From Psammoneis japonica (lineage: Eukaryota), in assembly GCA_008632985.1 (NCBI GenBank), contig QPGO01000047.1, forward strand, positions 243,496-263,495: a stretch of 20,000 bases of DNA, given 5' to 3'. Below the pieces are notes generated by a model. That model did not search any database. It was not told the origin of the DNA and saw only the letters and a list, made by a program, of their open reading frames with translations. A program made the position numbers and the translations under genes. Positions 1-20,000 of this stretch are shown one piece after another (within the stretch, counting starts at the first letter, position 1; the number at the start of each line of letters is the position of its first letter).

Positions 1-2
1 AT

Positions 3-587
3 AACGGATGGATGGATTTGATGTTTATGTTTACGCACTTTCATTGCCAAAAGCTACCCGACTCGTACGAGGAAACCAAGAGACTTGTTCACGAGTACTT
101 TCCCGTCGTTTACGATACCAAAGTCCTTTCGAGCGAGTACTGCTTGGATTTTAGGGTTCGGAGCGATAGTACAACATTGCTAAAACTGCATGAAACGCTG
201 ATTGTACAAGACATATTGAACTCGAATCCAATCATTGTTTTAGACAATCAAGGAAATGGCGAAGCTCCCCTGTCGACACAAGAGCATGAGGCCGAGTATG
301 ATGCTTTCATGACGGGTGCCATTTTTGCGACCTTGTGCAAGAACATCCTTGATATGAAGGGTGAACGTTTTAGAGCCAATTATCATGTTGATTTAGATGC
401 ATCGGACGAGTCGCAAACGAATGCTAAGGATGACGATGATGACGATGACGACAATTCAGAAGCATCGAACGAATCGGACGTTTCTTTCGTACAAGACGGT
501 TCTTCCAAACGCGGCTTTGGTAGCTTGGTCCATCTGCTGGCGCCGACGCATGACCAAGACGTTAGGCGCTACTTTGGACGCAACAAG
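3..587 (+). CDS. PARN: Poly(A)-specific ribonuclease (PARN/CAF1 DEDD family), penultimate exon; 5' end lies outside the window
   Basis: The frame is open from base 3 (NGWMDLMFMFTHF...LP..YEE.K.LVHEYFP.VYDTK...HEAEYDAFMTG). This matches the PARN/CAF1 motifs HN.LLD, DTK and HEAGYDA.ITG. The exon ends at AAG|GTCAGT. Confidence 0.85.
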
Positions 588-683
588 GTCAGTACAGCAT
601 TACTTGTGTGTTCTCAAACGTTTTACGAAAAGTCACCCGTCTTTAGCTTATCCCTTGTGTATATCCTTTCTTGCCAAATCTAG
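588..683 (+). other. 96-nt GT-AG spliceosomal intron (phase 0) in PARN
   Basis: It starts GTCAGT at 588, has a pyrimidine-rich 3' part and ends TAG at 681-683. Removing it joins GRNK to IFFFNGLYTMDLE in frame, resembling PARN 'NKLFLM...YLNLEG'. Confidence 0.8.
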
Positions 684-1181
684 ATATTCTTCTTCAATGG
701 CTTGTACACAATGGATCTTGAAGAACCTGCAATGGATCCGTTGAAATTGGGCATGTCAAAAGAGTTCACCTATCGTGTTTGCGGCATTGATACGACTGTC
801 TCCACAAGAGACATTACTGGTTGTTTGTCTGGCATTGGAGACTACGAGCTCGTTTGGGTTGATGACACTACATTTATGATTGCTGCAAAGACAGATGAAG
901 GTGAAGCAGGAGAGAGTAGGATGGCACTACGTCGCAATGCGCGGGCCATTTTGGGGGCGCTTCGTGCTCGCTTTTCTGGCCAAACGATAATCACATTGGA
1001 CGAGCACTTGAAACGCGTTGCTGCGCAAGAGGCGGCCGAAGCGAGATTCGGTAAGGGTATTCATAGTCGGTTGGCCGCGTGGGTGTTCAAGACGTGGCAC
1101 ACGGTTTTCGGGAGGAAGAAGCGTCCGATTACCGAGGATGGCGAGAGTCAGCGCCCAAATAAGAGACAACGCGTGTCATAG
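684..1181 (+). CDS. PARN: PARN last exon: RRM-like domain plus basic C-terminal tail (putative NLS)
   Basis: 'STRDITGCLSGIGDYELVWVDDTTFMI' resembles the PARN RRM '[27 protein letters not shown]'. The tail is RKKRP...RPNKRQR, with stop TAG at 1179-1181. Confidence 0.8.
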   Translation: MFFFNGLYTMDLEEPAMDPLKLGMSKEFTYRVCGIDTTVSTRDITGCLSGIGDYELVWVDDTTFMIAAKTDEGEAGESRMALRRNARAILGALRARFSGQTIITLDEHLKRVAAQEAAEARFGKGIHSRLAAWVFKTWHTVFGRKKRPITEDGESQRPNKRQRVS

Positions 1182-1330
1182 GTTGTCTATGAGAAGGTGT
1201 ACATGATACGGGGTTTGGAGATGGAAGCAAAAGGAATGTGGGGGCTAGCGAGGGATGACTAGAACTTTAATAAGTTAGCAGCCGCAAAATCTGCCTAATA
1301 GAACCTTCAGGAGTAGTGCGACCGGTGACA

Positions 1331-1479
1331 TGATCTTTGCATTCGCCTGCTGCGCAACAGAAAGATACAGCATAATCGACGCGGCGCCACAAGAAGGACA
1401 GTGCGACAGGATATCTGATCTTTGCATTCGCCTGCTGCGCCATAGAAAATTACAGCATAATCGACGTGCGTCACAAGAA
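1331..1479. repeat. Two-copy direct repeat (~65-nt unit, 85-nt period) between the convergent 3' ends
   Basis: TGATCTTTGCATTCGCCTGCTGCGC is identical at 1331 and 1416. It is followed in both copies by near-identical AGAAA..TACAGCATAATCGACG..GCG.CACAAGAA. Confidence 0.9.
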
Positions 1480-1618
1480 CAAAAGTGGATCTTCATCTGT
1501 CGGTGCGATTCGTCGAAAACTCGAGTCTGCACCGATATGTGATACTACCGTACAGCTCTCCTGTACAAATACTCCTGCATCTACTGACGAGGTTTCTTTA
1601 CAAGCTTCGTGCTCTTGA

Positions 1619-3271
1619 CTAGTTTCCAATGTATACTCTGATGATATCCGCGATAGAGGCATAGGTACCAATGACGAGAAACACAAGTCCAGCCAAGAAC
1701 AAAAGGTAGCACTTGATCAATTGTGGCCAGTGTAACTTCCAAGAATTCGGTGCAGGAATACAAATCCATTGCGACTCGACCAAATCGTCGTTTCCATAGT
1801 CCAACCGTTTAATCCAGGCGAGCTCCAAAAGGGGTGGGATCAGTAGAGCCGTTGACGAGCCAGCCAGGGCACCTGCTAGCGAGATTAGGGCTTGTACATT
1901 TGGTACAATGACTGCCACCAAGTAGGTCAACATGACCAGCAGTGCTCGCAAGAGTGGGGAGTCTCCCGGCATGGTCATCTTTGGAAGTTGTGTGGCTATT
2001 GAAAAGACGTTCAAAGATGAGGTACGCGAGTTTGCACTTGAGTCAATCTCGTCGCTTTCAGCGTCACCATTCAACTGTCCATAGTGGTGTTCCGATGCTG
2101 GGGTCATCTCTGAGGGCGATACCGGTCTATGCTCTTCAAGTGGCGGTAGCGGCTCAAACGCCGATAGATCATTGTCCTCATCCGTAGTCCCGTCAGGTCG
2201 ATTGAAATAGTGCAGTAGCTTTCTTGATAGCCAAGGCCCGATGAGTTCCAATGCAGGAAAGAGTTGAAGTGGATAGGTCAATAGTACAGACAAGCTCACG
2301 GCCGTATTTGCCACCATGAGCCACCCCGCAATTGAAGGATCGTCTCGGTATGTTTCAACAAGAAAGGCAGTTACACTTCCATTGGTCACCTTTCCAAATA
2401 CCCAAACACAAGTACACGATACAGCGGCCAGAACAAAAGCAACAAACGTCATGGCTGAAACAAACACTTTTTGGAAGTGCTGCGGTTCTTTCATGGCAGA
2501 CTCAACCGGTAAAATTAGGCAAATGCCTTCATAGGAATAGAGAATTGCACATATTGCCAAAGGAGAAGAGGAAAGGTGGATAGTAGGAGTCTCCTCCGGT
2601 CTGTCACTCCATTTCTCTCCAACCACAACACCCAAGCAGCCAAAGCCGAGAAAGAGCAATAGGGTTGCAACAGCAACAACTGGTGCCAATGCTTTGAGAT
2701 TAGGAAGACAGCTCAGCATCATGACTGCCGGAAGAACCATTGTAATGACAAAACCATGGCCGATATTGTTCACCTCGAGGCGTGTCAGAACAGCAAGCAA
2801 GTTTTCTCCGACAAAGGATAAAAACACGGTACAAACAGCCAGTTGCGTGACGCAGATACAAGCTCTAATGTACGCCTGAAATTTTGTTCCATCCGCCCAA
2901 TGTCCGACATCAGGATACGTAATGTTGGTAGATATGGACGTTGCGGTGCCCTCTTCTTCTCCGTCGTTTTGTTCCGGGTTATCGTCCGCTTGGGTTTGTT
3001 CAATGTATCTCTTTATCTTGACGACGGTCCAGCAGTTGTACGACGTCCAGTACGACATGGCAAATATTGCAATGAAGCCTCCCGGTATTCCCAACTGACC
3101 CACAGCCCACGGAAGACTAAGACACCCCGGGCCGAGGTAGCCCTTGAGCAAGTGAAGAAAGGTCTCGGTGCACGTGGTTTGGTGAAGCTCGTCTTCATCG
3201 TTCTCTGCAGAAGTCACGCTGGTTCGTCTGCTTGTTGATAATTCACCCGTGGCGCTATTGTATTCTCTCAT
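1619..3271 (-). CDS. Amino acid/auxin permease (AAAP, Aa_trans; SLC36/PAT-like) transporter
   Basis: Uninterrupted ORF with about 11 hydrophobic segments. It carries the family motifs 'ETFLHLLKGYLGPGCLSLPWA', 'YSYEGICLILPVESAMKEP.HF', 'LTYPLQLFPA' and 'IPN..ALISLAGAL'. The first in-frame ATG is at 3271; the frame is open to ~3358, so an upstream exon or start cannot be excluded. Confidence 0.9.
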   Translation of the reverse strand: MREYNSATGELSTSRRTSVTSAENDEDELHQTTCTETFLHLLKGYLGPGCLSLPWAVGQLGIPGGFIAIFAMSYWTSYNCWTVVKIKRYIEQTQADDNPEQNDGEEEGTATSISTNITYPDVGHWADGTKFQAYIRACICVTQLAVCTVFLSFVGENLLAVLTRLEVNNIGHGFVITMVLPAVMMLSCLPNLKALAPVVAVATLLLFLGFGCLGVVVGEKWSDRPEETPTIHLSSSPLAICAILYSYEGICLILPVESAMKEPQHFQKVFVSAMTFVAFVLAAVSCTCVWVFGKVTNGSVTAFLVETYRDDPSIAGWLMVANTAVSLSVLLTYPLQLFPALELIGPWLSRKLLHYFNRPDGTTDEDNDLSAFEPLPPLEEHRPVSPSEMTPASEHHYGQLNGDAESDEIDSSANSRTSSLNVFSIATQLPKMTMPGDSPLLRALLVMLTYLVAVIVPNVQALISLAGALAGSSTALLIPPLLELAWIKRLDYGNDDLVESQWICIPAPNSWKLHWPQLIKCYLLFLAGLVFLVIGTYASIADIIRVYIGN

Positions 3272-3630
3272 AATATCAATAGAAAGAGGGCGCGCCTCGT
3301 CATTGGGGTCATCAATGGACACAAGGGAAAGGGAGAGAGGAGAGAGAACTAAGGTACATCAGCAACAACACGAGCTTTCCGCAAACCCTGCGGCGGCATC
3401 ATACCGGTACTGTAGCATCTCGCATCGCATCGCAACTGCGCGAGGTCCGGTGGGTTCGGTCCTCGAGCTATACTCTCCATCGTTTTGCTTTGAATGTTTT
3501 TTGACACCTGTGGACAAACGGGACACTGCGTAGCCAGGGTGTACTTCAGTACTCAGTGCTTCGTGGACAAGTGTACCAAGGCGTACCAACGTGTATCAAG
3601 TGCTTCACGAACGATGGGGAGTGAAAAACT

Positions 3631-3691
3631 TGCGCGAAAAATCGCGCACGCTGAGCAGGTAAGTCAGACGGGACTCATTCAGTCACGTCTG
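3631..3691. promoter_or_regulatory. Two short inverted repeats upstream of the transporter and near the left edge of the degenerate block
   Basis: TGCGCGA-AAAA-TCGCGCA (3631-3648) contains an E2F-like TTTCGCGC on the minus strand. CAGACG-G-GACT-CATTC-AGTC-A-CGTCTG spans 3665-3691. Function is not determinable from sequence. Confidence 0.3.
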
Positions 3692-4000
3692 CACGAATTT
3701 CCTCAAAACAACACCCACCATGCACCATGAGAATCGGAGCGGCGTTTTAGACTGTTGCCAATCCTTTCAACAATATCAACACTATCTACTAGTCTTGACT
3801 ATCGTAAAGAATCAACTTATGTTGCTTGTTTGAAGGTTTTCAGCCAATTGTAAGATGAAAACATGGATTTTGTAATTGCACCACGATTGATTCGACACTC
3901 ATCATTTTCGCTCTTCACTGCATGTCGCGATCGAATCGTATTGCGCCTTTGTTTCATTATGTCACTCATTTTCTTTGTAATGGTCATCTTTGTCACTCAT

Positions 4001-5780
4001 GCACAGAGGCTTGTGATGAAGCATCTTGCAGAATGGGAGGTGCGGCACGCGGCACTGTTGTCGTCCAGACAATGTGCAGTGGCTGTCATGATGGTGGACA
4101 CTGCAGAAGGGCACGTGGACATGATGAGTTGGCTCATTGAGAAGGCATTGCTCGCACTGCTGCTGTCAAGCTGGGAAACAACCAATCAACAGCTGATTTT
4201 GTTGGTTGCGCTTCTGTCCTTCTGTGAAAGCTCTTTGACTCCTGCTTCGATGGATCGCTTGTGCGTCCATCTCAACGACTGCGCCGCTGGTCGTGAGCTA
4301 GAACTGCTGACTGTTGCAAGGGACCACGCGTGGAGGGAAGCTGGTCGATGATTTCCTGGCCCCATCTTCGAAAAATGCCAGAGATCTGCACACGAAACTG
4401 GCAGTGTCATTGACTCTTCGCCACTTTCGAATCAGATGGCCCCGGATGGCAGCAGGTCAGCGGAAGAAGGAATGTGTCCTTTTCAGGTGCTGGAGCGGCG
4501 TTCACAAATGCAACTCGCTTGACCTTCATGCAGTTTGAGCCCGTGCTGCTTGAGTTCCTGTCCATTGAACATTGGCCACACTGAGTCGGTCGACAACATT
4601 GATGTCGATGTTGACAGGCTGCTTTGCGTTGCACTGGCTTCGCATCTGCAATCCCCTTGGCCTTGCCTTTTCGATGTAGCATGACTGCTCTACAAGGAAC
4701 CAGGCCTTTTGCTGACTACAAACAAAAGCCTCCAACGCTGCTTCAGTCGTGCTTGAGACCTGCCAGTCTTCATTGTGCAATGTGCTGGTTCGATCTCCCT
4801 GCTGCACTCGGCTTGTCCGACAAATTGACGCAATGAATGGAACTCGAAGCCCGCCCCTTGATTTGGCAAAGGAACTCGTGTGCCTGTGGAAGGAGTCTTT
4901 TAAAAGAACAAGCACTGCTGTCGATGCAAGTGAAGATCTCCCACCTCCGCTTGGCATGGAATCAGTGCGGTTGCAAGCGGTGACAGCAGGGTGCATGCTT
5001 CCCTTTGGCAGAAAATCCCTCCCACCGAAGCTCGCCCCAATGATTCGATCTCTCGTGACAGCCCTGATGAATGAGTCAAGTGGATCTCGACAGGGATGGA
5101 AATTTCTTCATGTGCTGCTCAGATGTTGAAGCTTCCATCTGTTGGAGACCATCTGAGAGTGAGGCACAGAGTGATGGAGAACATCTGCGTCCTTGTGGAA
5201 CATGAGAAATCATCCACTGGCCTTGATGTCCGTGCCAAAGGCTTCATTGTTGCGGCCGCACATGTTCTTGAGTGACAAGTCCATCATCTTCCAAGTCACT
5301 GCACCATGAATGCCCTCCTTCAATTTGGGCGAGAATGAAGCTGTTGAACAGGTGCAGTGCAATCAATCTGCCACAGACGCATTTTGGGGGTTGTGTCGAA
5401 ATCGCCATGACGCAATGCCGATTTGTTCGCTCGCTTGACAGACTTCACAGTCCAATCTCTCGTGCTTGTCACTTTTGGGTGCCCCAGTGTCCGATGCCTT
5501 TCCCTGGCAGCGTTTGAGTCATCATTGTGAACTCAAAAAAGGGTTGAGGATTTCGGTGAAGCATCTCAGAGATGCTCAAAATGACACATGCATGCCAGCG
5601 AGTTGCACCTTGCTGCAATCGATCATCAAATCTGCTGGGATGTGAGTTCGCGAGTTTGTCAAGCTTCTTCTGTCCATTGTGATGTCTCTCATGACTGATT
5701 CATTAGTTGATTGCCCGACAATGGCTGCTTGGAGTTTTGCTGACTTCGGCACGATTGCCCCTTTGGTGCGAAGGGACCAG
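4001..5780 (+). pseudogene. BTAF1: Fragmented BTAF1/Mot1 (TBP-associated Snf2 ATPase) HEAT-region pseudogene
   Basis: 'EWEVRHAALL' (~4030) resembles Mot1 'WEVRHGA'. 'LPPKLAPMIRSLVTALMNE' (~5020) resembles 'LPEKLNPIIKPLMETIKKE'. 'REFVKLLLSIVMSLMTD...AAWSFA' (~5650-5740) resembles 'PYIVLLVVPVLGRMSD...ATQCFA'. It has multiple stops, frameshifts and deletions, and no ATPase domain. Confidence 0.7.
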
Positions 5781-5988
5781 TCATGTGTTGTTGGAGCAAC
5801 GGACGCCAACGATTCCACCACAAAGGTGAGAGGGCAAGAGCCAGCACACACCACCGAGACATTGTTCCTTCACATGAATGCAAACAAAAGGATCCAGCAG
5901 GGGCTGGCTTCGATGATGGAGGAGGAATCCGATGGCAGCATTGTTGTGCATGCCGGCAACCCCACGTTGAGACTTGCACTTTACGACC

Positions 5989-6340
5989 ATGTCGGACGAA
6001 GAGCAAGAACCACACGATGAATTTGGAAATGCACTGGCCCTGATCTAGGTGACGATTCCTCCTCTTCTTCTTCGGATGAACATGATGAGCATCCACAAGC
6101 TCCTGACGATGCGTCCGACGTCTCTGAAGAAGGCTGTGGCGGTGGTGCCATGGTGATCCCCTCGGATCATCAAGAAGAAGCAGAAGCAGAACCTGTGGGT
6201 GTGATTGTCTTGCACAAAGACAAGGAGCATTGTCCTTCTGCCAATGAGGTTATGGCGAAGAAGTGCGGACGGCTGTTTTAGATGAAGATGCCATGGATCT
6301 TGACGTGCCCTTGGTGGAGCCCATTCAGACAAAGAAAAAC
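5989..6340 (+). pseudogene. EFTUD2: 5' fragment of EFTUD2/Snu114 (U5 snRNP 116 kDa GTPase), acidic N-terminal domain only
   Basis: It reads MSDEEQEPHDEFGN/[fs]CTGPDL..acidic..IVLHKDKEHCPSANEV/[fs]YGEEVRTAVLDEDAMDLDVPLVEPIQTKK. The conserved pattern is 'LYDEFGNYIGP.L...VLHEDK.YYP.AEEVYG..V...V.EED.Q.L..PII.P'. There are two frameshifts. Confidence 0.85.
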
Positions 6341-6377
6341 GCCGTTGCTGCTGCTGGTGGTGGTGGAGTTTCGGATG

Positions 6378-6668
6378 TGTCTTGCCATTCGCGAAGCCGT
6401 CTTGGGTTCAAATCATCTGGACATGGCTGCCAGTTGCAACAACATTGCTTTGGTTCTCGAACATCAGGGCAAGCACGAGGAGGCCTTGATGGAGCATCTC
6501 AAGGCACTTGCCATCTTGGGGACAAATCATCCCGACACGGCTTCAAGGCACAACAACATTGGTGTGGTTCTCAAACATCAAGGCAAGTTCGAGGAAGCCT
6601 TGCTCGAGTTTCAAAAGGCACTTGACATTCATCAGGCCGTCTTGGGTCTAAATCATCCACATCAATGA
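6378..6668 (+). pseudogene. Fragment of a kinesin-light-chain/nephrocystin-type TPR repeat gene (about 2 repeats)
   Basis: It reads LAIREAVLGSNHLDMAASCNNIALVLEHQGKHEEALMEHLKALAI and LGTNHPDTASRHNNIGVVLKHQGKFEEALLEFQKAL. The typical pattern is 'HP..A.SYNN.G.V...QGKYEEAL..YQKAL', so Tyr positions are now Cys or His. Confidence 0.85.
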
Positions 6669-7981
6669 TTGCAGCTGCCACAAGGAATCATCAGTGATTG
6701 GTGCGGGACCAAATGATGGCCATGGGTGAAGGAGAAGTGCACAGAACCCCATCTGTGGAGCGCGTCGAAACCGTCTGTTTCAGGCTGGTGCTCCGGTCCA
6801 TGGAGAAGAATTGAGCACTTCTCTTTCACTTCATCATTCAAGAGGGGTCTCTGACAATGCGTCGGCGGAGCGACAAAAAGAGGGAGCTGCTCCAGCTTCA
6901 ATTTGTTTGACCCGCACGATGTGATTGAATCCTTCCTTGCACCCAATGCACCTTGAACTTGATTCCAATGCCGACGGTTGTCTCTTGTCAATGGACTGCG
7001 ACGATGACGGTCGCAGCACTTGTGATGTCGTTGCACACTTTGATGTCGTAATTTTTGTTTTTGCACCACGCCAAGCAGCCCCAGTCCGAGCATGGCGAAT
7101 CCACACATTGATTTACACAAGCAAAGGATCGATGACTGTGAATGTGTGCAGGTGCTGGTTGGTCATGTCAGCTCAGAACGACGGCGCCGAAAGCTGTGGC
7201 AAGAGTGAATTTGATGTGGTTTGATGAGTCATCCTGTTTCTGATGACTGTTTCAGCCTTTCATTGAAGGAGTTCGTCCATGGATTCTTGCGCGACAGATC
7301 TTGTCAAGGTGGCAAAGAATGTTGACAAAAGCGCTGATCTCTTTGTCAGCCTTCACCATGGGAACGTTGCCAGTGCTTTGAACACCTGGATGTCGTGTGA
7401 CCAATTTCGTTCTCTGAGAGAAGTGGCTGCATCTCTGTTTCATCATTTTCTGCTGGTCTCATGAGATGAAATTGTTTCACAACATCTTGGATCAAACGAC
7501 GGGAGTGCTCTTCTTCTCTCCCTCATCTGCACCAACAAGGATGCCGTCGTGCCACAGAAGTGGGCCGACTTGGACCCTTGCTTCATTGTGAACAGCCAAG
7601 AGGTGAAACTTCACAGCTTCACAACATCGGCAAGTTTGCATCTGTTTGCTTTCCCTTGAACTGGAGCGATTTGGTGTCCTTGCAAACTGGTTTGTCGATT
7701 TTAACAATGGCATGTCTCCAGGTGCATGAGGTTGTCTCAATGGTGGCCCACCAGCACAAGGAAGCCGATGAGTGGGAGCTGAAGAAACTTTGGTTGAGAA
7801 AAGGGAAGAATCATGCTTTGACATTTGTTTGACGCCGGCTGCTCCAACCTCTTCGACTCTTCCCGCAGGGCTCCTGTTCTTGCAGAGAAAGGTGAAGAAG
7901 GTGGAGGTCACTCGTGCTGTTAACAACCTCACAGCAGCCGGAAACACTTCTCCAAATGGGAACCAGCTTTCACAACTCAGA

Positions 7982-8442
7982 ATGAATTGAGCGGATCTGT
8001 TGTCTGTGGCATTTGTTGGGACCTTTTCGGGATGCACAAATCCACTTTTACGAAGGGGATCTGCGGAAGCTGAAGCCGACGACGAGCCACGAAATGAAAA
8101 CAAAGCATCTTTCTCCCTCCGACGTTCGCTTGCAGAACTTCAACGAATTCAAGTGATGGCATGGCCCCGTGTGCTGTGCTCAATCAATGGGGTTCTTTGT
8201 TGTGCTTCAAGGTTTTGGCAACATTGGATTTGACGCTTGCCGTGCTGGCATGCAATGCCCTTTCTTTGGTGTTTAGAAGCAGTTTCGGCACCAGCCTTTT
8301 TCTGGGAGAGCGGGTGGACAAACCTTTTCGAGCCTCTGCTGGGGCATCCTTGGTTGTGACGGGTGTTGCCATCTGCATGTCATCAAGAGAGGCAGATCGT
8401 CAATCACCTCGGCCAGATGCAACAAAAGAAGGAGAGCTGTGA
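7982..8442 (+). pseudogene. TMEM234: Near-full-length TMEM234 (UPF0546, DMT-like membrane protein) pseudogene
   Basis: It reads MN*ADLLSVAFVGTFSGCTNPLLRRGS...LNQWGSLLCFKVLATLDLTLAVLACNALSLVF...LGE...AGASLVVTGVAICMSS. TMEM234 reads 'VAALWGGTQPLLKR...[32 protein letters not shown]...LGE...AGMVLTVIGISLC'. There is a premature TGA at codon 3 and a frameshift near 8160. Confidence 0.8.
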
Positions 8443-8899
8443 CGAGAAAGTTGTTTGACTTTCTGCACAAATGGGACTTTTTCCTGTGTGAAGAACACAC
8501 TCACTGTGTGCAGCACCTTGTTTCACAGTGAAGGGTTGAAATGATGCCAGGCACCTCCAGAAAACGCTGGACGATTTCGCTCATGCTATGATGACATGTG
8601 GTTGCAACTTGGCCGAAGAGGGAAGAGTATCATGCAGCTTTCCCGGCTGTTTGTGATTCAGTCTTGACTTGGACCTGCGTGTGCTTCTAAAAACTGGACG
8701 AGTCATCAGGAAACAGCGGTGGTGGCATCGGCTTGGCTCCTGCCTTCTCTTCGGCACGTTGCATGATTGGAGTTTTGAGTTGCGGGTGTCAAACTAGACT
8801 GTGCCCAAGAAGACAGTGCGGGGGAAGTTGCAAAGACTCTCCAGGAAGAAATTGTAGACTTGGTGGAAGAGCGAGCGACTGTGGCAGTGGACTTGTTGA

Positions 8900-9338
8900 A
8901 TCAACCGGCAGCTCTGGACAATGCGAGAATTGCCGAGAAGAGGAGTTTGAGCAAGAGTTGAGAAAGGAAGCACAGGATGCGATGCAAAGGCTCTCATCAA
9001 GTGGAGCCTCCACGTCAACAATGGCGGATTCGGCAGCGCTAGAAGCACACGAGACCAAAATTGTTCGACTGATGGAAGCCAACAAGAAGGCTGAAGAAAA
9101 GCACTCTGGTGAAATGGAAGAAGCTCAGGGGGGAAGTTCAATGGTTGGAGTTGGCAAATGCTGCATTGAAGGTGGATCTGGACCAAGCAGAAGAGACATG
9201 CAAGTGCTTCAGCGCATTTCACAAGAACGAATCGATGCAGAATGGGAAAAGACAGATGATTTGATTCTCACCTTGGAAGATGCCACAGATCAGCTTCGAC
9301 CAGATGAGGATGTCCCCATCAAAAGCGATCGCGAATGA
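8900..9338 (+). pseudogene. Fragment of an unidentified coiled-coil protein gene
   Basis: E/K/Q/A-rich helical stretches (EQELRKEAQDAMQRL...LEAHETKIVRLMEANKKAEEKH; ERIDAEWEKTDDLILTLEDATDQL) lie inside the degenerate block. No family was recognised. Confidence 0.35.
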
Positions 9339-11319
9339 CTCCTGTCCATGCTAGAAACAGCAGTGCTTGCACATTGACAAGTCAAGCTGTTGCTCATGTT
9401 GATCGAGACCACATTGCAGAATCAACTTGAGAGTGTGAAGAATGACAATCTCAGCATGAGCGGGGCTGGACCAATGGATGCCAGGGTCATGGATCATTTG
9501 AGTCGACACAGGCCGAAGGCACTGGACACAGCTCCAGTCAAGACTGCACTGCATCTGCAGCAGCAACATGGGTCACCATCCTCTTTCAAAACAAACCTTG
9601 CCCACCACTTGCAGACACACATTGGAAGACGTCCAGGCAGCCTTTTCCACCAAATCCAAGGCCAAATGCAACACGAAATGATTCATCACCAGGAGTGCCC
9701 TGGGTGGCGGGATGGCAATGATTGGGAACAAGAAGTGCACTGTGCTGCCCCGCCTCATTGGGACACTGTTGGACACAAAGACCCAATCTGGAGGAAGCAG
9801 CCATTGCAGAAACATCCATCATGGAACCCGATTGTCCCGACAATTGGCTTGCAAGCCAAGGTGCCGTCAGGTGGTTTGGACCGGTCAAGGAGGGTGACAG
9901 GCCGCGCTCTTTGGATGAGAGCGGAGCATGCATTGGCTGAATTCAGAGCTTTGAGGATTGGGCTTGTGTTGATCGCTGCTTTGGAAATGGGCGGAACAAC
10001 AGGTGCTTTCAAGTCGTCAAAGAGCCCGCAAGCGAGAACAGTGCAACACTCTCTGGCTTGAAACCTTGACGACACTGCCAAATGGAAGTTTTCTGAGCTG
10101 TTGTCCTCAGCTTTGTCATTGCTGCAAAGCCTCTGTTTTCCCTCAATCTAGCTGGGTGTGACTGCAGCAAGCTCCAATCTCAATGTGTTGTCATTGGCTG
10201 TGCGTGTGTGCAGGAGCATTGATTTCAGCGACTCAGCGAAGCTTCGTTGAACATTCGGTTTGACCGAAACTTGATGAGGTTGTCTTCTTGGAAACCACAT
10301 GGTGCAAACGCAACTAGCATCATGTTGCACTCTTTTCACTTTCGCACACTGGCTTGCACAATCTGATGGCACAAGATGGGAGTGCACCAAAACATTCATC
10401 CCACCCTGCACAGTGTTCCGACTGCCGTGTTGGCCAATGTCAACAGCCACGCAAGCAGCAAAAGTGGAAAGTGGAAAGCAATCTGCTGTTGTTCTTGTCA
10501 TGACGGATGTCATTCGACGTCATGACTGGTTGAATTGTTCCAAACACAAAATGCGCATGATGCATGGACAGGCCAGGAATTGTGTGGATGATGCATCCAG
10601 CAAATGGTTGTGGTTCTTGGCAACAACAAGATTGTGCAAGGACCCATTTGATTGAAAAGATGGAAGCACATGAATGACAAAGTTCTGTGTTCATTCTAGA
10701 TGCCACGGAATGTTTTCCTTCATTGCCATGGAGAGGAGCCGCCATCCTTCCTGGCACACAAACAAAGCCATTCCGTGACACCAATGCTTGCCTTGACATT
10801 TCCATTCTTCCACAATTCATTCTCCACATCCGAAACAAGCAAGGGTTTGGTTCATTGACTGCGGCTGATCTTGAGCAAGTGCAGAGTCGTTGTTTCATTG
10901 AAGCACCAATCATGCCTGGCACACATTTTGTTGCGGAAAACATGAGTCGCGGGGCGGGACCCACTGTTGCTTGAACCTTGGCACTTCAACAAAGACTGAC
11001 TGCCACATCGTTTCAAGAGTCGGGTGGTCGAACCGGGGCACAAAGGGTGCATTGCTACGTTGACAAGGAAGATGAAAAGCAATGTCAGCAAATGCATCTC
11101 GAATGAAAAGAAAAACAGACACGAAATCGACTTACGTTGGGGGTGCGTTCGAATGCAATGCAACACAATGAGTGCACCCCACGGCAGTTTGAAATGCATG
11201 ACAAACTCATGCAATGTTGGCAAGTCTTTGATGTGCACAAAAGCTGTTTTGTGCCGTGAAATGGAGTTGAGAGATGCCCCCATGCATGCTCGATTTCCAG
11301 AGTGCAAAACAAGCAGTCA

Positions 11320-12891
11320 ATGAGTCTGCGGCGACTCATGATCCTTGCAGATCTGCGCACGACACGCCCAGCATTAGACAAAATAAAGACACTGCCCGTC
11401 ACTCCACTGAGCCTGGGCGAGCGTCTCAAAGAGACAGGATGGGCTGCTTTCTCCTCATTCTGCGCAACAACAGCAACAACATCCACAGGATCAATGTCTT
11501 CATCTGGCAACTCCGCGTTCTCCAAATCTTGACCCTCTCCTTCAAGATCAATGCCATGTTGCAACAGCCCATCATCCACAGGTTTTCCAAATCATCTGTT
11601 GGTTCTTCCACATCTGGCAGATCATTCAAGGCATTGTCAGGCGCCTCGTCTGCTGCCAGAACGACTTCCTTGGCAACAGAATTGTCATCAACAGCAACAG
11701 CAGGATCAGCCAATGGCTCCTCTTCACCCTCACCTTCTAGCACAATGTCATGATGCAACAACCTGTCATCCAAAGGATCACCCGAATTGTCCAACGGCAC
11801 TTCCACATCCAAGGCATCATCTGGCTCCTCACGTGCTTCAACGGCTGCATCCACCTGAACAACTTCCTCCTCGGCGACAGGATCAGCAGCAGCAGCAGCA
11901 ACAACAACAGGATCAGCATTGGGTCCCTCAACCACTGCATCTGCCGGAGCAACAATGGCCTCGACCGGTTCAATTGCCGCTGGAGTCTGCACCCATCCAT
12001 GCCAATGATCATGCCTTGGATGCGTTTGACACTCACGAATGCATTGGTCTGGTTTTCGCTCGTGCTCAAGCAGCGCATCAGCCTGTTGCTCATCATTCAG
12101 GATGGGAATGACACGAGTGTAACGTGGTTGTCGAAGAACGCCTTTGGCCGCCCTGCCAGTGGGGATTGGAGGAAGGTCACTGACAAAGACATTCTTGATC
12201 AGTTCTCCGTCCGGCAGCCACTCTAAATGCCGCTGACGACACTGCCGAGCCAGCTTGTCTTGCTCCTCGTCGACTCCACTCAAGGCAAAGTCCAACTTCC
12301 GATCAGATGGCGCTGGAATCTTGGTTGCATGCTTTGGATCTCGAAGAACTTTTGGAGCAGCCATGCCGGTTGGGACGGCACGATCGCGAACACCGTGCAG
12401 GTTCTGCTTCAGTCCAGCGGGTCTCCATCTGACACTCCCACGGCAAAAGCATTTGCGCTTCAAGAACAGCAGCCAAGTGACCACAAACTGAAAAGCATCA
12501 CAGACAAGCAGAAGAACGAATGCACGGTCCATGCAACCAATGCAACCGCGAGAGCAGCCGAAACAGCATCGCATGCTCGATCCCAAAGAAGTGTGGTGAC
12601 GTCGTCAATTTCCACAATTCGGCAGCACAAGAAACAGACAGTGCTGCCAATCAACTTCAGCGAGCAGCACACGAACACCACAGCAAATGCAGCGAGGAGA
12701 GCTGTGCAGACCGCAAGGACAAAGGCCACCAGTTCTTCAATCATGCAGCGAATCTCGTCCACGGCAATGCACGAGAAAATCCACATTTCCCAAAGCAAAC
12801 CGCTGGCGATTCGGCCGTGGTTCTGCTTGCCGTGAAATGCACGTAGCAGGAGATTGACAAAGAGTGTGATCAGTGCAATGCATGCAATCAT
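11320..12891 (-). pseudogene. Frameshifted gene for a hypothetical protein: hydrophobic N-terminus, acidic Ala/Val/Asp/Glu-rich repeat region, basic RRS.RL tail
   Basis: Three consecutive minus-strand ORFs (12460-12891, 11426-12586, 11085-11579) join into one architecture. It has an internal repeat DDRLLHHDIVLEGEG / DDGLLQHGIDLEGEG and the tail LRRSPRLSGVTGSVFILSNAGRVVRRSARI. It is Cys/His-rich and nearly Tyr-free. The 3' end is approximate. Confidence 0.5.
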
Positions 12892-13973
12892 GATGGGGGT
12901 AATGGCATCAACAAAGACAGATTGGTAAGAGTGTGTTTCAATGCAAGCAAAACTTGAAATTGTGTGGTGAGCGAGACGTCGCTCGTTGTTGTGGCTGCGT
13001 CACATTCGTGAATCGTGAATGTGTAGAAACTGTACCGGTGAAGCCCGTAGAAAAGCCGACAGTCAGTCACGCTTTTCAAGTTTTGACGTGATGTTGCGGC
13101 ACGTTTGCATTCGGTTACTCATAGGCTCTAAGGTAGAAACAATCAGAGGCCGGGATTGATGTTGGATGTATCCATGATGAGTATTATCTATTATAGAGCT
13201 TTTCTCTGCAATGAAATTCAGTGTTGCTACGACAGAGCCCATTCTTCTTAGGCCTACTACAAGTACGGTACGCTTCAGACCCAGAAGTAGCATGCAGATT
13301 CTGGTGCTTGCTCCCGTGACACGCCACAAATCAAACTAGTTGAACGATCCTCCCGGTGATACCATGGTAACTGACAACGAATGCATTCTTGATTGAAGAC
13401 GTCGACAGGGTAAGACTGTCCTCGTCGTTGAGGAGTAGCCTCACTGAGTCTGAGCTCGACGGAAACGGTCCCACAATCCAACAAAGTAAGAGCCGAACTA
13501 AGAGTATCGTCGGATTTCTTTTTGCTTTGTTTTGGCAACACGAGTGCCAATACTTTATTCAGAAGTAAGTCACCGAGAAGTACAATTGATCTTTTCAAAC
13601 CATGCCATTCAAATAACTCCATTTTGCACACCATGCGCGACGCTCTGAAGGTCCTAATTCCGGTGTTATTTGAAGGGAGCATTGCCATGCATCATGTGAA
13701 AAAAGTTTCGTAAAAGGGACGACAGAGGATGATTCCAAGATAAGGCACATAGCACCAGATCCTCTTTTCTCCGAAAAGGCATTCTCTCAAAGCCATAGGC
13801 TCATTCCCAAGCGCCATCCAAAAATAATGATAAACAAATGTTGCTTCGCAGAGTGATCTCATGATGGTAAGTATGAACTCGTAGGCAGCCCATTCTTTTG
13901 CTTGATGAAACTCGTTCGTGAGGATCCTTAGCGTCCAGAGCGAATCCACGTGGGCGGCACATAGCCAGGAGAG

Positions 13974-15461
13974 TCAGCGACTGTTGGTGTTAAAAGCGAG
14001 AAACGTCACAAGCAAGTAGCAGAGATGAAGATTTGTGAAAGCCTCCGGCATCCAATTCCTGCTTGCTTCTGGTCCATACCTGTCCCTGGCAGCCAAACTA
14101 TTGAATTGATTCTTGCTTCCGCCATGACTCAGTAGGATCTTGATACAACCGTCCCGTCCAAGCTGACACGCCAGCATTAGCGGTGTAGTCGAAATCTCGT
14201 CATCATTTTGCTCTCGACTTGTCTTTGTATATCTGTTCTTCCTCTCGAAATCGTCATTCAGCCACAACATTCTAAGCAAGTGCGGCCTATCCAAGCAAAT
14301 GGCAAGTCCAACAGGCGAAAGCTTTTTCATTGCGCAAAAGCCATGGACCTCACTTAAGCCCAACTCCTTCAACTCAACCGGCTTGTTCAGCCCAATGTTG
14401 ACACCATGATCATTTCTGTAGACGTCCAAGAGTTGCGAAACCGCAACGGAATCATCGTTTTTGACGGCAAGGTGGAGTGGATAAGGATGTCGGAGATAGT
14501 CATTGACCATGACGACGTCGGCTTTCGCCGTATCTGAAATGCCTCGACAAGCTATATGTGATTCATCAGTTTCAGTGTCTATTGATGCGTCAGACGAAGC
14601 GGTCGAGCCACTGCTACTGTCATCGCTGCTTTCCGAAGGAGAGTCCTCTTCGTGCAGCCGTTGTTCTCGTTGTTGCTGTTTCTTTTCTCTGATAATTTGC
14701 CTCCATCGGTTGCGCAGTTTTGCCATGCCCCAAGGCGCCGATTGGGTATAGCATGATGATACCGATAACTGCTGAATATCTCCCACGGAGGAACAAGTTT
14801 CGTTTTTCGTTTCTAGTGGCTCGGCTACTAACGGAGGTCTGTCTTGGGCTGCAGCTCTTGCTGAGAGAGTCGTAAGTACTGCATTCCCACGCTCTTTCTG
14901 CTCTATCTGCTCTAATCGTTCGTTTTCTTGCTGCTCTTTCTCTTTTCCATGAGCCTGCCACGCCACATCCGACCACTTCCCCTCGTCGCTCGTTTCTCTT
15001 GTCCTATTATGGCTTGCTTTTGTGAAGGATTCACGCACGTCCAACGGAGGAAACAACGACCGAAATTCTGCAAAGGACAAGGCTGTATCCTTTTTATCTT
15101 TAACGTGGCAACCATCAACGGATTGGGTTGTTGATGTACTTTGCTTGTCAATTTTGTCGCGTCGTTTTCGGTTATTTCTGTGATGTTGTTTTCTATTGTT
15201 TTTCTTATTCTCTGTTGCGTTTGTTCCCGCACGGCCGGTATCGCTGTCGTTTGTATTATTTTTTGACGTATCCTTTTCTTTGTCTGCTTTTGTCTTTTCC
15301 TTTCTATTCCTGCGTTTCCTTTGTTGTTTGTTTCTTTTTCTGGTTACTTGTAACGTTGAGCTGCCGCCGCTGTCAAACGATTCGCGTGTGCCTACAGACG
15401 AATGTGCCAAAGGAGGTATGTTTGACGGCAGGAAAACGGGAGCATCAGCTCTCAACGACAT
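13974..15461 (-). CDS. PAM2-motif, basic/low-complexity and ankyrin-repeat protein (possibly 3'-truncated)
   Basis: ATG at 15461 gives MSLRADAPVFLP (PAM2-like), followed by a K/R/N-rich region. Ankyrin-like repeats include YPLHLAVKNDDSVAVSQLL, SPVGLAICLDRPHLLRML and TTPLMLACQLGRDGCIKILLSHG. A probable intron (GTATGG at 14079 to CAG at 13981) is followed by a stop two codons later. TpA content is normal. Confidence 0.7.
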   Translation of the reverse strand: MSLRADAPVFLPSNIPPLAHSSVGTRESFDSGGSSTLQVTRKRNKQQRKRRNRKEKTKADKEKDTSKNNTNDSDTGRAGTNATENKKNNRKQHHRNNRKRRDKIDKQSTSTTQSVDGCHVKDKKDTALSFAEFRSLFPPLDVRESFTKASHNRTRETSDEGKWSDVAWQAHGKEKEQQENERLEQIEQKERGNAVLTTLSARAAAQDRPPLVAEPLETKNETCSSVGDIQQLSVSSCYTQSAPWGMAKLRNRWRQIIREKKQQQREQRLHEEDSPSESSDDSSSGSTASSDASIDTETDESHIACRGISDTAKADVVMVNDYLRHPYPLHLAVKNDDSVAVSQLLDVYRNDHGVNIGLNKPVELKELGLSEVHGFCAMKKLSPVGLAICLDRPHLLRMLWLNDDFERKNRYTKTSREQNDDEISTTPLMLACQLGRDGCIKILLSHGGSKNQFNSLAARDRYGPEASRNWMPEAFTNLHLCYLLVTFLAFNTNSR

Positions 15462-15682
15462 GCTACTACGAAGAAGCAAGAAGGATGTCACTGTGTTGCA
15501 TGGATGGATGTTATGTATGAGGAGGCGTTGCAACGTTGCAAAGTTAATGACTCTGATTTCCGGCACCACGCGCTATGCTCTTGTTACTTTGTTTCTTTGT
15601 GTCTCTCACCAGTCACGAGTCAACAACCGAGTCTGATTCACGGATGACGCTTCCGGTCATGGATCTCTTCTTCCGGAAGAAA

Positions 15683-15893
15683 TGTCCGTTGAGTCTTCTA
15701 GCGATAGTAATCGGAGTGACACACGACCGTTAGGTCATAATGTCATCTCCAATCCCTCGTGAGATCTTCTCATAATTCGTATCTTTAGCGTATCTTATTG
15801 TCCCAAAACTACTTCTTATCATCCTCTGTTGTATTGTACAACCTCAAGAGAGTCCTGAACTCTCCATCCTACACAGTGTATTGTTGTATCCCA
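15683..15893 (+). repeat. Putative 5' LTR (start uncertain)
   Basis: It ends ...TATCCCA three bases before the PBS. The candidate TG start at 15683 follows a 14-bp palindrome. It cannot be confirmed without the 3' LTR. Confidence 0.45.
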
Positions 15894-15896
15894 AGT

Positions 15897-15908
15897 GGTT
15901 ATGAGCCC
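15897..15908 (+). promoter_or_regulatory. Primer binding site, copia half-tRNA-iMet type
   Basis: GGTTATGAGCCC differs by one base from the GGTTATGGGCCC PBS of Drosophila copia-type elements, and sits directly after the CA-ending segment. Confidence 0.65.
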
Positions 15909-15978
15909 AATCCACACACCGGCATCAACTCGCAACGGAGTTGCTGCCACTCGTTCGTCTCGTTACAGACAACATCCC

Positions 15979-16065
15979 ATCCAACGGCGATCTTCTATGT
16001 CGCAATCCAACGGCGATCATCTGTGTCGCAATCCCTGCCTGCTAATCGATCCTCTATGTCGAATC
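15979..16065 (+). repeat. 26-nt tandem repeat in the retrotransposon 5' leader (2 copies plus a partial third)
   Basis: ATCCAACGGCGATCTTCTATGTCGCA (15979-16004), ATCCAACGGCGATCATCTGTGTCGCA (16005-16030) and a partial CGATCCTCTATGTCG (~16047-16061). Confidence 0.85.
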
Positions 16066-16075
16066 ATCCACAACC

Positions 16076-19000
16076 ATGTCCATGGATCCTGACACCGTCA
16101 AGATGTTTGCTGAAGCCTTCGCCAAGATGCAAACCTCGACCAACCCTCCTGCGATCCCCACGCCGCTTCGCGGCGGCACCCACCACTCTCATGGAGTGCA
16201 TCTGGGTGGTTCAGCTCTGAACAACAAGTGTGAGCAGACCGACACCCGCACCTGCCGTTTTGCCTCGCAACGTCGCCATCCGAAAGCTGTCGACTCTGTC
16301 GAGCGATCTCTCCGAGATCAACTCGCTTCGGCAACCACATCCAAGTTCAACGGCCAGATTGAGTTGTCCAACGGTTCCAGCACTGAACTGGACAAAGACC
16401 ACTTCGTCAAGACCATCCAGGACTTGATCGAGTTGCATGGACAAGAAACTTTCTACCATCTCAAGAAAGTCGACGGCAAGGTCGTGCACCTTTTTGATCA
16501 TCTTCACGCCTTCACTGTCAAAGACCTTGAGAAGGAATGTGAGACCCGTGTGGCGGCTGCAGGTGACGAAGGCTACGATCAGCATGAAATCGATGACATC
16601 GGCTCATCACAACTCATCGTCAAGTCGCGCATCACCGAAACCTTCCGTGAAAAGATTGAAACCAAGTTTGGTCACTTGAAGAACTGCAAGGATCTTCCGG
16701 GGTCTGTCTCATTTATGATGGCTCTGGATGCCTGCAACGCCAGTGCTCTGGTTGACGTCAAGGCCGCCAAGGAAAAGTTGAATGACTTAACTCTGGACAC
16801 CTGCCCTGGTGAGGACTGCGCCGAGCTTGCAACCGAAGCTCTGCGCCTGCTCAAGATCATGCAGACGGACTGTGCGCCACCAGTTGAAACTGGGTCCACT
16901 GTTTTATCTAAGGTGTCAAAGACATCCTCCGAGTTTTTCAATCGTCAAGTTTTTGCCAAGCTCGACTCCGTCAAGCGCTTGGAGCGCAAATGTCGCTTGC
17001 GTGACCCGGCAGAAGTCCCCAAGGATGCCGACCACGCGGATCTTGGACCTGTTGGCCTCATTGGCTGGATCACCAAGACCCATGGCGAGCTCATTGGCGA
17101 TGAAGATTGGCCTGCCTCAGCAGCCAAGCTCCCGGAATCCAACCTCACCAAGGACAACTCGGAAAAGCAATGCTGCGGCTGTGGCAAGGTTGGGCACACC
17201 AAACGCACGTGTCCCACCTGCAAGGAGCAATGCAAGAAGGACAAAAAGGGCACGGCGGACAAGTCCAAGGATGACCCTCCGGATGTCCGGAAGACTGACC
17301 CTTCCAAGAAACCACCCAAGCCGGCCTGGCGTTTCGTTCACAAAGGTGCCACTGTCACCGACGAGAAAGGCACGACCTGGCACTGGTGCGACAAGTGTGT
17401 GAACAAGGAAACGGGCAAGAAGGGCATGCATCAAGGCCACTCCTCCGCTCAACACACCGGGAAACCGTCTGTCAAAACCGAAACCACCGCTGCGGCAAAT
17501 TTATCTGCTGTGTCGGACCCCTCTTCGGGCATTCCTTTTGGTCCTCCCGAGCAGACGACGTCTCCGCCTACAGACAAACCCTCTGACCCTAACGAGCTGG
17601 TTTGTTGCGGCATGTGGTGTGCACCTGTGGACGACTCTTTGAGTTCGACTCCAGTGACTACGACCGTCACGTTCACTCCTGCTCCATCGGCCGAGAGGGA
17701 GACTGCCGTGGCCAAACCCGCTCCCATCTTGGTTGAAACGGTTGACCCCGAAGACGCTGACGATTGCTCCGAGCACTCCGACGCTCACTCCTCTTTTGAC
17801 TCCCTGCCGTCAGCTGTCGAGCCATTTCCGGCCTATGCCATGCATGAGATTCAAAATCCGGACGTGTTTTATGACACGATCGCAACTCACGTGGAAGGTC
17901 TGTCCGACGACGTGTTAGACGATCTCGTTTCCGGGGCAAGCATCCCACCTTTCGAAGACAGCTACGAGCACTTACCTCCAAGCACCCAGCATCGCGGTTT
18001 CGAATTTTACGATCCCGAACCCCAAGATGTTGATTGTGGCGTCGAGGAGGCAACGCCGAGCTCTCGTCTTGAGCTCTTCTGGAACTTCTTGAAGCTCCGA
18101 GTTTTCTGGCTGTTTGCCATGTTCTGGGAAACGGTGCTGCACATTTGCTGTGCGCCGATTCCTGTCTTACCTCGTCGCATGCGCGGTAAGGCATTCATCC
18201 CAACCATTCACGGTTTCCCCTCTACCTGGATGGTGCTGACTGGAGCCATCATGGTCTGGGCGTCTGTTTTCAATGGTCAGCTTCCCACGCATCCATTCTC
18301 CAATGTCCCCTCTCGCTTCTCCAAAGCCAGCTCTCAGGTCTGCTCGATCATTGAAGAACTGGACTATGAGACAGTGTTAGATCCGGGCAGTTTGGTGGAA
18401 TGCAACAAGATCAAGGCGCGACAAGTGCTTGCCGAATTTGTGGAGCGCGATCCGGACCATTGTCTGAGCAAGAAATTCACGCAGCTCTGGGAGAACGACG
18501 TGTGCTCTTCCCCAGGCCGCTGTGTCCCTCCAGCTCTAGAAGACCCCGAGTCCCACTTCGACACCTGTGATTCAGAGGAAGCCCTCGGCCCGCTCCCGAC
18601 CGAGCCGAGCCACTACTTTGACACGGTTGAGGAGCTCTCTCCGGACTATTTTCGTTTCGACGAGCTGTCCACCAAGTTTGGTTTCGTGGACACCACTCCA
18701 TGGCAAGACCCTGTGAAGCTTCTCCAGGCAGCTGCTGACGGAACCGAAGCCTGTCCCACTCATACCTCTGTGCAGGTGTTGACAGGCCAACGTTCTTTAG
18801 CACAACTCGCCGCCGACCCGCAAGCTTTGCTGAGCCTGGCACATGAGCGCCACACCGTCACATGCGATGCTGGCGCATCCTTGGCCATCACTTGCGATGA
18901 AAACGACTTTGTCGGACCTCTGACGATCCCTGATGGCCCATTGAAGCTTGGGGGTCTAGCAAATGGCTTAACCATCGCCGGCATCGGACCCGTCTCCTGG

Positions 19001-19999
19001 GTTTTCCATGACGAGGACGGCTCTGAGCTCGTCGTCAAGACGATGGCGCACCATGTGCCTCAGGCCGGACAACGTCTTCTATCCCCACAACGCCTCTACA
19101 GCAAGGAACATGGCGTGACAGGAAAATGTGAGGGAGACGAGGACTCATTTCGAGTGCATGTTGATGGCGCCGGTTCGCTCAAGGTCGCGCACGCGTCAAA
19201 TCACTTGCCGGTTGCGTCTGTGACCAACGGGGTGGCACCCGCTCCTCAAGTCAATCTGTCTGTGTTGCACGAGGACAACCAGAACCTCACCACCGGTCAG
19301 AAGCTCCTTCAAGAATGGCACTTCAGGTTTGGTCACCTGAACATGCCACGCATCCAAGGCCTGCTTCGGGCCGAACCTTTTCTCCGACCCAAATTCAAGC
19401 ATGCTTCGCGTTGCGACATTCCGCGGTGCGAGGCATGCGAATGTGCCAAAGGACATCGCCGAACCCTCAAGTCTGCCAAACATGCGGCTGCTCCAGAGCG
19501 TGAGGGTGCTCTTCGAGCCGAGCATCTACGCCCAGGCCAAGCCGTCAGCGTGGATCACTTCGAATCCCGTCTCCTCGGCCGAACCTGCGACTCCTGCGGG
19601 AAGGCCTCGTCCCAGCAATACAAAGGAGGCTGCATTTTTGTGGATCATGCCTCCGGTTACCTGCATGTTGAACACCAACTTGGTTTCTCTGCTGTGGAAA
19701 CGGTGCGAGCGAAGCAAGCGTTTGAAAAGCACGCGATGGACCACGGCGTCATCATCCAAGAATTTCTTGCCGATTCTGGCGCTTTCAAGGCCAATGCTTT
19801 TGTGCAACACATGCGACAGCACGAACAACGTCTACGTTTTTGCGGAACCAACGCCCACCATCAGAACGGCGTCGCAGAACGCGGCATTCGCTCTGTCTCC
19901 AACATGGCGAGAGCGATGCTTCTCCACGCATCCATCCGTTGGAAGGGGGGCACAGACAGCTCTTTATGGCCCATGGCCGTGTCTCATGCCGCGCACATT
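16076..19999 (+). CDS. Copia Gag-Pol polyprotein (Gag, CCHC knuckle, aspartic protease, integrase), 3'-partial; frame open but probably inactivated by missense changes
   Basis: ATG at 16076, after an in-frame TAA at 16043, and no stop to the window end, which is why the ORF track omits it. The zinc knuckle CCGCGKVGHTKRTC is at 17171-17212. The protease reads VTCDAGASLAIT (~18857) and RLLSPQ. The HHCC region reads WHFRFGH...CEAC. The integrase core reads VSVDH, ADSGAF and HHQNGVAER, followed by LWPMAV. Confidence 0.9.
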   Translation, partial: MSMDPDTVKMFAEAFAKMQTSTNPPAIPTPLRGGTHHSHGVHLGGSALNNKCEQTDTRTCRFASQRRHPKAVDSVERSLRDQLASATTSKFNGQIELSNGSSTELDKDHFVKTIQDLIELHGQETFYHLKKVDGKVVHLFDHLHAFTVKDLEKECETRVAAAGDEGYDQHEIDDIGSSQLIVKSRITETFREKIETKFGHLKNCKDLPGSVSFMMALDACNASALVDVKAAKEKLNDLTLDTCPGEDCAELATEALRLLKIMQTDCAPPVETGSTVLSKVSKTSSEFFNRQVFAKLDSVKRLERKCRLRDPAEVPKDADHADLGPVGLIGWITKTHGELIGDEDWPASAAKLPESNLTKDNSEKQCCGCGKVGHTKRTCPTCKEQCKKDKKGTADKSKDDPPDVRKTDPSKKPPKPAWRFVHKGATVTDEKGTTWHWCDKCVNKETGKKGMHQGHSSAQHTGKPSVKTETTAAANLSAVSDPSSGIPFGPPEQTTSPPTDKPSDPNELVCCGMWCAPVDDSLSSTPVTTTVTFTPAPSAERETAVAKPAPILVETVDPEDADDCSEHSDAHSSFDSLPSAVEPFPAYAMHEIQNPDVFYDTIATHVEGLSDDVLDDLVSGASIPPFEDSYEHLPPSTQHRGFEFYDPEPQDVDCGVEEATPSSRLELFWNFLKLRVFWLFAMFWETVLHICCAPIPVLPRRMRGKAFIPTIHGFPSTWMVLTGAIMVWASVFNGQLPTHPFSNVPSRFSKASSQVCSIIEELDYETVLDPGSLVECNKIKARQVLAEFVERDPDHCLSKKFTQLWENDVCSSPGRCVPPALEDPESHFDTCDSEEALGPLPTEPSHYFDTVEELSPDYFRFDELSTKFGFVDTTPWQDPVKLLQAAADGTEACPTHTSVQVLTGQRSLAQLAADPQALLSLAHERHTVTCDAGASLAITCDENDFVGPLTIPDGPLKLGGLANGLTIAGIGPVSWVFHDEDGSELVVKTMAHHVPQAGQRLLSPQRLYSKEHGVTGKCEGDEDSFRVHVDGAGSLKVAHASNHLPVASVTNGVAPAPQVNLSVLHEDNQNLTTGQKLLQEWHFRFGHLNMPRIQGLLRAEPFLRPKFKHASRCDIPRCEACECAKGHRRTLKSAKHAAAPEREGALRAEHLRPGQAVSVDHFESRLLGRTCDSCGKASSQQYKGGCIFVDHASGYLHVEHQLGFSAVETVRAKQAFEKHAMDHGVIIQEFLADSGAFKANAFVQHMRQHEQRLRFCGTNAHHQNGVAERGIRSVSNMARAMLLHASIRWKGGTDSSLWPMAVSHAAHI

Positions 20000-20000
20000 T

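Follow-up and report, generated by a model that had tools for sequence, protein, structure and literature searches.

The window analysed here is a stretch of 20,000 nucleotides from the diatom Psammoneis japonica (contig QPGO01000047.1, positions 243,496 to 263,495). It contains the following features:

3–683, plus strand: 3' portion of a gene for a CAF1-family ribonuclease, with normal TpA content (Pfam PF04857, E 1e-22)
1619–3358, minus strand: gene for an amino-acid transporter, intact, in the left flank with its normal TpA content (Pfam Aa_trans, E 3e-54)
3979–13000, no strand: TpA-depleted, TG/CA-enriched, CpG-poor domain (dinucleotide counts), below called the domain
5979–6359, plus strand: 5' end of the EFTUD2/Snu114 gene, copied as a pseudogene (Pfam PF16004; alignment with 8 homologues; DNA)
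6360–6668, plus strand: TPR_10/TPR_12 (kinesin-light-chain-like) fragment (Pfam; alignment with KLC1 from the PDB)
7991–8442, plus strand: TMEM234 fragment, split across two frames (Pfam PF10639)
9573–9818, minus strand: N-terminal fragment of Sedlin/TRAPPC2 (Pfam PF04628; alignment with PDB 1h3q)
10673–13340, no strand: likely repeated portion of the domain, with raised summed contig depth (contig depth; translations)
13974–15572, minus strand: ankyrin-repeat open reading frame between the two TpA-poor stretches, TpA-normal (Pfam Ank/Ank_2)
15555–16045, no strand: deep, TpA-normal stretch upstream of the copia-like frame, possibly an LTR or 5' UTR (depth; TpA positions)
16046–20000, plus strand: second, milder TpA-poor stretch with a copia-like open frame of 1318 aa (TA observed/expected 0.19; gag_pre-integrase, E 1.3e-4)

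The best relatives of the amino-acid transporter are diatom proteins, with up to 57% identity. A contig of sequencing run X2 skips window positions 585-682, within the CAF1 gene, with GT..AG ends and, given this skip, the run is probably cDNA. The Pfam scans revealed no deaminase gene in the window.

Within the domain the dinucleotide TpA has nearly disappeared. The observed/expected ratios are 0.07 for TA, 1.60 for TG, 1.56 for CA and 0.62 for CG, versus 0.65, 1.11, 1.26 and 1.02, respectively, in the left flank (1-3978); the TA ratio is 0.59 in the middle part (13001-16045) and 0.19 in 16046-20000. In total 37 TpA were found where ~341 would be expected at the TA ratio of the flanks (Poisson P ~2e-98), and the ratio does not exceed 0.17 in any 500-nt segment from 4001 to 13000. 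The depletion begins between 3978 and 4299 and ends between 12926 and 13024. GC content is 0.506, as compared to 0.465-0.477 in the flanks, and the stop codons that are still common are all TGA. Since AT, AA and TT are not depleted, a general drive from AT to GC is rejected as the cause of this composition. The regional loss of TpA in 3979-13000, first noticed in a first-pass annotation of the sequence, is therewith confirmed as real: 15 TpA lie in bases 1-240 and 36 start in 3980-12900 (35 up to 12899 and one at 12900), the two long runs reported to lack the dinucleotide indeed contain none (between 4901 and 5704 and between 9352 and 10149), and the described abundance of TG and CA corresponds to a ratio of 1.6.

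The gene fragments within the domain are dead, as is evident from frameshifts, stops and an EFTUD2-TPR chimera. In the EFTUD2 copy the ATG lies at 5989, one nucleotide is deleted after GGAAAT, the frame changes near 6250 and an in-frame stop is present at 6279; contigs of X2 and of the public DNA run X1 match it over 5979-6359 with 34 differences. The TPR fragment is fused directly to this piece and holds a 114-nt tandem duplication (6396-6623). The matches to PF10639 have E-values of 4.2e-9 (8098-8442) and 0.0031 (7991-8233), and a homologue search with the TMEM234 fragment, for which a change of LLY to LLC had been proposed, returned none; the Sedlin region is matched over 9520-9967 by a 449-nt X1 contig with 42 differences. 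For BTAF1, named as a parental gene in the first-pass annotation, no fragment was found by Pfam at E up to 0.5. The stretch 10673-13340, which includes CAG/CAA-rich low complexity at ~11500-12200, had no Pfam match. Summed contig depth, which is not a copy number, is 85-270 over 4003-10672 versus 140-264 in the left flank, and amounts to 470-1190 in 10673-13340; on the basis of this summed depth 4003-10672 looks near single copy. The earlier description of the target as repetitive is therefore right in part: high depth is confined to 10673-13340 and the copia-like element, and in 4003-10672 the summed depth is flank-like.

The direction of change was read from 14 protein columns, together with the composition, rather than from an alignment of parent and copy DNA; contigs that resemble the parent genes are ~91% identical to the fragments. 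Over these 14 Tyr columns in three pseudogene fragments, Cys or His is found in eight, Tyr in one and Phe or Leu in five, the last being common alternatives at the TPR positions concerned and thus uninformative rather than contrary. In the EFTUD2 fragment, the four columns with invariant Tyr in 8 homologues read H, C, C and Y. The changes LYDEFGN to PHDEFGN (CCA CAC) and HYPSA to HCPSA, which had been proposed from the sequence alone, hold against these homologues, and are accompanied by a change of GNY to C; the fragment carries an additional Leu to Pro replacement (codon CCA). In the Sedlin fragment, NNMYLK of PDB 1h3q is represented by SNVCLQ, a Tyr to Cys change with codon TGT. The TPR fragment was compared to 1330 repeat alignments from 150 homologues: nine columns with a Tyr frequency of at least 0.35 read C, H, H, H, F, F, F, L and L, without a single Tyr (the product of (1-fY) is ~5e-4), and the frequency of Cys or His in the homologues is 0.02-0.14. 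The proposed changes SYNN to SCNN and GKYEE to GKHEE reappeared in this comparison. The EFTUD2 piece and the TPR piece each combine Cys (A>G) with His (T>C), and therefore both strands were hit.

The dinucleotide balance leads to the same products. Taking the flanks as reference, which are mostly coding and thus an imperfect proxy for the ancestral composition, the domain lost 350 TA and 152 CG and gained 262 TG and 203 CA, so that the gain of TG and CA (+465) approximates the combined loss. Six mutation models were applied to the flank sequence and compared with the domain by a chi-square-like distance. The best model combined TA>TG/CA (0.89) with CG>TG/CA (0.38) and had a distance of 90, whereas TA>any (150), TA>TT/AA (365), CpG decay only (575) and no change (657) performed worse. 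The addition of CpG decay reduced the distance from 129 to 90; such decay accounts for about one third of the surplus of TG and CA, with 152 of ~500 lost dinucleotides, and for none of the TpA loss. The CpG deficit, which comes with a gain of TpG and CpA, is most pronounced at ACG/CGT (0.54) and least at TCG/CGA (0.82), and represents a separate loss of the kind that long-term cytosine methylation would leave. The co-occurrence of CpG decay with TpA loss is new here.

The TpA that remain are not a random sample. Among the 37 survivors 19 stand in YTAR, versus 44 of 300 TpA in the flanks (Fisher P 1.6e-6), and a single one stands in RTAY, versus 99 of 300 (P 3e-5); CTAG occurs nine times where 11.6 are expected. 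Moreover, all three informative tyrosine codons of the form T-TA-Y became Cys, that is, by a top-strand edit at T-A-Y. The bias of the survivors to YTAR, and to CTAG above all, suggests a preference for T-A-Y, and is new here. The trinucleotide products fit such a rule poorly (TGR +154, TGY +107) and, if the ancestral codon was CTA, the presumed change of CTA to CCA behind the Leu to Pro replacement in EFTUD2 would be an edit in an unfavourable context. Alternatively, the survival of CTAG could reflect its regeneration, for instance by C>T at CWG.

Our reading, to which we assign a probability of about 0.72, is that the domain is a silent, gene-free patch of diatom DNA in which TpA was hypermutated at the DNA level to TpG and CpA on both strands, by an agent presumably related to TadA/ADAT2. 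The patch would have been assembled from broken copies of host genes and unrecognisable, partly repeated sequence, and hypermutation would have turned TpA into TpG or CpA on either strand until TpA was nearly exhausted, halting at most a few hundred bases away from the genes on either side. The putative agent, a TadA/ADAT2-like adenine deaminase acting on polynucleotides in the nucleus, would convert the A of 5'-TA-3' to inosine, which is read as G, and would prefer T-A-pyrimidine and hardly touch CTAG; chromatin state and not copy number may direct it to its target. A change of TA to TG or CA can never create a stop codon, and therefore genes would be killed by missense: all Tyr are lost, ATA (Ile) becomes Thr or Met, GTA (Val) becomes Ala, CTA and TTA (Leu) become Pro or Ser, and TAA and TAG are removed. 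A both-strand, TpA-specific A:T>G:C mutator that acts on silent DNA and spares genes was already the proposal of the first-pass annotation. The mass balance, the model fit, the Tyr to Cys/His changes, the sharp edges and the shared k-mers (see below) bear out the mutator, whereas the enzyme is something that we infer.

Indeed, composition and codons show the outcome alone, and the window does not specify the enzyme. A TpA-specific mutation at the DNA level might also proceed without an adenine deaminase, via a modified T or A at TpA that mispairs, or via aberrant repair by a glycosylase or the mismatch system that resolves TpA sites to G:C where chromatin is silent. We consider this unlikely, and know of no glycosylase with TpA specificity. 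Deamination of A to inosine is the simplest chemistry for A>G alone, and likewise the one proposed by the authors of the Bigelowiella natans study discussed below. Aberrant thymine-glycosylase repair does give context-bound T>C changes, according to the accessible part of PMC4041421. Nevertheless, a preference for T at -1 and a pyrimidine at +1 would resemble the recognition by natural TadA of U(-1)A(0)C(+1)G(+2), as given in the portion of PMC10586758 at hand.

That the domain was natively poor in TpA, either as foreign (viral or transferred) DNA or through selection against TpA/UpA, appears improbable. Such an origin would agree with the integrated viral DNA targeted in B. natans, and the TpA poverty of the copia-like frame, which starts within ~20 nt of its first ATG, looks codon-related. 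However, the recognisable content of the domain consists of host-gene fragments; these are frame-broken and have conserved Tyr read as Cys or His, and therefore selection on coding or RNA cannot be at work. Pfam scans of stop-to-stop open frames of at least 60 aa and of all six frames of 3901-13202 detected neither viral nor transposase domains, although the heavy missense load may hide such genes. To our knowledge, a ratio of 0.07 is far below any genome-wide TpA value.

It is very improbable that the domain derives from retrocopies of A-to-I hyper-edited RNAs, produced by an ADAR-like or fungal TAD2/3-like enzyme with a 5' U preference. The EFTUD2 piece begins 10 nt before its ATG, the matching X2 contig begins 20 nt before the match, and chimeric fragments could stem from template switching. 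However, editing of one RNA strand yields sense A>G alone, and the combination of Tyr to His and Tyr to Cys in the EFTUD2 and TPR fragments speaks against ADAR-type editing fixed by retrocopying. In addition, the depletion is unbroken over 9 kb that comprise fragments of both orientations and unrecognisable spacers, with domain-like edges. ADARs favour a 3' G, and this base is disfavoured here, in that CTAG survives. Equally hard to credit is an artefact of sequencing or assembly, such as a modified base at TpA that is systematically misread in long reads: errors of this sort can arise from modified bases in silent chromatin, and the platforms of the assembly and of run X1 (which may be the same sample) are not on record, but with ~310 TpA miscalled over 9 kb, or one every 29 nt, almost no 31-mers would be shared with correct reads, whereas ~0.60 of the 31-mers sampled from 3500-13400 are present in X1, 450 of 1585 X1 contigs are at least 99% alike to the window, one well-supported difference (4724 A>G) occurs inside 3979-10672 among the differences listed, and the length of the X1 contigs, up to 315 kb, suggests accurate reads.

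The claim in the first-pass annotation that no eukaryotic system of this kind had been described is outdated. In the chlorarachniophyte B. natans, de novo hypermutation of TpA to TpG/CpA has been measured and adenine deamination proposed as its basis (Mettrop et al., bioRxiv 10.64898/2026.01.13.699255). According to the available text of this preprint, 230 of 231 de novo mutations in hypermutable regions are A>G or T>C changes, each of them located at TpA; integrated DNA of giant viruses and virophages is targeted, and reverse transcriptase and DDE domains are over-represented among low-TpA sequences. As far as that text goes, the two cases share A:T>G:C changes exclusively at TpA, with TpG or CpA as the product according to the strand, a regional action that leaves adjoining DNA unaffected, a long-term footprint of TpA-depleted clusters enriched in CpA and TpG, and adenine deamination as the proposed chemistry. 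The diatom domain (TA 0.07, TG/CA ~1.58, 9 kb) lies within the footprint thresholds given there, and probably represents the final genomic outcome of a process that in B. natans was measured while in progress. Still, the host here is a stramenopile and B. natans belongs to the Rhizaria; the targets recognised here comprise pseudogene fragments of host genes and a copia-like element, with no viral gene found among them; the depletion is near complete (0.07), as compared to a Rho of 0.45 reported for the B. natans giant-virus region; and the evidence is an inferred footprint rather than measured de novo mutation. The sparing of YTAR/CTAG and the co-located CpG decay go beyond the portion of the preprint at hand, in the main text of which the words 'trinucleotide', 'context' and 'diatom' are absent. 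A literature search for TpA hypermutation in diatoms found no report.

Other systems share part of the pattern. Fungal RIP, dependent on RID/DIM-2, likewise introduces regional, saturating, dinucleotide-specific transitions with sharp edges into non-genic or duplicated DNA, co-occurs with cytosine methylation and is linked to genome defence, to which the process proposed here may be likened. However, RIP converts CpA to TpA, raises TpA and AT content and creates stops, whereas here TpA is destroyed (0.07) and GC is raised (0.506 versus 0.465-0.477 in the flanks), and on that ground RIP was rejected; RIP moreover needs duplication, and most of the domain looks near single copy by summed depth, which is not a copy number. 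TadA and the ADAT2-ADAT3 deaminases convert A to I, read as G, as the proposed agent would. DNA-active forms include the evolved TadA of base editors, and editing of nuclear DNA has been shown for amphioxus BjADAT2 (PMC10354150). According to the accessible part of that report, however, BjADAT2 prefers GAA (for A) and TCG (for C) in DNA rather than TpA; in the domain, TCG/CGA shows the weakest loss of CpG. APOBEC3 and ADAR represent deaminase-based restriction of retroelements with strand-biased transition footprints, comparable to the asymmetry in the copia-like frame. Nevertheless, APOBEC3 deaminates C (a G>A footprint) in the minus-strand cDNA of retroelements and ADAR acts on dsRNA in metazoa, whereas the domain, which is no retroelement, carries changes on both strands. 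Finally, diatom transposons undergo DNMT5a-dependent methylation (PMC9998398, consulted in part), and the CpG ratio of 0.62 in the domain, with TG/CA as products, is what the decay of 5mC at CpG would leave in a silent region methylated for long.

The second TpA-poor stretch differs from the domain in several respects. Upstream of the copia-like frame, 21 TpA lie between 15699 and 16043, a 26-nt tandem repeat is located at 15979-16034, the depth reaches 3920 in the bin 15342-16008, and a unique contig ends at 15554; the copia-like stretch itself has a summed contig depth of 1700-2900. The frame has its first ATG at 16076 and reaches the integrase region at the end of the window. It encodes 13 Tyr, 63 His and 42 Cys, and uses ATA in none of 39 and GTA in none of 89 codons. 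Unlike the domain, it lacks the TG/CA excess and the CpG loss, and the loss of TpA is strand-asymmetric, with three RTA versus ~105 expected and 24 YTAY versus ~40; a gradient rising from 5' to 3', as cDNA editing would leave, was not found in this stretch. This milder, strand-asymmetric signature in a copia-like frame is new here.

The loss of TpA from the domain at 3979-13000 is real and extreme. The observed/expected ratio of this dinucleotide is ordinary on either side (0.65 in 1-3978 and 0.59 in 13001-16045) and drops to 0.07 within the domain, where TG, CA and CG have ratios of 1.60, 1.56 and 0.62, respectively. The 9022 bases of the domain contain 37 TpA against some 341 expected at the level of the flanks (Poisson P ~2e-98). 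Both edges are sharp: on the left the final dense TpA lies at 3978 and the next one at 4299, and on the right the change falls between 12926 and 13024. A second, milder TpA-poor stretch (observed/expected 0.19) begins at 16046 and continues as far as the window does. The first-pass annotation had counted 15 TpA in bases 1-240 and about 36 in 3980-12900; our recount returned 15 and 36, and the two TpA-free runs that it had reported likewise held, with zero TpA between 4901 and 5704 and between 9352 and 10149. In a repeat search of the window, neither LTR nor TIR pairs were seen at the borders of the domain.

A sequencing or assembly artefact is an unlikely explanation of the depletion. A miscall of about 1 base in 29 would leave hardly any shared 31-mers, and a fraction of 0.60 of the 31-mers sampled from 3500-13400 was present in the public DNA run X1, which may itself be the source of the assembly; 450 of 1585 X1 contigs were at least 99% alike to the window. 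The summed contig depth, which is not to be equated with copy number, is similar to that of the left flank over 4003-10672; it is raised over 10673-13340 and strongly raised from about 15555 onwards. The contigs of a second public run, X2 (probably cDNA), give zero cover over 4003-5336, 7338-10005 and 16009-20000, which we do not count as evidence on expression.

A comparison of dinucleotide frequencies between domain and flanks showed where the TpA had gone: TA and CG are down by 350 and 152, whereas TG and CA are up by 262 and 203. Six mutation models were run on the flank sequence and the outcome was compared with the domain over all 16 dinucleotides.

Chi-square-like distance between the domain and flank sequence mutated under each model
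TA>TG/CA at 0.89 plus CG>TG/CA at 0.38: 90 (best of six)
TA>TG/CA alone: 129
TA>any plus CpG decay: 150
TA>TT/AA plus CpG decay: 365
CpG decay only: 575
No change: 657

Under the best of these models, TG and CA would have frequencies of 0.1015 and 0.1041, where the domain shows 0.1008 and 0.0967. AT, AA and TT are undepleted in the domain, and on that ground biased gene conversion or any other general drive from AT to GC was rejected.

The recognisable content of the window comprises ordinary genes in the flanks, gene fragments (identified by Pfam) within the domain and a retroelement frame at the right end.

Features of the window
3-683, plus strand: CAF1 ribonuclease, 3' part; ordinary flank gene
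1619-3358, minus strand: amino-acid transporter; ordinary flank gene
about 5989-6350, plus strand: EFTUD2/Snu114 N-terminus
up to 6668, plus strand: kinesin-light-chain-like TPR repeats, abutting the EFTUD2 piece, with a 114-nt tandem duplication
7991-8442, plus strand: TMEM234, in two frames
9573-9818, minus strand: Sedlin_N
13974-15572, minus strand: ankyrin-repeat ORF; ordinary flank gene
16046-19999, plus strand: copia-like frame of 1318 aa (first ATG at 16076) with a CX2CX4HX4C zinc-knuckle-like string, a weak gag_pre-integrase match and an integrase-like end

The recognised pieces of the domain are dead, chimeric fragments of host genes. The EFTUD2 piece begins at its own ATG (5989), has lost 1 nt after GGAAAT, meets an in-frame stop at 6279 and also changes frame; a PDB search with it gave a weak match only (E 0.4), and a homologue search with the TMEM234 fragment gave none. 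Two Pfam scans were performed, one of 3854-13335 with 95 (10 + 85) of the 132 stop-to-stop ORFs of at least 45 aa, i.e. every ORF of at least 60 aa, and one of the six frames of 3901-13202 translated through stops (X at stops). Together they gave matches limited to EFTUD2_N, TPR, TMEM234, Sedlin_N and a weak DUF5817. Viral and transposase domains were absent from the ORFs of at least 60 aa and from the six frames of 3901-13202, as was any domain of BTAF1, which the first-pass annotation had named as a parent. The 132 stop-to-stop frames of at least 45 aa overlap 3900-13100 and the longest measures 392 aa; with hardly any TAA or TAG left, many frames of 100-390 aa stay open. The 392-aa frame itself (11426-12604, minus strand), without a match in Pfam or a usable one in the protein atlas, is probably open merely through this scarcity of stops. 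Long spurious ORFs occur in all six frames of both 3979-13000 and 16046-20000, so automated annotation would call too many genes there and the TpA observed/expected ratio could serve as a cheap annotation flag. The segment 11500-12200 is CAG/CAA-rich and of low complexity, its translation showing poly-Gln and poly-Ser/Ala/Thr runs, and 11501-12000 (75 CA versus 30 TG) has the strongest local strand asymmetry of the domain.

The segment 5979-6668 deserves separate mention. The 5' end of EFTUD2, from 10 nt before the ATG, is fused straight to TPR repeats, the units of which measure 38 aa (114 nt), where 42 aa would be usual, and a probable cDNA contig of X2 starts just 20 nt ahead of the EFTUD2 match. 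The start point, the contig and the fusion together hint at an origin of this mosaic by retrocopying or template switching.

The direction of the changes was judged against homologues rather than against the parent genes of the same genome, with conserved Tyr columns as the readout: TAY to TGY (Cys) reports A>G in the sense strand, whereas TAY to CAY (His) reports T>C, i.e. the same change on the opposite strand. Of the four Tyr that are invariant in eight homologues, the EFTUD2 piece has His (CAC), Cys (TGC) and Cys (TGT) at the first three and keeps the fourth, which coincides with a residual TpA at 6251; the Leu beside a mutated Tyr has become Pro (CCA), and 23 residues (GEEVRTAVLDEDAMDLDVPLVEP) match the consensus exactly. 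The Sedlin fragment has SNVCLQ where its homologue has NNMYLK, the Cys codon being TGT. For the TPR fragment, 1330 repeat stretches from 150 homologues were aligned and the columns with a Tyr fraction of at least 0.35 were scored: the nine columns read C, H, H, H, F, F, F, L and L and thus none retains Tyr (product of (1-fY) ~5e-4). In the homologues Cys or His make up just 0.02-0.14 at these columns, and Phe and Leu are the common natural alternatives. Pooled over the three fragments, 8 of 14 columns show Cys or His, one shows Tyr and five are uninformative, which bears out the Tyr-to-Cys/His reading that the first-pass annotation had proposed for the EFTUD2 and TPR fragments. The occurrence of both Cys and His changes within one fragment excludes RNA editing on one strand followed by retrocopying. 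ADAR-type and APOBEC3-type processes were rejected as well, as they involve the wrong strand or base. Fungal RIP is likewise a defence, yet it proceeds in the opposite chemical direction and membership is thereby excluded. The interpretation of the domain as the product of TpA>TpG/CpA mutation is well supported, be it by indirect evidence; the enzyme behind it we infer.

The first-pass annotation knew of no eukaryotic system of this kind. The literature does hold one, in the chlorarachniophyte Bigelowiella natans (Mettrop et al., bioRxiv 10.64898/2026.01.13.699255). According to this 2026 preprint, so far the only description of regional TpA>TpG/CpA hypermutation, 231 of the 302 nuclear single-nucleotide mutations in mutation-accumulation lines fell in integrated giant virus and virophage, 230 of these 231 were A>G or T>C, and every one of the 230 occurred at TpA. 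The mutation rates in the viral regions were ~1000x background, reverse transcriptase and DDE domains were enriched among the low-TpA coding sequences, and an ADAT2-like DNA adenine deaminase was proposed. The diatom domain lies beyond the footprint thresholds for B. natans by a wide margin. The main text of the preprint mentions neither diatoms nor wider contexts, and a literature search returned no report of the signature in diatoms. The process has thus been described very recently and the diatom constitutes a new major lineage for it; new are also the host pseudogene targets, the near-saturation, the apparent sequence context and the co-located CpG decay. With a saturated footprint in a diatom, the process would no longer be peculiar to one alga. 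The footprint also shows that host-derived pseudogene DNA, and not viral inserts only, can be its target.

The surviving TpA of the domain suggest such a context. YTAR accounts for 19 of the 37 survivors versus 44 of 300 flank TpA (Fisher P 1.6e-6), and RTAY for 1 of 37 versus 99 of 300 (Fisher P 3e-5). If the process acts on both strands, YTAR sites are those that offer T-A-Y on neither of them, and we therefore read their excess as a preference of the mutator for 5'-T-A-Y-3', with the flanks as an imperfect ancestral model. The informative T-preceded Tyr codons (T-TA-Y) all turned into Cys (3 of 3), which means that the edited strand was the one offering T-A-Y. The product trinucleotides do not cleanly follow the rule, in a comparison that is confounded by strand composition. 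CTAG is undepleted (9 observed, 11.6 expected), although it could have been regenerated rather than spared. A T-A-Y preference with CTAG spared would reduce the range of candidate enzymes. The motif recognised by natural TadA is U(-1)A(0)C(+1)G(+2) (PMC10586758).

The loss of CpG coincides with the domain (observed/expected 0.62). A single deaminase behind both losses, with a T-C-G preference like that of amphioxus ADAT2 (BjADAT2) on DNA (PMC10354150), was rejected: relative to the flank expectation ACG/CGT is the most depleted CpG class (0.54) and TCG/CGA the least (0.82). We take the CpG loss as ordinary decay of 5-methylcytosine. Since Phaeodactylum without DNMT5a loses its DNA methylation and its young transposons become de-repressed (PMC9998398), it is a reasonable inference by analogy that the domain is methylated and silent. 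The TpA footprint coincides with this CpG-decayed, probably methylated domain.

The copia-like stretch (16046-20000) departs from the host ORFs in composition. Its frame holds 13 Tyr, 63 His and 42 Cys versus 34, 36 and 30 in three host ORFs of together 1340 aa (Fisher P 5.5e-5), and it lacks ATA among 39 Ile and GTA among 89 Val codons, where the host genes use 12 of 61 and 15 of 90. The survivors are asymmetric: RTA occurs 3 times versus about 105 expected, and YTAY 24 times versus about 40, with 13 of these 24 being Tyr codons. Unlike the domain, the stretch has neither an excess of TG/CA over the flanks nor a loss of CpG. That the frame is open does not prove it functional, since a TA>TG/CA change never yields a stop codon. 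The copia integrase region gave 39 pattern matches in metagenome contigs, none of them confirmed. The roughly 500 bases just upstream of the ORF have a high depth too, yet keep 21 TpA between 15699 and 16043; this TpA-normal segment (15555-16075), which adjoins the ORF and contains a 26-nt tandem repeat at 15979-16034, may be an LTR or 5' UTR spared by the process that depleted the ORF. Three readings are considered: the stretch is a partly mutated copy, its lineage turned TpA-poor under mutational pressure, or it was edited at a single-stranded stage of replication, for instance as minus-strand cDNA. The last agrees with the strand bias and with the sparing of the segment upstream, but the gradient is a misfit (0.48 TpA per 100 nt in 16046-17500 versus 1.16 in 17501-20000).

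Diatoms may share with Bigelowiella a TpA-specific DNA adenine-deaminase defence, which would be an old system of the SAR (stramenopile-alveolate-rhizarian) group. Its targets would be set by the state of the chromatin (methylated, silent domains) and not by whether the DNA is repeated or foreign; it would have inherited its T-A-pyrimidine preference from the tRNA-editing TadA/ADAT, and would also act on replication intermediates of retroelements, so that active copia evolved TpA-poor coding sequences. We hold this combined proposal to be tentative, with a probability of roughly 0.3. Diatoms are a major, ecologically dominant group with CRISPR-tractable species, in which candidate deaminases could be knocked out, and a natural adenine deaminase directed at dsDNA or chromatin would be of interest to base-editing research.

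In the left flank, the named relatives of the transporter (1619-3358) are diatom proteins throughout, at most 57% identical, with no close one in the collection searched. An X2 contig skips 585-682, which has GT..AG ends and is probably an intron of CAF1. Finally, 1315-1466 holds a direct repeat of 67 nt (87% identical, spaced 85 nt), and one contig variant skips 1324-1416.

Follow-up and report, generated by a model that had tools for sequence, protein, structure and literature searches.

Two long stretches of a 20,000-nucleotide segment of the diatom Psammoneis japonica (contig QPGO01000047.1, positions 243,496 to 263,495; here, the window) have lost most of their TpA dinucleotides, which raises the question of whether this loss depends on the bases next to TpA and what such a dependence says about the mutating agent. 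A sequence-only reading had claimed that the edited adenine sits in 5'-TAY-3', that RTAY sites vanish, and that YTAR sites offer no target and persist. The features of the window are collected in Table 1.

Table 1. Blocks, gene fragments, flanks, and individual surviving TpA sites of the window.
Feature	Position	Strand	Remarks
Left flank (baseline)	1..3979	.	TpA density normal; carries CAF1 and amino-acid transporter genes
Block 1, TpA-depleted mosaic of degenerate gene fragments	3980..13020	.	9 kb, 37 TpA left
EFTUD2_N fragment	6021-6622		block 1, Pfam match
TPR_12 fragment	6282-6665		block 1, Pfam match
TMEM234 fragment	7991-8439		block 1, Pfam match
Sedlin_N fragment	9576-9818	-	block 1, Pfam match
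Nine surviving CTAG	4298..11741 (T at 4299, 6046, 8795, 9040, 9352, 10149, 10315, 10697, 11738)	.	most resistant tetramer
GTAT, sole RTAY survivor in block 1	8627..8630 (T at 8628)	.	1 left vs ~128 expected
Right flank/spacer (baseline)	13021..16055	.	normal TpA density; ankyrin-repeat ORF on - strand
Block 2, TpA-depleted copia-type polyprotein ORF	16056..20000	+	35 TpA left

TpA density changes sharply at 3978/4299, 12926/13024, and 16055/16454. Dense TpA ends at 3978 and returns at 13024, which makes block 1 slightly wider than the range 4290-12900 first considered. The observed/expected (o/e) ratio of TpA stands at 0.07 for block 1 and 0.18 for block 2 vs 0.62 in the flanks, and, as described for Bigelowiella natans, depletion is confined to blocks, here a copia element (block 2) and a pseudogene mosaic (block 1), with neighbouring genes normal. 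TA alone among dinucleotides is depleted; AA, AT, and AC are unchanged (AA o/e 1.18 vs 1.09 in the flanks), and in block 1 TG (1.60 vs 1.11 in the flanks) and CA (1.56 vs 1.22) are raised. The blocks have a GC content of 0.47-0.59, CpG has decayed in block 1 (o/e 0.62), and the frequency of TAA plus TAG falls from ~17-18 to 3 per kb. Along block 2 the TpA o/e per kb is 0.14, 0.20, 0.27, and 0.15, and no 5'-to-3' gradient of depletion is seen across it at this scale.

The ORF in block 2 (P0001, 16046-19999, still open at the window end) has copia relatives, and its product contains 0.99% Tyr, 3.19% Cys, and 4.78% His, compared to about 3% (2.7-3.9%), 1.3-2.1%, and 2.6-3.7%, respectively, among the 15 relatives listed. 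At the 29 columns where at least half of the relatives have Tyr, the product carries His 11, Cys 8, Tyr 4, Phe 4, Leu 1, and Ser 1 times, which puts His or Cys in 19 of these columns, and the invariant Tyr of columns 1002 and 1049 are already His. A TPR fragment in block 1 likewise reads GKHEEA where kinesin light chains have GKY(K/E)E. The signature of B. natans, with changes almost exclusively from A:T to G:C and at TpA alone, is found here by indirect evidence, namely, loss of TA, gain of TG and CA, and replacement of Tyr by His or Cys, the last judged from relatives and not from parental DNA. On these sequence comparisons, the depletion is mutational rather than compositional.

The TpA sites that survive in block 1 are strongly skewed by their neighbours. 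Between 4290 and 12900 we count 35 TpA, comprising 19 YTAR (9 of them CTAG), 15 mixed sites (9 YTAY and 6 RTAR), and a single RTAY; the earlier tally of ~36 (about 19, about 16, and one) was correct within one site, with all nine CTAG positions in place. The full block (3980-13020) holds 37, with 19 YTAR, 17 mixed (RTAR 8, YTAY 9), and 1 RTAY. Against the 301 TpA of the flanks (1-3979 plus 13021-16055; 99 RTAY, 158 mixed, 44 YTAR), loss rates are unequal, and the skew grew under this normalization, from p = 1e-4 against a naive 1:2:1 to p = 4e-11 for 4290-12900 (chi-square; 2e-10 for 3980-13020). RTAY vs YTAR alone gives a Fisher p of 3e-8, and a second baseline, the ORFs of 37 unmutated relatives (1927/3278/1142 RTAY/mixed/YTAR sites), gives p = 9e-8. 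Estimated survival over the whole block is 0.8% for RTAY, 8% for mixed sites, 34% for YTAR, and about 80% for CTAG (9 observed vs 11.6 expected from flank density; Fisher p = 0.038 against the remaining YTAR), or 4.85/2.48/1.09 as minus-log survival of RTAY/mixed/YTAR. By the base 5' of T, survival is 0.019 for A, 0.061 for G, 0.161 for T, and 0.184 for C. The claimed ranking of loss, RTAY over mixed over YTAR, thus holds, but to call YTAR no target was too strong, since about two thirds of these sites are gone (19 remain of ~57). The effect per flank is ~4-5-fold in rate and is amplified by a saturating dose.

The TpA context extends one base outward, with T-Y-TA-R-A most resistant. Where a pyrimidine adjoins the T of a half-site, the base beyond it is T in 29/55 vs 62/246 in the flanks and C in 3/55 vs 54/246 (p = 1e-4), and block 2 agrees weakly (19/42, p = 0.04).

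The ranking recurs in three sequences. Block 2 retains 23 YTAY, 9 YTAR, 2 RTAY, and 1 RTAR (n = 35; classes 2/24/9, p = 0.002; minus-log survival 3.05/1.03/0.74), and a pyrimidine precedes 32 of the 35, as first counted. A hypermutated copia contig from a metagenome, unrelated to the window (L044), retains 0/9/16 RTAY/mixed/YTAR sites (p = 7e-12; minus-log survival about 4/1.6/0). The skew was not seen in four TpA-poor loci that are not strongly CpG depleted (L076, L031, L030, and L072; TpA o/e 0.36-0.39).

To which adenine the context belongs was approached by fits to survivor classes together with Tyr to Cys/His and Ile to Thr/Met outcomes. These fits are crude, with baselines from 35-60% identical relatives, only 9, 10, and 1 product events in block 2, and selection outside the model; they give AICs for block 2 of 27.1 for TAY with unequal strands (logL -10.57, sense dose 0.45, antisense dose 2.55, +1 purine penalty 0.18), 40.6 for RTA with unequal strands, 38.0 for both flanks with equal strands, and 51.3 for no context. 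The corresponding values for L044 are 21.4, 27.6, 26.4, and 74.8. A TAY target with the antisense strand hit ~5 times more would thus be the best fit in the two copia copies (delta AIC 6 to 13), and RTA fits poorly. In block 1, TAY and RTA fit identically (AIC 19.5 each), and its survivors are strand-symmetric and so alone cannot favour either. The products of mixed sites in block 1, relative to the flanks, differ by 3.1 +/- 4.8 per kb (RCAR+YTGY minus RTGR+YCAY; +13.3 vs +10.2) where TAY predicts ~13, with z of -2.1 when set against TAY, 3.4 for RTA, and 0.7 for an equal split; CpG decay also supplies TG and CA there. The proposed 5'-TAY position is partly supported: the copia copies, which alone can tell it from RTA, favour it, and the block 1 products stand ~2 sigma against it in pure form.

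Codon outcomes in block 2 add detail. Purine-preceded Tyr codons became His 6 and Cys 3 times, and Ile ATA|R codons became Thr twice and Met never. Pyrimidine-preceded Tyr codons became Cys 6 and His 7 times (Cys 6 and His 4 after removing three columns with His common in relatives), a near-even outcome that is compatible with TAY only given a genuine antisense bias. The CA route turned three Leu YTA|Y codons into Ser or Pro, and all 15 surviving NTA codons are TTA or CTA, though TA to TG is silent there. Pyrimidine-preceded TpA survive unequally in the three codon frames (about 52%, 66%, and 23%, GC-matched baseline), which none of the models explains.

With slightly better than even confidence, we read the two blocks as the product of TpA hypermutation with a neighbour-dependent rate, in which the adenine of 5'-TAY is preferred on either strand, with an antisense bias in the copia copies. 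Two diatom stretches have undergone TpA-specific A:T to G:C hypermutation (TA to TG or TA to CA), a purine 5' of T (equivalent to a pyrimidine 3' of A on the opposite strand) speeds loss ~4-5-fold per side, and the adenine in 5'-T-A-Y-3' would be the preferred target whichever strand bears it. At a block 1 dose near saturation, RTAY then vanishes, ~8% of mixed sites and about a third of YTAR remain, and CTAG is barely changed. The two strands would be hit alike in the 9-kb mosaic, and the antisense dose in both copia copies would be ~5 times the sense dose. The sequences show the depletion, that it arose by mutation, and a tetramer ranking common to three of them, whereas adenine instead of thymine as the altered base, a preference at +1, unequal strands, and any enzyme are inferred. 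A further suggestion, which we hold tentatively and regard as unlikely, is a genome defence of diatoms resembling repeat-induced point mutation (RIP) with the opposite chemical direction, in which a DNA adenine deaminase reading 5'-T-A-Y (G at +2 most sensitive, TadA-like) would erase TpA from silenced DNA in situ and attack LTR-retrotransposon minus-strand cDNA during reverse transcription. If true, two or more branches of the SAR supergroup would possess an adenine analogue of APOBEC3, with CTAG and T-Y-TA-R-A as immune contexts. To name a TadA/ADAT-fold enzyme as the agent is speculation; such an agent would be a CDA-fold deaminase (HxE...PCxxC) of the genome that acts on DNA.

Both neighbours could instead act on the duplex TpA step, or -2 and +1 could both count on the edited strand, so that either adenine of an R-T-A-Y palindrome is hit about equally; we consider this possible, if somewhat doubtful, and it would point to an enzyme reading double-stranded DNA or to local opening of the alternating purine-pyrimidine step rather than to a TadA-like single-strand motif. 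It agrees with the symmetric survivors (RTAR 8, YTAY 9) and near-even products of block 1, where a two-flank symmetric fit is unsurpassed (logL -7.34, penalties 0.34 and 0.66), and with the 6 Cys and 7 His at pyrimidine-preceded Tyr. However, it cannot yield YTAY far above RTAR on the sense strand because both are the same duplex site, whereas the counts are 23 vs 1 in block 2 (P = 0.013, GC-matched baseline), 9 vs 0 in L044 (P = 0.037), and 13 vs 1 for non-Tyr sites of the two combined (P = 0.007), and its AICs exceed those of TAY in both (38.0 vs 27.1 and 26.4 vs 21.4). Selection on Tyr codons could account for part of the YTAY excess, yet the two invariant Tyr noted above have already become His. 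Another reading, in which a purine at -2 of the edited A is decisive (5'-R-T-A) and the copia sense strand is edited as RNA or as non-template DNA, seems very improbable to us. It fits block 1 as well as TAY and would accommodate both the 15 TTA or CTA codons that persist despite a silent TA to TG change and the three Leu codons changed via CA. Against it, Cys should outnumber His at purine-preceded Tyr (seen, 3 and 6) and Met should outnumber Thr at ATA|R (seen, 0 and 2), its AICs are 40.6 vs 27.1 and 27.6 vs 21.4, the block 1 products oppose it (z = 3.4), and with columns strictly filtered its P(Cys >= 6 of 10) is 0.004.

The remaining TpA might also be later re-creations by C to T change at CpA/TpG, or sites kept by selection, in which case their context would say little about the mutator. 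Block 1 is old enough for CpG to have decayed (o/e 0.62) and holds ~1785 TG and CA precursors, of which 1-2% divergence could remake tens of TpA, and 12 of the 35 TpA in block 2 lie in Tyr codons. Precursors of RTAY (RCAY+RTGY, 425) and YTAR (YCAR+YTGR, 416) are nonetheless about equal and the survivors stand at 1:19, so re-creation still needs the same context-dependent removal; selection, in turn, has no frame to act on in the pseudogene mosaic of block 1, and silent TTA/CTA codons persist in block 2. We therefore rate this account as very unlikely. The altered base might, finally, be thymine (e.g., through a hydroxylase or other T modification in 5'-R-T-A followed by mispairing with G), and the data cannot distinguish T to C at R-T*-A from the change of A to G at T-A*-Y in the opposite strand, these being the same event. 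An error-prone polymerase with a WA motif belongs here too. Polymerase-eta-like mutagenesis of this kind produces A to G at TA and AA with accompanying transversions and should deplete AA, which is undepleted (o/e 1.18 vs 1.09 in the flanks), and to thymine alteration and such a polymerase together we assign the smallest probability of all.

What is new is a quantitative context rule (~4-5-fold per flank, CTAG immune, an effect one base beyond) and a possible strand polarity in retroelements. The signature occurs in a diatom as well as an environmental contig and is therefore not peculiar to one alga. As TAA and TAG vanish, all six frames stay open and gene finders would call false ORFs, and recoding of Tyr to Cys or His masks transposon and viral proteins from homology searches. 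Oligonucleotides with RTAY vs YTAR would provide a biochemical fingerprint by which candidate deaminases can be accepted or rejected.

RIP of ascomycete fungi changes CpA to TpA, so that DNA becomes AT-rich and stop codons arise. The blocks share with it a regional hypermutation by transitions at a specific dinucleotide, in repeated or foreign DNA and with neighbouring genes spared, but here TpA is destroyed rather than enriched, GC is raised (0.47-0.59 in the blocks), and stop codons cannot be created in any frame, which argues against fungal RIP itself. APOBEC3 deaminates cytosine in retroviral minus-strand cDNA. Its polarity would be matched if the antisense bias of the copia copies is real, with the minus strand hit and changes read on the plus strand; in contrast to APOBEC3, the base here would be adenine, strand bias is missing from block 1, which is no retroelement, and block 2 has no gradient.

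The natural substrate of TadA is a tRNA loop, unlike the kilobases of chromosomal DNA targeted here. Escherichia coli TadA and ABEmax prefer UACG(A), on which ABEmax RNA off-targets centre, according to the part of PMC8052359 used here. Likenesses to TadA and its derived editors, on that part of the source, are the T/U needed 5' of the edited A and, under TAY, the pyrimidine (C for TadA) preferred at +1. Of the UACG signature we find T at -1, a +1 pyrimidine favoured by the copia fits with block 1 products near even, and G at +2 only under TAY, where it would be the most sensitive base (mirror C in 3/55 survivors). Unlike for TadA, T at +1 is no less sensitive than C (ATA 0.019, GTA 0.061). 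Fungal mRNA editing of the ADAT2/3 type (Fusarium and Neurospora, sexual stage) prefers A or G at both +1 and +3, as well as hairpin loops, in the part of PMC11156358 used here. The strong U requirement at -1 of eukaryotic ADAT2/ADAT3 (Tad2/Tad3) is shared, on the same part, but this editing acts on RNA and its +1 purine preference opposes TAY; YTAR, with a purine 3' of A on both strands, is the most resistant class in three sequences, which speaks against editing of this type. ADAR, in that part of the article, has a weak neighbour preference, with G under-represented at -1 and slightly over-represented at +1 (PMC11156358). Hyperediting of double-stranded RNA of the ADAR type disagrees with a depletion exclusive to TpA, with AA at 1.18 and CA raised, not lowered.

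The closest system is the TpA to TpG/CpA hypermutation of integrated NCLDV, virophage, and transposable element-like DNA in B. natans, described in 2026 (Mettrop et al., bioRxiv 10.64898/2026.01.13.699255). By the preprint's main text, two viral insertions acquired 231 de novo mutations, 230 of them A to G or T to C, all at TpA; the process is ongoing, as seen de novo in mutation-accumulation lines; ADAT2/ADAT3 is the enzyme class proposed; and context wider than the dinucleotide is absent from that main text. TpA hypermutation itself is thus already known from one preprint, and the context rule and the occurrence in a diatom are additions. As far as the main text describes them, the two systems share a loss of TpA that affects both strands and yields TpG and CpA, sharp-edged blocks in an untouched flanking genome, and targets that include reverse-transcriptase-bearing and unannotated sequences. 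They differ in the host, a diatom (stramenopile) rather than a chlorarachniophyte, and in the depletion, which is far deeper here (o/e 0.03-0.1 vs 0.45 given there for the B. natans NCLDV region).

We observe two TpA-depleted stretches in the window, block 1 (3980-13020) and block 2 (16056-20000), set in sequence with an observed/expected (o/e) TpA per kilobase of 0.52-0.80, and in both stretches TG and CA rise to 1.4-1.8. Their edges are sharp, with dense TpA up to 3978, again from 13024, and then up to 16055. In the flanks lie ordinary genes for a CAF1 nuclease, an amino-acid transporter and an ankyrin protein, the named relatives of the transporter all being diatoms at 57% identity or less. 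Block 1 contains only unrelated gene scraps, and in block 2 one frame stays open over a long distance and includes a GAG-pre-integrase domain. The protein of this frame, P0001, is a copia-type polyprotein with best relatives 35-60% identical and named relatives only from the diatom Fragilaria crotonensis. By these matches the window belongs to a diatom to which nothing in the protein collection is closely related.

Features of the window and of the environmental copia contig L044, with TpA as o/e and depth as contig depth in sequencing run X1
Feature	Coordinates	Observation
Flanks	1-3979, 13021-16055	Ordinary genes matched by contigs of the same sample at 85-95% identity, small indels
Example of flank divergence	17-146	15 differences in 130 bases
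Open reading frames	3800-13200	34 of at least 100 aa overlap
Block 1	3980-13020	Scraps of EFTUD2 N-terminus, TPR_12 repeat, TMEM234, Sedlin
TpA-poor kilobases, block 1	4001-13000	TpA 0.03-0.11 per kb
Lower-depth part	4003-10672	About single-copy (95-320, flank-like)
Piece with EFTUD2 and TPR scraps	5661-7169	Skipped by one contig in run X1
Tandem copies inside TPR fragment	6396-6623	Two of 114 bases, 79% alike, successive TPR units
Only RTAY survivor	8628	
Higher-depth part	10673-13340	Multi-copy (695-1425)
Start of block 2	15300-16455	Depletion begins within ~20 bases of copia frame start
Depth bin upstream of block 2	15342-16008	Depth already high
Last normal piece	15700-16055	TpA 0.79
First depleted piece	16056-16455	TpA 0.05
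TpA-poor kilobases, block 2	16001-20000	TpA 0.14-0.27 per kb
Block 2	16056-20000	Copia frame, P0001; depth of the copia family in run X1 about 15-25 times single-copy
L044	1-1889	Copia integrase region with TpA loss and Tyr->Cys/His recoding

The divergence of the flanks suggests that the sample holds strongly diverged haplotypes or co-occurring strains. Because one contig skips it, the piece with the EFTUD2 and TPR scraps may be an insertion in only one haplotype. If the piece upstream of block 2 is an LTR, it escaped hypermutation.

The depletion is mutation, not composition. P0001 has one third of the usual Tyr, while Cys and His, the two outcomes expected of TAY->CAY and TAY->TGY, are in excess. 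At the 29 columns with Tyr in at least half of the relatives it shows His 11 times, Cys 8, Tyr 4, Phe 4, and Leu and Ser once each, and the recoded columns include invariant or near-invariant ones. The TPR repeat of block 1 likewise reads GKHEEA, compared to GKY in kinesin light chains. AA, AT and AC are unchanged, which rules out A->G change of a general kind, as by ADAR-type editing or a WA-motif polymerase.

CpG varies separately. Its o/e is 0.62 in block 1, 0.91 in block 2 (hardly depleted) and 1.01 in the flanks; block 1 looks older or methylated from its CpG depletion, and its TG/CA excess is partly due to CpG decay, not TpA loss. L044 is also very low in CpG (o/e 0.31). In L025, L016, L023, L009 and other metagenome copia loci CpG falls to 0.06-0.35 with normal TpA, which is ordinary methylation-type decay with the TpA process absent, so that the two signatures are separable.

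Changing TA to TG or CA removes TAA and TAG and never creates a stop codon, and in block 1 these two stops number 3.1 per kb, down from about 17-18. Long spurious frames therefore arise in all six frames of both blocks, and an open frame there is no evidence of a gene.

The TpA sites that remain are far from a random sample when sorted by their neighbours (R, purine; Y, pyrimidine) into RTAY, YTAR and the mixed class of YTAY and RTAR. The sequence-only reading had described a scarcity of RTAY and a persistence of YTAR, and the recount bears it out: 4290-12900 holds 35 TpA, namely 19 YTAR (nine of them CTAG, site for site as described), 15 mixed and one RTAY, and in the copia frame a pyrimidine precedes 32 of 35. 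That reading would have fallen had the classes been lost equally after normalisation; normalising made the skew stronger, as YTAR, the best-surviving class, is the rarest in the flanks (99 RTAY, 158 mixed, 44 YTAR). Against this baseline the chi-square gives p = 2e-10 for the whole of block 1 (1/17/19, in the order RTAY/mixed/YTAR) and p = 4e-11 for 4290-12900, and the ORFs of 37 unmutated relatives, as an alternative baseline, give p = 9e-8. With flank densities scaled to the length of block 1, survival is 0.8% for RTAY (1 of about 128), 8.3% for mixed sites (17 of about 204) and 34% for YTAR (19 of about 57). By the base 5' of T, it ascends from ATA (0.019) through GTA (0.061) and TTA (0.161) to CTA (0.184). 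Four TpA-poor loci without strong CpG depletion (TpA o/e 0.36-0.39) show no class skew.

YTAR is thus resistant, as had been claimed, although the further claim that it offers no target was too strong, two thirds of these sites being lost. Minus-log survival in block 1 is 4.85 for RTAY, 2.48 for mixed sites and 1.09 for YTAR; the neighbour effect is about 4-5-fold per flank, enlarged by a saturating dose. In block 1, CTAG (9 observed vs 11.6 expected) is set apart from the remaining YTAR (p = 0.038), but not in L044 (1 of 16 YTAR). Dcm-like CCWGG deamination was dropped as its source, CTAGG or CCTAG occurring in only one of the nine. Stacking energies of the flanking step were likewise dropped as a cause, since their nearest-neighbour order departs from A>G>T~C.

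The ranking recurs in block 2 (2/24/9, p = 0.002) and in L044, the only hypermutated locus among the 80 metagenome copia loci fetched. L044 comprises 1889 bases without DNA similarity to the window, with a TpA o/e of 0.19 and 1.27% Tyr, 2.7% Cys and 4.3% His. A pyrimidine precedes all 25 of its remaining TpA (16 YTAR, 9 YTAY, no RTAR, no RTAY; p = 7e-12). The context rule therefore holds in three sequences from at least two organisms. Further out, at block 1 half-sites with a pyrimidine beside T, the next base is T in 29/55 vs 62/246 in the flanks and C in 3/55 vs 54/246 (p = 1e-4), with weak agreement in block 2 (p = 0.04) and none in L044 (p = 0.3); the resistant site looks like T-Y-TA-R-A, e.g., TCTAGA or TTTAAA. 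Among the pyrimidine-preceded TpA of block 2, about 52% survive in codon frame 0, 66% in frame 1 and 23% in frame 2.

Which neighbour matters is harder to read, since a purine before T is a pyrimidine after A on the opposite strand, and symmetric survivors cannot separate a TAY target (pyrimidine 3' of the edited A) from RTA (purine 5' of T); the two fit block 1 identically. Products at mixed sites can do so: TAY predicts RTAR->RCAR and YTAY->YTGY, and RTA the opposite. Relative to the flanks, TAY-type classes in block 1 exceed RTA-type ones by 3.1 +/- 4.8 per kb, where +/-13 is predicted (z = -2.1 for TAY, 3.4 for RTA, 0.7 for an even split), with CpG decay feeding both product classes. This class difference is the only usable product comparison; product trinucleotides and tetramers, set against the flanks or 14 GC-matched relatives, shift no more than the between-locus scatter.

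Codon outcomes come from the two copia copies, block 2 and L044. Tyr after a purine became Cys 3 and His 6 times, Tyr after a pyrimidine Cys 6 and His 7 times (6 and 4 once three columns in which relatives often have His are dropped), and Ile ATA followed by R became Thr twice and Met never. Although one duplex site reads as YTAY or RTAR according to the strand, block 2 keeps 23 YTAY vs 1 RTAR (P = 0.013) and L044 9 vs 0 (P = 0.037), where the baseline ratio is 2.3-3.2 to 1; with Tyr codons left out, the count is 13 vs 1 (P = 0.007). Survivor classes and codon outcomes were fitted jointly by grid likelihood. The fits are crude, with distant-relative baselines, few product events and no selection term, and are concordant in two independent elements. 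The best fit for block 2 puts the dose at 0.45 on the sense strand and 2.55 on the antisense strand, and the penalty for a +1 purine at 0.18.

AIC of the context models in the two copia copies
Model	Block 2	L044
TAY only, strands unequal	27.1	21.4
RTA only, strands unequal	40.6	27.6
Both flanks, strands equal	38.0	26.4
No context	51.3	74.8

Because the fits agree in both elements, we rank TAY first, as the leading candidate at roughly even chances, a two-flank or duplex-level rule second, as an unlikely alternative, and RTA a distant third. The earlier preference for TAY is partly supported: it keeps its class ranking and its lead in both copia fits, and has the block 1 products against it.

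Parent-copy comparison drew on three runs of one sample containing the window, no RNA run being listed among them, matched at 80% likeness (1729 related contigs in run X1). Of 2408 differing places 40 were listed, and among the 25 of these within the blocks, six are TA/TG or TA/CA (3 TAY-type, 1 RTA-type, 2 at RTAY), too few to weigh and with the direction of change assumed. Internal repeats of the window provide none useful for this comparison, none of the 80 metagenome copia loci comes as close to the window as 66% in DNA identity, ten pairs of related metagenome copia loci show no TA<->TG/CA excess, and a viral contig collection gave 69 pattern matches, none confirmed.

The closest known case is Bigelowiella natans, where two integrated viral regions show 231 de novo mutations, 230 of them A->G or T->C changes that all fall at TpA, where clusters elsewhere in the genome are depleted in TpA and enriched for CpA+TpG, and for which an ADAT2-like deaminase is proposed; in the main text of that 2026 preprint the analysis stops at the dinucleotide (10.64898/2026.01.13.699255). 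It is the sole paper found in the literature searched, where TpA hypermutation is not reported for diatoms. The phenomenon is thus already known in kind; new are the organism, how deep the depletion goes, and a testable context rule. The data fit an altered A and an altered paired T equally. The antisense bias of the copia copies, if real, would resemble APOBEC3 acting on minus-strand cDNA; however, block 1 is unbiased and not a retroelement, and block 2 has no 5'-to-3' gradient. In fungal mRNA, eukaryotic ADAT2/3 edits preferentially where A or G stands at +1 and +3 (PMC11156358), which does not match the present context. In contrast, TadA and ABEmax favour UACG(A) in RNA (PMC8052359), a preference that would match TAY and, under TAY, the sensitivity of G at +2 as well.

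Follow-up and report, generated by a model that had tools for sequence, protein, structure and literature searches.

TpA-specific hypermutation of the internal region, but not the 5′ LTR, of a copia retrotransposon in the diatom Psammoneis japonica

The window analyzed here, a 20,000-nt stretch of P. japonica DNA, carries an amino-acid transporter gene, an ankyrin-repeat gene, and two TpA-poor tracts, both sharply bordered, one of which is a retrotransposon and the other of which contains host-like gene fragments (Table 1). The best database relatives of the transporter are at most 57% identical to it, and all of those with an organism name are diatoms. The ankyrin gene starts about 150 bases from the LTR of the retrotransposon. 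Judged by its architecture and homologues, the segment from 15725 to 19999 reads as the first ~60% of a diatom Ty1/copia (CoDi-like) LTR retrotransposon, in the order 5′ LTR, primer-binding site, leader, and gag-protease-integrase frame (P0001).

Table 1. Features of the window, with dinucleotide values as observed/expected ratios
Feature	Position	Strand	Remarks
Amino-acid transporter host gene	1619..3358	-	Pfam Aa_trans, E = 3e-54; normal TpA, 0.66 over 1-3700
9-kb TpA-free block	4000..12950	.	37 TpA (observed/expected 0.07); TG 1.60, CA 1.56, CpG 0.62
EFTUD2 N-terminal domain fragment	6036..6349	+	PF16004, E = 1.6e-5 (profile 12-88) and 8.2e-6 (87-119); two frames
Kinesin-light-chain-type TPR fragment	6369..6662	+	Pfam TPR_12, E = 1.7e-29
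TMEM234-like sequence	8012..8379	+	PF10639, E = 0.0031 (profile 3-29) and 4.2e-9 (48-113); two frames
Sedlin_N-like fragment, weak	9597..9686	-	PF04628, E = 1.1e-4; 22.7 bits (cut-off, 23.1)
Ankyrin-repeat host gene	13974..15572	-	Pfam Ank and Ank_2; normal TpA, 0.53 over 13300-15550
5′ LTR	15725..15895 (about)	+	Not hypermutated; start uncertain, leftmost ~15555
Primer-binding site TGGTTATGAGCCC	15896..15908	+	Common to L009, L011, and L012
Leader	15909..16075	+	26-base tandem duplication, 15980-16005/16006-16031
Gag-protease-integrase frame P0001	16076..19999	+	1,308 codons, open, TpA-depleted; runs past window end
Gag zinc knuckle C366, C369, H374, C379	17171..17212	+	Retained; near-invariant columns in alignment A1
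Protease active site D-A-G-A	18866..18877	+	Family has D-T/S-G-A
Integrase zinc finger H1082, H1087, C1118, C1121 and D1160, D1190, E1268	19319..19879	+	All retained; invariant in A1

The 3′ end of the 5′ LTR coincides with the start of a primer-binding site common to relatives (TGGTTATGAGCC at 15896), from which a 12-mer is shared (a 10-mer for L009); in L009 and L012 this shared word begins where the repeated LTR segment ends. The 3′ LTR lies beyond the window. An insertion and the loose end of a contig lie at 15718-15724, where the summed contig depth goes up. The two copies of the leader duplication are identical except for one TA/TG and one T/A difference. P0001 has neither an in-frame stop nor a frameshift, the other five frames holding 10 to 46 TGA, and it aligns over its full length to homologues of 2,100 to 2,250 aa. 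A Pfam search of P0001 returned a weak gag_pre-integrase match and nothing else. The gag knuckle, protease motif, and integrase follow in that order, with the window ending inside the integrase; in full-length homologues PF07727 (RVT_2) lies downstream. By motif reading, the retained integrase residues would be the HHCC finger (H1082, H1087, C1118, and C1121) and the DDE catalytic residues (D1160, D1190, and E1268). The nearest database relative is 60% identical in the protease-integrase part, whole-length identities are 38 to 47%, and the nearest copia relatives with organism names are diatoms. The comparison set for P0001 consists of database homologues, the family being seen here as one copy of the source genome.

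The original prediction described a frame of ~1,300 open codons with only ~35 TpA in 3.9 kb and plentiful CpG, all of which was borne out given that the frame runs its whole length without a stop, positions 16076-20000 contain exactly 35 TpA in 3,925 bases (observed/expected, 0.18), and CpG number 276 (0.91). TG and CA stand at 1.36 and 1.21, and AT (0.86), AA (1.23), and TT (1.18) are normal steps, which excludes a general AT>GC drift. TpA is normal in the host-gene stretches of the window (Table 1), and 80 related elements range from 0.46 to 0.89, with a lowest 1-kb window of 0.27, so the depletion is not a habit of the family. We estimate, rather than count, that ~93 of ~128 TpA were lost; the survivors number 8, 9, 13, and 7 per kb along the frame, with no 5′-to-3′ gradient. 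Among 65 single-step differences to the family consensus, 16 are TA>CA and 7.3 are TA>TG (23.3 together), and the reverse change accounts for 1. This comparison with the copia family supports the direction and specificity of the mutator that had been proposed. The internal region, the 5′ LTR excepted, underwent TpA-specific A:T>G:C hypermutation in which TA became TG or CA, with loss confined to TpA and gain of both TpG and CpA, as in hypermutation of the type described for Bigelowiella natans.

The protein encoded by the frame carries the same signature. P0001 has 12 Tyr (0.92%), 42 Cys (3.2%), and 63 His (4.8%) codons and no ATA or GTA, compared to homologue means (n = 60) of 3.0% Tyr (range, 1.7 to 3.9), 1.8% Cys, and 3.4% His; its Tyr share is the lowest among 134 family proteins, the second lowest being 1.71%. 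At 23 conserved Tyr columns (44 homologues), P0001 keeps 3 Tyr and has 11 His and 5 Cys, while the homologues have Tyr at 730 of 950 places and His or Cys at 59 (16/23 versus 59/950; Fisher p = 5e-14). A majority rule over 19 homologues gave 26 Tyr columns, at which P0001 has His 10, Cys 8, Phe 4, Tyr 3, and Ser 1. The motif consensus built from these 19 homologues also agrees with nearly all of the mutated motifs that had been named by comparison with copia sequences: for YPGENV, YALPV, and CYYVP, P0001 has CPGEDC, CAPPV, and AHHVP (the last at 19046-19060, as predicted); for CEICEYAKAHRR it has CEACECAKGHRR; and for RTxDSYGK, HIREH, and WPMAVxYATY it has RTCDSCGK, HMRQH, and WPMAVSHAAH. The exception is the zinc knuckle, for which a CYGC ancestor had been assumed and the family consensus is instead C-F-x-C. 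Codons with a silent TA, namely TTA (10) and CTA (5), are still present, in contrast to the lost Tyr codons. Once 28 amino-acid changes of the TpA-loss type are subtracted from its 89 mismatches, the divergence of P0001 from the consensus is no greater than that of other members (37 to 93). Both this ordinary non-TA divergence and the lack of any stop or frameshift suggest that the process was fast and specific.

The genetic code itself confirms the argument that such a mutator disables elements by missense without creating stops: TAY becomes TGY or CAY, NTA becomes NTG or NCA, and a change across a codon border yields NNC or GNN, never a stop. Because TA changes remove TAA and TAG and never generate a stop, the frame remains open although the protein it encodes is ruined. 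The protease illustrates this outcome. The family shows no variation at columns D931, G933, and A934; P0001 has CDAGAS for the consensus FDTGAS, and its residue 932 has changed from T (consensus share, 0.79) to A next to a gat codon for D931, which suggests that gaT|Acn became gaT|Gcn through a TA>TG step spanning two codons; this site is absent from the list of single-step differences to the consensus. The D-T/S-G of Ty1/copia aspartic proteases is thus D-A-G in P0001, and its origin in a single such step would make the element an inactivated member of Ty1/copia rather than a nonmember.

Both TA>CA and TA>TG occur in the frame (Tyr>His, 10 to 11; Tyr>Cys, 5 to 8, in the 23- and 26-column sets), so that both strands are changed, as in B. 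natans-type hypermutation. The loss also depends on flanking bases. In the frame, almost all purine-preceded TpA (~95%) and about half of the pyrimidine-preceded TpA were lost, and only 3 of the 35 survivors are purine-preceded, compared to 46% in the coding strands of relatives (chi-square p = 1.6e-4). Tyr codons follow the same rule, with 9 changed and 1 kept when purine-preceded (6 to His and 3 to Cys) and 9 changed and 11 kept when pyrimidine-preceded (Fisher p = 0.024). Survivors of the form pyrimidine-TA-pyrimidine outnumber purine-TA-purine by 23:1, compared to a ratio of 2.3:1 for relatives (binomial p = 0.002). Context acts one-sidedly in the frame, an outcome not expected from strand-blind action on double-stranded DNA. 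The 5′ LTR retains 14 TpA (observed/expected, 0.95), including all 8 that are purine-preceded, and a spared LTR beside a mutated region is not predicted by a simple process that mutates whole repeats. Between 15896 and 16075, 5 TpA are found, all pyrimidine-preceded, and the TpA in the leaders of relatives are likewise mostly pyrimidine-preceded.

The second tract, the 9-kb block, begins between the TpA at 3978 and 4299 and ends between 12926 and 13024. Its frames are broken, most of it lies at single-level depth, and Pfam found no reverse-transcriptase or integrase remains in it, so it is not a recognizable transposon. Neither this nor the sparing of the 5′ LTR had been anticipated in the original prediction. 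Its TPR fragment has His where solved KLC1 chains have Tyr (gkHeea/gkYee, eHlkal/yYqral, and diHqavlg/eiYqtklg), and the longer piece of the TMEM234-like sequence has no Tyr and 5 Cys. The presence of the signature in host-like gene fragments of a single-depth block, including Tyr>His in the TPR fragment, indicates that a chromosomal process exists in this genome. With both strands pooled, the relative survival of TA followed by T, C, A, and G in the block is 0.19, 0.64, 1.72, and 1.99. The copia frame is intact with CpG at 0.91, compared to broken frames and decayed CpG in the block, which fits, but does not prove, a younger age of the copia copy and the use of TpA loss as a clock.

We consider the probable cause to be a host process of the B. 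natans kind, which would act in place on silenced or foreign chromosomal DNA. Such a process would strike TpA adenines of either chromosomal DNA strand, regionally and in episodes, with silenced or foreign DNA as its target (silencing is putative here). The agent is probably an adenine deaminase of the TadA/ADAT type, acting preferentially on T-A-pyrimidine. T-A-pyrimidine is the preference of TadA/ADAT-type enzymes themselves. No deaminase gene lies within the 20,000-nt window. The tract may halt short of an active host promoter beside the LTR, and the spared LTR would then be a margin next to the promoter of the ankyrin gene, a candidate explanation.

The main rival to this host process is editing of reverse-transcription intermediates, in which an adenine deaminase acts on single-stranded minus-strand cDNA (less often on RNA or the plus strand) and ruins the copy before integration, much as APOBEC3 does with retroviruses but by A>I rather than C>U. 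We regard it as unlikely, though several observations fit it. In retroviral reverse transcription the minus strand of the LTR is single-stranded just briefly, and here the internal region is hit and the LTR spared. The one-sided context in the frame fits T-A-pyrimidine on the antisense strand, purine-preceded Tyr became His more often than Cys (6 versus 3), and nonsynonymous TA>CA exceeds TA>TG (16 versus 7.3, a ratio biased by TA>TG being silent in Leu and Val codons). Against these points, Tyr>Cys (8) nearly equals Tyr>His (10) by the majority rule, the surviving TpA form no gradient along the frame, and the ~70% loss would have to occur in one round, given that a dead element cannot cycle. 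Moreover, the single-depth 9-kb block, which lacks reverse transcriptase and integrase, bears a stronger version of the signature, and bears it on both strands. A combined model, in which a diatom adenine deaminase restricts LTR retrotransposons by editing T-A-pyrimidine on their replication intermediates, as an A>I analogue of APOBEC3, and works on silenced chromosomal DNA as well, its family lies behind the B. natans phenomenon, and the whole is an old SAR-wide defense, is somewhat more doubtful still; a deaminase working on replication intermediates would explain the LTR sparing and the context rule read on the antisense strand of the frame.

The remaining explanations are more improbable. 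An assembly or base-calling artifact, in which true TA carries a tract-confined base modification and a long-read caller writes G for A on either strand, has a slim chance. Sharp tract borders would suit an epigenetic mark, and X1, the single public run with this stretch, contains only 52% of its 31-letter words, a share close to the 0.48 calculated if ~93 of 3,925 places were wrong. However, mismatches between X1 and the window extend to host genes, and the absent words are thus accounted for by divergence between strains or haplotypes. Miscalls would need ~3% of block positions to differ, yet at 4000-10700, among 40 of 2,408 rows (all with X2 depth), there were 3 CG/TG differences and 1 transversion and no case of TG or CA versus TA. 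In its available text, the B. natans preprint derives the same signature from short reads. The CpG decay, broken frames, and graded context rule of the block also resemble history rather than miscalls. Selected avoidance, in which the lineage shuns TA (for example, to escape nuclease attack, insertion at TA sites, or RNA decay) and stays functional, would account for the open frame and the retained zinc-finger and integrase catalytic residues, but we find it highly improbable: 20 of 23 conserved Tyr are replaced and the protease is DAG, silent TTA and CTA survive while Tyr is lost, which is the reverse of selection on a working protein, TA is kept in the LTR and leader, and 0 of 80 relatives show depletion. 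Equally remote are one-strand ADAR-like RNA hyper-editing fixed by reverse transcription and GC-biased gene conversion, both of which would give the net AT>GC change. ADARs are, to our knowledge, regarded as metazoan enzymes. The original prediction had held that strictly single-strand changes would point to such editing; T>C and A>G both occur on the coding strand, the former at least as commonly, so one-strand editing fails even though A>G beside U matches the ADAR neighbor preference quoted in the available text of bioRxiv 10.64898/2026.01.13.699255. GC-biased conversion is contradicted by the undepleted AT, AA, and TT steps, which leave no room for a general AT>GC bias.

If a host process is responsible, diatoms, a major and experimentally tractable group of phytoplankton, possess a mutational genome defense whose chemistry mirrors that of fungal RIP. 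A defense of this sort has been measured once so far, in a chlorarachniophyte, in a 2026 preprint. The present case would add testable details, namely a T-A-pyrimidine preference that fits the TadA/ADAT type, a possible strand bias, LTR sparing, and collateral damage to host-like gene fragments. Because stops are erased and none are made, long open frames persist in dead elements and pseudogenes, where spurious frames also arise on both strands, and annotation of genes and transposons by open frames therefore counts dead copies as intact. The context-graded saturation could also serve as a relative marker of insertion age, beside CpG decay.

Among known systems, the diatom Ty1/copia lineages known as CoDi elements (Maumus et al. 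2009, PMC2806351, in its available part) likewise encode a copia polyprotein with gag knuckle, protease, and integrase, with RVT_2 next in homologues; P0001 is classed here as CoDi-like. The first report of the TpA>TpG/CpA signature dates from 2026 and concerns an alga unrelated to diatoms, and we found no report in the literature of such hypermutation in diatoms. That report is a mutation-accumulation study of B. natans (Mettrop et al., bioRxiv 10.64898/2026.01.13.699255), which, in its accessible text, gives for integrated viral DNA a de novo TpA>TpG/CpA rate of ~6e-7 per site per generation, describes TpA-poor coding sequences as enriched in reverse-transcriptase domains, and puts forward an ADAT2-type adenine deaminase as the cause. 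A term search of the same text found no flanking-base preference, strand bias, LTR sparing, or stop-codon consequence. As far as that text goes, B. natans resembles the P. japonica copia element in that TpA steps alone are hit, giving TpG or CpA by strand, in regional tracts; it differs in that the measurements concern insertions of giant viruses and virophages, where depletion is much weaker (TpA rho of 0.45 in the giant-virus region). The B. natans host is a chlorarachniophyte (Rhizaria) rather than a diatom, and its rates were measured across generations, whereas the P. japonica case is read from sequence alone.

Fungal RIP (in Neurospora and others) is also a host process with one transition type, a dinucleotide context, and skewed tracts in repeated or foreign DNA. 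RIP changes C to T mainly at CpA, which creates TpA and many stops and lowers GC. Here, by contrast, A:T>G:C at TpA removes stops and raises GC, the chemical mirror image, and most of the 9-kb block lies at single-level depth whereas RIP acts on repeats. RIP itself was rejected for this locus since TpA is depleted rather than enriched and CpA is undepleted. APOBEC3 enzymes, which edit retroviruses and LTR retrotransposons (e.g., PMC4866542), likewise cause lethal hypermutation of retroelements in a short context, and the LTR sparing and strand bias seen here would fit cDNA editing of that kind. APOBEC3 deaminates cytosine, producing plus-strand G>A on one strand and making stops (TGG>TAG/TGA), whereas the P. 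japonica element was probably attacked at adenine, is changed on both strands, and gained no stops.

The window is nuclear DNA of the diatom, and its last 3.9 kb are taken up by a single open reading frame (the copia frame) that continues past the window end. Homologues of 2,100 to 2,250 residues with gag_pre-integrase and RVT_2 domains align to the frame from their first residues on, indicating that it represents about the first 60% of a diatom Ty1/copia element; the organism-named homologues come from the diatom Fragilaria crotonensis. Identity to homologues is 60% in the protease-integrase part and 38 to 47% overall. No near-identical copy of the frame protein was found in the protein database, where the best match among proteins of 719 to 2,289 aa was 60% identical over the protease-integrase part and the best gag match among proteins of <719 aa was 42% identical. 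The 12-base word TGGTTATGAGCC at position 15896 is also present in three related metagenome elements, and in two of them (L009 and L012) it begins precisely at the end of the repeated LTR, which identifies it as the primer-binding site, ends the 5' LTR at 15895 and leaves a leader of 167 bases before the ATG. The leader also holds a 26-base tandem duplication (15980-16031) whose copies show two differences, including one TA versus TG, which we treat as an anecdote only.

Features of the window, in window positions
Feature	Position	Strand	Remarks
CAF1 ribonuclease gene fragment	3-683		Host gene
Amino-acid transporter gene, intronless	1619-3358	-	Pfam Aa_trans, E = 3e-54
9-kb block	4000-12950		TpA-depleted tract
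EFTUD2 N-terminal domain piece	6036-6349		Two frames; inside 9-kb block
Kinesin-light-chain-type TPR stretch	6369-6662		E = 1.7e-29; inside 9-kb block
TMEM234, nearly complete	8012-8379		Two frames; inside 9-kb block
Sedlin_N fragment, weak	9597-9686	-	Inside 9-kb block
Ankyrin-repeat gene	13974-15572	-	Host gene
5' LTR	~15725-15895	+	Start from contig loose end and summed-depth rise, less certain than end
Primer-binding site	15896-15908	+	Word common to three relatives
Copia frame	16076-19999	+	Single ORF, 1,308 codons

The original prediction of a TpA shortage with plentiful CpG was confirmed, as the frame has 35 TpA in 3,925 bases (observed/expected, 0.18), a normal CpG value of 0.91, and raised TG (1.36) and CA (1.21). 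By comparison, TpA stands at 0.66 and 0.53 in the host stretches of the window and at 0.46 to 0.89 (median, 0.66) in 80 related metagenome elements, whose lowest single 1-kb window reaches 0.27. The values for AT (0.86), AA (1.23) and TT (1.18) are ordinary; thus, the loss is limited to the TpA step. If the frame once had the relatives' median value, 0.66 instead of 0.18, its 35 TpA would correspond to ~128 ancestral TpA, an estimate rather than a count. ATA and GTA codons are absent from the frame, and its protein has the smallest Tyr share among 134 family proteins, 0.92% (next lowest, 1.71%); Cys makes up 3.2% and His 4.8%, whereas the means over 60 homologues are 3.0% Tyr, 1.8% Cys and 3.4% His.

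The direction of change was read from 44 of 120 homologues, those spanning the frame from before residue 150 to beyond residue 1290, and from the 23 columns with Tyr in at least 60% of them. At these columns, the frame has Tyr at 3, His at 11, Cys at 5, Phe at 3 and Ser at 1, whereas each homologue under the same test kept 10 to 19 of 18 to 23, with 0 to 1 Cys and 0 to 4 His. Pooled, the homologues kept Tyr at 730/950 positions and had His or Cys at 59/950 (Fisher P = 3e-10 and 5e-14, respectively, versus the frame). A simple majority of 19 homologues gave 26 Tyr columns, at which the frame has His 10, Cys 8, Phe 4, Tyr 3 and Ser 1. Over 411 conserved columns, the frame showed 89 mismatches, 65 explicable by one base change; among the latter, TA>CA accounted for 16 and TA>TG for 7.3 (ties shared), compared to 1 for the reverse changes. 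With 28 substitutions of the TpA-loss type set aside, the frame had 61 mismatches to the consensus against 37 to 93 in other members and is, thus, otherwise no more distant from it than they are. Most motifs that had been expected as the ancestral state (YPGE, YALP, YYVP, CEYAK, DSYGK, HIRE and YATY) match the family consensus, but the zinc knuckle has to be corrected, its consensus being C-F-x-C. The protease motif is D-T/S-G in the family and D-A-G in the frame, a T>A replacement at residue 932 that is explained by a TA>TG change spanning the codon border, given gat as the codon before it. The zinc-finger residues and those of the integrase catalytic site are intact in the frame, and their codons lack TA. 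We also compared TG with CA excess at each codon phase against 17 relatives but discarded the result, as GC content confounded it.

The argument that such a mutator disables an element by missense while leaving it free of stops holds by the genetic code, in that neither TA>TG nor TA>CA makes a stop from a sense codon; both also remove TAA and TAG. The frame has zero stops, and the other five frames contain 10 to 46 TGA and only 3 to 15 TAA plus TAG. Each of the six frames of the 9-kb block has 57 to 87 TGA and 8 to 12 TAA plus TAG, and this paucity of TAA and TAG accounts for the block's many long meaningless frames. Since the mutation is stop-proof, a frame left open in such DNA is no evidence of function.

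The 9-kb block retains 37 TpA (0.07), with TG at 1.60 and CA at 1.56. No transposon, reverse transcriptase, integrase or viral domain was found in it by Pfam over 67 stop-to-stop frames (39 and 28), and neither a repeat search nor low-stringency blastn revealed an LTR pair or any likeness among the three TpA-normal flanks; the Protein Atlas returned nothing for its 392-aa frame. The block is a patchwork of pieces that resemble host genes. At three places, the TPR piece carries His instead of the Tyr of solved kinesin light chains. One contig each in X1 and X2, the public sequencing runs compared with the window, joins 5661 to 7169 and skips 1,507 bases with the EFTUD2 and TPR pieces, a segment that may be an insertion that another haplotype or strain lacks. 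For CpG, the block has an observed/expected value of 0.62, against ~1.0 for host DNA and 0.91 for the copia frame, and several contig differences in the block, among the rows listed, set CG against TG/CA; both observations fit cytosine methylation of this older tract. Just outside its borders, 3723-4000 and 13024-13340 have normal TpA density and raised summed contig depth (985 and 1,425) and are repeated sequences, unlike each other and the copia LTR. Database relatives of the amino-acid transporter are at most 57% identical, all organism-named ones being from diatoms; two 67-base direct repeats, 87% identical and separated by 85 bases, occur just downstream of this gene at 1315-1466.

Loss of TpA depended on sequence context. 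Only 3/35 surviving TpA in the frame follow a purine, compared to 46% (1,814/3,965) on the coding strands of 19 relatives (chi-square over four classes, P = 1.6e-4). The frame's Tyr codons agree: of those following a purine, 9 have changed and 1 remains, and of those following a pyrimidine, 9 have changed and 11 remain (Fisher P = 0.024). We estimate from the ~128 ancestral sites that the frame lost ~95% of purine-preceded and about half of pyrimidine-preceded TpA. No effect of the following base is visible in the frame, where the ratio of pyrimidine-TA-pyrimidine to purine-TA-purine survivors is 23:1, versus 1,427:622 in relatives (binomial P = 0.002). Both flanking bases matter in the 9-kb block: purine-TA-pyrimidine makes up 1/37 survivors there versus 86/246 in host DNA, and pyrimidine-TA-purine 19/37 versus 36/246 (P = 1.8e-7). 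The context most resistant in the block appears to be CTAG, which constitutes 9/37 surviving TpA compared to 6/173 in host DNA at 1-3900. With the block's strands pooled, relative survival was 0.19 for TA+T, 0.64 for TA+C, 1.72 for TA+A and 1.99 for TA+G. If the changes are read as adenine editing, T-A-pyrimidine would be the preferred site, a rule that would apply to either strand in the block and, in the copia frame, mainly to the antisense strand. The tRNA deaminase TadA naturally meets its adenine in a T-A-C loop context. When TG/CA skews along the block were expressed as observed/expected instead of raw values, they disappeared, and a strand asymmetry between sub-blocks (7:3 versus 2:5) was too weak for use.

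The 5' LTR was spared, with 14 TpA (observed/expected, 0.95), 8 of them purine-preceded and the last two, at 15879 and 15887, <20 bases from the primer-binding site. From 15896 to the window end, 3/40 TpA are purine-preceded, and 16056-16453 has no TpA at all. The tract border, therefore, falls between 15888 and ~16080; the leader allows no finer placement because TpA in the relatives' leaders is likewise mostly pyrimidine-preceded. Within the window, both tracts end 150 to 630 bases short of the adjacent host genes. A margin beside the ankyrin gene promoter would explain the spared LTR.

X1 was the only public run with a match to the stretch, containing 0.52 of its 31-letter words; no RNA run was among the matches listed. 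Against the whole window, X1 gave 446 G>A, 444 C>T, 386 A>G, 383 T>C and 671 transversions, totals that cannot decide the matter, since CpG decay feeds into both sides. None of the 40 difference rows listed, of 2,408, lies within the copia frame, and 21 of the 40 fall in 10790-12635, where the listed rows set TG/CA in the window against TA in other contigs in 6 cases and against CG in 4. The 4 listed rows in 4000-10700 include zero TA-type differences. Summed contig depth is 95 to 319 over 4003-10672, the same as over host genes (113 to 265), higher over 10673-13340, and 1,780 to 3,990 over copia, ~tenfold that of host genes, although depth should not be read as copy number. X2 comes from the same sample as X1 and has zero cover on 16009-20000. 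Inside the CAF1 gene (585-682), a stretch of 96 bases with GT..AG ends is skipped in X2 but not in X1, which suggests an intron and that X2 is RNA-derived although recorded as "DNA?".

A process of this kind appears in the main text of a preprint on the chlorarachniophyte Bigelowiella natans, where, in mutation accumulation, two integrated viral regions mutate ~1,000 times faster than the rest (bioRxiv 10.64898/2026.01.13.699255). According to that text, the mutations comprise almost solely A>G and T>C changes, are confined to TpA and arose in some lines only; TpA-poor coding sequences are enriched in reverse-transcriptase and DDE domains; and the authors propose an ADAT2-type adenine deaminase working on DNA (bioRxiv 10.64898/2026.01.13.699255). 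We consider it probable that the copia element lost its TpA by a regional, host-driven process of the B. natans type, in place in the chromosome, given that the 9-kb block shows the signature on DNA not recognizable as a retroelement, that the extent of loss needs repeated exposure, and that the remaining copia sequence is undamaged.

Editing of reverse-transcription intermediates accounts better than in-place change for the sparing of the LTR and for a context rule that is one-sided, but we regard it as unlikely, since it leaves unexplained the 9-kb block, the absence of a gradient (8, 9, 13 and 7 surviving TpA per kb) and the similar numbers of Tyr>Cys and Tyr>His changes. That a modified base misled base calling is still less probable; the X1 word share is near the expectation for ~93 wrong places, but X1 differs from the window in host genes too, and the 4 rows listed at 4000-10700 of the block show no TA-type disagreement. 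Selected avoidance of TpA is hardly credible when conserved tyrosines are lost and silent TTA and CTA codons survive, and we give just as little credence to one-strand RNA editing or GC-biased conversion in view of a pattern that is two-stranded and confined to TpA.

Full-text literature searches found no report of TpA hypermutation in diatoms, and term searches of three diatom transposon or methylation papers (PMC9998398, 10.1101/2025.10.24.684338 and PMC2806351) turned up no mention of it. TpA hypermutation has already been described once, for viral insertions in another SAR lineage, in the 2026 preprint, whose main text does not mention diatoms, flanking bases or stop codons (bioRxiv 10.64898/2026.01.13.699255). 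Our analysis adds a T-A-pyrimidine preference, LTR sparing, host-like gene fragments inside a tract and, possibly, a strand bias. Compared with the B. natans regions, the signature is identical, the copia element and the 9-kb block are much closer to saturation, and the host is a diatom.

Follow-up and report, generated by a model that had tools for sequence, protein, structure and literature searches.

Putative footprint of a TpA-to-CpA/TpG process in the protease active-site loop of a diatom copia-type retrotransposon

In repeat-induced point mutation (RIP) of ascomycete fungi, cytosine changes to thymine mainly at CpA; TpA comes to be in excess and CpA/TpG in deficit, stop codons arise and the GC content falls. 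APOBEC3G deaminates cytosines of retroviral minus-strand cDNA, leaving G-to-A changes on the plus strand. A process directed at TpA itself has been described in Bigelowiella natans, where, according to the main text of a preprint, TpA-to-TpG/CpA changes were measured as new mutations and 231 of 302 mutations fell within two integrated viral regions (Mettrop et al., bioRxiv 10.64898/2026.01.13.699255). The preprint's main text also reports that among TpA-poor coding sequences of B. natans those with reverse transcriptase and DDE endonuclease domains are over-represented, and its authors propose an ADAT2-like adenine deaminase (bioRxiv 10.64898/2026.01.13.699255). Our search of the literature on hypermutation and TpA turned up this preprint as the sole description of the signature, and nothing on TpA hypermutation in a diatom.

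Here we consider a stretch of 20,000 nucleotides from the diatom Psammoneis japonica (the window; contig QPGO01000047.1), whose features are collected in Table 1. In the explanation we favor, this stretch carries a Ty1/copia LTR retrotransposon, whose retropepsin-type protease has its active-site loop encoded at positions 18857 to 18880. The polyprotein has the Ty1/copia order, zinc knuckle (as we presume the CCHC-type sequence of gag to be), protease and integrase, with the reverse transcriptase beyond the window end; in most of the best 120 of its 469 homologues the copia-type reverse transcriptase (PF07727) follows the integrase. The integrase N-terminal region matches PF13976 at E 1.3e-4, under that family's cut-off. 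In a tblastn comparison of the window with 120 relatives, copia similarity is confined to 16133-19999, and the 1308 codons carry neither a stop nor a frameshift. The putative 5′ LTR is placed by two contigs that end at 15554 and by a depth jump in the bin 15342-16008; a TGG at 15896, just 3′ of it, is a possible start of the primer-binding site. Within the window no LTR pair or terminal repeats were found, the 3′ LTR lying outside.

Table 1. Positions of the features discussed, numbered from the first letter of the window.
Feature	Position	Strand	Remarks
Block nearly devoid of TpA	4000..13020	.	37 sites, O/E about 0.06, sharp edges
TPR_12 fragment within block	6282..6665	+	E 1.7e-29
TMEM234-like fragment within block	8098..8439	+	36.9 bits, cut-off 30.1
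Putative 5′ LTR	15554..15893	+	TG...CA ends, 340 bases; from contig ends and depth jump
Copia-type polyprotein ORF (gag-protease-integrase)	16076..19999	+	1308 codons, stop-free, 3′ open at window end
CCHC-type zinc knuckle of gag (presumed)	17174..17212	+	position computed
Protease domain as modelled	18827..19270	+	148 aa, predicted retropepsin-like fold
Protease active-site loop V-T-C-D-A-G-A-S	18857..18880	+	codons 928-935, in frame with ORF starting 16076
Thr929 (ACA)	18860..18862	+	Ile in 95/106 relatives
Cys930 (TGC)	18863..18865	+	relatives (n=106): Phe 84, Trp 10, Leu 4, Met 3, Ile 3, Val 2, Tyr 0
Asp931-Ala932 (GAT GCT)	18866..18871	+	Asp 106/106; position 932 Thr 60, Ser 46
Integrase N-terminal zinc-binding region and catalytic core	19307..19999	+	cut by window end
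Integrase landmark VSVDHFES	19544..19567	+	
Integrase landmark LADSGAFKA	19766..19792	+	
Integrase landmark NGVAERG	19865..19885	+	

The protease resembles Ty1/copia proteases and other retropepsins in its place between gag and integrase, in its predicted fold and in keeping the Asp and Gly of the active site. The structure model has a pLDDT of 85.9, and in a VIA structure comparison the best 33 matches were all retropepsins, with middling Z scores (7.7 for the DDI1 RVP domain, rmsd 3.1 over 105 aligned residues; 6.6 for HIV-1 protease, rmsd 2.8 over 81). Foldseek against the PDB returned no match at E <= 0.001, the best being XMRV protease at 4.7e-3. The score for Pfam Pol_BBD (PF22936) is 19.5 bits (E 0.0012), under the curated cut-off of 27; the family is present in many of the best 120 of the 469 homologues in a precomputed list. 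Beyond this sub-cut-off score, the window differs from Ty1/copia proteases in having D-A-G for D-T/S-G.

The loop is encoded by GTC ACA TGC GAT GCT GGC GCA TCC, in frame as codons 928-935, just as the preliminary description had read it. In relatives the loop is [V/I/L]-[I/V/L]-[F/W/L/M/I/V]-D-[T/S]-G-A-[S/T], with Asp and Gly invariant; V-T-C-D-A-G-A thus fails to match the retropepsin signature, hydrophobic-hydrophobic-D-[T/S]-G-A. Since D-[T/S]-G occurs in 106 of 106 relatives and D-A-G in none, D-A-G is not a fixed variant of the family, an outcome that had been named in advance as one that would count against a mutational reading. Ala932 removes the signature, and to judge from the residues the protease of this copy is therefore most likely dead. 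In HIV-1 protease the corresponding Thr-to-Ala substitution is T26A, which one source, in the part consulted, describes as a dimer-dissociation mutation (PMC11187873).

The preliminary description had traced the motif to three clustered TpA hits. The reversals it proposed, ACA to ATA, TGC to TAC and GAT|GCT to GAT|ACT, do yield V-I-Y-D-T-G-A-S, one of them across a codon boundary, and all three sites, if restored, read ATAT or ATAC. Restorability alone is cheap, since the 24 bases contain six CpA/TpG dinucleotides from which three were picked. What lifts the reading above chance is the consensus of the relatives at two of the three sites together with an ORF nearly free of TpA. At these two sites, I929T and T932A, the reversals restore the consensus (Ile in 95 of 106; Thr in 60 of 106, otherwise Ser), and each is a single TpA hit from the consensus residue, the ancestral codons being inferred. 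The sole one-step route from Ile to Thr929 is ATA to ACA (TpA to CpA). Ala932 is reached from T|ACT by a TpA-to-TpG step spanning the codon boundary; GAT followed by A is found at 8 of 22 related loci. Position 930 does not fit as well. The supposed Tyr intermediate is found in 0 of 106 relatives, 84 of which have Phe, and among 22 related DNA loci codon 930 is TAC in one and TTY in 15, the latter being the very case ('ATC TTC') that the preliminary description had given as contrary to its proposal. As the consensus is Phe, Cys930 may derive from TTC by a T-to-G transversion; otherwise it would come from a lineage-specific TAC by TpA to TpG.

Support for a TpA-directed process also comes from the ORF as a whole. 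It has 35 TpA sites, an O/E of 0.18 (0.0-0.39 along its length). The O/E is 0.46-0.89 in 38 related metagenome loci, where the lowest of 266 one-kb intervals has 0.30, 0.43-0.82 in the 14 flanking 500-base intervals, and 0.5-0.8 in the flanking host genes. In-frame TpA per 100 codons, at phases 1-2, 2-3 and 3|1, is 3.19, 5.15 and 7.31 in 19 relatives and 0.79, 1.57 and 0.00 in the same region of the window. TpA is thus lost in all three phases, as expected of a dinucleotide-level process rather than of codon bias or selection on the protein. With the codon boundary the most depleted phase of all, codon bias is ruled out; CpG deamination alone is also ruled out, being unable to remove TpA.

The direction of change is the same at the protein level, where conserved Tyr and Ile have become His or Cys and Thr or Met. 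Among 121 proteins compared, the ORF has the lowest Tyr content (0.92%; median 3.04%), with His at 4.82% vs. 3.32% and Cys at 3.21% vs. 1.84%. Seven of nine conserved Tyr are lost (mean of the relatives, 2.0). The window differs from 106 relatives at 33 of 213 conserved columns, of which eight belong to the classes Y>H, Y>C, I>T and I>M, with no change in the opposite direction; the relatives, treated alike, average 0.67 such changes, with a maximum of four. Against the majority consensus there are 52 differences. Of these, 33 are revertible in one step, and 12 of the 33 restore TpA (seven from CpA, five from TpG). All seven one-step C>T reversions lie at CpA.

We consider it unlikely that the motif changes are ordinary, unrelated substitutions in an ageing dead copy, with a fit to TpA that is coincidental. 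It is true that reversals are easily found among six CpA/TpG, that Phe to Cys at position 930 requires no TpA, and that the relatives, too, have some changes of the Y>H and I>T kind (at most four in one protein). However, eight TpA-type changes in 33 against the relatives' mean of 0.67, with none in reverse, and seven C>T reversions all at CpA are not expected of such substitutions, and 1308 codons without a stop or a frameshift are unlike unbiased decay.

It should be noted that an excess of products is not visible when the relatives serve as the baseline (C|A 1.51-1.61 vs. 1.43; T|G 1.27-1.29 vs. 1.30), since they do not give the ancestral composition. GC and CpG are abundant in the ORF, and one relative (L001) is itself low in TpA, so that by our own estimate from rates the hits in the ORF could number nearer 40 than 100. 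When sibling fragments were sought by comparing the 207-aa protease piece with proteins of about its own length, the five matches all had <=51% identity.

The scarcity of TpA might instead be a long-standing adaptation of an active lineage, either to evade a TpA-directed defence or to avoid UpA in RNA, with D-A-G tolerated or complemented in trans. Depletion is indeed fullest where changes can be silent (none at 3|1 boundaries where about 28 are expected), RTG codons are up and RCA codons down, the ORF is intact, and depth suggests roughly 10-20 related copies of the element. The codons argue otherwise: ATA, which has no silent escape, is gone, whereas TTA (10) and CTA (5), which have one, persist. 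Survival is thus predicted by context and not by selection. Nor would adaptation be expected to cost the conserved Tyr or the catalytic Thr/Ser present in all 106 relatives, or to remove TpA from both strands of a neighboring block without any long meaningful ORF. We regard this account as improbable.

That block is even more depleted than the element. All 18 consecutive 500-base intervals of 4001-13000 have a TpA O/E of 0.0-0.17; the CpA/TpG O/E is about 1.5 and that of CpG low (0.4-0.9). As the cut-offs are given in the main text of the B. natans preprint, the block falls within both the TpA and the CpA+TpG criterion (at least 1.52 in 12 of the 18 intervals) and the copia ORF within that for TpA only, its CpA+TpG O/E of 1.09-1.39 being a point against the explanation we favor. 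Among 43 ORFs of the block, Pfam matched nothing beyond TPR families, TMEM234 and, weakly, the EFTUD2 N-terminal domain; PHROGs on 40 of them gave no match, an Atlas search with 9378-10058 gave no usable match, and an exhaustive search with the 392-aa ORF at 11429-12604 gave none at E <= 0.001. Copia similarity was likewise absent from the block by tblastn with 120 relatives, and none of these searches recognized viral or mobile sequence in it. As a target, the copia element agrees with foreign or mobile DNA; the block holds TPR and TMEM234-like fragments.

Three public sequencing runs of one sample were compared with the whole window at 80% likeness. Contigs of one run cover 30 of 30 bins of the window, and that run has 0.59 of the sampled 31-mers of 10001-20000, a stretch about 69% TpA-poor by our reckoning; the other two gave no cover on the copia element at this likeness. 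Of the 2139 differences from the window 40 were listed, none of them in 16076-20000. In the multi-copy part of the block, siblings have TpA where the window has CpA/TpG at 6 of 21 differences listed, with no case of the reverse, and at these sites the window's letter keeps roughly the depth of a single copy. Elsewhere in the block the depth is that of single-copy sequence, and there the four well-supported differences among those listed do not restore TpA. These data bear on an error of assembly or base calling, in which modified bases at TpA in silenced DNA are misread as C or G. Such an error might produce sharp regional edges at a palindromic target, but the cover by the public run, the absence of TpA-restoring differences in the single-copy part, and the depth of the window's letter where siblings read TpA all contradict it. 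CpG in the block is low, not raised, and the 3.9-kb ORF is free of frameshifts. We give this possibility hardly any weight.

The bases flanking the surviving TpA provide a further clue. The 37 survivors of the block are YTAR 19, RTAR 8, YTAY 9 and RTAY 1, a strand-symmetric pattern. The ratio of RTAY to YTAR is 1 to 19 in the block and 93 to 40 in the flanks (p = 2e-8), and the ORF has the same context dependence (2 to 9, p = 0.001). The rule is that purine-T-A-pyrimidine is lost and CTAG kept, which fits enzymes of the TadA/ADAT type. Within the ORF there is an additional asymmetry: on the sense strand a pyrimidine precedes 32 of the 35 survivors, whereas in relatives it precedes 413 of 851 (p = 2.6e-7), and RTAR to YTAY is 1 to 23, against 157 to 254 in relatives (p = 3e-4). 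The 3′ base has no effect on survival (25:10 vs. 535:316, p = 0.37), so that the loss of TpA is strand-biased inside the element. The preliminary description had called the process two-stranded; this holds for the block and not for the survivors of the element. The putative LTR has a normal TpA load, 19 sites, 10 of them with a 5′ purine; on the plus strand, purine-T-A occurs 10 times in 15705-15887, a stretch of this LTR, and only three times in 15888-20000.

These asymmetries lend some substance to a different setting for the same chemistry, namely editing of retrotransposon cDNA rather than of the chromosomal duplex. An adenine deaminase acting during reverse transcription at 5′-T-A-pyrimidine on the single-stranded minus strand, in the manner of APOBEC3G on cytosines, would cost the sense strand its purine-T-A and spare the LTRs, which become double-stranded early; besides the skews just given, the Ile-to-Thr change fits this route, CpA-type reversions exceed the TpG type, and the gain of His exceeds that of Cys in the protease-integrase part. 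Five of the 12 TpA-restoring reversions, including two of the three in the motif, are sense TpG products, however, and the two in the motif would need another route. Moreover, the block is strand-symmetric without copia similarity, the LTR limits are themselves inferred, and in B. natans, by the preprint's main text, integrated single-copy DNA is mutated where it sits (bioRxiv 10.64898/2026.01.13.699255). We consider cDNA editing a less likely alternative. Editing of sense-strand RNA followed by reverse transcription is ruled out, the majority of products being sense T to C.

In sum, the data plainly show that TpA is depleted, within sharp edges and irrespective of codon phase, and in which direction it changed relative both to the consensus and to sibling contigs of the block; a TpA-to-CpA/TpG process is strongly supported. 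Our preferred reading, which we hold to be probable, is that this process marks the interior of the element and the 9-kb block, that two of the loop changes are hits, and that the protease is dead. The process would consist of A-to-G/T-to-C transitions at TpA only. Ile to Thr (ATA to ACA) and Thr to Ala (T|ACT to T|GCT) would be the two hits, with Cys930 either a third, on a Tyr peculiar to the lineage, or the result of a transversion from Phe that has nothing to do with the process. The enzyme may be an ADAT2/TadA-type adenine deaminase with a preference for 5′-T-A-pyrimidine, and its role may be defence. Because TAA and TAG are removed and no stop can be created, codons that contain TpA, those for Tyr and Ile among them, would change without the ORF being closed. 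Besides the modest CpA+TpG, the absence of a visible product excess and the GC- and CpG-rich composition of the ORF, these observations go against this reading: the consensus predicts only two of the three motif changes, position 930 being Phe; two of the three motif changes are sense TpG products whereas survivors in the ORF point mainly to loss of purine-T-A; and the putative LTR of the same element is untouched.

More speculatively, and with less confidence than we place in cDNA editing, one may imagine a diatom defence of the adenine-deaminase type, acting at 5′-T-A-pyrimidine in two modes, on minus-strand cDNA and on both strands of silenced chromosomal blocks. If so, the cDNA mode would account for the untouched LTR and the sense-strand loss of purine-T-A, and the system would amount to an APOBEC3-like restriction with the opposite chemistry. 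As no stop codon would ever be created, long open but dead reading frames would be left behind, a trap for gene callers and a possible source of new coding sequence. In practice, since the process cannot make stops, a transposon ORF that looks intact in such a genome is not necessarily an active one; low Tyr with high His and Cys, and no TAA or TAG in any frame, could serve as a flag in annotation.

How, then, does the locus compare with the systems described? Like RIP, it shows context-dependent transitions in sharp-edged blocks of repeated or foreign DNA, with transposons disabled. Unlike RIP, it loses TpA, gains GC and cannot gain stops, and its block is partly single-copy by depth. RIP itself is ruled out by the opposite direction of change (TpA O/E 0.06-0.18; CpA/TpG 1.2-1.5). 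With APOBEC3G it shares strand-biased, context-specific transitions in a retroelement whose LTR is least affected, but the changes here are A to G/T to C at TpA, and a block that is not a retroelement is also affected. The closest likeness is to B. natans. The signature has been reported once before, in that unrelated alga, and the diatom host is new. If the footprint is real, TpA-directed hypermutation also occurs in diatoms, major marine primary producers, where it acts on LTR retrotransposons, and it would be a widespread eukaryotic genome defence rather than the curiosity of one alga. As far as the preprint's main text goes, the two share TpA as the only target, TpG/CpA as products and a regional action with sharp limits. 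They differ in that the one is a chlorarachniophyte with a measured rate and the other a diatom with a footprint, and in that the rule of flanking bases and the strand bias in the retroelement are features of the window that this text does not mention. The depletion is also much deeper here, with O/E values of 0.06 and 0.18 against the 0.45 given there for the giant-virus region of B. natans.

The loop at 18857-18880 (GTC ACA TGC GAT GCT GGC GCA TCC) lies in frame with the copia ORF, whose codons 928-935 there read V-T-C-D-A-G-A-S, in agreement with the preliminary description. It was compared with 106 relatives, namely those of the 120 listed homologues whose BLAST match took in more than 370 residues of the 429-residue query; the other 14 were left out. 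Asp931 and Gly933 are present in all 106. At position 932, where the window has Ala, the relatives have Thr (60) or Ser (46) throughout; D-A-G (0/106 relatives) is therefore unique to the window's copy and not a fixed variant of the family. Position 929 is Thr in the window and Ile (95), Val (6), Leu (4) or Thr (1) in the relatives; position 930 is Cys in the window and Phe (84), Trp (10), Leu (4), Met (3), Ile (3) or Val (2) in the relatives.

Three TpA losses had been proposed to lead from V-I-Y-D-T-G to V-T-C-D-A-G, and two of them are supported. The sole one-step route from Ile to Thr929 (ACA) is ATA to ACA, and the one-step route from Thr to Ala932 (GCT, after GAT) is T/ACT to T/GCT (the slash marks the codon boundary); either route loses a TpA. 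These two changes are likely hits of the TpA process. The third is less secure. For Cys930 (TGC) there are two possible single-step origins, a transversion from Phe (TTC) and a TpA loss from Tyr (TAC). Tyr occurs at this position in none of the 106 relative proteins. Indirectly, the Tyr step is somewhat supported, since all three changed conserved Phe columns of the window have gone to Tyr or Cys (F>C two, F>Y one) and 34/106 relatives have Tyr at column 1018, the other F>C column. We consider the chances of the Tyr route to be evenly balanced. Among 22 related loci examined as DNA, Ile at 929 is encoded by ATT (10), ATC (9) or ATA (3), codon 930 is TTY (15), TGG (3) or TAC, ATG, GTT and ATC (one each), and Asp931 is GAT (18) or GAC (4), with GAT followed by A in eight; at 35-73% protein identity, these codons indicate no more than that the proposed ancestral codons exist in the family.

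Features of the window and the evidence for them
Feature	Position	Strand	Remarks
CAF1-family ribonuclease end	3-683		host gene, E 1e-22; composition ordinary
Amino-acid transporter	1622-3271	minus	host gene, E 2e-54; composition ordinary
TPR_12 fragment	6282-6665		inside block, E 1.7e-29
TMEM234-like fragment	8098-8439		inside block, 36.9 bits
Ankyrin-repeat protein	13977-15569	minus	host gene; composition ordinary
Putative 5' LTR	15554-15893		inferred from TG...CA ends, contig stops, depth, TGG
Copia ORF	16076 to window end	+	1308 codons without stop
Gag zinc knuckle	17174-17212	+	first of the ORF's parts, then protease-like part, then integrase

Residues 900-1308 of the ORF have 469 homologues in a protein search. 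Among the best 120, identity is at most 69% locally and at most 61% where most of the query is covered, the named ones are from the diatom Fragilaria crotonensis, and in most a copia-type reverse transcriptase domain follows the integrase. Pfam matches to the ORF were sub-threshold only (PF22936 Pol_BBD, score 19.5 bits, cut-off 27; PF13976, score 22.2, cut-off 28.4). An AlphaFold model of the protease region (18827-19270), built on 16 relatives, has a pLDDT of 85.9. Foldseek returned nothing for it at E <= 0.001, the best match being XMRV protease (4.7e-3). The 33 best rows of a second structural alignment are all retropepsins, with DDI1 RVP at Z 7.7 (105 residues aligned) and HIV-1 protease at Z 6.6 (81 residues); for this predicted structure the Z values are middling and the list uniform. 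In HIV-1 protease, T26A, the counterpart of the Thr-to-Ala change here, is described as a dimer-dissociation mutation, the mature mutant being monomeric (PMC11187873). By analogy, the D-A-G protease of the window's ORF is probably inactive.

TpA is depleted throughout the ORF, which holds 35 sites. Observed/expected (O/E) values are 0.0-0.39 in its eight 500-base windows, 0.43-0.82 in 14 flanking windows and 0.46-0.89 in 38 related loci, the lowest of whose 266 one-kb windows is at 0.30. The codons ATA and GTA are absent (TTA 10, CTA 5), and T/A across codon boundaries has an O/E of 0.12. Per 100 codons, in-frame TpA in 19 relatives, in the same region of the window and in the whole ORF is, respectively, 3.19, 0.79 and 0.92 for phase 1-2, 5.15, 1.57 and 1.15 for phase 2-3, and 7.31, 0.00 and 0.61 for phase 3/1. 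The protein has the lowest Tyr content of 121 compared (0.92%, median 3.04%); its His and Cys are high (4.82% vs. 3.32% and 3.21% vs. 1.84%) and its Ile low (2.91% vs. 4.72%). It deviates at 33 of 213 conserved columns. These deviations include eight of the types Y>H, Y>C, I>T and I>M, with no case of the opposite change; when each of the 106 relatives is tested likewise, the average is 0.67 and the highest value 4. Conserved Tyr is lost at 7/9 positions (mean in relatives, 2.0). From the majority consensus there are 52 differences, 33 of them revertible in one step; 12 of the 33 reversions restore TpA (C>T at CpA seven, G>A at TpG five), and all seven C>T one-step reversions are at CpA. With TpA lost in all codon phases and Tyr lost even where conserved, the depletion reads as a mutational footprint on DNA rather than codon bias or protein selection, as had been proposed, and the TpA process is very probably real. 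An excess of CpA or TpG products in the ORF over the relatives could not be demonstrated. The number of hits in the ORF may be ~40 to ~100, a rough estimate from rates that depends on the ancestral composition. Three related metagenome loci (L021, L016 and L001) have rather low boundary TpA (O/E 0.27-0.38), L021 being also very low in CpG; in them the process may have acted more mildly, in other diatoms.

The depletion is deeper in the 9-kb block at 4000-13020, which has no copia similarity and nothing recognisably viral or mobile. It holds 37 TpA (O/E about 0.06; 0.0-0.17 in all 18 windows of 500 bases, 4001-13000), CpA and TpG are in symmetric excess (O/E ~1.5 each), CpG is low (0.4-0.9), and the edges are sharp (~3985 and 13020). 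In its TPR fragment, His or Cys is found where Tyr is the usual residue of such repeats. Contigs from a public run span the block, at about single-copy depth over 4003-10672 and several-fold higher over 10673-13340. Among 21 differences listed for 10790-12635, six have TpA in sibling contigs and CpA/TpG in the window, the reverse does not occur, and CpG-type differences number five; the window's letter retains roughly one copy's depth. Together these give the direction of change and count against a base-calling artefact. Contig depth is also several-fold over single copy in the bins 3336-4002 and 12674-13340, and TpA content is normal just beyond the block edges; thus repetition alone is no predictor of depletion. 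As to the host surroundings, all 15 organism-named matches to the transporter are from diatoms (12 species or strains, identity <=57%). One contig jumps 586-681, which has GT..AG ends and may be an intron, and a spacer separating host genes carries, at 1315-1487, an imperfect tandem direct repeat of ~85 bases (83-87% identity).

At a codon boundary, TpA loss changes T to C at the third place or A to G at the first, and inside codons TGA can arise from TAA alone. By the genetic code, then, the process is unable to make a new stop codon, and the open 1308-codon frame is no mark of activity. Six-frame stops number TGA 431, TAG 32 and TAA 23 in the block, and 274, 135 and 112 in the host flanks. 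Owing to the near absence of TAA and TAG, long ORFs of up to 392 aa overlap in several frames on both strands of the block; a search of 1.84 billion representative proteins with the longest (11429-12604, minus) found no homologue.

Survival of TpA depends on the flanking bases (R, purine; Y, pyrimidine). The flanks have RTAY 93, RTAR 83, YTAY 62 and YTAR 40, and the block 1, 8, 9 and 19 (RTAY vs. YTAR, p = 2e-8). ATAT and GTAC are absent from both block and ORF, and the density of CTAG in the block is still ~78% of that in the flanks. On each strand, this pattern is consistent with a preference for A with a pyrimidine on its 3' side. Each of the three proposed hits in the motif would have struck an ATAT or ATAC, the most mutable classes. 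TadA edits U-A-C of a tRNA loop, a target that resembles the block's preference.

A two-strand process, as initially proposed, describes the block but not cleanly the element. Surviving TpA in the ORF are YTAY 23, YTAR 9, RTAR 1 and RTAY 2. Of these, 32/35 are preceded by a pyrimidine, compared with 413/851 in relatives (p = 2.6e-7); survival is independent of the 3' base (p = 0.37), and RTAR vs. YTAY differs from relatives (p = 3e-4). Since the 5' base matters and the 3' base does not, the loss is biased to sense-strand purine-T-A. On the + strand, purine-T-A occurs 10 times in 15705-15887 and just three times in the ~4.1 kb up to 20000: the putative 5' LTR has a normal TpA load, and depletion sets in no more than a few bases from where it ends. 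Two contigs stop at 15554, depth is highest in that bin, and TGG lies at 15896. These two contigs, from public runs, follow the host side as far as 15554, the remainder (235 and 19 letters) being off the window; these ends could mark a repeat boundary or an insertion-free allele. Editing of cDNA would give such LTR sparing and minus-strand bias. It is countered by the strand symmetry of the block and by the five TpA-restoring reversions at sense-strand TpG products, two within the motif. A simple two-strand process does not account for the strand bias with LTR sparing, of which cDNA editing would be the boldest reading.

Fungal RIP, which is C-to-T and makes TpA, is excluded: its direction is opposite, the window having lost TpA. 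The signature is the same as that described in Bigelowiella natans, where two integrated viral regions took 231 of the 302 mutations that arose in mutation-accumulation lines, these being nearly all A>G or T>C, all such at TpA (bioRxiv 10.64898/2026.01.13.699255). That genome has 124 clusters of TpA-poor, CpA+TpG-rich windows, its TpA-poor genes are enriched in reverse transcriptase and DDE domains, and the candidate enzyme is an ADAT2-like deaminase (bioRxiv 10.64898/2026.01.13.699255). A term search of the preprint's main text finds no mention of diatoms or flanking bases, and in the literature searched on hypermutation or TpA we found no report of TpA hypermutation in diatoms. The window thus extends a kind of hypermutation that is known, though only very recently (2026 preprint), to a further host lineage. 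Compared with B. natans as described in that main text, the host here is a diatom, TpA is more deeply depleted, and the window contributes both a context rule and a strand bias.
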